Shown piece after piece: positions 1 to 64,000 of a DNA stretch of 64,000 bases. Origin of the DNA: Paecilomyces variotii (taxonomy: Eukaryota); the NCBI GenBank assembly GCA_004022145.1, contig RCNU01000001.1, one strand, 5' to 3'. The translations under genes and the position numbers were made by a program. The notes under the pieces are model-generated. The model was not told the origin of the DNA and searched no databases. It was given only the letters and a program-made list of their open reading frames with translations. Within the stretch, counting starts at the first letter, position 1, and each line of letters opens with the position of its first letter.

Positions 1-396
1 GAGAATCGCCGCTTGGAGCCAGCGTCGATCAAGGCCATACCAATCTTCTTACCCCAGCTCAAGTTCCTTAGTGTACCAGGGGGGTTAGTCGACAATAGCT
101 TTTTCGAAATGCTCATCGAGATGTCCACCCCGATAGCACTTGAGGTCCTCGAGTTCGGGCCCTGTGATAGCGATGGACTCCACTTCTCCTATTGGGCGCT
201 TATAGATGCGCTCGATAAGGGACTGGCTAATCTCCGCACAGTTGGGTTCCATGTGAAATGGTGCACTGAGGAACGTATCACGGAAGACGAGTATATCGAA
301 CAAGCCCTGAAATCTCGGCATGAGATACCCACTACGAATGGCGATGCTGCGGCTGAGGCTGATGAAGATGTTGATGTGGGAGTCTATTATACATAA
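1..396 (+). CDS. 3' end of a gene running off the left edge; putative leucine-rich-repeat (RNI-like) protein with acidic tail
   Basis: Frame 1 is open from base 1 (ENRRLEPASIK...) to TAA at 394-396. LxxL-like units (LPQLKFLSV, LEVLEF, LANLRTVGF), normal GC and codon use. The family call is pattern-based only. Confidence 0.55.
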   Translation, partial: ENRRLEPASIKAIPIFLPQLKFLSVPGGLVDNSFFEMLIEMSTPIALEVLEFGPCDSDGLHFSYWALIDALDKGLANLRTVGFHVKWCTEERITEDEYIEQALKSRHEIPTTNGDAAAEADEDVDVGVYYT

Positions 397-1030
397 TTAA
401 TGACAGATCACTCTTAGGCACCTCACCTACTAGCAACGAGTTCCCTAGTCCTGCGTTCAGTTCTAGAGACTTCGTACAGTATAGACACACCAAATGGCTA
501 ATCTAAACGAAACTCTAAAGACCCACTGGAAAGCTCGAGCACCAACATTCTACTGGCGATGGTCGCCTTAGAAGACGATAGTGATCGAAGGATAAGGGCA
601 AATAAGCTTAGATTCTTTGATATACGATATAATGGGGCGGAAATGAGAGGATTGTGTATATAGAATTTACCCTTTGGGCGTCGCATTTAGAATAACATGC
701 CCCGGTCTTTCTGGTCAGGTTTTCGCTCTTATAGAACGGTCTGGATATAATAAGAAGAAATTAAACGTCTGGGAATTCAGAACAGTTAAAATAATAAGTT
801 CCTAATGTGAACATCTTACACTTTTCTAGCTGCACTGTAAGCGCGCATGTTTATTGAATCGCTTTTACCTAGGCATTACTTGAGAAAGACTGGATATTTG
901 GCCTGGCGAATTTGATTTGTAAAGACAAGGTGCCTAAGCGAATGAAACAAGGTCTCAGCCAATACAATTATGAGCAACACGTGCCTAGAACATATCAATA
1001 CCGCATTCTGAGTTCCTGCTATCTGCCAGC

Positions 1031-2424
1031 TCAGGCAGAAGTGCTAACAGCGCTACTGGTAGCAGTAGCACTCATAGGGGGCAAGCTACCCATTCCAGCC
1101 ATGTTCATGCTGAAGTTGTCATTGACTTCAGCTCCCTCTTCAGTCCAATAACCCTCAGGCGAGAGGAAATCGTCTCTCGTGCTATTCACAGCGATCGAGA
1201 TCCAGGCAAAGATGCCATCTGATACATCGTCACCCAGCAAGACGTATTCCACGAAGGGGTCAGTCGTATCAGCCTCCGTTGCAAGGATGCTGTCGTTAGA
1301 GTTCTCTGTCAACTCCTGCGTGTTGGTCGAATAGGGGGTGTTCTTCTCGACCTCGGTGATGAGATCCTGATCAAAGAAAATCTGACCGACATGCGACGAA
1401 TGCGTGTCATACATGCCAGCAAGGGTGCCGTTAGGAAGAATCCTCGTCTCATTGGCGGGATATGTGACAACTGTTAAGAAATCGTCAGCAAGAGATCTAT
1501 ATAATAGGGAAAGATTCTAAGTTGTCAACGTACCATGGATATGCACGGCTCTGCCCGAATAGTGACCAGGGAAGATGCTCTCGAAATGGACCACGCCATC
1601 ATTGCCGCTAGGTTGGATACCGCGAAGGAAAGTAGTATCGGCATTCTCAGTATCGTTCGAGTTGCCGTTTCCATTTGCCACTACACCAGAATAAACACCC
1701 TATGATGAAGTCAGGCATATAGAACAGCGTTTATTCAAAACAAGCTGGTGCACTGACCGTTGCGTTACAATGCCATATATCGGTATAGATGTTCGGCATA
1801 GGGTTGCAAGTATTCGTATCGACAAGCTGGATGTCGAGATAGAGGGGGACACCCTGCTGATCCTCAACCACATTCTTACGGATCAGCTCACCGGCAACGT
1901 CTATCGAAGTCAGTACACTTTTATTTGTGAATGCGGTCCTGGTCTTTCTCACAATAGGGTCCTTGCGTAACTTCAGGCTGTACGACACAAGTTCCTTCTG
2001 ATGCGAACAGTATAGCGGGATCTGTAGAAGGGTTGACGTTGGTCAGGTTGGAATGATGGTTTTTGGCCAGCACAGAGTCCAAGTCGCGTGCTCTCAGATA
2101 GCGAGCATCTGAGAAAGGTTAGTTATATTGTGATAAAATGCCAGCCATTGGGTATGCCTCTTGATTTCTCGACGTACCAGTATTCAAGCCCCTCTTCTTG
2201 CGCAGCTGCTGCACAGCGTTCTCACGACGCGCAACGTTGGCATCCTCGACACCGCGGGCCTTGAGTTTCGAAATGCACTGCGAAATACCTCGCGAGTGGA
2301 TGGGGTTATTGCGCAAGAAAGCAGCCCTCTCGGCAGCTTCTGCTTTGACATCGTGTCCAGGGTGAGCGAGTACAACACTTGCCAGGGCAGCAAGGCCGAC
2401 AGTGAGAGTAGAAAGTTGAACCAT
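1031..2424 (-). CDS. Secreted intradiol ring-cleavage dioxygenase-like protein, ~383 aa; exons 2424-2178, 2108-1953, 1900-1758, 1699-1534, 1470-1031
   Basis: Four GT..AG introns with branch-like CTRAC/YTAAC sites join to 1152 nt in frame. Signal peptide MVQLSTLTVGLAALASVVLA-HPG. Motifs PEVTQGPYYVAG, DIWHCNATGVYS, FLRGIQ, FPGHYSGRAVHIH (Tyr/Tyr/His/His Fe ligands), GQIFF. Ser/Thr-rich tail. Confidence 0.92.
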
Positions 2425-2975
2425 TGCCAGGTCTCTAGAAATGAATCAATAAAGGAGCAATTGAACGGTATGAAGTTGGCTCTCTGCGAGGAGGTTGACT
2501 GAATGAGAAGCGCCGTTGTTGGCTTTCTCCTTCTCAATATATATCTTTCTATTTGTTCATGAGAACCGGGATGCAGGTCTACAAAGTATTTGGCTCTATC
2601 CCATAAAGGGTTTATAAGTACGAGCTGGCGCAGGAGAAGCTCTCCTCGTACCTCAAGCCCGACGTATCACCGTCGTTTGGTTTCTCATTCCATGTCTTCG
2701 AGGCATTGATCTGGTCTATTGGATAGGGATAAACAAGGTACATACTTCTCACCTCCAATGGCCATATTTTCGTAAGCCAGCTTACGGCGACGAACACTGG
2801 CCTCGTAATAACTGGCAAGGCACAATGATAACGGAGCAGAGATTATCACTGGGGTTGATCGCAGATCGTTCCCGGAAACAGCCGGATATAGATGTTTTTC
2901 TGCGTACTACGGATGGTCTGGAGGACTTGGCATAGCGGGCTGTGAAATGCAATTATGCCCCATGGTCAAATAGAC

Positions 2976-2999
2976 TTATTATTATGATTATTATTATTA
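2976..2999. repeat. Short imperfect (TTA)n microsatellite in the intergenic region
   Basis: ttattattatgattattattatta read directly. Confidence 0.6.
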
Positions 3000-3965
3000 T
3001 GGCTCCAAATGTTATGGAACCAGAAGGTCCTCATACGCTTGGCAATGATTGAAAACGCATACTCATCTATTGGCCGCGTCAGTTTCTAGATTCCCCGGGT
3101 TGTCTGTCTTTCAACTTTTAGTCTCGATGATCCTCCCCCGGCCTAGGGGGCTTTCTACTAAGCTTGTTCTTAACACCGTATTAGTGGCGTACAATATTCG
3201 TCTCGTATTTTGAATTAAACGCCAGGAGTTCTGAAGTGGCATTCACTCCGCGTATAGGACTTCGCGTGAGGTGGCAAGGTCATCCTGTCAACTGGATACA
3301 TGTCGTTATCTTCTTATATGAAGAGGCAATCCCCTAAAATACCATAATGTTCATTGGTGTCCGTATAATCCGCAGATTGCGTAGCAGGCGAATTAGCAGG
3401 GCCACAAAGACCCATACGCAATGGAGCTGTAACATCTTGGCAGAGCACTATGAACCTAGGAGCATGGCAATGATGGACAGCTTTCGAGGCTATGCCGATT
3501 CCTCTTATTAATTCTAGCGTTGTTAATGCATGAAACAGATCGGCCGGATATCTACATTTGCGGTAAGTATAAACGATCATGTTTCGACGCGCGGTCTGTG
3601 CCAGAAACAGCACCACCTATAAAGCGGAGAAGGCGTGTATCTTATATGAATGAATTCTTGGCTTAAAACATCTTCAGCGCCTTTCCCGTCCTCCCTGTTG
3701 GACACTTGAGAATGTGGAACTACTCAATACCGGAAAAGGAAAGAAATTTGCACGTAGCCGGGCACAGCCGACTTGAGGCCATACGTACGTACTCCTTTGT
3801 ATGGACAAATGTTTATCTTGCAGGGTGGCCGACATAAAAAAGGATGCGACAACAGCGTGGGAAGGATATGTTTTTCCAGAAAGGTAGGGGCAAAGTCGTA
3901 CAGATATTCGCTTCTCTTTTCTTTTACTCCACGAGAATTGCTGTACACATTGAATATAGCCCATC

Positions 3966-5003
3966 ATGCTCGTTTTCTGCAAGCTACTCGTTGCTCTTCT
4001 AGTGACAACTATCGTCGCTGCCCATCCTGGACCGGATCCGATTCTTCCTCGTTCAGCAATTCAGCGTCGTAGTACATTGGCCAGGCGATGTGCCAGCCAT
4101 GTCGAGAGTTTTAACAAGCGCCGTATGGCCAAGAGAGCGATGAACAAGCGCTGGGCAGATTCAGGTCGCAACACCACGGTTGAAATCACTACGGAGGCAC
4201 CCTACTACGAAACCATTCAGAATGACACCTGCGTTCTCACCCCCGAGGTGACTCGTGGTCCGTATGTCTGGCCGCGCTCCCAGACTCTACGTCAAGACAT
4301 GACCGAGGACCAAGTGGGCGTCCCCCTGTGGCTTGATGTGGGAGTGCTGGATATGGCCTCTTGTGAACCTCTACCCAACGTCCTCCTCGATTTTTGGCAT
4401 TGCAATGCAACTGGCTCTTATTCTTCGTTCACTGGACTGTCTCCAAACACCGACTTTGTTAAACTCCTGTCTGAGTTAAACATTACTGATTATGATTTGG
4501 GTGTTACCGACCTCCATACGGACGACACGACCTGGCTTCGTGGAATGTGGCCTACCAACAAAGAGGGTCTCATGGAAATGAAGACAATATTCCCTGGTCA
4601 GTCTGTTTAAGGCAGAGACGTGTAATCACCGCAAACTACCTAACCTATATATGCCCCAGGATTCTATACCGGACGTTCTATTCATATCCACGTACAGGCC
4701 CACACCAACTGGACTCTCCGAGGAAACGGTACCCTAGTATCCAGCAACACTGTCAGCACTGGTCAGATATATTTCGAGGAAGATCTGTCGCAGAAGATAA
4801 TGGCCTTACAGCCTTACGCCTCCCATACGCAGATCAACCGCACCACTAACACTAATGACTCGGTTTTCTCCCAAGACACTGCGGGAGGATACAACCCAAT
4901 TGTCTCCGTCGTCCCGGCAGACGGCAAGGATGTAAACAATGGCATGATCGGCTATATAACTATCGGTGTTGATACAAGCGCCATTGAAACATTCAATAAA
5001 TAA
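3966..5003 (+). CDS. Secreted intradiol ring-cleavage dioxygenase-like protein, ~324 aa; exons 3966-4596 and 4660-5003
   Basis: Intron 4597-4659 (GTCAGT..CTAAC..CAG) gives 975 nt in frame. Signal peptide then AHPG. Motifs PEVTRGPYVWP, DFWHCNATGSYS, WLRGMW, FPGFYTGRSIHIH, GQIYF. Confidence 0.92.
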
Positions 5004-5306
5004 CCAAAGATATCTTGTATATAATGGCACTGACCATGAAATTGAAAATGAGATATTAGACTTCTTGTTGTGTATATTGAGCCCCACGAGCATTTCTAAA
5101 CCCGTATGCCACTGGAAGCCTACACTGCATTTGACGGATGTTATGCTGTTAAACTTTGAAAAGATTACCCTATAACTTATCGGGATATAATACTCTTTTA
5201 TTATCATTTGTAGTTATAATAGTGACGATCTCGAGGGTTTCTACTTAAGCTTATAAGTCTTTTTTTTTTGGCCGAAGGGTTACTGGGATTTAGGCTAGCT
5301 CCTAGG

Positions 5307-7997
5307 TGTCACGCTCGAGCAGACTAAATCAGATTCATTAAAGCTTCTAATCTAGTATGGCAGTATAATAGAGAACTTTAAGCTAGAGAAAGAAAAGAAA
5401 AAGAATTTAGAGAAGGAATCCTAATTCTTTTATTTATAGGATCCTTTATTTCTTAATTACTTCTAAATAATATAGGCAGTTAGATATTCTGCCGGCAGAT
5501 TCTTCTCTCTATCTCTTTATTAGGTTAGCGCTGTGTTAGTACTGTAATATTACCCCCTTATTTAGGCTAATTTGTTCCTAAATTAGTGAGATAATTATTA
5601 TTCTCTTATTCCTCTAGATAAATCTCTTTATTAGTATAATTAATCTAATAGTCTAAATTAGCTAGCGGCCTAGATTTATTAAAAAATTTATTATAGAACT
5701 CCTTAAGCTTTAGCAGTAAATTTTTAAAGTTTTTAATAAGATATTATATTAGATTTTTATTATACCTCTTCTATATAGCCCTATATTAGAGATATTTATA
5801 TCTAGTTTAAATAACTAAGATTTAATTAACTTCTTATTTTAATTTACCCTAGATCTTAGCCGGCAAGGGCTCTTTATAGATTTAATAAAAAATAGGATTA
5901 TTTAGCGCCCACTAGAGGTAATTTAGAAAGAATATAGGTTAAACCTTTATAATATTAGAGAGCTTTAATTTCTAAATATTTCCTATTTTTTTAAAAACCT
6001 TAAAGGGGCCTTTTATTTAGTTACTAAACTTTTATAAGGGTTAATTAAATATCTAGTTTATAGATTTAATAAAAACCTTATTGCTAATATTAAAATTAAC
6101 CTCTTAATAATATTTATTAGTCTATCTCTTTTACTATTTTTAGGCCTTCTTAATAAAGGCTTCTATTATCTTCTAGATCTATTAAAGCCTATATACCTAT
6201 TACTAAGCTTTAGTTTAATTAGCCTTTTTTAATATTAGGATAGACTATAGCACTAGTTACTAATTAAATAAAATATAGGGCTTATATTTATATTTAACTA
6301 TAAATAGAAATATTTTTATAGATTTTTAGGTTAGTATTACTGCTATAAAATCAACTATTAATAAATAATCTGACTAATTATCCTAATAGTAGCTAATATA
6401 GGGTTAGAGTCTTTAGGCTATATATTAGTTTAAAACCTCTATTTACCTGTTAATCTAGGGGTATATAGCTAAAAAAAGCTTTAACTTTACTCCTAGCAAG
6501 AAATAAAATTTATCTTAAAAATTTAAAATAAATTACAGTCTGCAATTAGAAACTATTATATTAAAAGCATCCTTATAATAATATATATACTTAAAAAAAA
6601 TCTTAGCTATAGTCTGTACTATAGCTATATTATAATAAAAAATTAAGATAAAATACTTACTAAAACAGTTAACTATAATAAATATTATATTATACTTATA
6701 TTTATTTTTTAGGAAGGATTAGAAGTCTATTAAGATATATTACTATAGTTATTTAGAAATAGGTAATAGTTAAAATAGCCCTAGTAGAGAGTTTTAAGGG
6801 TTTTTAGTTTAGCGGCAGGTTAAATAATTATTAATATATTAGTTAATAAAACTAGTTATTTAAGGCTAATAATAGTAGGATTTTATTAGTTGCTATATTT
6901 TCTAGCATTTAGAATAGGCAGTAGAGACTTAATAATAGACTTTATTTAAAAGATATATCTGTAGATTTCCCTAATTTAAAATAATTAATTATTTACTATA
7001 TAATAGGAGCTTATTTATTAATTAATATATAGAGCCTTCTTAGCCTATATCTTTACAGAACAGTACTAGTTTAGTATTTTTATAATTCTCTCTAAGAATT
7101 CTATTTACTAGGGTAAACTCTCTAGTTAATATTAAAGCTAAAAGGGTCTCTTACTCTATTAACTCCTTCTAGATTTATATATCTAAGACTTTAGGTCTTA
7201 ATAGACGCTAGGTCTAGTATTAGTTTATCTACTTCTTCTAGTAGGAGATATTCTTTTTTTATTATAATAAGATATCGGCTAGAGTATTTAACTTCCTTAA
7301 GTAATATTAAATTAAAAAATAATAATAAGATAGAAACTTCGCCTATTAAGCCTATTTTAAATTTAATACTTTAGTAATTATAAAGTATTTAAAAGCATAG
7401 TAATCTATTAAAATATTAAATAGCTTATTTATCTATAAGCCTATAAGCTCTGCATACTATTTCTTAAGGGCTTATATAATTGCTAAAAGCTCCTTATTAT
7501 AGATTAAATAGTTATATTTAGCTAATACTATTATCTTTAAATAATAGGCTATTAAATATTAGAGATCTTATTTATTTACCCGCTAAGTAAGTATAGTAAC
7601 TATAATATTATTTAAAATATCTGTCTTAATATATATATTCTTATTAAAATTATAATTACATAGAATTAATGCTAATTAGAGATATTTCTTTAATATTTTA
7701 AAAGCCTTATAATACTTCTAATTAAAGTTAAAAGGGTAATTTTCTTTAATTAGGTCTATTATTAATCTTGTAATATAACTATAGTCTTTAATAAACCTCC
7801 TATAAAAGTTGCAGAAATCTAGGAATAAATAGACTTTATAGACTATTCTAAGCTATTCTCAATCTTAAATAACAGTAACTTTCTTAGAGTTAACTTTAAT
7901 ACCTTTTATGCTAATAATAAAACTAAGATATTTTATTTATATAATATAGAATTCGCACTTTTTAATATCGGCTTATAGGCTAGCTTTTTATAAATAG
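5307..7997 (-). mobile_element. Ty3/gypsy family A, copy A1: 3' LTR (5307-5549), PPT, chromodomain/integrase/RNaseH part; interrupted at 7997 by family B
   Basis: Collinear with 40067-~42765. LTR starts TGTCAC. Reverse-complement PPT (ttaccccc) directly after the LTR. Confidence 0.9.
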
Positions 7998-8929
7998 TAT
8001 AGTAGGGGAAAACAGTAGAGAGGTTTTAAGAATATAATTAGGTTAGCAAGTTATATGCTATTATTAAAAGAAGTAGCTTAAATATTTCTAATAAGGTATA
8101 AGAGGAGAAAGGGCATTAATTAATTAGTTAATATAAAATAAAATAAATAATCCCCTTTTAATTATATTTTAATATTAGTTTAATATTAAAGCAGCCTCTC
8201 CTTTATTATACTATCTTATTCTTTAAGCTTCTCTTTTAGCTTTATTTTAAGGCCTAAAGACCTAAGCTACCCTTTCTTTTCTTTATATTTTTATGCTCTA
8301 AGACTTATTACTAAGTCTTAATACTCTTTTTTATAATAAATTAGAGCTAAATATAAGGGGTATTAAAATATTAAGTAAAAATAAGAAAGAAAGAAAAATT
8401 AAAAGCTAAAGTTAAGGCAGAAGTTAAAAAAAAGGATAAAAAATAATAAAAAAATAAATAAAACAGCTAAAGGAGATTATTACTATAAATAAAAAAAGAT
8501 AAATATATTTTATAAATTAATAAAGACAGCAAATATAATATAGGATAAAAGTATATATTAGCAATAAAAGAAAGAAAAAACTATTAAATATAAGGAAGAA
8601 CTTAGCAGATATAAAAAAAAAGCAAAAATTTAAAAAAAATAAGAAATTATTAAGTAAGAACTATTTATTAAAAAGTAAAAGAACTTCTTATTATTATCTT
8701 TATTACTATTTCTTTAAAAAAAATATAAAGAAAAGTACTAATCTTTTTAATATTAATAAAAATAAAAAAACTTCTAACTCCTTAATATTGCCAGATTTAA
8801 AGGTATAAATAGCTTAAGTATTTAAAAATATAGGGCTATTAATAATATAATTAATCTAAGTTATATTAACTCTACAGATATTAATACCTAGAAATCTAAA
8901 AGCACTATATTTTAGACTGGTTATATAGG

Positions 8930-9115
8930 TAGTTCGGTTTAGTTTGGGGGAGGGTTAGACCGCCTATAGCGGGTTTTAGTTTAGGGTAAGAAAACTATAC
9001 CTAAACCAAACTGTATTTTGGCGGTTTAGTTTAAAATTAAAAAAACCAAAATATTTGCTAAGACCGGGCGCTAAACTAACTTAAGTTAGATTTTTCTTAA
9101 ACAGTTCGGTTTAAA
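8930..9115. repeat. hAT left subterminal repeats (CGGTT/AACC motifs)
   Basis: Multiple ttcggttt, ggtttagttt and aaacc motifs. Short subterminal transposase-binding repeats are established for hAT elements. Confidence 0.7.
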
Positions 9116-9749
9116 TAGTTTATATAGTTTATAGTGTTAAAGGTATTAATATTTTATATTATTTTATATTATTATTAAATTTATATCCTTTTAAATCTAT
9201 AGCTAAAAAATAGTTTAGATATAATATTATTATATTAAATCTAAAAATATAAAGATAGTCTTTTAAGATATTATTAAATATTAATATAGACTTTAAAATA
9301 ATTGTTATAGAAATATATATATATATTTATAAACTATAGTGCTAATAGAGTATTATTAAATAATATATATAATTTATTATAAAAGCTAAAGTTATTAAAT
9401 TAAAGAATAGATTTTATTTATTATTATTATTTTTAATAGAAAGTAATTTCTAGATTATTTTTTTAATAAGTTAATAGTAAAATTTATATATAATTAGTAA
9501 GTTATAACTTCTATAGAAAATATATAAATTCTATATATTTATAAAGTTTATTAAAATTCTAACTTAAGTTTAAACTACTAAGATTATATTATTTTTATAG
9601 CTATTTTTTTTTTATCTGGATATAGTTTTTAAGTTAAATATTATTCTTTTATAATAGATAATCCCCTAATTAAGCTGTTTAATATAGCTATTCTATTATA
9701 AATTATAGATACTTATTTTACCTTAATTTAGCTTTATTAATATAATATT

Positions 9750-10800
9750 ATAATAATAAAATTAAGGTTTTTTTCTTATTAATTTTAAGAAATAATTTTG
9801 TATTAGAAGAAGAAATTAATGTAGTTATTTTTAGCTAGGATCTTGTGGATTATAATCCTAAATTATAAGATACTTTCTCTTATTATTTGAGGAAGTAATT
9901 AAAGTAATCCCCTAAATATATCAGAATTATTTGTCCTAAATTAGATTAGTTATTTATATTTTTATTAGTGTACTAAATATAATAAGCTAGGTTACTTAAT
10001 GCTTTTTTACGGTAGACTATAAGTAGAAATATATATCTTATATATTAATATCGGGTAATAAAGTTTATTAATTTGTCTTTTAAATAGCATTAGGAAAAGA
10101 AAGAAGGCGAGGATAAATATAAGAATATCTCTTAATCTTATTAAGCTAAATAAGAAATATAGTAATTTTAGATAAAGTAGCTTTAAGATTAGTAAAGATA
10201 TCCTTAGGAATAATTAGATTAATCTTAATAATAACTATTATAATCTAGGGCTAATATCTTTTTTTTTTAAAGGCAAATTGAATGAGGTAGTTTTAAAAGA
10301 GAAATATTAAGATTTTATAAAGCAATAGTTAAGAAAAATTATAAGTTATTTATTGTTATAATAGCTCTAGATGCGGAGGGTAGTTTAAATAGATAATCTG
10401 AGCCAGAAAAGAGTATTTTAACTTAAGTTAAAATATATTAGAAGGTTATACTTAAAGTGTTTAGCGCTATTTTAGCTATATTACTAAATAAACTAACTAT
10501 TGCCTATATATAACTTAGTCTATAGAGGAATAAGATAAGTAATAAATATTATGTGCTAATCTTTTAGTTAAATATATCTGATTAAAACCTAGGAATCTGA
10601 AGCGCCTTTAAGATATTATTATAAGCTATTAAGAAAGAAATATAAGTAGTAAGTTATTATAAGATATTATTAATAATAGAGATAATAATAAATTAAATAT
10701 ATAATAGACCTATTTATAATTTAACTTAAGTTAAAATTTATAAGTTTGGTCTTTAAAAAGTAGGCAAGGCTTACTTATTTAATTAGCGGTAATCTTATTA
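9750..10800 (-). pseudogene. RIP-degraded intron-containing gene relic of unknown function inside the hAT; boundaries approximate
   Basis: Minus-strand introns 10774-10710 (GTAAGC..TAG) and 10451-10398 (GTATAA..CAG), and a further CTAAT..TAG acceptor near 9936. No recognisable protein motif. Confidence 0.45.
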
Positions 10801-11199
10801 GTAATAGTTAATTAGAGCAGTAATAGAATAATTAATAAGGGAGCCTAGGGAGTCTCTAATATTATATATCTATATATATGCGATTTTCTAATTAGGTATA
10901 GTCTATATTGGGAGTATATATATTATATTATTTTTTTTTTTATTATATTTATTTCTTTTATTAAATATATTTTTTAATAAAAAAAGTAGATTCTAACCTA
11001 GTTAGAATTTAATTAAGGAATTTTAAGTAAGGAATAGCGTATAGACTAGATAATAATTTAACTTAAATTAGATTATTTTTAAGGATATAAGGGAAGATTA
11101 TTATATATTATTATAAGTTACTAACCCTATTATAATTAAAATTCTAACTTAAGTTAAAGGCTCTATAATTTTATTTATTAGAGAGATAGTATAAATAAT

Positions 11200-14100
11200 A
11201 AAAGCATTTATTAGATAATAAGGTAAACTCTTTAAGATTTTAGTATAGAGAATTTAGCTAGAAGTATTAGTAAAAGAGACCTAAGGCTTATAATTATAGC
11301 AATTCTATAGAACTTTATTTAGATTTTAAGCTTATTTAGATCAATATATTATATAGGCTAAAGGCCTATATAGCTAAGGCTAGAGTCTTTTTAATAATAA
11401 GAGATAATATAATTTGTATAGAGCTCGAGAATAAATATCTAAGAATATTATATATAGATATAAGGAAGTTTAAAATATCTTAGAAAGATATAGAATATAA
11501 TTAAGATATTAATACTAATTATATTAAGAATTTAAAGAATAAGTTCTGTATTAGTATATAGAGATTTAATATTAATATATAAATAAAAGTAATCTTAAGC
11601 GCTAAGGACTTTAACCTAGCATTACAGGCATATATAGTAGAATTACCAGAATTAATAGATATTAGTAATATCTGCAGTCTCTTAAGGCAGCGGTAAGATA
11701 AAGATAATAATTTTTTTATTTATTTAGAGAAGTGGCTGAAAAAGTTTATATTATTAATATTATAAGCCGGGTAATATTATTGTGCGGTTTTTTTAGAGCT
11801 ATTAATTAAGCAGAAAGAAGTAGCTGCTGCTAAAGCTATTAATTATAAAGAAAAGATAATTAAGAGATTATAGGCTGATATATATCCCTATTTTAATTTA
11901 AGTTAGAATTTAACTAATTGATCTATAGGTATATCTTTAGGCTATTAACCTCTATAATAAGGCGATGTTATTAGAAGTTCTTATAGTATTATAATCTAAT
12001 TATAAAAATATTGCTTGCATTAATACTAATAGAGAGTATATACTTTTATTTATTAAAAAGTGGGAGAAGAAATTTGTAGATTAATATAAGAAACTACTAA
12101 AGAATTATAAAGAGTTTAAAAATTAGGTGTATTTTATTATTAGTATATTATTTAATTATATAACTTATATTATAGCCCCTCTATATAATAATATTTAGTT
12201 ATAATATTTATAGGAATATTTATAAATAGCTTATAGTTACTTTTATTAGAATTATATATTAGGAGAGATAATTATAAATATAAAGCTAGATTAGGTATAT
12301 TTAAGGATCTAATTTTAATTTTAATTTTTTAACTTAAGTTAGATCTAGATTATAGAGTTTAAGAAGTTTTTTAGCTTTACTAAGATAATCTTTATAGATA
12401 AGTAAAGCGGAATAATATTAGCAGAGAATTAGAGACTAATTATTAAGTATTATTATAGTATAAATAATTATATCTTATATATATTATTTTTTCCTTCGCG
12501 GGTAGATTATAAAAATAATAAATTTAAGCTATTTTTAGATTATAAGTGATTTGATAAATAGTTATTATCTTGCTTAAAGATTCTTATACCATTTCTTAAG
12601 AACCCTATTTAATAACTGTCTTTTCTTATGGCCCTGCTAGATAAAGCATATATATAAATATAAAAGAATGTTTTAGAAAATAGGGAACTTAAGTTCCCTT
12701 TATAGTAAGTTTTAATTTAAGTTAGATATAAAAATTAATTATAAACTAATTATTATAGGAACTTATAGATTAATCTTAATAATAAAGTTAATCTCCTATT
12801 AAAATCTATATTAAAATATATTATATTCTAATATAATTTAAAGGAGTAGTATCCTGCTGCGGCCTTTAAATATTTCTAAGAATTTTAGTAGATAAATAAA
12901 CTTTAATATTCCCTTTTTTATAAGTTTAATAATATATATATTACTAAGGATTTTATAGAAAAACTTGCTAATAAGCTTTATAAAAACTTTCTATAGATCT
13001 AGGCAGATTTAAAATATTATATAATAATCTTACTTAACTATAATTAAAATTAATATTAATATCTTTTAGCTGTTAGAATTATATAGCGATTTCTATTTCT
13101 AAGATATTAAAGAATAAAATAGTTATAACTAGTAATATATATATCTTTCCTATTTTAAGTAGTGTTATTAGGCTTATATCCTCTATATAATTTTTAAAGC
13201 AGTCCTATTTAACTTTAAGAGTATTATAAGTTAATTTAATAATAAGAGTAAGATTATAAGTTTAGACTATTTTAACTTAAGTTAAAATTAATATAATATA
13301 GGGTAAATAACTTTCTATCTTTATTGCCTTTAGTAATATTATGTAGTAAGCCTAATTTTAATATAATAATATAATAAAGAACCTGAGAATCTTAAAAATT
13401 AACTAGTATAAAAATAATTTAAAGACCTAATCTAATATTGCTGGGGCTTTATAGATATACTAATTTATTAAGAAAAGCATAGTTTATATTATAAAGCTTA
13501 GCTTTTTTAAGACTAATAATTATAAGAAGAATTCTGAGGATTTTATTAAGACTAAGGTATATATACTACTAATCTAATTTAAGTTAGAAATTAACTTAAT
13601 TTAGAAGGAATAGTATTAATATTTATAGATATTAAGAGAGGTTGCTAATCTTTTAATTAAGTGGGACTGGGCTCTAGATATAAATAATATAAATAAATAT
13701 CTGCGGTATTTTATATTGGACTATAATTTTAAAATTAAGAATAAATATATTATTTAGAAAAAGTTGTATATACCTTTTTTAATCTTATTAAACTAATTGC
13801 TAATAAATAAATGCCTTTATAATAATAATAAAGAATAATATAAGCTGGAGAATTAGAAACAGCTCTGAGCTATTATTTTTAATATTTTAAGGAAGAAATA
13901 GAAAGTATTAAAGGATTTTATAGGTAAACAAATTGGTATATCTATTTTAACTAAAGTTAGAATAAGATTTAATTAAAATTTTAGATTAAGATGCAGAGAT
14001 TAATAGGGTAAATAATATATTTTAAAGGAATAGTATAGATAATAATAATAAAGGTAAGTTATTTTTCTTATTAATTATATTATTAAACAGTTATAATAAT
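11200..14100 (+). pseudogene. RIP-degraded multi-exon cargo gene with ParB/sulfiredoxin-like (DUF3723-like) N-terminal signature; boundaries approximate
   Basis: One frame 11463-11879 has only TAA/TAG stops and de-RIPs to W...NRDID..H...L...F..G.QR.D...RMKV...LQAGQHR (11763-11780). After intron 11880-11928 it reads YLWAIDLYD. Further introns 12295-12348, 12705-12758, 13248-13301, 13557-13604, 13936-13984. Confidence 0.55.
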
Positions 14101-14699
14101 ATTATTATTATAAATATAGAAATAGGGCTAAGTTTTTAATTTAAATTTAGGTTTTTTAATTTGGCTTTGGGTAAGCTATTTTAATAATGTTTACTTAGTA
14201 TATAAGAAACTAACTTAAGTTAGAAGTAAAATAATTAGGTTTTTTTTAAACTAATAATATAATCTCTACTTCTAAGTTAAATTATCTAAGAATAGTTTTT
14301 CTTTAATAATAAGAACTTATATTATTTAGAAGCTTTATCTCTAACTTAAGTTAGAGTAAATTCTATTAATAGGACGGAAATTAGTTTTTAAGGATTTAAT
14401 TTAAGTTAGTATAGCTATTGCTTCTTATTTCTATTTTAAGATAATAATTAGAGATAGAAAAATAGGACTGTAAAGATAAGGACTATAAAATAGAAGAAAA
14501 AAATAATATATCTTAATAATCTAGGCTGGCTTTATAATAACCTAAGATATAAATATATCTAAATAAGAATCTAATTTAAGTTAGAATATTATAGATATTA
14601 TATTGCTGTTAATATTATTATTTTTAAATTTCTCCTCCTTCTTGCTTTATTTTAATAGGGATATATTAAGATTACTAGGTCCTTTATTATAATTTTAGA

Positions 14700-17300
14700 A
14701 TTATATTATTTATACTCCTGCAGAGACTTATAAGACTTCTTTATTTTTAAATATTAATATTTAGGATATAAATTTTAATTATAATCTTATTAAATAATAT
14801 AAGCCCTAATCTAAAGCTAATATTCTTAACTTAACCGAACTTAAGATAGTAAAATATAGTTAAGGAAAGGCTATTATTTATTTAGCTCTTTTAGAATAGG
14901 TTTAGATTTTTAAATCTTAATAAAGTAAAATAGAGTTTATAAAATAATAGTCTAAGTTTTAATAGGTAAAAATAAAGACTTAATTATATATATAGCAATA
15001 TTATTAAGAAGTTATAAATAATATTTTTAGCGTTTCTTATATATAATATTTATATTACTCTATATTTCTTTAATATCCTTATAAAAGAGGAAATAATATT
15101 AGCTCAATAGCTGCCTATATAAAAAGGGCTATATACTAATCTAGAAATAAGACTCAGAAAAATAGCAATATTTAAAATATATTAATTATAAAGGTAAGAA
15201 CTAGGTAATTAATATAGACTTTATTATTAATATTTTTTTTAGAAAACTTTTAATCTAATATATATACTAGATATATTATATGATTAGATCCTGTATTTTA
15301 TTATAGGATATTGCTAATTATTTTAAATAGTTAAATATATTTAATTCTATTGTATGTTATATACAGTTATTAGTAATTTATATCTAGAATTACCTAACTA
15401 ATATTAGATTTAAGTATGCCTTTTTAAATTTAAGGAGATTAATTATATTAAAATGCTATTATATTTATTAGAATAAAGAAAGATTTCTCTAGTATTAGAT
15501 TATTAGATTAATTAAAGTTAATATTCTTTTCTTGCTATAACTGGGTATTTTATTAATATAAAATAGATATATAGGGAAGTATTTTTAGCCTTTAATCCTG
15601 TCTATAAATTATATATTAGAAAAAATTTAGCTAAAATACTGCTAAAGAATCTTTGTTAATATAATTTATAATATTAAATCCTTGCTATTATTATAGATAA
15701 TATAAGTAATAATATTACCCTAATAGCGGAGCTAGATAAAAGCTTAAGGGGTAAGCTTAAAATAGATTTATTATTAGAAGATTTCTAAGATATAATATTA
15801 AGTTAACTTATTTTAAATTGTTATTATATTCTATATTTAGTATATGTTTTATAACTTATAGTTAATGCTTTATTAAGTAAACTCTATATTAATGCTCCTA
15901 TTAATAATAGTATTAATTAAGATATAAAAAAGAATAAAGGCCTATTATATTCTTAGGGTATCTTAATATTATTAGAAAAGGTATTCTTTATCTAACTTAA
16001 GTTAGATTAATATTAACAGATTTTTATATAGGTTCGCAAGATTATTAGATTTATTAATATGAGCTCTTAGTATTAGGAATATTTCTTAATATTATAATAA
16101 TTAAATATTAGTTAGCTAAAATTATTACTTTTTAATTGCCGGATATAATAGAATTTAATATATCTTATACTTATATATGCCCTTAAACTATATGTAATAA
16201 TTGGATAATTTATTATATTATAGGCTAATAAAGATATTTATTTTCTGATATTATCCCCTACTAAATAGTATTAGGTTAAATATCTTATTAAATTAATCTG
16301 GCTATTCTATAATCTTACTTTTACTATATTAAAGATAAATAGTTTATTAGTTTATAGGGTTTTTAAAATCTATAATGCTATCTTTAATTATCTTAATAAT
16401 TATATAGAGTATTTAAAATTAAAAAGAGCTATATAGAAGATCTAACTTTAAGATATTTTATTTAAAGCTTATAATAAGTTATAAATTTATTATGCTAAAA
16501 TATATAAATCTTAAGGATTTATATATATAATTATAATAATCCTTTATCTTAGCATAAAATTTAAATATTTTAAAACTTAAGTCTGGTAAGATATAATAAA
16601 AAACTAGTATAATATTTATAAAAAGATTTTTTATAAGATATTTTAATACTATAGTAATTAAAATCTAAATATTAAGGTATAATTAGGAATTTATTTGTTA
16701 GTCTTAATCTTAGATTATACGCTTATATAATCTAAATATTATTATCTCCCTTTAAGTACTACTAATATTTATTGAGAAATTTAGATTTATCTTATTGAAG
16801 ATAATGTTCTATCTAATATTATATCTAAATTATATAGTATTATTCTAACTTAAGTTAGATTAGGTTTATTAGAATTAGATAATATCTTTAACTATTGGAG
16901 AATTAATAAATACTAATTCTTAATTCTTATAATAATGGCCTGAGATTTTTTTATAATCTTATTAAATAGTATTAGTATAGAATAATTATTTAATAGTATT
17001 TAAGATATTTGTTATTACTAATATAGCCGACTACTTTCTGATATAATCTATGCTTTAATGCTTCTTATATATATTAAAAATTTTACTATTTAGTAGGAAT
17101 TTAAGGCAATAATTAATAATATAAATATAATATCTAATAATCGATAATCTGAAAGAGAGGAGATTAAATTGCTAAATCTAATTAATAATAATAAGGATAT
17201 AGATAATATATTAGAAGGAGAGATAGATATAAATAATAAAGATTATTAGATAGAGCAGTTTAGGGGTTAAGGTTTTTTAAGTATTTAAATAGATTAACTT
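14700..17300 (+). pseudogene. hAT DDE transposase relic; boundaries approximate
   Basis: De-RIPped motifs: ISLxLDxW..SFLAITGYFI (15481-15560), TDNASNN (~15690), IPCLAHVLQL (~15830), EK|VRKI across intron 15981-16031, RWNSTY (~16146), MARDF....VERLFN..RDICHYRRSRL (~16933-17035, hAT C-terminal dimerisation domain). Confidence 0.85.
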
Positions 17301-17619
17301 ATTATTGAGTTTACTTATAATAAAGGAGAATAATTAAATAAATTGCCTGTATCTAGAGTTTTTATATATTTTTGGAGGAATGCAGTAATTATAAATAGAC
17401 CTAAGTCTTCTAGTTATTGCTTGTATTGGATTAACTATATTAAAGGCTAATATAAATGTTAAGAATTTAACTTAAGTTAGACTCTAATATTGTATTCTAA
17501 TATTATTCTACTAATTTTTAGTTAATATTTAGTGATAGATATTATAAAGAAATAAAAATCTAAATAGTTCTTAAAGATTAATAAGATTTATATAAAAATT
17601 CAGATTAATCTAAAGTAAC

Positions 17620-17805
17620 TAAAAAAAACCAAAAAAACCGAATTAAACCAAAAAACCTAAAAAAACCAAACCTAAAAAAACCATATAGTGCATCATAAAC
17701 TATTGGTTCGGTTTACAAAGTCTATAAACCGTTCCGGTTTATAAAATTATAAACCGAACTAAACCATAGGCGGTTCGGTTCGGTTTAGTTCGGTTTTTTT
17801 GGTTT
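17620..17805. repeat. hAT right subterminal repeats (AAACC/AACCG and CGGTTCGGTTCGGTT)
   Basis: Read directly; mirror of the left-end motifs. Confidence 0.75.
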
Positions 17806-20800
17806 TCTATAACTACTCTACTATATTTTAAAGGGGATAATATTACTTATTACCTAAGGCTTTTTAAGAGGCTATATAAGGTAAATTAGCTTTTAAAAAA
17901 GGAGAAAACTAAATAGTTTATAGACTATTATAGCCTGTTAGTAATATTATAAATAAATATATAATCTAAATATAAAGAGAAGAACTACCTAAAACTAGCA
18001 AAAGCAACTAAATAAAAATATACCTATTATTATAGGAAAGGGTATTAAGACTTAGCAGTAAGTCTTAGAGCATAAGAATATAGAGAAAGGGAAGGATAGC
18101 TTAGGTTTTTAGGCCTTAAAATAAAGTTAAAAGAGAAGCTTAAAGAATAAGATAGTATAGTAAAAAAAAGGCTGCTTTAATACTAAACTAATATTAAAAT
18201 ATAATTAAAAGAGAATTGCTTATTCTATTCTATATTAATTAACTAATTAATGCCCTTCTTTCTCTTATATCTTATTAGAAATATTTAAGCTACCTCTTCT
18301 AATAATAGTATATAACTTGCTAACCTAATTATATTTTTAAAACCTTCTTACTATTTCCCTCTATTATATAGCCTCTTTTTTTTTATATATAAATACCCCT
18401 GTCTATCTTCTTTAGTTATTATAATTTATACTATCTCCTCCTTTTAATATTATAAATTATTCCTAAAGTAGGAATACTCTAGTTTTTAATATTATATATA
18501 TTTTAAAATCTCTAACTTATAAAGCTAAGTTCTTTTCTTCTGCAAATAATTTTAAATTAATAATATATCTTATTTTAGTATAAAATATAGCTTTACTTTA
18601 ATTTTTAAGTAATCTTAATTTAGCTAATTAAGTATTACTCTGCCTATAGCTATAACTCTATTTACCTAAATATTAAAAGGCCTAGATTCTTCTTAATTAA
18701 ATTTTATCTTATTTTATTCCCTATAATTAAAATAATAAATATTATTAAGATTTATTCTTTAATTCTCTAGTATTAGCTAATATAAATCGCTGATAAAAGT
18801 TATTTCTTCTTATTTAAGTATAATATCTTTTAAGCCTATAGTTTTCTTAAACTTATCTTTAGCAATTAGTCTAGTCTCTAAGATTATAAAGCCCTAGCCT
18901 ATTTTTCCTTTAGGGATTATAGTCTTTATATTTAATGCTTTTAGCTTATATTTTTTAAGATATTAGACCTATAACTTATATTTACTGTAACTATATAATA
19001 CTAATTAAATTAAATAGATTTAGATATCTTATGCAATAACTTTCTAAAGAATATTTTAAGATAAATTTTTAAGCCCTATTAATTTTTTACCCTTTTTTTT
19101 ATAATAAAGGGCTGTTTTTACTTTTATAATAATATATTATAATATCTCTTTTATTAGTTTCTTTTTAAAAGATATAATTTAAAAAACCTTATTTACTTCT
19201 TAATAGTTAAAGTCCTCCCTTATTATAATACTTTACTAGATATATTAGTTTTATATCTTATTTAGAGTAAAGTCTTCTTTACTTAAGTTAAAATATTTTC
19301 TGTCCTTATATTTAGATTTAAAATATTCTTTAGCCTTATATAAATTATCTTAAGCTTTATAATATAAGCTGCTAGGTATATTATTAGAAATATTTATATT
19401 AATTAATTTAAGATCTCTAAATAATTAAACTATCCCTAATACTAGAGATTTTTTAGGGAGAAGGTCTTTAGATAAGGTTTCTTTAATTTCTATATTATTT
19501 TTATCTTTTATATTTTTAGGACTTCTTAAAATAAAACTTTTTATTTTTTTTTTAACTTAGCTGTTGCTAAGTATATTTAATATTTACTTAGCCTTTAAAT
19601 TATCTTTAAATTATATAGTTCTAGTATTTCTTATATTTTTTAAGTGCCCGGTTTCTTTCTTAATAAAGAGGTCTTTTAAGTTTATTATAGAAAAAGAGGA
19701 CTTTTTTAATTTTATATTATTAGTAAATTCTTTAATTTTTATAAGTTTAGGTAAAGTACTATTAGGCCTTTTTTTACCTTTTAATTTATTAATCTAAATT
19801 ACTAAAGGCGCTTATCTAAATTTAATATTATTTAAAGAGTTCTGCAGCCGCTCTTCTAATAATATCTTTAATAAATAATATATATTTTTAAAAAAGGCCT
19901 TTATTTACTGCTTTATAGCTATTAATATTATTTTAATTATTGCTTTTAAAACTTCCCTAGTATTTTTAATTAATATTTCTTTTTTTATCCCTATTATACC
20001 CGCTAAAAAATATATATAGGGTTTATAAATTTTTTAAAGCTTTCTTAGTATTAATTAATATAATGCCTTCTTAATATCTTTTTCTATTATTAATTTACTA
20101 CTAATCTAGCTTTATTATAGTAAGTTATTTTTATTATTATAGTTATAGTTCTTAAAAGATATATTTAAATAAAAGCTATATTAAAACTACCTCTAATATT
20201 TATTATATATTAATAAATTATAGAGATTATTATTATTTTTAGTAAATATTTTTAATCTTCTCTTTAATAATTTTTCTTTTACTATATATATGCTTAATAT
20301 TACTTAAATCTTATTAATATACTTATAATAAAGTTTATTAATATTAGTTCTTTCTTATTAAAGGCTATTTATAACTTTTTTATTTTCTTAGCTAAGGAGC
20401 GCCCTTTTAAATAATTTTAATATCTTAGTCTTATAATTATAGCCTTCCTTTATCTATTTTCCTTTTTTTTATATTCTAATCTTTTTCTTATCTTTAAGTT
20501 TCTTAAGGCTCTTTATTCTTTTTTTACTCTTTTTTTTTTTTTATTTTATTATCTTCCTTATTACTAATAGTAAGGTTAATTAATAAGCTTTTTTTTAGGT
20601 CTTTAATTATTCTTTCTGCTTTATATTCTAGAATCTTTTTTAAAAAAAAGTCCTCTTTAATTTATATATTAATTAATTAAAGCTCTGTTTTTATTATTTT
20701 AAATAAAAATTATCTACTTCTATTAGTTATTCTTTTTAAAAGGTTTTTTACTCTTTTAATATTTATTAATAATAGGTTTTTTTCTGGCTATATATTAGGC

Positions 20801-23800
20801 TTTCTAATATTTAATAATCTATTTATTTAAGCTTATATTAAGTAAATAACTACCGCTCTTTATTCCTTAATTTATTTTATAATTTCTCTTAATGCTATTA
20901 AGGTTTAATAGGCTTTTTTAGCTTATATTATTAGCTAGCTAACTACTTATTCCCCCTATACCTCTACTACTATTATATATCCCTTATTTATATAATTCCT
21001 ATTTTTTCTTATTTTTTTTACTAATTCTTTAAATTCCCTAATAGCTTTCTTTTTTTTAGCTTAAGCTTCCTTTAAAAGCTTTTATTATTTTAGGAACTTA
21101 TAATAGTCTGCTATAGCCTTATCTTATTTAATTTAAAATTTTATAATAATAGTTACTACTTTAACTATAAATTTAACCTTTTTTAGTCTATTCTTTATTA
21201 CAGTAATTGCTCTCTTTATAAAATTATAGATTTCTCTTATAGTTATATAAGTATTTATATTAAACTTTAATAACTATTTTTATAAAACAATATTTTAAAT
21301 TTAAAATATATTTTCTTCTATTTTAGCTTAATAAGATTATATAATAGTTTTAGTCTAATAATATTTAATGCAGAAAGGGGGTATAAAATAATTAAACTTA
21401 AGTTTTTTAATAATATTTATAAATAAAGAAATAAGGTTCTTAATATAAAGTAAGATTTCTTTATTATTGTTTTATATTTTTTATCTAATATTTTTTTTTT
21501 AGTAATTAGAAGAGTCTGGCCTTATTCTTTTAATAATATATATATATTCTTCTATTTTATTTATTCTTAAGTCCTTCCCCTTCTCTAAAAAATTTAGGCG
21601 CCTTTATCTTTAGTTTATTTACTCTCTTTTATCTTAAGCTAAACTCTTATTTAATATTAAACTTGCTTTATTATTAGCTTTTTACTTTCTCTTCTTTTAA
21701 GCTAATATTTTTAAAAGGAGGGTGCTAAGACTATAATTATATATATTAATCTAAATAATATTTAGTCTATATTATCTTTATTTTTGCTTATTTACTAATT
21801 TTCTTATTTAAGTTCTATATTATTATTTATTGCTAATATATCTCTTTAATTATCTTATAAATAATAGCCTTTTAAGCAATTTTTATAAATTAGGTCCCTA
21901 AAAGCTATATTATCTAACTCCTTAAGCTTATAAGAACCTTTTTAAAGGACTTCTTTAATTTAATATAGCCCTAGCTAGTAATATGCTAGTTTAGCAGAAT
22001 AAAATATCTTAAGCTTTATATTATAAAGTAGAATTAGTTATTCTTTAATTAGTTATTCTTTATAAAGCTGCTTTTTATTATTAAAGACTTCCTTACTAGC
22101 TTCTTTTATATGCTAAATATAAAGCTAAGCCTTCTTTATATCTTAATCTTTAAGCTTTATTTACCTTGCGTAAAGGAGTAAAAGGTTTTTTATAGTCCTA
22201 ACTTTATTCTATGCTAATATCTTTTAAGTAAATACTTCTAGTTTAATTAATAGTACTATATTATATCCTATAATTACTCTAAATAGTATTAAACCTATAA
22301 AATTCTTAACTATATTTTTATTTACCTAAATTACTGCTAGTAGGTAGTTTATTTAATTTATTTCTATTCTTTTTATAAGTTTTTTAATATTATATATAAA
22401 GGATTTATATATAACTTTAACTGCTTTATTTACTTATAGGTTATATAATATAACCTTAATATAGTTAATCTTATACTTCTGCATTAATATATTAACTATA
22501 GTTTTATTCTCCGGCTCTTTATTATTAATAAGAGTTTTTATTACTTTTTAATAATAAATCTAGTTTTTTTATAAGAACTTAATAATAGCTCCTAAAATAG
22601 AGCTGCTAAATATTCTATATTTAACTTAGCTAAAGTTATCTTAAAGTATAATAATATAAGTCTTTCCCTTACTAGGCAGTATAATCTTATAAATATCTAA
22701 GTATAGTTTTAATCTCCTTAATAGAATAAATATTAATTATAAAGCTTTTTTTATATATTCTTTATTAGCTTTTTAATATTTATTATATATCTTTACCTAT
22801 TTAGTAATATATTTATATAGGCCTTTTTACTAATATTAATTAGCCACTTTCTTATATATTGCTTTATATTTTTAATATCTATATTCTTTATAAAGGGTAG
22901 TAAGAATCTCTTTTTACTTTCTTTTATTATTAATAACTATTTAATAAGGCTAATTTTACTATATTTTCTAGAAAAGGATATTATCTTATATTATATATTT
23001 TATAGCCTCCTTCTTAAACTTAGCATATTATCCCTAGTTTATATTATTTAGTTTTATTATAATTTATAACTATTCTGCGATTAATAAAGACTTTTCTAAT
23101 TAATATAATATAGGTATTAACTAAGGGATATTATTTAATTCTACCTCTTATATACTAGTATAATAGACTATATAAAACTATAAGTCTAAGAATTTCTCTA
23201 TATTATTATCTTCTGCCTCTTTTAGATTTTATTTTATTATTAATTTCTAAGATAATCTATCTATAACTAAATTCTTTTTTCCTAATATATAGATAATATT
23301 AAAGTTAAATAGCTAAATCTAAGTAATTTACTAAATAATTATTAACTTAGGGAGGTTTATAGCTATCCTATTTAATTGCATAATTAGAGTTTTTATATTT
23401 ATCTTTAGTTAAAAGTATATATTATATAAATATACTCTAAACTTATAAAGAGCCTTTAATATTATCCTATATTTTAGTTTTTTTTTATTATATTGTTTCT
23501 CCGCTTATATTTATATTTTATTTTTATATTTAGCTAGATATCTCTTATTAGATTTTTTTTCTTTTTAAGTAAGTTATACCCCCTATTTATTATTACTGGC
23601 ATCTATATTAATAATAATTATCCCTTTTTTTTTATAGTTAATTAACTTAAGTACTAGGGCTATTATTAAAGCTACTTTTAAAGTATTTATTAAGTCCTAT
23701 TAGTTTAGTCCCTAAAGGAAGTCTTATCTTTTCTTTAATATTAAATATATTAGTTTAGCCTTAGTAGTATATCTTTTAATCTATATCTAATAATAGGGTA

Positions 23801-25148
23801 TAATTCTTAGAAATTCTCTTACTTCTTGCAGGTTTTAATATAATAGCTATTTTAAGATCTTAATTATTTTTATAGATTTTAGGTATCTCTCTTCTGCGTT
23901 ATATATATATCTTACTATTTTAATCCCTAGAACTATAAATTATAATTTTTTTTAGCAATAATTAGACTAGTAAGTTTAAAACTATATAGTACCTTATTAA
24001 TATTTTAAATATATTTAAATATAAATCTCCTAATTCTAAGCAGTACTTCCTCTTCTTTATAATTAGTTTTAGGGCCTTATACTAGAGCATTATCTAAAAA
24101 TATATTATAAATATTAGGGATATTATTAGTAAGCGCCCTTATAACCTTATATATAAATTCTAATATTATATTAGTCTATCCTTACAGTAGTCTAGCTTAA
24201 TAAACTAAACTAATCTTAAGCATATAGAAAGCTATTAAATTGCATAACTCTTTTATTAATCTTAACTAATTATACTTAGAGAATAAATTTATTAATATAG
24301 ATACTACTATTTTATTAAACTCCTCTAAAAATTTATTAGTTAAGGGGAATAAGTTAATATCTTATATTATTACTTAGTTAACTTCTATTACTATATTAAT
24401 TAATTAATATTTGCTATTTTTCTTTTTTATAAGAAACTAAGGATTTTTATAGGGCCTTTAACTCTGTTTAAGAATTTTAACCTTTATTTTCTTCTTTACT
24501 ATTATTTATACTATACTATAAAATGCCTTTAATATTAGGAAGCTCTTAGCCTACTATAGCTTATACTATATAGTCTAGATAATAATTAGAGGTATAACTT
24601 CTAGGTATATTTATTTAATCTCTTTAAAAATCTATATAAGGGCTATTTTTTTTAGTAAAGAGCATCTCTATTAATAATTCTTTCTCTCTTAGCTATAAGT
24701 CCTCCCCTATAATAAAATCTTTTAAGCATTTTAGGATTAGCCTTATCTCTCTTATTATATTTAAGATCTTCAGCTAAATATAATTAATAAATTCTCTCTA
24801 TATCTCTTTTATACTCCCTTAAAGGTTTATATAATAATACTCTTAAATAATCTTCTTTTATTCTAATAATCCCCCTAGCGCTATTATAAGTCTATTTATT
24901 ATATTTATTAAATAAACCTTCTTATATTTCCTTTTATACTAAATATTAACTATATACTTTATTTTTATAATAAAAAAATTATATCTCTTAAATAGCCTAT
25001 ATTCTTATAAATCTCCTTTTTTTCTTATAATTTAATAGGTTTAAATATCTCTATACCTTTTTTTTAGTTCTCCTACTTAATCTGAAGTTAATATTATTTA
25101 TTAAGTATACTTCTTATAAATCTTCTTCTTTTTTAATTTAATACTTAT

Positions 25149-28100
25149 TGTAGTAGGAGAAAACAGTAGGGAGGTTTTAAAGATATAATTAAGTTAGTAA
25201 GTCACGTGCTATTATTAGAAGAGGTAGCTTAAATATTTCTAATAAGGTATAAGGGGAGAAAGGGCATTAAGCAATTAATTAGTTAGTTAATATAGAATAG
25301 AATAAATAATCCCCTCTTAGTTATATTTTAGTATTAGTTTAGTATTAAAGCAGCTTCTCTTTTATTATACTACCTTATTCTCTAAGCTTCTTTTCTAGCT
25401 CTATTTTAGGGCCTAAAGATTTAAGCTATCTTTTCTTTCTTTTATATCCTTATATTCTAAGACTTATTACTAAGTCTTAATACTCTTTCCTATAATAAAT
25501 TAGAGCTAAATATAAGGAATATTAAAATATTAAGTAGAAATAAAAAAGAAAAGAAAACTAAAAGCTAAGGTTAAGATAAAAGCTAAAAAAAGAGGTAAAA
25601 AGTAGTAAAAAAATAAGTAAGATAACTAAAGGAGATTATTATTATAAATAAAAAAAAATAAATATACCTTATAGATTAGCAGAGACAATAAATATAATAT
25701 AAAATAAAAATATATACTAATAATAAAAGAAAGGAAAAACTGCTAAATATAAGAAAGAACTTAATAAATATAAAAAGAAAGCAGAAATTTAGAAAAAATA
25801 AAAAATTATTAAACAAGAATTATTTATTAAAAAGTAAAAGAACTTCTTATTATTATCTTTATTACTATTCCTTTAAAAAAATATAGAAAAAAGCACTAAT
25901 CTTTTTAATATTAGTTAAGATAAAAGGACTTTTAGCTTTTTAATATTACTAGGTCTAAAGATATAAATAACTTAAGTATTTAAAAATATAGGACTATTAA
26001 TAGTATAACTAATCTAGGTTATATTAGCTCTATAAATATTAATGCCTAAGAATCTTAAGGCACCTTATTTTAAAGAGGATAATATTATTTATTACCTAAG
26101 GCTTTTTAAAAGGCTATATAAGGCAAATTAACTCCTAGAAGAGGAAAAAACTAAATAGTTTATAAATTATTACAGCCTATTAATATTATTATAAATAAAT
26201 ACTTAATTTAAATATAAAAAAAAAAACTATCTAAAACTAATAGAAGCAATTAAATAAGAATATATTTACTATAATAAGCACTAAAAAAAATATAATATCT
26301 AATAGCTAAAAAGGTTTAAAAATATAAAATATAATAGCTTTAAAGATCTAAAAAAATATAATTAAGAATATTAAGCTATATTAAAAGCGCTAGTAACTTT
26401 AAATAAATTAAGCTAATACTTACAGGGAGTTTAATATCTTTAAGAACTTTTAAAGAAGCTTAAGCAATAAATAGTTTAAGAGTTAAATATAAACTATTAT
26501 ACTTTATCTATTATTAAATATATTAATTTCTATAAGGAAATAGCAGATAAAATAAAAATAATTAAAACCCTTTATTACCTTAATAACAGAGAATTAAAAA
26601 AAGATTAAAATATAATAACTTTAAAAGAGAAGATAACTAAAAAAAATAATACGCAATTTTTTATTAAACTTAATAGAACTTACCTAAATAAGAATAAGAG
26701 TAGAACTAAATAATAAAGCACTAAAATAAAGTTAATAAAGTAATTATAAATTAATTAGTTAATAAAAGAGTTTAAAAAGTTAAAATTATATAATATATAA
26801 TATATAGGAAGGCCTAATAATAATATGCTTAATATTAGCATAAATATATAAGCTAGGGTATCTTTAAAATTTAACCTAGCTAAAGAATTAGAAATATTTC
26901 TAAACTTATATAACTTCTACTAGGCTTCTAATTATATTTAATTTTATTACCTAAATTTAAAGAGTCTTTTAAATTAGAAATTTATCTATTAGAGAAAAAA
27001 TTATAAACTTTATTTTAGACTAAAAAAATAGAATAAAGAAGTTATTTATCTTATATAGGGAAATATATTATAAAAAAAAATTGTTAAGCAAAGATTAAAA
27101 GAAAAGTAAAGGAATATTAGCTTAATTAGATATAATATCCAGTTAATTATGCTAGGGCAACCTAAGGATAACTTAAGCTTAGAGGAAGAAGCAGAAGATA
27201 TTATAAAAAATTATTACTTTATTAATATAATAAAATTAAATAAATCTTAAAGAGTAAAAAAAAGATAAAGCGGGACTAAATAATTATATAAAGAAAAACT
27301 ATAGAAAGCAATTAAAAGGGAGTAAAAATTTCTCTTAATTAAGATAAACTAATTTAGTAATTATTAGCCTCTAAATATAATAGAAAAAATAAAGATAATT
27401 AAAAAAAAAATAAAGAATATACCTAAATAAAATAAGGGTAAAAAGGCTGTTAAAATAAAAGAGAAATAGAAATTAAAGAGATTTAAGGTTATAAATAAGT
27501 TAAAAGGGACTATTAATATAATAGGAGTTATAAACTAAATATTAAATACTAGAGTTTAGATATTAATCTAAGATCTTATTAGTCTATCTCCTAATCTATA
27601 TAAGGCCTTATTTATATTATAACCGCAATAAATAATAATAAAAGCAGTCTTTTATAATATTAAAAGAATATAATTTAATATCTTTATATTAAATATAGAG
27701 TATATAGTAAATAGTATAGATTAATATACTTATATATCCTTATAATTTAAGCCTCTTAATAAAGATAAGGTACTATATATAGCTATAACTCTAAAGTTAC
27801 TAATTTAAATTAATAATTATAAGAAGGCTTAAAATATTATAATAGATAGTAGAGCTAAAATTAATATAATATATAAAAATATAGTAAATTACTATAAGCT
27901 TATTATAAGCTAGAAATTTAAAGGTAATATAATATTAGTAGATAATAGCCAAACCCCTTTTATAAGTCTCTATAAAAAGATACTTATATAGATAGGATCT
28001 TTTTATTATAAAGTTCCTTTCTTTATAATAAATAATAAGATTAACTATAATTATATCTTAGGATATCCTTTTAAATATTAAGCATATTTATAATATATTG

Positions 28101-31100
28101 CTCTATCAGATAAAATAGTAAAAAACATAATTTATTTTATAAACTAGAAGAATTAGGCAGTAATATAGGTATTTTTAATAAATAACTTAAAAAATAAGTT
28201 AAGAGAAAAAGTATTATGTAATTTATTATCTTAGGTATAAAAATTATTAAACTAAAACTAAAAAAAAATAATAGATATTAGACTAAAAATAGAAAAGGCT
28301 TATAAAAGCTATATTTAATAAATAATATTAGCTTTAAAGTAAGTAAGGAAATTAAAAATAAAGGAATAAGGATATTTAAACCTACTGCATTAAATAAAGG
28401 AGTTAAAAAGTTATAAAGATATAGACTATCTAAAAGGTATAACTTTTTTATTATAAAAATAAAATATTTTATTAATATATAGTATAAGAAGAAATATAAA
28501 AAGAGTTATTTAATAAATATATTAAACAGACCTACTACAGTTTTAAGAGAGCTATTAAAATAAAAAGAAGTTATTAGGAAACGCTATTATAAAAACCCCT
28601 AAAAAAATATAAAAAAAATATATAAAGGATTTACTAAATATATCTAGCTAAAGATATTAAATATTAAAAGAGGAATAAGACTAATACTAGACTGTCTGAA
28701 AAACCTTATTATAGGAGATAATCTATAGCTAAAGAAGAAAGAATTATTAATAAAGATATTTTTTACCTAAGAAATAGCCCTTATCTAGACCTTTAAAGAA
28801 ATTAAATAAATATGCCTAGAAGTTATACCTCTAATTATTATTTAGACTATAGATTATAAATTATAGCAAGCAAAGAGCTTCTTAATATTAAAAGTACTTT
28901 ATAGTATAATATAAGAAATAGTAAAAAAGAGGATAAATATAAGAATTCTTAAATATAATTAAGGATTCTACTAAAATCTATAATTCTTAATAAAAAAAAA
29001 GCAATAAATATTAGCTAATTAATATAGCTATAGAAGTTAATTAAATAATAATATAAAATATTAATCTGCCCTCTTTAGCTAATAAGTTCTTAAAAGAGTT
29101 TAATAAAATACTAGTATTAATACTTATAGACTTATTCTCTAGATATAATTAATTAGAATTAGCTAAGGAATTGCGGGATTTAATAACTTTCTATATGCTA
29201 AAGATTAGTTTAGTTTATTAAGCTAAATTATTTTAAAAATAGATAAATATAATATAAAAGTTTATATAAGGGGTTATAAAAGTACTAGCAGATAATATTC
29301 CTAATATTTATAATATATTTTTAAATAATACGCTAATATAAGGACCTAAAACTAATTATAAGGAAGAAGAGACACTACTAAGAATTAAAAGGTTTATATT
29401 TAAATATATTTAGAATATTGATAAGATACTATATAATCTTAAACTTATAGATTTAATAATTATTAGGGAGAAATTATAATTTATAATACTAAAAATTAAA
29501 ATAATAGGCTATATATATAATACTAAGGGGAGATATCTTAAGTTAGCTAAGATAATTAAGATTTTAAAATAATTACCTTATTAGAACTTATAAAAAGTAA
29601 GGGGATTTTTAAGGATTATAGCCTATTACCGAATATAGATTAAAAAATATATTATTAAGGCCGAATTAATATATTTAATACTAAGGAAGAGATAAGACTT
29701 CTTTTAAAGGCTAGAATAATAAGAAGTAATAAATATCTTAAAAATAGCCTTAATAATAGTACTAATACTTAAGCCAATTAATTATAGAGAGGGAGGTATA
29801 ATTATTATTAATATTAATACTAATAGCAATAAATAAGAGGCATAATTTATTTAAGAAAAGAAGGAGTCTAATAAAAAATATCTAGCTAAATATAAAAGTA
29901 GAATATAGATATAAGTAGAGAGATAATATAATAAAAAAAAACTAGAATATAGGGTAATACTAAAAGCTCTTTATAAATTCTAAGTATACCTATATAGTAT
30001 ATATTTTTAACTAGAAATAGATATAAAAACTTTAATAATATAATTAAATAAAATAGCTATAGACTTCTTTAAGTTAATAATTACTTAATAAATTGCTTAG
30101 ATTTAGCTATTTAATTTTAATATTATCTATATATTAGGGAAAAAGAACTTAGTTATAAATAGATTATCTTAAAAGCTAATAATAAAATAAAATCTAAAAG
30201 AGGCAGAAGATAATAATATAGAAGAATTCTTAAACCTATAGTTTTATATAATCTATTATATTAATATATAAAAAGTAGAATTAAATAGTATCTCTTAATT
30301 AACGCCTATATTATATTAGTTAAAAAAATTTTTATTAATTGCGGAATAATTATAAATTATAATAAAACTAGATAATATAGACTAGGGATAATATGCTAAG
30401 TTTAAGAAAAAGGCTGTAAAATATATAGTATAAGATAGTATCTTTTTCTAAAAAGTATAATAGAATTAGCCTTATTAAATAATTATTAATAATAAAGAAA
30501 AGTAAAAAAAGATCCTTACTGCCTTTTATAAAGAATATAGATATTAGAAATATAAAATAATATATAGGAAAGTAGTTAATTAATATTAATAAAAAGGCCT
30601 GTATAAATATATTGCTAGATAAATAAAGATATATAATAAATGCTAGAAAGCTAATAAAGAATATATAAAAAAAGCTTTATAGTTAATATTTATTTTATTA
30701 GGGAGATTAAAACTATATTTAAATATTTATAAGATTATACTGCTTAGTAAAGGAAAGATTTATATTATTATATTTTAAGATAACTTTAGCTAGATTAAAT
30801 ATAAAGCATTTAATAGCCTTATTTTAAGAGCTATTACTAAGTTTTTATAAAAAAATTAAATTTATTACTAGGGAGTAATAGAGACTCTTATTAATAATAA
30901 AAGACTAAAAAATAAAGCCGCAGTTAATATATTAATATAGAAGTATAAGATTAACTATATTAAAGTCTTATTATATAATCTATAAGTAAATAAAGCAGTT
31001 AAAGTTATATATAAATCCTTTATATATAATATTAAGAAACTTATAAAAAGAATAAAAATAAATTAGGTAAACTATTTACTAGCTATAATCTAGGCAGATA

Positions 31101-34100
31101 AGAATATAGTTAAGACCTTTATTAATTTAATACTATTTAGAGCAATTATAAGATATAATACAGTATTACTAATTAAACTAAAAATACTTACCTAAAAAAT
31201 ATTAATATAGGATAAAGTTAAAATTATAAAAGACCTTCTCCTTCTTTATATAAGATAAATAGAACTTAGAGATTAGGATATAAAAGAAGTACAGCTTTAT
31301 ATCTAATATATAAAGGAAGCTAATAAGGAAGCCTTTAATAATAAAAAGCAACTTTATAAAAAGTAACTAATTAAAAGATAACTTATTTTACTTTATAATA
31401 TAAAGTTTAAGATATCTTATTCTATTAAACTAGCATATTGCTAGCTTAAACTATATTAAATTAAGGAAGTCCTTTAAAAAAGTTCCTATAAGCTTAAAGA
31501 ATTAAATAATATAGCTTTTTAAAATCTAATCTATAGAAATTACTTAAAAAGCTATTATTTATAAGGTAATTAAAAAGATATACTAGCAGTAAATAATAAT
31601 ATAAAACCTAAGCAAAAAAATTAACAAATAAATAATAGTAAAAATAATATAGACTAAATATTACCTAGATTAATATATATAGTTATAGTCCTAGTACCCT
31701 CCTTTTAAAAATATTAACTTAAAAGAAGGGGAAATAAAAGGCTAGTAATAAAATAAATTTAATATTAAATAAGAGTTTAGCTTAAGGTAAAAGAAAGCAA
31801 ATAAATTAAAGATAAAAATGCTTAAATTTTTAGAGAAGAGAAAAGACTTAAAGATAAGTAAAATAAAAGAGCATATATATATTATTAAAAGAATAAGGCC
31901 AGACTCTTTTAATTACTAAAAAAGGAAAATATTAAATAAAGAATATAAAATAATAATAAAAAAATCTTACTTTATATTAAGAACCTTATTTCTTTATTTA
32001 TAAATATTATTAGAAAACTTAAGTTTAATTATTTTATACCCCCTTTTTACACTAAATATTATTAGACTAAAACTGCTATATAATCCTGCTAAGCTAAAAT
32101 AAAAAAAAATATATTTTAAATTTAAAATATTATCCTGTAGAAATAGTTATTAAAGTTTAATATAAATATTTATATAACTGCAAAAGAGATTTATAATTTT
32201 ATAAAGAGAGTAATTACTGCAATAAAAAATAGACTAAAAAAGATTAGATTTATAGCTAAAATAGCAGCTATTATTATAAAGTTTTAGATTAAATAGAATA
32301 AGATTGCAGCAAACTATTATAAGTTCTTAAAATAATAAAAGCTTTTAGAAAAAACTTAAGCTAAGGAGAAGAAAGTTATTAAAGAACTTAAAGAATTAAT
32401 AAAGAGAGTAAGGGAGAATAAGAATTATATAAATAAGGGATATATAATAGTAATAAAAGTATAGGGAAAATAAATAATTAGCTAGCTAATAATATAAGCT
32501 AAGAAAACCTATTAAATCTTAATAGTATTAAAGGAAATTATAAAATAAATTAAAGAGTAAAGAGTAGTAGCTATTTACTTAATATAAGCTTAAATAGATA
32601 GATTATTAAATATTAGAAAGCCTAATATATAGCTAAAAAGAAACTTACTATTAATAGATATTAAAAGAATAAGAGACCTTTTAAAAAGAATAACTAATAG
32701 AAATAAATAATTTCTATTTAAAGTAATAAAAATAGAGCTTTAATTAATTAATATATAAATTGGAGAGGACTTCTTTTTAAAGGAGATTTTAAAATATAAA
32801 GCAAAGAGGATAATTAAAGACCTAGAAAAGAGCTTATTAATTAACCTTATTATTAGTAATAAGAAAGATAATAAGATAGAAAAAGAAAAAAAGAGTAAAA
32901 AAAAAATAAAAAGCCCTAAGAAATCTAAAGGCAAGAAGAAGATTAAGATATAAGAAAAGGGGAAGTAAATAAAGGAAGAATACAATTATAGGACTAAAAT
33001 ATTAGAATTGCTTAAAAGGGCGCTCCTTAACTAAAAAGGTAAAGAAGTATTAAAACTTCTAAAAAAAGAAAGGATTAAAACTATTGCTATATATTAAGTT
33101 TATATTAAAAAAATATAAAGCATAATAGAACTAAGGAGTATAAAAAATATTATCCTTAGAGAAAGATTAAAAATGCTTATAAATAGTAATAATAACCTTA
33201 AATACTAGAATATTAATGCGAATTACTAGAAATAGTTTTAAGGGGGATAAAAATTTAATATTAATTTTAAAGATTATTGCTGCCTAGATAAGGAGAAAAC
33301 TAAAGTATAGTCTTAGCTAAGTAGACTAAATATAAGTACTAAAAAGGTTAGAGAAGTCTTGTAATAGGTTAATTCTGGGAAGATTAATTTAATTTATAAG
33401 CTATATATATAATTATTAGCTAATATAATTAGTATAAGGGAAAATATATCTATAAAAGAAGCCAGAGGAGTATTAAAAATAGTTAGAAATATAAAGTTAG
33501 CAGTAATAAAGCAATAAAAAAAGAGACTATTTAAAATAATAACCTATCCTTATAGAAGTTTATTTAAAGAAACTAAATAGTCTATAAGTAAAACCTTTAA
33601 AAATAAATAGATAATAGAACCTCCTAGTAAAGCCTTAAGAATTAATATAAAGCCCTTCTTTTCTATAATAAACCTAGAAGACCCTTTTATTAAAAAAGAA
33701 ACTAGGCACTTAAAAAATATATTAGAGATATTATTAGAAGAGCGGCCGCAGAACTTTTTAAATAATACTAAATTTAAATAAGCGCCTCTAGTAATTTAAA
33801 TTAATAAACTAAAAAATAAAAAAAGTCTTATAAAGCCCTTTTTTTCTATAATAAACCTAAAAGACTCTTTTATTAAAAAAAAAACCAGGCACTTAAAAGA
33901 TATGCAGAATGCTAGAACTATATAATTTAAAGATAATTTAAAGATTAAATAAACACTAGGCATACTTAGCAATAGCTAGGTTAAAAGAAAAATAAAGAAT
34001 CTTATTCTAAGAAGTCCTAAAAGTATAAAAGATAGAAATAATATAAAAATTAAAGAAACCTTATTTAAAAACTTTCTCCCTAAGAAATCTTTAGTATTAG

Positions 34101-35516
34101 GGATAGTTTAACTGTTTAGAGATCTTAGATTAATTAATATAGATATTTCTAGTAATATACCTAGCAGCTTATATTATAAAGCTTAAAATAATTTATATAG
34201 GGCTAAAAAATATCTTAAATCTAAATATAGGGATAAAAAATAGTTTAACCTAAATAAAGAAGATTTTACTCTAAATAAGATATAGGATTAATATATCTAA
34301 TTAAGTATTATAATAAGAGAGGACTTTAACTATTAAGAAGAGAATAAGATTTTTTAAATTATACCTTTTAAAGAGAAAATAGTAGAAAGAATATTATAAT
34401 ATATTATTATAGAAATAAAAACAGCCCTTTATTATAAAAAGAAGAATAAAGGATTAATAAGGCTTAAAAACTTATCTTAGAATATTCTCTAGAAGGTTAT
34501 TATATAAAATATCTAGGTCTATTTAATCTAATTAGTATTATATAGTTATAGTAAATATAGATTATAAATTTAATATTTTAAGGAATATAAGCTAAGAGTA
34601 TTAAATATAAAGACTGCGAACCCTAAAGGAGAAATAAATTAAGGCTTTATAACCCTAGGGACTAAATTAATTGCCAGAGATAAGTCTAAGGAAATTATAA
34701 GCTTAAGAAATATTATATTTAAGTAGGGAGAAGTAACCTTTATTAATAATCTATATTAGTTAATACTAAAAAATTAGAGAATAAATCTTAATAATATCTG
34801 TTATTTTAATTATAGGGAATAAGATAAGATAAGATTTAACTAAGGAAGATCTAAGCCTTTTAATATTTAGGTAAATAGAATTATAGCTATAGGTAAAGTA
34901 ATACTTAATTAGCTAAATTAAGATTATTTAAAAATTAAAGCAGAGCTATACTTTATACTAAAATAAGATATATTATTAGTCTAAGATTATCTGTAGAAGA
35001 AAGAAACTTAGCTTTATAAGTTAAAGGTTTTAAAATATATATAATATTAGAAACTAGAATATTCCTGTTTTAAAAATAATTTATAATATTAAAAAAAGAA
35101 GATAGCATAGATTATAATAACTAAAAAAGATAAATAGGGGTATCTATATATAGAGAAGGGGAGGCTATATAATAAGAAGAAATAGTAGAGAGGTTTTAAA
35201 GATATAATTATATTAGTAAATTATATATTAATATTAGAAGAGGTAGCTTAAATATTTTTAATAAGGTGTAAGGGAAGGAAGGGTATTAAGCAATTAATCA
35301 GTTAGTTAATATAGAATAAAATAAGCAATCTCCTTTTAGTTATATTTTAGTATTAGCTTAATATTAAAGCAGCCTCTCTTTTATTATACTACCTTATTCT
35401 CTAAGCTTCTTTTCTAGCTCTATTTTAGAGCCCGAAGACCTAAGCTATTCTTCTCTTTCTCTATATCCTTATGCTCTAAGACTTACTGCTAAGTCTTAAT
35501 ACCCTTTCCTGCAATA
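25149..35516 (+). mobile_element. Family B copy B3, full length (10.4 kb): LTRs 25149-25497 and 35168-35516
   Basis: 349-bp LTRs (TGTAGT...TGCAATA) sharing an 8-bp insertion. 4-bp TSD TTAT/CTAT (25145-25148, 35517-35520). PPT gagaaggggagg before the 3' LTR. Confidence 0.92.
26200..31570 (+). pseudogene. gag-pol relic of B3 (PR-RT-RH-IN order, no chromodomain seen); start approximate
   Basis: De-RIPped motifs: IDSGAEIN (~27842), FLDD (~29318), RNaseH DAS-like (~29812), integrase C-terminal W.GPY.I.EVL..GSYKL.ELDG...GNRLK (~31441-31560). Confidence 0.75.
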
Positions 35517-38500
35517 CTATCTTTCTTTTTTAACTCTAATTTAATAACTTTTATATCTTTAATAAAAGATCTTATAAAACTTCTTCTCTTAACTTATTTT
35601 TTAGATTATTTATTAAAAATACCTAAATAATAGCCTAATTCTTCTAGTCTATAAAATAAATTATACTCTCTACTATCTTATTTAATAGAGTAATATACTG
35701 TAAATATATTTAATATTTAAAAGAATATCCTAAGATATAATTATAATTAATCTTATTATTTACTATAAAGAAAGGAACTTTATAATAAAAAGATCCTATT
35801 TATATAAGTATCTCTTTATAAAGACTTATAAAAGGGGTCTAGCTACTATCTACTAATATTATATTACTTTTAAATTTCTAGCTTATAATAAGCTTATAAT
35901 AATTTATTATATCTCTATATATTATATTAATTTTAGCTTTATTATTTATTATAATATTTTAAGCCTCCTTATAATTATTAATTTAAATTAGTAACTTTAG
36001 AGTTATAGCTGTATATAGCACCTTATCTTTATTAAAAGGCTTAAATTATAAAAATATATAAATATATTAATCTATACTATTTACTATATACTCTATATTT
36101 AATATAAAGATATTAAACTATATTCTTTTAATATTATAGAAGACTGCTTTTATTATTACTTGCTATAGTTATAATATAAACAGGGCCTTATATAGACTAA
36201 GAGATAGACTAATAAGGTCCTAGATTAATATTTAAACTCTAATATTTAATATCTAATTTATAACTCCTATTATATTAGTAGTCCCTTTTAGCTTATTTAT
36301 AACCTTAAATCTCTTTAATTTCTATCTCTTTTTTATCTTAATAATCTTTTTACCCTTACTCTATTTAAATATATTCTTTATTTTTTTTAACTATCCTTAC
36401 TTCTTTTATTATATTTAGAGGCTAATAATTGCTAAATTAGTTTATCTTAATTAAGGGAAATCTTTACTCCTTTTTAATTATTTTTTATAGTTTTTTTTAT
36501 ATAATTGCTTAGTCCTGCTTTATTTTTTTTTACTCTTTAAGATTTATTTAATCTTATTATATTAATAAAATAATAGTTTTCTATAATATCCCCTATTTTT
36601 TCTTTTAAGCTTAAATTATCTCTAGTTTACCCTAGTATAATTAACTAGATATTATATTTAATTAAGCTAATATTCTTTTATTCTTCTTTTAATCTCTATT
36701 TAATAATCTCCTTTTATAATATATTTCCCTATATAAAATAAATAACTTCTCTATTTTGTTTTTTTAGTCTAAAGTAAAGTTTATAATTTTTTTCTTAATA
36801 AATAAGTTTTTAATTTAAAAGACTCTTTAAGTTTAAATAATAAGATTAGATATAATTAGGAGCTTAATAAAAGTTATATAAGTTTAGAGATATTTCTAAT
36901 CCTCTAGCTAGGTTAAATTCTAAAAGTACCTTAGCTTATATATTTATACCAGCATTAGGTATATTATTATTAGGCCTCCCTATATATTATATACTATATA
37001 GTTTTAACTTCTTAAATTCTTTTATTAACTAATTAATTTATAATTATTCTATTAATTTTATTTCTATACTCTATTATTTAATTCTACTCTTACTTTTATT
37101 AAGGTAAGTTCTATTAAATCTAATAAAAAATTATATATTATTTTCTTTAGTTGCCTTTTCCTTTATAAAGATTATTATATCTTAATCTTTCTCTAGTTTA
37201 TTATTATTAAGATAATAAAAGGTTTTAATAATTTTTACCTTATCTATTACCTCTTTATAAAAACTAAAATATTTAATAGTTAATAGAATATAGTAATTTA
37301 TATTTAGCTCTTAAACTATTTATTGCTTAAGTTTTTTTAAGAATCTTTAAAAATATTAAACTCCTTATAAATATTAGCTTAACTTACTTAAAGTTACTAA
37401 TATTTTTAATACTACTTAATATTCTTAATTATATTCCTTTAAGTTCTTAGAGCTATTATATTTTATATTTTTAAATCTTTTTAGCTATTAAATATTATAT
37501 TTCCTTTAATACTTATTATAATAAATATACTTTTATTTAATTACTTTTACTAGTTTTAAGTAGTTCTTTTTTTTATATTTAAGTTATATATTTATTTATA
37601 ATATTATTAATAGGCTATAATAGTCTGTAAACTATTTAATTTTCTTCTTTTTTAAAAGCTAATTTACCTTATATAGCCTTTTAAAAAGCCTCAGGTAATA
37701 AGTAATATTATCCCCTTTAAAATATAGTGCCCTTAAATTTCTAAGTATTAGCATTTATAGAGTTAATATAACTTAAATTAGTTATACTATTAATAGCCCT
37801 ATATTTTTAAATGCCTAAGCTATTTATATTTCTAGACCTAATAATATTAAGGAGTTAAAAGTCTTTTTATTTTAGCTAACGCTAAAAAGATTAGTACTCT
37901 TTTTTATATTTTTTTAAAAGAATAATAATAAAGATAATAATAAGAAGTTCTTTTACTTTTTAATAAATAGTTCTTATTTAATAATTTTTTATTTTTTTTA
38001 AATTTCTGCTTCTTTTTTATACCTGCTAAGTTCTTTTTTATATTTAATAATCTTTCTTTTCTTTTATTACTAGTGCGTGTTTTTATTTTATATTATATTT
38101 ATTATCTTTACTAATTTATAAAGTATATTTATCTCTTTTTATTTATAATAATAATCTCTTTTAGCTGTTTTACTTATCTTTTTACTATTTCTTATCTCTT
38201 TCTTTAGCTTTTGCCTTAACCTTAGCTTTTAGTTTTTTTTTTTTTCTTATTTTTATTTAATATTTTAATACTCTCTATATTTAGCTTTAATTTATTATAA
38301 AAAAGAGTATTAAAACTTAGTAGTAAGTCTTAGAGTATAAGAATATAAAGGAAGAGAAGAATAGCTTAGGTCTTTAGGCCCTAAAATAAAGCTAAAAAAG
38401 AAGCTTAAAAAATAAGGTAATATAGTAAAAAAGAGGCTGCTTTAATATTAAACTAATACTAAAATATAACTAAGAGGAAATTACTTATTCTATTCTATAT

Positions 38501-39560
38501 TAATTAATTAATTAATGCTCTTCCTCTCCTTATATCTTATTAGAAGTATTTAAGCTACCTCTTCTAATAATAGCATATAATTTACTAACTTAATTATATC
38601 CTTAAAACCTTTTTATTATTTCCCCTTACTATATAGCCTCTTTTTCTTTATATATAAATACCCCTATCTACCTTCCTTAGTTATTATAATTTATATTATC
38701 TCCTCTTTTTAATACTATAAATTATTCCTAAAGTAAGAACGCTCTAATTTCTAATATTATATATATCTTAAAACCCCTAATTTATAAAGCTAAATTCCTT
38801 TTCTCTATAAATAATCTTAAACTAATAATATATCTTGCTTTAGTATAAAGTATAGCTTTGCTTTAACTTCTAAATAATTTTAGTTTAGCTAATTAAGTAT
38901 TATTCTGCCTATAGCTATAATTTTATTTACTTAAATATTAAAAGGCCTAAATTCTCCTTAGTCAGATCTTATCTTATCTTATTCCCTGTAATTAAAACAG
39001 CAGATATTATTAAGATTTATTTCTTAATTCTCTAATACTAGCTAATATAAATTGCTAATAAAGGTTATTTCTCTTTATCTAAGTATAATATCTCTTAAGC
39101 TTATAGTTTTCTTAGTAATACGGTTTAACCCTAGCTTTGCCGGGTAGTAGGGTAGTAAAGTATAAGGCTCTAGAAGCGGGGTATCTTTATGTAAGTATAG
39201 TTTAAATATAGTCTTCTCCTCCTACTAGTAGGAGAAGGTTAGCTTTTTCTCTATCTTTAATCCTAATTTTATTAGGCTTAGGCTACTAAGATTATTTTAT
39301 TAGGGCTATCCCTATTAAATAATAGTATATCTAGGTTATTTAAGACTTTTATTATTATAATTCGAGATCTATATCTTTATTTATATAGGAATTTTTTTTA
39401 TAGGCTCTCTATATTAATTATTCCCCTTATCTCTATTCTTATTACCCCTCTATTAAATTATTATTATCTATTATCTTTAGACTGCTATATTAGCTTGCGT
39501 AAGTATTATTAGCTTCTCTATGCTATTATATTATTTTAAGCTAAGGGCTTAACTATAGCT

Positions 39561-39715
39561 TAACTAAGTCTATTATTTTTATTATTTCTATTATTAGTTT
39601 TACTAAGATTCTAACTAAGTCCTATTATTTTTATTATTTATATTATTAGTTTTACTAAAATCCCGACTAAGTCTATTATTTTCTTTATTTATATTATTAG
39701 TTTTACTATTATTAT
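39561..39715 (+). repeat. Three tandem ~52-bp repeats in the 5' internal region of C
   Basis: Unit taactaagtc(c)tattattttt..tattattagttttactaa starts at ~39561, ~39612 and ~39664. Confidence 0.8.
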
Positions 39716-40066
39716 TACTAAGATTACTATTTACTAAGTATTAAGTTATAAATAAGGGCTTACCCCAGCTATCTTAATATATAATTAAGCTAGCCTATTA
39801 GTTTGCAGTATATTAATCTATAGATTTATCTTATTAAGATTATTTTAATTCTAATATAGTTAATCTAATTAACTTTATTATTAAGAACTATATTACGCCC
39901 CTAGTTAAACCGGACTTATTATTCTTTAAAACAATAAATAATATTAAAACCTAATTAGAATAAAGAGAAGGTTAGTTTATATTCTTAGCTAATTAGCGTA
40001 TTAATAAATCTACTATTAATAATATAGCTAAGGACTTCTATAGGCAAAGCTATAACCTACCCTTAA

Positions 40067-43000
40067 TATTACGCTCGAGCAGACTAAATTAGATTTATTA
40101 AAGCTTCTAATCTAGTATAGCAATATAATAGAGAACTTTAAGCTAGAGAAAGAAAAGGAAAAGAATTTAGGGAAAAAATCCTAATTCTTTTATTTATAGG
40201 ATTCTTTATTTCTTAACCGCTTTTAAATAGCGCAGGCAGTTAAGCGTTCTGCTAGTAGATTTCTCTCTCCCTCTCTTTATCTCCTTGCTAGGTTAGCGCT
40301 ATATTAGCGCTATAATATTACCCCCCTGTTTAAGCCGATTCGTCCCTAAATTAGCAGGATAATTATTATTCTTTTATTCCTCTAAATAAATCTCTTTATT
40401 AATATAGTTAATCTAGTAGTTTAAATTAGCTGGCAGCTTAAGTTCGTTAGAAAATCTATTATAAAACTCTCTAAGCTTTAGCAGTAAATTCTTAAAGTTT
40501 TTAATAAAATATTATATTAAATCTTTATTATACCCCTTCTATATAGCCTTATATTAGAGATATTTATACTTAGTCTAAATAGTTAGGATCTGATTAACTT
40601 TTTATTCTAATTTACCCTAAATCTCGGCCGGCAGAGGCTTATTATAAACTTAATAAGGAATAAAGTTATTTAGCGCTTGCTAAAGGCGATCTAAAGAGAA
40701 TATAAGTTAAATCTTTATAGTATTAGGGAGCTTAAGCTTTTAAATATTCTCTATCTTTTTAAAGATCTTAAAAGGGCCTTTTATCTAGTTACTAAACTTT
40801 TATAAGAGTTAATTAAATATCTAGTTTATAGATTTAATAAAAACCTTATTACTAATATTAAAGTTAACCTCTTAATAATATTTATTAGCTTATCTCTTTT
40901 ACTATTCTTAGGCTTTCTTAATAGAGGCTTTTATTATCTTCTAAATCTATTAGAGCTAGTATACCTATTATTAAGCTTTAGTCTAATTAGCCTTTTTAGA
41001 TATTAGGGTAAACTATAGCACTAGTCGCCAGTTAAATAAGATATAAGGCTTATATTTATATTTAACTATAAATAAAGATATTCTTATAAATTCCTGGGTT
41101 AATACTGCCGCTATAAAATTAACTATTAGGAGATAATCTAACTAGTTATTCTAATAATAGCTAACATAAGGTTAAAGTCTTTGGGCTATATATTAATTCA
41201 GAACCTTTATTTATCTGTCTATTTAAGGGTATGCTATAGATAAAAGCTTTAACTTTACTTTTAGCAATAAATAGAATTTATCCTAAAAATCTAAAATAAA
41301 TTATAGTCCTTAATTAGAGACTATTATATTAGAAGCGCCCTTATAACAGTATATATATTTAAAAAAGATTTTAGCTATAGTCCGTGCTATAGCCGTATTA
41401 TAATAAAAAATTAAGATAAGATACTTACTAAAACAGTTAACTATAATAAATACTATATTATATCTATATTTATCTTTTAAGAAGGATTAAAAGTCTATTA
41501 AAATATATTGCTATAGTTATTTAAGAATAGATAATAATTAAAACAGCTCTAATAAAAAGTCTTAAGGGTTCTTAGTTTAGCAGTAAGTTAGATAATTATT
41601 AATATATTAGTTAATAAAACTAATTATTTAGGGCCAATAATAGCAGGATTTTACTAGTTACTATATCTTCTAGCGTCTAGAATATATAGTAGAGACTTAA
41701 TAATAGACTTTATTTAAGAGATATATCTATAAATCTCCCTAATTTAGAATAATTAATTATTTACTATATAATAGGAGCCTATCTATTAATTAATATATAA
41801 AGCCTTTCTAGCCTGTATCTTTATAAAATAGCGCTAGTTTAATATTCTTATAATTCTCCTTAAGGATTTTATTTATTAAGGGGAATTCTCTAGTTAATAT
41901 TAATACTAAGAGGGCCTTTTACTCAGTTAACTCTTTCTAAATTTATATATTTAAAACCTTAAATCCTAATAAATATTAAGTCTAATATTAATTTATCTGC
42001 TCTCTCTGCTAAAAGATATCTCCTTCTTACTATAATAAGATATCAGCCAGAGTATTTAGCTTTCTAGGGTAATACTAAATTAAGAAATAATAATAAGATA
42101 AGAACTCTGCCTATTAAGCCTGCCTTAAATTTAATATTTTTATAGTTATAAAGTATTTAAGAGTATAATAATCTATTAGGATATTAAATAGCTTATTTAT
42201 CTATAAGCTTAGAAGCTCCGCATACTATTCCTTAAGAGCTTATATAATTATTAGGAGCTTTTTGTTATAGATTAAATAGTTATACTTAGCTAATATTATT
42301 ATCTTTAAATAATAAGCTATTAAATATTAGGGATCTTATTTATTTACTCGCTAGGCGAGTATAGTAGCTATAATACTATTTAAAATATTTATCTTAATAT
42401 ATATATCTTTATTAGGATTATAATTGCGTAAAATTAGTGCTAATTAAAAATATTTTTTTAATATTTTAAAAGCCTTATAGCACTTCTAATTAAAATTAAA
42501 AGGATAATTTTCTTTAGTTAGATCTATTATTAGTCTTATAATATAATTATAGTCTTTAATAAACCTCCTATAAAAATTATAGAAACCTAAAAATAAATAA
42601 ACTTTATAGACTATTTTAAGCTATTCCTAATCTTAAATAATAGTAACCTTCTTAAGATTAACTTTAATATCTTTTATGCTAATAATAAAACTAAGATATT
42701 TTATTTATATAATATAGAATTTATACTTCTTAATATTAGCTTATAGGCCAGCCTTTTATAGATAAGATAATATCTTCTTTATTTAAAAGTAGTATTTTTA
42801 CTTATTATTAAAGTAGATTAAAATATTATCTAGGTAAATATTTATGTAGTTATCTAGTAGGTCAAAGAAAAGGTTATTTATATATTATTAAAATATAGCC
42901 GATCTATTAGTAAGTCTAAAAAAAAGTATATAATACTTATAAGTCTTATATCTTATATAAAAGGTTATTAAAGCTTTTAAACTAAGGTTTATTTAAATCT

Positions 43001-45943
43001 TATAAAATACTTATTAAATATTTAATTTAATAAAGATCTTAGCTTAGCTAACCTTAGCTAGGGTTTTATTAATTAATAGCAAGAGATAATAATCTTTCTT
43101 TATAATTATATTTAGGCAGTAATAATTAATATAAAATTAGAGTTTTTTATCTACCTTCTTTATAAAAAAAATTAGTAAGGTAAAGAACTTTTAGCTAGGT
43201 AAGATAAAATCCTTCTTTAAATTATTAATTAAATATACTTTAAGTATTTATAACTCCTTTAGTAATTATTTATAAAAGGATTAATATTTTAGAGAGATTT
43301 CTTCTTTAAGTTCTATCTTATAATTATAGGGCTAGTAAGGAGGTAGTTTATTAAATACTTATTTAAAAAAGATATTAAAAAAGTCTTTATAAATTACAAG
43401 AAGATGCTTATAAATTAGTTTTAAGAGTTTTTATTCTTCTAATATAGTTAGAGATTTTTATTTAATAATCTTATTAATCTTATATAGGCTAATAATAAAA
43501 ACCTCTATATTTTTCTTATATAATGTTTGTTAAAATCCCTTAGCTCTAATATATATAATATTTAATATTGCCTTAATATCTATCTTTAAAGGATATAGCT
43601 TTATAATTATTAGAGGCGGAGGATTAAATTAATATTTTAACTTATATTATATTTTTATTAAAGCTAACTGAGTATTAATTTATTTAGTTTATAGAGATTA
43701 GTAATAGGCGGATATTTCTTATTTTAAGATCTAGATCTGCCTTTCTATTTATAGGTCTCTTCTATTAATATCTTATTAATATTTAGGGTTTTAAGATAGC
43801 CTTATTAGATCCTCCTTTATAATAACTAGCTCCTATTAGAATTAATAAATTTATAAATTATTATGCGGCTAAATTAATTACTAATTTTAAATATCTAAAA
43901 GGATAAATTCTTTAGCTATTTATTTTTATCTAAGAATTAAATTATATTAACTTAAGTCAGTAATTAGTATAGGTAGATTTAAATAAATTCTCCTATTAAT
44001 CTTTAAGTTAATAATAAAAATATAGTTTATTTATTCTCTAGTTTAGTTATTATAGCTGTTAATAAATATAGGTTAATATAAAGATTTTAAGGAGGCATTT
44101 AAAAACTAAGTAATTAATAGGACTAATAAGTAATTAAAGAAATAGAGCCTATTTACTTCAGAATCTAGTAGGGTAAAGAGCTTAATATTATATCTATTTT
44201 TATAAATTATATTAGACTTAATAAGATAGTTATCCTTTAAGAGGCAATTAAGATTAATCTCTACTAGGTCCTTATTAACCCCTAGATTAAAGTCTTAACC
44301 TAGGGGTTAGCTTTTTCTAAGTCTTATTTATTCTCCTTCTTCTTAATCTCTAAATTCTTAATATCTATTATTACTTTTTTTAATAGGCAGTTAATAATTA
44401 AATATCTTTTTACCTTATAAAAAAAATACTTCTTTTTTTTATAAATATCTCACAGTTAATAGTAGATAATCTAATATTATTTTTAGGGGTAAATAAATTA
44501 CTACTAAGTTAGTTAGATAAGATTTAAAAAAAAATTCTAATATTTAAATTCTTATTTTAGCCAGCCTTATAGTTATCTTTATTATTTTTTTAAAAAATAT
44601 AAGCAGCTTAATAGTAAGCATCTTTAAAATTATTAAAATCTTTAAATTAATAATACTAGCTAATAATAAGGCTTTTAAAAAAGAGAATAATTTTATTATA
44701 TATCTTAGTTTAATAGTTATTAGGATATATACTTATTTTATCTATTAGTCTTATAAATTCTATAAAGAAATTATTATATTTTTAATATATCTTTATATAT
44801 AGATTAGTAAACTAGCATTTTATATTCTATTAATAATTTAAGTTATAAAATATAGTTTAAAGATAATTAAATATCTTTTTAGCTATTTAAAAGGGAAGGC
44901 TTAAGTTTTTATAAAACTTTAGAAATATATAAGCTATAGCCTTTTTATTTAGGCAGCTTTAAATATATATAATATAGAAGTAGTTATTTCTATAATAATT
45001 AATATTTATTCTTAGCTTATTTTTAATCTATAATAGCCAGTTATTAAACTTAAGATTCTTTTTATTAATTAATAAGAGTAGGTCTAGTAATTTAATAAAG
45101 TATTAAGGCTAGTTACCTTTAAGTCCTAAAGTCCTTTTTTATTTAAGATAAAGGGCTATATTTATAATAGTCTCCTTATAGTCTTCTTATTTATATATAA
45201 ATTTTATAGCTTATTATTCTGCTTCTATTATATAATATTTCTCTTAATAAAACTATTAGGCGAGATTATAGTTATAATTAATTATATATTTATTTATATA
45301 TTTAATATACTCTAAGTTATTAATCTTCTTTAGGAAGGTAGTAGCAATATAATACTATATATTTTAGATTTTATTAAGATTCTCTTTAAGGAAGTTTTAA
45401 AACTTATCTTAAAAAAGTTCTGCTAGCTTATTATTCTAGTAGTATAAGATATATTAATTATTAGTTCTTTTTTTTAGTTCTTATTTAAGCTGTTTAGGCT
45501 TCTTGCTATAGTCTTTAGGGTTATTCTTAAAATATTTAAATTTATTAATAGGCTTTACTATAGTAAAGGCCTAATTTAATTCTAGTATTTTATTAGTTAG
45601 GGTAGGTAAATTTTATAAGCAGTAAATTATACTTAAATAAGAAATCTTAAAAATAAAATAAAATAAGATAGGTAAAAGAAGCTTAAAGTAATATTATACT
45701 CGAGCAGACTAAATTAAATTTATTAAAGCTTTTAATCTAGTATAGTAGTATAATAGAGAACTTTAAGCTAAAGAAAAAAAAAAAAAAAGAATTTAGGGAA
45801 GGAATCTTAATTCTTTTATTTATAGGATTCTTTATTTCTTAACTACTTTTAAATAGCGCAGGCGGTTAGGCATTCTGCTAGTAAATTTCTCTCTCTCTCT
45901 CTCTATCTTCTCGCTAGGTTAGTACTATATTAGCGCTATAATA
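40067..45943 (-). mobile_element. Family A copy A2, full length (5.9 kb): LTRs 40067-40317 and 45692-45943
   Basis: Direct LTRs, 5-bp TSD CTTAA (40062-40066, 45944-45948), internal region is the reverse complement of A3. Confidence 0.93.
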
Positions 45944-47642
45944 CTTAAATCCTTCTTTTCTATACTAGACTATAGAATACCCTGCTCTTATAATATTACT
46001 AAAAAGTATTACTTCGTTAAGATAAGCATAAATTAAATTTAAAGCTTTATCTTTAATAAGTCTTACTATTATTAGTAATTCTATAGTAAAACTTACCCCT
46101 GCATTTCCTATATTATCCCAATTATAGTTGCAAAAACCCCTTACTCTAAGATATTCCTTATTACTATTTAGATATAGACATATTAATCTAATAATATTAA
46201 ATATAAACCTTAATATTAGAGGTAACTTAAGTACTTATACTAATACTAGCTTAGAAGGATATAGCACAGATAATACTATAATATAGATAATATAAGATAT
46301 AATAAAACAGAATAAAGGAATTATAGAGCAGAATTAAGAGCTAATAAATTATTTCTTTTATAGTACTTCTAATTAGCTGCAAGGGTCTAACTATAAAACT
46401 CCTAGGACTAAATCCTTAAAAAATATATTACGGGGCAGATAGAAATAGAATAACCTTAGATATTTTTTCTTAAATCTAAAAAACACTAACTGTATTAAAA
46501 ATAGCCTTATAATTACTCTTAGTAGTTATATACACTATAGAGATATCTTAGTATTTATTAATAAGATTAAAAACATAGTATAGGACAAGGGTAAACCTAC
46601 TATTTATATATAAGTTTATACCTCTCTTAAAGGAGCTACTCTATAATAGTTTATAGTAGAGCTTATATAATTTAAAAAGAACTTCTTATACTAGCTATCT
46701 CTTAAGCAAAGATAGATTCTTATATTTATAAAGCAGTTTAAAAAAAACGCTACTACGGCAATATAAGAGCTAAGCGCAATATATTATTTTATAACAAATA
46801 TCTAAAAAGGTTAAATACCCTAAGGATTTATTTAGTCTATTATTTAACTCGCCTAAGCATTAAGTATAATATTAATATATAGCCAGATCTTAATAGCCTA
46901 GAATAAGCTTAACCCTAATTTAAAGCAAAATATAGGCATACTTATAAAAGAAACTACTTTAGGCGAGTTTATCTATTAGCTAAAAAGCGCATATACTATC
47001 TAGCAAGAATAAGCCTAGAAGTACTAATAAGAAGGATAAAAATAGTTTTAGCAATAGCCTAACCCAACCTATAATAACTAGAGAAGATTTCTTTTTTCTT
47101 TAATAAACCCTAACCCTAGACAATAAGCATACTAAAAATAGCGCGCTAATAAATAGCAGAATAGGCTTAGATTTAACTAGTTATAAAGGTAGAACTAGCA
47201 GCCTCTATTAAATACCTCTTACTAGTTCTAATACTAATAGTAATAATAATAGGCAGCCCTATAATAACTACTGCAACAATAATAATAGTATTATTTACTA
47301 TTCTTATAATATTTATATTAAAATTAAAATCGCCAGCAACTCCAGTTACTATAATCTTAGTTTCTGCAATAAGGCTAGTAGTAAGGAAATATCTAGAAAA
47401 ACTTCTAATAATAAGGTCCTAGGAACTTTAAAGAGATCTCGAGATACTAGAATAGTATAACCCTAATAAGGGCATACTACAATAACCCCAGCACTAACTA
47501 GGTTAATACTAATTTTAAGGAACCTTCTTAAGAACCTCTTAAGCTATATATTAATAAAGGATTTAGCTAAGGTTTTTACTAGAGTATATATTACACTAGC
47601 TAAAGCTATAACTATAATATTTAACTAGAATATAATAGTTAG

Positions 47643-50600
47643 TATTATAGCGCTGACACGGTGCTAACTTAGTAAGAAGACAGAAAGAGAGTAAGTTATA
47701 TGCTATTATTAGAAGAGGTAGCTTTAATACTTCTAATAAGATATAAGGAGAGAGAAATCTGCTAATAAAATACCTAACTACCTGCGCTATTTAGAAATAA
47801 TTAAGAAATAAAAAATCCTATAAATAAAAGAATTAAGATTCCTTCTTTAAATTCTTTTCCTTTTCTTTCTTTAGCTTAAAGTTCTTTATTATACTGCTAT
47901 ACTAGATTAGAAACTTTAATAAATCTAATTTAGTTTGCTTAAGCGTAATATTACTTTAAGCTTATTCTATCTATCTTATTTTATTTTACTTTTAAGGTTT
48001 TTTACTTAAGTATAATTTACTGCCTGCAAAACCTATTTATCTTAATTAATAAAATACTAGAATTAAACTAGGCCTTTACTATAATAAAGCCTATTAATAA
48101 ATCTAAATACTTTAAGAGTAACCCTAAAAACTATAGTAAGAAGCCTAAATAAAAACTAAAAAAAAGAACTAATAATTAATATATCTTATATTACTAGAAT
48201 AATAAGCTAGCAGAACTCTCCTAGAATAAGTTTTAAAACTTCTTTAAAAAAGATCCTGATAAAATCTAGAATATATAATATTATACTACTATTACCTTTC
48301 TGAAGAAAATTAATAACTTAGAATATATTAAACATATAAATAAATATGCGATTAACTATAACTATAATCTTGCTTAATAGCTCTATTAAAAAAAATATTA
48401 TATAATAAAAACAGAATAATAAGTTATAGAACTTATATATAAATAAAAAGATTATAAGGAAGCTATTATAAATATAGCTCTTTATCTTAAATAAAAGAGG
48501 ACTTTAGGACCTAAAGGTAACTAGCCTTAATATTTTATTAAATTACTAAACCCGCCCCTATTAACTAATAAAAAAAATTTTAAGTTTAATAACTAGCTAT
48601 TATAGATTAAGAATAAACTAAAATAAATACTAACTATTATAGAAGTAACTATCTCTATATTATATATATTTAAAGCCGCCTAAATAGAAAGGCTATAGCT
48701 TATATATCTTTAAGGTTTTATAAAAATTTAAGCCTCCCCTTTTAAATAGTTAAAGAGATATTTAATTATCTCTAAGCTATATTTTATAACCCAAATTATT
48801 AATAGAATATAAAATACTAGTTTACTAACCTATATATAAAGATATATTAAAAATATAATAATTTCTTTATAGAGTTTATAAGACTAATAGATAAGATAAA
48901 TATATACCCTAATAATTACTAAACTAAGATATATAATAAAATTACTTTCTCTTTTAAAAGCCTTATTATTAGCTAATATTACTAACTTAAAGATTTTAAT
49001 AACTTTAAAGATATTTACTATTAAGCTATTTATACCTTTTAAAAGAATAATAAAAATAACTATAAGACTAGCTAAAATAAGAATTTAAATATTAGAACTT
49101 CTTTTTAAACCTTATCTAACTAACTTAATAGTAGTTTATTTACCCCTAGGACTAATATTAGATTATCTACTATTAACCGCGAGATACTTATAAAAAAAAA
49201 GAAGTGCTTCTTTTATAAGGCAAAAAGATATTTAACTATTAATTACTTATTAAAAAAAGCAATAATAAATATTAAAAACTTAAAGATTAAGAAAAAGGAT
49301 AATAAATAAGACTTAGAAAAAGCTAACCCTTAAGCTAAGACTTTAATCTAGAGATTAATAGAGACTTAGCAGAGATTAATCTTAGTCGCCTTTTAAGAGG
49401 TAATTATCTTATTAAGCCTAATATAATTTATAAAAATAGATATAGTATTAAGCTCTTTATCCTATTAGATTCTAGAGTAAATAGGCTTTATTTTCTTAAC
49501 TACTTATTAGTCCTATTAATTACCTAATTCTTAAATACTTCCCTAAAACCTTTATATTAACCTATATTTATTAACAGCTATAATAACCAAACTAAAGAAT
49601 AGATAGACTATATCTTTATTATTAATTTAAAGATTAATAGGAGAATTTATCTAAACCTACCTATACTAATTATTAACCTAGGTTAATATAATTTAATCTT
49701 TAAATAAAAATAAATAGCTAAAGAGTCTATTCTCTTAGATATTTAAAACTAATAACTAATTTAGCTGTATAATAATCTATAAATTTATTAATTCTAATAG
49801 GAGCTAGTTACTATAAAGGAGGATTTAATAAGGCTATTCTAAAATCTTAAGCACTAATAAGATACTAACAGAAGAGACTTATAGATAGAGAAATAGATTT
49901 AAATCTTAAAATAAGAAATACCCGCCTATTACTAACCTCTATAAAATAAATAAGTTAATACTTAGTTAGCTCTAATAAAAATATAATATAAGTTAAAAGA
50001 CTAATCTAATCTTCTGCCTCTAATAATTATAAAGCTATATCCTCTAGAAATAGATGTTAAGGTAATATTAAATATTATATATATTAGAGCTAAGGGATTT
50101 TAATAAATATTATATAAGAAAAATATAAAGATCTTTACTATTAGCCTATATAAGATTAATAAGATTATTAAATAAAAGTCTTTAACTATATTAGAAAAAT
50201 AAGAACTCCTAAAGCTAATTTATAAATATCTTCTTATAATCTATAAAGATTTTTCTAATATTTTCTCTAAATAAGCATTTAATAAACTATCTTTTTACTA
50301 GCCCTATAACTATAAGATAGAACTTAAAGGAGAAATTCTTTTAAAATATTAACCCCTTTATAAATAATTATTAGAGGAGTTATAAATATTTAAAATATAT
50401 CTAATTAATAACTTAAAGAAGGATTTTATCTTACTTAGCTAGGAGTCTTTTACCTTATTAATTCTTTTTATAAAAAAAGCAGATAAAAAACTCTAATTTT
50501 ATATTAACTATTACTGCTTAAATATAATTATAAAAAAAGATTACTATTTCTTGCTATTAATTAATAAAACCCTAGCTAAGATTAGCTAAGCTAAAATCTT

Positions 50601-53600
50601 TACTAAACTAAATATTTAATAAGTATTTTATAAGATCTAGATAGACCCTAGTTTAAAAGCTCTAATAACCTTTTATATAAGATATAAGACTTATAAATAT
50701 TATATACTTCTATTTAGACTTATTAATAGACCGGCTATATTTTAATAATATATAAACAACCTTTTCTTTAACCTGCTAAATAACTATATAAGTATTTATC
50801 TAGATAATATTTTAATCTATTCTAATAATAAGTAAAAATATTATCTTTAGGTAAAAGAGATACTATCCCGTCTATAAAAGGCTGGCCTATAAGCTAATAT
50901 TAAGAAGTATAAATTCTATATTATATAGATAAAATATCTTAGTTTTATTATTAGTATAAAAGGTATTAAAGTTAATTTTAAGAAGATTACTATTATTTAA
51001 GATTAGGAATAGCTTAAAATAATTTATAAAGTCTATTTATTTTTAGGTTTCTATAACTTTTATAGGAGATTTATTAAAAACTATAATTATATTATAAGAC
51101 TAATAATAGACCTAACTAAAGAAAATTATCTTTTTAATTTTAATTAAAAGTATTATAAGGCTTTTAAAATGCTAAAAGAATATCTTTAATTAATACTAAT
51201 TCTATGCAATTATAATCCTAATAAAGATATATATATTAAGATAGATACTTTAGATAGTATTATAGCCGCTATACTTACTTAATAGGCAGATAAATAAGAT
51301 CCCTAATATCTAGTAGCCTATTACTTAAAGATAATAGCACTAGCTAAGTATAACTATCTAATTTATAATAAAGAGCTCTTAGCAATTATATAAGCCCTTA
51401 AGGAATAATATACGAAGCTTATAAGCTTATAGATAAATAAGCTATTTAATATCTTAATAGATTACTATATTTTTAAATACTTTATAATTATAAAAGTATT
51501 AAATTTAAGGTAGGCCTAATAGGTAAAGTTCTTATTCTATTACTATTTCTTAATTTAGTATTACCCTAAAAAGCTAAATACTCTAGCCAATATCTTATTA
51601 TAATAAGAGGGAGATATCTCCTAGTAGAGAGAATAAATAAACTAATATTAGACCTAGCGTCTGCTAGGACCTAAGGTCCTAAATATATAAATCTAGAAGG
51701 AGCTAATTAAATAAAAGGCCCTCTTAGCCTTAATATTAACTAGAGAATTTACCTTAGTAGATAAAATCTTTAGGGAGAATTATAAGAACACTAAACTAGT
51801 ATTATTTTAAGAAAATAGGGGCTAAGAAGGCTCTACATATTAATTAAAAGATAGTCTCCTATTATATAGTAAATAATTAATTATCTTAGATTAGAGAGAT
51901 TTACAGATATATCTTTTAAATAAAATCTATTATTAAGTCTCTACTACTTATTCTAGACGCTAAAAAATATAGTAACTAGTAAAATCCCGCTATTATTAGC
52001 CCTAAATAACTAGTTTTATTAACTAATATATTAATAATTATCTAACCTACTGCTAAACTAAGAACCCCCGAGACTTTTTATTAAGGTTATTCTAACTATT
52101 ACTTATTCTTAAATAATTATAGCAATATATCTTAATAAACTTCTAATCCTTTTTAAAAGATAAGTATAGATATAATATAATATTTGCTATAATTAACCAT
52201 TTTAATAAATATCCTATCTTAATTCTTTATTATAATATAGCTATAGCATAGACTATAGCTAAAATCTTTTTTAAATATATATACTATTATAAGGGCGTTT
52301 CCGATATAATAATTTTTAATCATAGACTATAATTTATTTTAGATTTTTAAGATAAATTCTATTCTCTACTAGAAATAAAGTTAAAGCTCTCTTCTGCTAT
52401 ATACTCCTAGACTAATAAATAAATAGAGGTTCTAAACTAATATATAGCCCAGAGACTTTAACCCTATATTAGCTACTATTAAGACAACTAGTTAGATTAT
52501 TTATTAATAGTTAATTTTATAGCGGCAGTACTGACCTAAGAATTTATAAAGATATCTTTATTTATAGTTAAATATAAATATAAGCCCTATACTTTATTTA
52601 ATTAGCAACTAGTATTACAGTTTACCCTAATATTAGAAAAGGCTAATTAAACTAAAGCTTAGCAATAAGTATACAGGCTCTAACAGATCTAGAAAATAAT
52701 AGAAGCCTCTATTAAGAAGGCCTAAGAATAATAAAAAAGATAGGCTAATAAATACTATTAAGAGGTTAACTTTAATATTAGTAATAAGATTTTTATTAAA
52801 CCTATAAATTAGATATCTAATTAACCCTTATAAAAGCTTAATAACTAGATAAAAGGCCTTTTTAAAGTCTTTAAAAAGATAGGGAATATTTAAAAATTAA
52901 AGCTCCTTAATACTATAAAAGTTTAATCTATATTCTCTTTAAATCGCCTCTAGCAGATGCTAAATAACTTTATTCTCTATTAAGTCTATAAAGAGCCCTT
53001 ACTGGCTAAGATCTAAGATAAATTAAAATAAGAAGTTAATTAGATCCTAGCTATTTAGATTAAGTATAAATATCTCTAATATAAGGCTATATAGAAGGGG
53101 TATAATAAAGATCTAATATAATATTTTATTAAAAACTTTAAGAATTTACTGCTAAAGCTTAGGGAGTTTTATAATAGATTTTTTAATAAACCTAAGCCGC
53201 TAGCTAATCTAGACTACTAGATTAACTATACTAATAAAGAGATTTATCTAAAGGAATAAGAGAATAATAATTATCCCGCTAATTCAGGGATAAATTAGCC
53301 TAAATAGGGGGGTAATATTATAGCGCTAATATAGCGCTAACCTAATAAGAAGATAAAGAGAAGGTAAGTTATATGCTATTATTAGAAGAAGTAGCTTTAA
53401 TATTTTTAATAAGATATAAAAAAAGAGAAATCTACTAGTAGAATATTTAATTACCTGCGCTATTTAAAAGCGGTTAAGAAATAAAAAATCTTATAAATAA
53501 AAGAATTAGGATTCTTTCTTTAAATTCTTTTCCTTTTCTCTCTTTAGCTTAAAGTTCTCTATTATACTGCTATACTAGATTAAAAGCTTTAATAAATCTA

Positions 53601-53623
53601 ATTTAGTCTACTCGAGCGTAACA
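47643..53623 (+). mobile_element. Family A copy A3, full length (6.0 kb): LTRs 47643-47950 and 53316-53623
   Basis: 308-bp LTRs, 5-bp TSD GTTAG (47638-47642, 53624-53628), PPT aggggggtaa at 53306-53315. Confidence 0.93.
48050..53260 (+). pseudogene. gag-pol relic of A3 with zinc knuckle, PR, RT, RH, IN and chromodomain; boundaries approximate
   Basis: De-RIPped motifs: CFFCKAKGH...C (~49205), LLDSGA (~49462), YLDDILIY (50797-50820), EV.QIL...Y...WKGY...WY (~53030-53125). Confidence 0.8.
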
Positions 53624-53699
53624 GTTAGAGATATAATAGATATAATAAGCAGAATTTTTATAATTAGGGTTTTAAGAAAGTTGCGAACCCTAATTTCTC

Positions 53700-56600
53700 T
53701 AAAGATAATTTTATATATTCCTATAGTAATACTAGACCCGATATCTCCCTACTATATAAATATTAAGTTTGCTATATTTTATTTATCTTAAATAACTATT
53801 TATACGCATACCTTTATAAAGCAAACTTTTATTCTAAGCTATATTATTCTAAGCTAATCCTAGACGTCCCTAATATCTAAGCCTATTACAGGGATATTTA
53901 TTATATCTATAATAAACAGAACTAACTTAGAGAAGCCTTCCCTAGGATTCTCTAATTAAAGGTTATCTAAATCCCTAAATAAGCGGGCTATTACTCTAGA
54001 AAAGTCTTTAAAGTATAGTAATATATAACTATTGCAGTATACTTTACCAGATTAATATATAACTTTAAACTAATTCTTAATACTAGTTATAATATAATAC
54101 TTATTAACCGCAAGTTCCTCTAGTAATACTTACTAGATATAAAGATTATAAAGCTTAATAGTCTAATTTATATAAAAGATATTAAGATAACAGTTTAGGA
54201 ATTAACAGAATATATAAAGATATCCCTAGATCTGCCAGCCTTAACAGGATATAAGATAATTATACTATATATTAAAATAGAAGTCTATATTATTAATAAA
54301 CTATAAATATATATACTTATTAGCAGCAATATCATTGTATTATTATATATAATCCTTAATTTTACTATATATTAATTAAAGATTAGTAATATAACTGCAC
54401 TAATTAAAATAACTCTAAAATAATACTATAAAGCGCGACCTATCTATACTATAGCTAGATTTATAGTTTCTCCTAAATTTATAATTAGAATACTAGTTTA
54501 TATTACTAAGGAACTGCTAAGAGATAGAGACTTCTTATTTAAACTATTATATAGCAGGATACCCCTTAGCTTCTAATTATATATCGCAGACGCACATTTT
54601 ATTTTTATTAATATAATTAACGCTATAATATAAGAGTAGACTATCCCTAAAAAGATATATCTTAGTCTACTCTATAATCTTAATAATACTAATATATTTC
54701 TTATAAAACTAAATACTAGTATTTTAGTAATAGAATTAATCTAAGAACTTATATTGCTATTTCTATAAGCTAGCTTAGGACTGTATAAGCGCAGGCTTTT
54801 ATAGGGAGTAACTATATATACTAAATACAAGTCTATTTACTAATAATTTTATAACATTATAAACTAGTATAATATCTAGCGCGACTAAGGATTTATTAAT
54901 ATCCCTAAGAAGAAATAAATAACTATAAAAGTCTCCCTAGGATAAGAAAAGGAAGCGCTATATTATAGTAAAATATACTCCTTAGGACTTAAAAAATAAG
55001 AGGTTATTAATAAGGAGTTTAATAAACTGTATTACTAAGATAAGATATAATAGGCTACTAATTATACTCCTACCAGACACTTTATCTTTATTATTTAGCG
55101 CGATATTATTAAGAACAGTAAGACTATAAGAAAGCCTAAGATAATAATTAATATCTGCAGGCTAAATAAGGTTATAAAACTTAATATCTACCTAATTCCC
55201 CTATAAAAGACTATTATAGTATTTATCGCAGGTAAATACTATATCTCTACCTTTAACGCCACGCAGTTCTTTTACTAATAGTATATACATCCTAATAAAT
55301 AGTAATACCTTAGCATTATTATATATTAAGGGCAGGAAATATTTAATATTATAGTTATAGGCTTTAAGAATATAATTACTTATATCTAGAGATAGATAGA
55401 GACTAAGCTATATAATCTTAATTTTATTAGAATCTATATTAATAATATTATTATCGGCTTTAATATAAAGAAAGAATATAAATAATACCTCTATATGCTT
55501 TTTAGTTATCTTAAGGAATTAAATATTAGTATTAATCCCAAGAAGTTATATATAGAGTATCTAAGCATTTACCTACTTAGTTAGCATATTAACGCGTTTA
55601 AATTATTATTATTAGAGGAAAAGCTTAAAGCTATTATAAAGCTGCCTTTCCCTACTAATTTAAAGTAGCTAAAAACCTATCTAAGTCTTACTAACTAGAT
55701 AAGACAGTTCTACCTAGGTTATATTATAATTGCAGAACCTTTAAAAAACAGGAAGATATTACTCCTTTAAAACCTCAGAGAAAGAAGTTAGGGCAATAGT
55801 AAGCTATTATATTAGCGCCTTACTGCAGGGACGCTACTAGCTATACTATTTAATATAAAACTCCGAGCTTATAATAAGATTTAATATTACTTTGCTAATC
55901 TATTATTCTTAGTTTATTACTCCCTAAAACAGTAGCTTTATATTAATTTTAATGCTTCTATAGCGAGATTCTCAGCAATAATATACTACTTCTATAAAAA
56001 AGACCTCGCAGACAGTTACTATCTATTATAACTAGTACTAAGAGTAAAGGCTAATTTAAACTATTATTATATTCAGCCTATACTTTTCTTTAATTATTAC
56101 ATTAATACCGCAGAAAGAAACTATTAGCCTACTAAGATAAAAATTACTTACCTTATTTAAGTTTTATAAAAGCTCTGCTATATTATTAAGACAGCTAAAA
56201 ATACCCTAATTATATTTATAGATTATAGTGCTACGCTAGCTATTATTAAATAAACTACTTTAATAATATTATTAATAGATAAGCTAAATCTACGCCTTAT
56301 TTAAGCCTCCCAGTATATTTAATATTTCTAAATATACCTCTAGCATAAGCTAGAGAAGAAAAATATTATTATAGATACCCTCTCGCGGCTTCTATCTATA
56401 ATACTACTACTAAATATAGTAAAGCTTAATATACTATATAGAGATGCTTACGCCGGCAATACTATAGACGAGCCTATATATAGCACTATACTAGTTAAAA
56501 TATCTGTAGAATTTAGGAACTAGCTTAAAAAAGGCTATTATAATAACTTATATTAGTCTAAAGTTATTAAGCTACTTAACCGCGATTTAAATATAGTATT

Positions 56601-57960
56601 ACTATTTATACTATATAATAAGCTTCTCTATACAATTAATAGTAATAATACTAAGTATCTTTACTTACTTAAATTAATTTTAAATAATATCTTCTATATA
56701 ACTTATAATAATATTAAATACCTAGGATTCTACTACATAGTTAGCCGTCTCTATAGATTCGCCATATATTAGCTTATAAAGAATATAAGGAATTATATTA
56801 AGCACTATTACTAATATTAGCTAAACTAGATAAAATGCTATATACTATATAGGAACTACTAACTAGTAACTATATTAAATATTCTGTTTTATACTATTAC
56901 TATAAATTTTATCTTAACCCTACTAAATATAGATTAGTTTAATTAGATACTTATAATAATATATAAATTTACTAAGAGAGTTATATTTATACTAGGTTGC
57001 AATATATAAGGTATAAAAGAATAATCTTTCTCCCTATTAGAAAGACTCTAGCTTAGAGACTAAGAACTCCTCTATATTATTATATTAAATTGTAATAGGA
57101 AGTTTACCTTAAAACTCTAGTAATACCTATTTAAAGGACTTAATATAAAACTACTTTACTCTACTATATACTATCTATAAATAGATAGCTAGTTAAAATA
57201 AACTAACTAGACTACTAAGATTGCCCTATACTACTTTATTACTATACTTAAAAAACTTATAGATTAGCCTAAAGCGCTGCTATAAATATAAGTAATATTA
57301 AATATAAGTCTATCTGCTATAATAATAAGAAGTCTATATAAACTTATATATAGTATAATAATTAGTAATACTATAAACCTCCTTATTAGATTATAGTTTT
57401 AAGACTTTATAAGCAGACTTAATACTAGAGATATAATATAGCTTATAATAATTAATACTAAGCGCGTTTATAATAAGAAATATATACCTTAATATTTCGC
57501 CCTGGGCAATAAGATACTACTAAGGCTGCACTATAGATATAATATCCTTATATTTAAGGTTTTAGAACCTAAGCTTTCTGCGCAGTATATAGGCCCTCTT
57601 ATAATAAAAAAAAGAGTAAAATACTTTATTTATTAGCTTAATATACCGCCGCACTAGAAATGCTATAATATTTTCTTAATAATATATTTTAAACCTTATT
57701 ATACTAATAACCCTTTTCGCTAAAAGACCTATATAAATAATATGCCCCTAGTAGTAGTTAACCGCAATAATATAAAATAGTATAAGATTAAGCAGCTTAT
57801 TAATAGACGCATATAAATAGTCTATAAGAAGTAAGTTATTAAATATTTAATCCGCTGGGTCGGATATAGACTATAATATAATATTTAGTATAACTTAAAT
57901 AATCTCCAGGATACTCGCGAGCTAGTTAATTAATATAATATAAAATATAGAGCTCTATAA
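53700..57960 (+). pseudogene. pol relic of family C (RT, RH, IN, chromodomain); start approximate
   Basis: De-RIPped motifs: YPIPLQ (~55189), YISTFDATQFFYQW (~55240), YIDDII (~55435), and chromodomain YEIEQL..RR...YLIRWVGY (RWVGY intact at ~57852-57866). Confidence 0.8.
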
Positions 57961-60900
57961 TAATAACAGCAGCGTTATTAGGGTAAACTATATAAAATAC
58001 CTATAAGGATATAGGCATTCTTAAGCAGGGAAACTTTAATATAGTTTAACCCTAGCTCTGCTAGGTAATAGGGTAATAAGGTATAAGGCTCTAGGAGCGG
58101 GGTATCCTTATATAAGCATAGTTTAAATATAGTCTTCTCCTCCTACTAGTAGGAGGAGGTTAGCTTTCTCTTTATCTTTAATCCTAATTTCATTAGGCTT
58201 AGGCCACTAAGACTATCTTATCGGGGCTATTCCTATTACTTAGACTTATCTCTAGCAATTAATCTAGTCCCTAGAATTATAAAGCCCTAACTTATTCTTC
58301 TCTTAGGGATCGCAGTCTCTATGTTTAATACTTTTAGCTTATATCCCCTAAAATATTAGACCTATAATCTATATTTACTATAACTATATAACGCTAATTA
58401 GATTAAATAAACCTAAATATCTTATATAATAACCTTCTAGAGAATACTCTAAGATAAGTTTTTAAGCCCTATTAATTCTTTATTCTTCTTTTTATAATAA
58501 AGGGCTACTTTTATTTTTATAATAATATATTATAATATCTCTTTTACTAGTTTCCCTTTAAAGGGTATAATTTAAAAAACCTTATTTACTTTCTAATAGT
58601 TAAAGTCTTCCCTTATTATAATACCTAACTAGATATATTAGTCCTATATCTTATTTAAAGTAAAGTCTTTTTTACTTAAGTTAAAATATTTTCTATTCTT
58701 ATACTTAAATTTAAGATACTCTTTAGCCTTATATAAGTTATCTTAAGCTTTATAATATAAGCTGCTAGATATATTACTAGAAATATCTATATTAATTAAC
58801 TTAAGATCTTTAAACAATTAAATTATTCCTAATACTAGGGATTTCTTAGGGAGAAAGTCTTTAAATAAAGTTTTTTTAACTTCTATATTATCTCTATCTT
58901 TTATATTTTTAGGACTTCTTAAAATAAGACTCTTTATTCTTTTTTTAACTTAACTATTGCTAGATATGCCTAGCATTTACTTAATCTCTAAGTTATTTTT
59001 AAATTATATAGTTCTAGTTTTCTTTATATTTTTTAAATACCCAATTTTTTTTTTAATAAAGGGGTCTTTTAGGTTTACTATAAAAAAGGAAGGCTTCTTT
59101 AATTTTATATTATTAGCAGATTCTTTAGTTTTTATAAGTTTAAGTAAGGTATTATTAAGTCTTCTTTTACCTTTTAGTTTATTAATTTAAATTACTAAAG
59201 GCGCTTATCTAGATTTAATATTATTTAAAGAGTTCTGCGGCCGCTTTTCTAATAATATCCCTAATAAATAATATATATTTTTAAAAAAAGCCTTTATTTA
59301 CTACTTTATAGCTATTAGCATTATTTTAATTATTATTTTTAAAACTTCCCTAGCGTTTCTAGCTAATACTTCTTTTTTTACCCCTATTATGCCCGCTAAA
59401 AGGCATATATAAGGTTTATAAATCTCTTAAAGCTTTCTTAGTATTAACTAATATAACGCCTTCTTAATATCTTTTTTTATTATTAATTTATTACTAATCT
59501 AGCTTTATTATAGTAAATTATTTTTATTACTATAGTTATAGTCTTTAAAAAATATATTTAAATAAAAACTATATTAAAACTACTTCTAGTATTTATTATA
59601 TATTAATAGATTATAAAGATTATTATTACTTTTAATAAGCACCTTTAATCTTCCCTTTAATAATTTTTTTTTATTATATATATGCTTAATATTGCTTAAA
59701 TCTTATTAGCATACTTATAATAGAGTTTATTAATATTAGTTCTCTTTTATTAAAGGCTATTTATAACTTCTTTATCTTCTTAGCTAAGAAGCGCTCTTTT
59801 AAATAATTTTAATATCTTAGTCCTATAATTATAGCCTTTCTTTATTTATTTCCCTTTTCTTTATATTCTGACCTTTTTCTTACCTTTAGATTTTTTAAGG
59901 CTCTTTATTCTCTTTTTACCCTTTTTTTTTTTATCTTATTATCTTCCTTATTACTAATAGTAAGATTAATTAATAAGCTCTTTTTTAAGTCTTTAATTAT
60001 CCTTTCTGCTTTATACTTTAAAATCTCTTTTAAAAAGAAGTTCTCTCTAATCTATATACTAATTAATTAAAGCTTTATTTTTATTATTTTAGATAAAAAC
60101 TATTTACTCCTATTAATTATCCTCTTTAAAAGGTCTTTTACTCTTTTAATATTTATTAGTAGTAAGTTCCTTTTTAGCTATATATTAAGCTTTTTAATAT
60201 TTAATAATTTATTTATTTAAACTTATATTAAGTAGATAGCTGCTATTCTTTACTCCTTAATTTATTTTATAATTTCTCTTAATACTACTAAAGTTTAATA
60301 GGCTTTTTTAGCTTATATTATTAGCTGGCTAACTACTTATTCCCCCTATACTTTTATTATTATTATATATCCTTTATTTATATAATTCTTATTCTCTCTT
60401 ACTTTTTTTATTAATTCTTTAAGTTCCCTAATAGCTCTCTTCTCTTTAGCTTAAGCTTTTTTTAAAAGCTTTTATTATTTTAAAAACTTATAATAGTCTG
60501 CTGTAGCCTTATCTTATTTAATTTAAAATTTTATAATAATAGCCGCTACTTTAGCTATAAATTTAACTTTTTTTAGTCTATTTTCTATTATAATAATTGC
60601 TCTTTTTATAAGATTATAGATCTCTTTTATAATTATATAAATATTTATATTAAACTTTAATAACTATTCCTGCAGAATAATATTTTAAATTTAAAATATA
60701 TTTTTTTTTATTTTAATTTAGCAGGATTATATAGCAGTTCTAATCTAGTAATATTTAGTGTAAAAAGAGGGTATAGAATAATTAGATTTAAGTTTTCTAA
60801 TAATATTTATAGATAAAGAAGTAAGGTTTTTAATATAAAATAAGATTTCTTTATTATTGTTTTATATTCTTTATTTAATATTTTCTTTTTTTAGTAATTA

Positions 60901-63900
60901 GAAAAGTCTAGCCTTACTCTTCTAATAATATATATATGCTCTTTTATTTTACTTATCCTTAAATCCCTCCCCTCTTTTAAAAAATTTAGGTATTTTTATC
61001 TTTAGTTTATCTGCTCTTTTTTACCTTAAGCTAAATTTTTATTTAATATTAAACTTGCTTTATTATTAGCCTTCTACTTCCCCTCTTTCTAAGCTAATAT
61101 TTTTAAAAAGAGAGTGCTAGGACTATAACTATATATATTAATCTAAGTAATATTTAGTCTATATTATTTTTATCTTTATTTATTTGCTAATTCTCTTATT
61201 TAAGTTTTATATTATTATTTATTATTAGTATACCTCTTTAGTTATCTTATAAATAATAGCCTTTTAAGCAATTTCTATAAATTAGATCTTTAAAAGCTAT
61301 ATTATTTAACTCTTTAAGCTTATAGGAACTTTTCTAAAAGATTTTTTTAATTTAATATAGCCTTAGCTAGCAATATGCTAGTTTAGTAAAGTAAGATATT
61401 TTAAGCTTTATATTATAAAGTAGAACTAGTTATTCTTTAATTAATTATTCTTTATAAAGCTACTTTTTATTATTAAAGACTTTCTTATTAGCTTCTTTTA
61501 TATACTAGATATAAAGCTAAGCCTCCTTTATATCTTAATTTTTAAGCTCTATTTATCTTATATAAAGAAGTAGAAGGTCTTCTATAGTCCTAACTTTATC
61601 CTATACTAATATTTTCTAGGTAGGTACTTCTAGTTTAATTAGCAGTATTATATTATATTCTATAATTATTTTAAATAGTATTAAACCTATAAAGTTTTTA
61701 ACTATATTTCTATTTACTTAAATTACTATTAGCGGATAGTTTACTTAATTTATTCCTATTTTTTTTATAAGTTTTCTAATACTATATATAAAGGACTTAT
61801 ATATAACTTTAATTACTTTATTTGCTTATAGGTTATATAGTATAACCTTAATATAATTAATCTTATACTTCTAGACTAATATATTAACTATAGCTTTATT
61901 CTCCGGCCCTTTATTATTAATAAAAGTCTTTATTATTTTTTAATAATAAATCTAGTTTTCTTATAAGAATTTAATAATAGCTCTTAAAGTAGGGCTATTA
62001 AATACTCTATATTTAACTTAGCTAAAGTTATCTTAAAGTATAATAATATAAGTCTTTCCCTTATTAAGCAGTATAATCTTATAAATATCTAGGTATAGTT
62101 TTAATCTCCTTAGTAAAATAAATATTAATTATAAAACTTTTTTTATATATTCTTTATTAGCTTTTTAATATTTATTATATATCTTTATTTATCTGGCAAT
62201 ATATTTATATAGGCCTTTTTACTAATATTAATTAGCTACTTTCCTATATATTACTTTATATTTCTAATATTTATATTCTTTATAAAAGGTAATAAGGATC
62301 TCTTTTTACTTTTCTTTATTATTAATAACTATTTAATAAGGCTAATTTTATTATACTCTCTAAAAAAGAATATTATCTTATATTATATATTTTATAGCCT
62401 TCTTCTTAAACTTAGCATATTATCCCCAGTCTATATTATTTAATTTTATTATAGTTTATAACTATTCTATAATTAATAAAGACTTTTTTTAACTAATATA
62501 ATATAGGCGTTAACTAAGGGATATTATTTAATTTTACCTCTTATATGCTAGTATAATAGACTATATAAAACTATAGGTTTAAGAATTTCTTTATATTATT
62601 ATCTTTTGCCTTTTTTAAGTCTTACTCTATTATTAGCTTTTAAAATAATTTATCTATAACTAAGTTCTTTTTTCCTAATATATAAATAATATTAAAGTTA
62701 AATAACTAAATCTAAGCAATCTATTAAATAATTATTAACTTAAGGAAGTTTATAGCTGTTCTATTTAATTATATAATTAGAGTTTTTATATCTATCTTTA
62801 GTTAAAAGTATATACTATATAGATATATTTTAAATTTATAAAGAGCCTTTAGTACTGCCCTATACTCTAGCTTTTCTCTATTATATTACCTCTTTACTTG
62901 CATCTATACTCTATTTTTATATTTAGCTAAATATCTCTTATTAGATTTCTTTTTTTTTAAGTAAATTATACTCTCTATTTATTACTACTAATATTTATAT
63001 TAATAATAATTATCCTTTTTTTTTTATAGTTAATTAACTTAAGTGCTAGGGTTATTATTAAAGTTATTTTTAGGGTATTTATTAAGTCCTATTAGTCTAG
63101 TCTCTAAAGAAAGTCTTATTCCTTTCTTAATATTAAGTATATTAGTTTAGCCTTAGTAATATATCCTTTAATCTATATTCGGTAGTAGGCTATAATTCCT
63201 AAGAATTTTCTTATTTCTTATAGGTTTTAATATAGTAGCTATTCTAGGATTTTAATTATTTTTATAGATTCTAGGTGCTTCTCTTTTATATTATATATAT
63301 ATTTTACTACCTTAATCCCTAGAACTATAAATTATAATTTCTCTTTAGTAATAGTTAGACCGGCAAGTTTAAAACTATATAGTACCTTGTTAATATTTTA
63401 AATATATTTAAATATAAATCTTTTAATTCTAAGTAGTACTTCCTCTTTTCTATAGTTAGTCTTAAGGCCTTATATTAGAGCATTATTTAAAAATATATTA
63501 TAGATATTAGGGATATTATTAGTAAGCGCCCTTATAACCCCGCGCATAAATTTTAATATTATATTAATTTATTCTTGCGGTAGTCTAGCTTAGCAAACTA
63601 AATTAATTCTAAATATATAGAAAGCTATTAAGTCGCGTAACTCTTTTACTAATCCTAACTAATTATACCTAAAGAATAAATCTATTAATATAAATACTAC
63701 TATTCTGCTAAATTTTTCTAAGAATTTATTAATTAAGGGGGGCAAGTTAATATCTTATATTATTATTTAATTAACTTCTATTGCTATATTAATTAATTAA
63801 TATTTACTATTTTTCTTTTTTATAAAAATTAAAGGTTCTTATAGGGCCTTTAACTCCGTTTAAGGATTTTAACCTCTATTTTTTCCTTTACTATTACTTA

Positions 63901-64000
63901 TACTATATTATAAAGTGCCTTTAGTATTAAAAAGCTCTTAGCCTGCTATAGCTTATACTATATAATTTAAATAATAATTAAAGATATAACTTCTAGGCGC

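Follow-up and report, generated by a model that had tools for sequence, protein, structure and literature searches.

hAT DNA transposons carry subterminal transposase-binding repeats of the Ac AAACGG type. In other systems, regulated retention of the P element third intron limits transposase, Mer1-dependent yeast introns share an intronic enhancer with the same motif in several introns, and ParB-parS partition and condensation arrays consist of 16-bp palindromic sites in multiple copies. Here we describe a hAT element in a 64-kb stretch of Paecilomyces variotii DNA (the window) that shares features with each of these. Like other hAT elements it has an 8-bp target site duplication (TSD), short terminal inverted repeats (TIRs), a C-terminal hAT dimerization domain and repeats clustered within ~300 bp of each end, but it also has at least one extra conserved gene and a motif that is not a subterminal repeat and is spread over the 8.3-kb interior in introns and spacers. 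By analogy with the P element and Mer1, this motif may be a short intronic cis element setting splicing efficiency; however, in those cases proteins bind single-stranded sites in one intron or a small number of them, whereas here an inverted repeat on the branch-point consensus recurs in nearly all introns of three genes. It resembles parS in being a multicopy 16-bp palindromic site, but this is a eukaryotic transposon with no detected ParB-like protein, and the centers in its relatives are nonpalindromic. According to excerpts of two papers (PMC12730594, PMC6710886), fungal DNA transposons, hAT included, can carry extra genes; our element likewise has a gene besides the transposase, but its gene 2 matches no recognizable family, and those excerpts make no mention of an element-wide intronic motif. 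Introner-like elements and sister (stw)introns, as portrayed in excerpts of PMC4457414 and PMC8469720, are near-identical whole introns with 45-55-nt inverted repeats, newly inserted genome-wide in host genes. They too place related sequence with internal symmetry and predicted structure in many introns, but the window motif is a 16-nt shared core at old intron positions in one transposon lineage.

The element is 8,908 bp long and heavily RIP-mutated, and is identified by its TSD, TIRs, and hAT transposase homology (strand is given where assigned):

8913..17820, plus strand: whole hAT element
8905..8912: left TSD, CTATATTT
17821..17828: right TSD, CTATATTT, the same 8 bp
8913..8927, plus strand: left TIR, TAGACTGGTTATATA; reverse-complementing the right end gives a match at 11 of the first 13 bases, with a transition at another
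17806..17820, minus strand: right TIR
8913..9212: left subterminal region, 3 copies of the CGGTT/AACCG repeat
17521..17820: right subterminal region, 9 copies of the repeat
9800..10900 (limits approximate), minus strand: proposed gene 1, putative
11352..14050 (3′ end approximate), plus strand: gene 2, a conserved second gene of this hAT lineage
15194..15242, plus strand: transposase intron without the motif, 13 codons before a conserved D-Q-I/V-L-R-F-I-I stretch
15243..17462, plus strand: transposase coding region, stop TAA at 17460-17462, excluding the N-terminal exon(s) farther upstream

Only two copies of CGGTT/AACCG occur in the interior (8,308 nt). No second copy of the element was found in the window, where it is single-copy; in the organism the family is multicopy, with 3,332 contigs at ≥80% likeness whose differences are almost all transitions. 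GC content is 0.194 in the element and 0.211 in the AT-rich flank (49,593 nt). By tblastn, two in-frame introns divide the transposase coding region into three exons that share a frame; a HMMER search returned 415 proteins at E ≤ 1e-3 (best 2.6e-68), and P0008 exceeds the Pfam Dimer_Tnp_hAT cut-off (27.2 vs. 21.4 bits). Gene 2 is supported by P0151, a hypothetical protein source-named as Paecilomyces variotii, whose alignment begins at 11352 and covers 11352-12234 at 46-60% identity. The gene 2 segment 13623-13718 scores 44 against an upstream ORF of the relative L004 (shuffles 23.8 ± 3.3, maximum 39), and searches of Pfam and PDB gave no match.

The original prediction of some 20 palindromes concentrated in this element is borne out by about 19 copies of a motif that is real and element-specific. 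The exact core AACTTAAGTT has 15 matches in the window, 13 of them inside the element between 9078 and 17478; dinucleotide shuffles gave a mean of 0.54 and at most 3, and 0 of 100 reached 15. The two outside matches, at 21395 and 32016, amount to one independent occurrence because each sits in one arm of the same large inverted repeat (20002-22918 vs. 33420-30501, 84% identity). A RIP-tolerant 16-mer, TYTAAYTTAARTTARA, occurs 14 times in the element (mean 0.00, maximum 1, in 300 shuffles of it) and 0 times in the flank, where scattered cores were all that had been noticed; flank density is thus not equally high. The pattern first suggested for this comparison, YYRACTYRAGTYRR, gave 11 matches inside and 1 outside. 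Eighteen of the 19 sites first described were recovered at or within 3 nt, the 22-bp perfect palindrome near 10414 among them, while the remaining one (12682-12699) has different arms and is coding sequence. One weak copy, at 11057, is additional, and four AT-rich near-matches (12827, 13033, 15393, and 17063) lack the core. The sites are as follows, none with an assigned strand:

9075..9090: copy ACTAACTTAAGTTAGA, within the left subterminal repeat cluster
9558..9573: copy TCTAACTTAAGTTTAA
10414..10435: copy, 22-bp perfect palindrome, in proposed minus-strand intron 10398-10451 (putative)
10720..10735: copy in proposed minus-strand intron 10710-10774 (putative)
11057..11072: weak copy TTTAACTTAAATTAGA
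11143..11158: copy ~200 nt before gene 2 begins
11892..11907: copy in intron 11880-11928, confirmed by annotated P0151
12328..12343: copy in proposed intron 12295-12348 (frame continuity only), acceptor 5 nt away
12682..12699: variant 18-bp palindrome AGGGAACTTAAGTTCCCT in a gene 2 exon, same 10-nt core, different arms
12711..12726: copy in proposed intron 12705-12758, donor 6 nt before
13271..13286: copy in proposed intron 13248-13301, within 20-bp perfect palindrome 13269-13288
13573..13588: copy in intron 13557-13604, 3′ edge supported via L004
13946..13961: copy with center TAAA in proposed intron 13936-13984
14209..14224: copy in the gene 2/transposase spacer
14340..14355: copy in the spacer, within 18-bp perfect palindrome 14339-14356
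14395..14410: copy in the spacer, 55 nt past the 14340 copy
14570..14585: copy in the spacer
15991..16006: copy in transposase intron 15981-16031 (intron 9)
16844..16859: copy in transposase intron 16801-16863 (intron 10), CTAAC 14 nt from the acceptor
17466..17481: copy beginning 4 nt past the transposase stop codon, ~350 bp from the right element end

One copy lies in each of ten of the 11 proposed introns, as originally described, and the 11 introns total 590 nt (6.6% of the element). Evidence from beyond the window supports five of them (11880-11928, 13557-13604 only at its 3′ edge, 15194-15242, 15981-16031, and 16801-16863); the remaining six, including both on the minus strand, are proposed from GT..AG boundaries and frame logic only. 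P0151 joins the exons flanking 11880-11928 exactly, and the exon after 13557-13604 is homologous to the L004 upstream ORF, which likewise starts directly after the end of a motif-bearing intron. Two un-RIP'd ORFs run into transposase introns: P0002 enters intron 9 and ends at a TAA within the motif left arm, and P0001 reads into intron 10 up to a TAA in the motif center. The suggestion that two donors are RIP-eroded agrees with the exact splicing of P0151 at 11880-11928 and with Gly (GGT) in P0001 against GAT in the window at 16800-16802. The sole exception, intron 15194-15242, is motif-free as stated, and its position is that of motif-bearing introns L001:799-878 and L004:1339-1398. Intron 9 is at a position common to 11 of 12 related loci examined, and the position of intron 10 is widely conserved among relatives. 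Placement within introns varies, the motif starting 6-12 nt from the donor in four of them.

Un-RIP'd relatives are represented by three metagenome contigs, L001, L002, and L004 (GC 38-44%), with transposases 52% (L001/L002) and 43% (L004) identical to that of the window. They contain 7, 6, and 5 plus 1 degenerate copies, respectively, of TCYAAC-N3/4-GTTRGA. When 80 loci (280,578 nt) were scanned with ≤1 mismatch, 16 of 18 matches fell in these three, and 20 shuffles gave 0-6 matches each. Copies are located in homologous introns and just past stop codons. In L001, each of the three transposase introns is occupied (at 822; at 1713 and 1771; at 2657), and three more copies (3369, 3425, 3479) follow the stop codon. 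The L004 copies occupy a gene 2 intron, the gene 2 stop, the spacer, and introns A and 9 of the transposase, whose intron 10 holds the degenerate one. The arms are conserved (GTTGGA on the right in 7/7 L001 copies, TCCAAC or TCTAAC on the left across the relatives), and the 4-base center varies (TCTG, TCGG, TCAG, CCGG, GCGA, ACGA, CTAT, and others). Sites for dimeric DNA-binding proteins classically take this form too, with the arms conserved and the 4-nt spacer constant in length but free in sequence.

These copies revise the pre-RIP motif once proposed, TCCAACT(C/T)(A/G)AGTTGGA. Its right arm stands, as does TCCAAC in some copies, but the left arm is also TCTAAC and the center is variable. 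In introns 9 and 10 of the window family the left arm already read TCTAAC or TCTGAC before RIP, and P0002 and P0001 have Leu there, not Pro. RIP turned GTTGGA into GTTAGA, sharpening the palindrome, and probably collapsed varied YYRR centers to TTAA, hence the perfect AACTTAAGTT palindromes of the dead window copy. Because intact relatives hold the same motif in same-position introns, it is a selected, intron-associated signal and not a decay by-product; because they keep the arms there and past stop codons, it is ancestral. Sequence comparison therefore indicates an ancestral, selectively kept 16-nt inverted-repeat module, TCYAAC-N4-GTTRGA, confined to a sub-lineage of multi-gene fungal hAT transposons, where it occupies nearly every intron and untranslated spacers.

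What the module does admits several explanations. The main alternative to the reading favored below, possible if rather unlikely, is that the copies form an array on double-stranded DNA to which a dimeric protein binds (half-site TCYAAC, spacer 4 bp). Candidates for the protein are the transposase, through the BED finger at its N-terminus, the product of gene 1 or gene 2, and a host factor; sites would be placed wherever coding constraint permits (introns, UTRs, and spacers) and would act in cis, for example in compacting the long element or joining its ends, in transcription autoregulation, or in chromatin state. Consistent with this are the conserved inverted half-sites with spacer fixed in length and free in sequence, the arbitrary intronic position, the 9075 copy in the left subterminal cluster and the 17466 copy near the right end, and the joint presence of gene 2 and the motif in both families with upstream sequence (the window family and L004). 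Position 3/14 shows every one of the four Y/R combinations, C.A included, which fits a degenerate half-site better than a helix. Yet the match of half-site to branch-point consensus is then left to chance, one-per-intron regularity in homologous introns is not required, and no DNA-binding domain was detected in gene 2 (AF2 pLDDT 42). Moreover, the half-site stayed constant while subterminal repeats drifted (GGGTCGG in L001 vs. GGTTCGG in the window element), which is odd if it co-evolves with a fast-evolving element protein; constant arms across 43-52%-identical transposases despite differing subterminal repeats point to a conserved host partner, in keeping with the stem-loop reading below. 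The special case first floated, a parS-like array bound by a ParB-like cargo protein from the adjacent gene 1, is very improbable: the likeness is formal only (a 16-bp palindrome in many copies), centers are not palindromic in un-RIP'd relatives, and proposed gene 1, with many stops in all frames, had no Pfam match and no homologue in any search. A six-frame Pfam search at E ≤ 1 gave no ParB-type match either, weak evidence because sensitivity on RIP'd sequence is poor.

More doubtful than a DNA-site array is a historical origin, in which the motif is a decaying relic that does little today: the central part of an old module at intron 3′ ends (branch point, complement, and TTTAG) that spread across introns and UTRs by local duplication, gene conversion or introner-like multiplication. 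Tandem motif-carrying 55-57-nt units in L001 intron B and the L001 3′ UTR, several copies followed by (T)TTAG, similarity reaching a few bases past the 16-mer, and the proliferating, internally symmetrical introns that excerpts of PMC8469720 and PMC4457414 describe in fungi all favor it. However, at least three of the introns that bear the motif (A, 9, and 10) occupy positions also found in motif-less relatives; they predate the motif and were not created by it, and the earlier idea of a shared intron origin fails for at least these three. Inter-intron similarity spans just ~16-24 nt with the remainder unalignable, and under neutral decay the arms would not have survived in the homologous introns of three families whose proteins have diverged to 43-52% identity. 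That RIP itself made the palindromes, by C-to-T mutation to TTAA-rich sequence, is scarcely credible: transitions do lead from GTTGGA to GTTAGA and from YYRR to TTAA, and GC in the element is 19%, but the absence of copies from 49.6 kb of flank RIP'd to the same degree and the presence of the motif in un-RIP'd relatives at 38-44% GC refute it.

We tentatively favor, slightly ahead of a site bound by an element-encoded protein, a stem-loop in the pre-mRNA by which a branch point is masked or presented. The fungal branch-point consensus is CTAAC, and the 5′ arm matches it; the 3′ arm would pair with the 5′ arm in a 6-bp stem with a 4-nt loop. In intron 10 the left arm occupies the ordinary branch-point place of motif-less relatives, 11-20 nt before the acceptor, and in L001:2621-2676 it is the only branch-point candidate. 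The stem-loop appears within the minimum-free-energy fold in 7 of 12 folded stretches, and shortened in an eighth (3 pairs inside a longer stem). Intron folds nevertheless have z-scores of +0.9 to -2.4, most indistinguishable from shuffles, and as modeled the hairpin is thermodynamically marginal. None of the 6 pairs shows a two-sided change, and at 93.1% the paired fraction does not exceed that of shuffles (94.4%); missing covariation is expected if branch-point recognition fixes the left arm, yet this removes the usual proof of an RNA helix. Among 12 un-RIP'd copies, 3 have a C.A mismatch at pair 3 and 5 have TCCAAC, a poor branch point. In the four window introns where it starts 6-12 nt from the donor, the motif is too close for branch-point use.

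We infer action at the RNA level, an in vivo hairpin and an effect on splicing. Under this stem-loop model, one and the same branch-point-like site, masked or open to presentation, would recur in each intron of the element. The motif offers the best-placed branch point in intron 10, in its L001 homologue and, going by position, in putative intron 12295-12348, and in these the hairpin would directly gate splicing; in other introns, upstream of a second branch-point-like sequence, it may act as a common intronic handle. The outcome would be coordinated, probably inefficient or conditional, splicing of all element genes, in which retained introns would truncate the element's proteins.

The 16-nt inverted repeat TCYAAC-N4-GTTRGA is a cis element of a transposon, present in ~19 copies in a hAT element altered by repeat-induced point mutation (RIP). 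The stretch from 8913 to 17820 is a hAT superfamily transposon with short terminal inverted repeats (11 of the 13 outermost bases are identical between its ends). CGGTT/AACCG repeats number 3 and 9 in its left and right terminal 300 bp, respectively, vs. 2 in the 8.3-kb interior. Many stops interrupt the reading frames of this copy, which RIP has inactivated, and no second hAT copy was found within the window. The family has a high copy number in the source organism; one run has 3,332 contigs aligning at ≥80%, with differences that are almost only transitions. The features of the element are:

8905-8912 and 17821-17828: target-site duplication, 8 bp, CTATATTT, both copies identical
9800-10900, minus strand: proposed gene 1
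11352-14050, plus strand: gene 2
15194-15242: intron, counterpart of intron A in relatives
15243 to stop at 17460-17462, plus strand: transposase, a single frame with two in-frame introns
15981-16031: transposase intron 9
16801-16863: transposase intron 10

The window opens with ~5 kb of normal GC (~47%), followed by ~59 kb at ~20% GC that carries a RIP signature; the fall is sharp, near 5000-6000. Judged by eye, ORFs in 1-5000 resemble secreted intradiol-dioxygenase-like proteins (HPGHD..., FWHCNATG motifs). Another RIP'd repeat lies in opposite orientation at 20002-22918 and 30501-33420 (84% identical over ~2.9 kb) and is probably longer than aligned, the alignment being bounded by the stretch supplied. 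Across runs X1, X10, X19, and X20, the hAT family proves very abundant in the source organism, with thousands of contigs at 80-99% likeness that differ nearly always by transitions; it is also present in food-fermentation and grain metagenome runs, and contigs of RIP'd copies occur in two metatranscriptome libraries.

The motif is strongly concentrated in the element. The exact core AACTTAAGTT occurs 15 times in the window, 13 of them between 9078 and 17478, against a mean of 0.54 in dinucleotide shuffles, none of which (0/100) reaches 15; the two cores outside the hAT lie one in each arm of the inverted repeat 20002-22918/30501-33420. A RIP-tolerant 16-mer, TYTAAYTTAARTTARA, has 14 matches inside the element vs. 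0 in 49,593 nt of AT-rich flank (GC 0.194 and 0.211, respectively) and averages 0.00 in 300 shuffles of the element. Counted with the pattern that the original prediction had put forward, the excess is again evident (11 inside the hAT vs. 1 outside). That prediction listed 19 palindromes, and 18 were recovered, including a 22-bp perfect palindrome at 10414-10435. The remaining site is a different object: AGGGAACTTAAGTTCCCT, an 18-bp perfect palindrome at 12682-12699, shares the motif's 10-nt core, has different arms, and lies in coding sequence of a gene 2 exon, where it reads R-E-L-K-F-P. The placement in the proposed introns was borne out: 10 of these 11 hold one copy each, and together they make up just 6.6% of the element's length. 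Two RNA libraries contain contigs that are unspliced across 12295-12348, 12705-12758, and 13248-13301, but these are RIP'd copies, possibly from DNA carry-over, and are uninformative on splicing. The many contig "joints" at motif positions (e.g., 10740>13609, 11153>13742) were considered as real deletions; their short sides are only 20-31 nt, and we read them as the aligner hopping between motif copies.

Un-RIP'd relatives carry the motif in a less palindromic form. Scanning metagenome contigs with a transposase alignment gave 80 related loci (29-53% identity), none of which holds the RIP-form core in numbers. Searching for the arms with a free 4-nt center and ≤1 mismatch yielded 18 matches in 280,578 nt, 16 of them in three loci (L001, L002, and L004), vs. 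0-6 in each shuffle; matches were used only at 0-1 mismatch, as ≤2 mismatches gave noise (127 vs. 94-138 in shuffles). These three loci are not RIP'd (GC 0.38-0.44, reading frames intact). Copies in L001 have either TCCAAC (TCCAAC-TCTG-GTTGGA, TCCAAC-TCGG-GTTGGA) or TCTAAC (TCTAAC-TCAG-GTTGGA, TCTAAC-CCGG-GTTGGA, TCTAAC-GCGA-GTTGGA, TCTAAC-ACGA-GTTGGA) as the left arm, and a seventh has a center of 3 nt. L002, a locus elsewhere that is near-identical to L001 (9 transitions over 3,601 nt), has 6 copies, and L004 has 5 at ≤1 mismatch plus 1 degenerate copy. We placed these copies by mapping exons with tblastn and then reading the DNA. In L001 they occupy all three transposase introns (1, 2 in a tandem duplication, and 1), with 3 more past the stop codon. 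In L004 they lie at the 3′ end of an upstream-gene intron and overlapping the stop codon of the same gene; further copies occupy the spacer and introns A and 9 of the transposase. The one motif-less intron of the window, 15194-15242, has positional homologs in L001 and L004, and those do bear the motif.

Some details of these and other relatives deserve mention. Tandem 55-57-nt units with one motif each occur at L001:1705-1836, where an intron holds two, and at L001:3360-3505, where the 3′ UTR holds three. Among its only 9 differences from L001, L002 has a G-to-A change at the intron A donor and two in the motif's right arm (L001:799, 832, and 836), which may mark the start of that copy's decay. 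A locus of another clade in a quick tree, L010, has ambiguous motif-like copies, one in intron 10 and four after the stop; the latter, at L010:2083-2215 just past the transposase stop, are units such as TCTGAC-AGCC-GTTAGA and TTTAAC-GGCC-GTTAGA and contain TAACGG/CCGTTA, which we take to be reminiscent of Ac-type subterminal hexamers. Related hATs also carry family-specific palindromic subterminal repeats near their ends (L005:531-1161 and 4290-4379; L011:180-906; L033; L038; L051), for example GCCCATGGGC seven times in L005, GGGAATTCCC five times in L011, and ACCGATCGGT three times. Recurrent 10-mer palindromes, GCCCATGGGC and GGGAATTCCC among them, were candidates for dispersed intronic motifs and proved to be ordinary subterminal repeats. 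The scan of related loci found no other recurring, dispersed intronic 6+N+6 inverted repeat.

The window's form of the motif follows from its un-RIP'd form by transitions. GTTGGA becomes GTTAGA by a TpG-to-TpA change, and C-to-T plus G-to-A mutation turns every YYRR center (TCGG, CCGG, TCAG) into TTAA. CpT sites, too, show C-to-T (Ser TCT in P0002, a related ORF fragment, vs. Phe TTT in the window). These paths, together with the un-RIP'd relatives, indicate that RIP did not create the motif but made its copies identical-looking and perfectly palindromic. On the evidence of the relatives, the pre-RIP copies of the window family probably had a comparable center and right arm. An artifact of RIP, equally dense in other RIP'd DNA and absent from un-RIP'd homologs, is hardly conceivable: the AT-rich flank has none of the RIP-tolerant 16-mers and the homologs carry the motif. 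Likewise, the outcomes that the original prediction had set against itself, no excess over the flanks or intact homologs without the motif or without introns at these positions, are the opposite of what we found. Other readings were also rejected. Stops in all three frames on both strands are a property of the RIP'd TTAA form only, not of the relatives' centers; hAT excision footprints would be palindromes of local flanks rather than one conserved sequence; and a MITE-like insertion is contradicted by the lack of flanking duplications and by the old intron positions.

Protein evidence supports several of the introns. The window's X-read transposase translation scores E = 0.073 against the Pfam hAT dimerization domain, below the cut-off, and found no match in a word-index protein search, as RIP destroys shared words. 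An exhaustive HMMER search with the stop-masked frame 15243-17252 returned 415 proteins at E ≤ 1e-3. With 51-57% identity, the top three (P0001, P0002, and P0008) belong to the same hAT family; they are un-RIP'd ORF fragments from assembled public runs, on contigs of up to 8,358 bp. P0008, 53% identical to 16935-17459, passes the Pfam hAT dimerization cut-off (27.2 vs. 21.4 bits). P0002 ends in ...LEKVFSI, 4 codons into intron 15981-16031, its stop being the TAA inside the motif's left arm; P0001 ends in ...SIILT at a TAA in the motif center of intron 16801-16863. These ends imply that the third arm position was T in intact copies (giving Leu and a stop instead of Pro and Gln) and that their center began with T, followed by TAA, TAG, or TGA. 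P0001 also has Gly where the window has Asp at the 16801 donor, confirming the proposed RIP erosion of this donor.

In gene 2, P0151, an annotated hypothetical protein whose source names Paecilomyces variotii, aligns to 11352-12234 with its exons joined exactly across intron 11880-11928. The other gene 2 introns and both minus-strand introns of proposed gene 1 are proposed only. A word-index search with P0151 among longer proteins gave no match, its length windows leaving out short ORF fragments, and Pfam and PDB sequence searches found no domain or structure match for gene 2. Pfam did not bear out an Atlas lead that linked gene 2 to DUF3723 (score 0.93, 150 shared features), and a single-sequence AlphaFold model (pLDDT 42.5) was too poor for structure search. 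The upstream gene of L004 is homologous to gene 2 exon 13605-13935 (score 44 vs. 23.8 ± 3.3 in 200 shuffles, maximum 39), and both exons begin directly after the end of a motif-bearing intron. Gene 2 is thus a conserved second gene of the lineage rather than a recent capture.

The transposase introns are older than the motif. Intron 9 (after ...LEK) is common to 11 of the 12 related loci examined, and intron 10 (before the ...FW(K/R) exon) recurs across many loci, including some with as little as ~50% identity to the first 60 P0008 residues, which flank it. Most relatives lack an inverted repeat in intron 10 and have an ordinary branch point there, ACTAAC or ACTAAT at 11-20 nt from the acceptor. 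In L001 and the window the left arm TCTAAC occupies this branch-point place and the right arm fills the gap to the acceptor, giving the 3′ ends TCTAAC-CCGG-GTTGGA-TTTAG and TCTAAC-TTAA-GTTAGA-TTAG, respectively. The quick tree groups the window family with L001/L002 and the motif-less L003 (support 95), with L004 not firmly placed. The motif therefore originated within introns that already existed in one sub-lineage, where it was since kept or lost. A shared origin of the introns, offered in the original prediction as an alternative, conflicts with the positions of introns A, 9, and 10, which are common to motif-less relatives. Proliferating, internally symmetrical introns are known in other fungi, according to passages of PMC8469720 and PMC4457414. 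As described in those passages, introner-like or sister introns are whole and near-identical at new, newly gained positions in host genes, whereas the motif introns here share only ~16-24 nt, and A, 9, and 10 sit at the positions of motif-less relatives; no longer repeat was found among the element's introns. That the motif is a nonfunctional legacy of intron history is quite improbable. One 16-nt motif persists at homologous intron positions in at least three diverged hAT families, and also within introns of a second gene, gene 2, implying that intron sequence is under selection throughout an entire mobile element.

What this selection acts on can be read in RNA or in DNA. The motif may act in pre-mRNA as a stem-loop, to which we give a little less than an even chance. 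CTAAC in the left arm is the fungal branch-point consensus, and the motif is kept intron by intron across hAT families. Its arms stayed constant while the subterminal repeats changed (GGGTCGG vs. GGTTCGG), suggesting a conserved partner in the host, for instance the machinery that recognizes branch points. Of 12 stretches folded, 7 have the helix in their minimum-energy fold; in an eighth, just 3 of its pairs remain, within a longer stem. Single introns fold with z from +0.9 to −2.4 relative to shuffles, and the three tandem 3′ UTR units of L001, folded together, reach −4.2, far better than shuffles and the only stretch so low. A CTRAY with a 10-40-nt acceptor distance fits in 16801-16863, in proposed intron 12295-12348, and in L001 2621-2676, making these candidate branch sites; no such fit is seen in the 4 window introns that carry the motif 6-12 nt from the donor. 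Compensatory changes are absent (0 of 6 pairs change on both sides among 12 un-RIP'd copies). A left arm fixed by recognition and a right arm fixed by complementarity would yield conserved arms, a free loop, and no covariation.

The same lack of covariation, the C.A mismatch in 3 of the 12 un-RIP'd copies, TCCAAC in 5 of the 12, the weak folding scores, and the variable intron position count against the stem-loop and fit a dimeric DNA-binding site of half-site TCYAAC, as does the copy inside the left subterminal repeat cluster; we consider this reading possible though somewhat unlikely. Its special case, a parS-like site for ParB, is very improbable: a fully palindromic 16-bp site is not conserved, as un-RIP'd relatives keep only the 6-nt arms with variable, mostly nonpalindromic centers. 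Pfam (E ≤ 1, six frames of 8920-17810) found no ParB-type or other domain for proposed gene 1, RIP lowering the sensitivity of this search. Under the stem-loop reading, almost all introns and UTRs of a three-gene hAT would contain a hairpin built on the branch-point consensus, and a single trans factor, perhaps encoded by the conserved gene 2 or supplied by the host at a particular stage, would switch whole-element expression on or off by gating all introns together. Such a transposon-wide switch, or the same sites on DNA zipping the long element together for transposition, is speculative and, we think, unlikely.

Fungal hAT elements with extra genes are known (passages of PMC12730594 and PMC6710886). 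Full-text searches of main texts found no description of the motif or the feature. In practice the motif is a marker: it survives RIP as a conspicuous palindrome and flags this hAT family in AT-rich compartments. Transposon self-control is known to operate at end-binding sites and, in a few cases, via a single regulated intron. Should the motif gate splicing, it would offer a simple, testable model of coordinated intron control and of regulatory branch-point masking in fungi whose introns are very short; as a DNA site, it would point to a cis requirement, internal to the element, for the movement of long hATs that bear cargo. Either the splicing switch or the DNA zipping, if true, would be transposon self-control of a kind not described so far.
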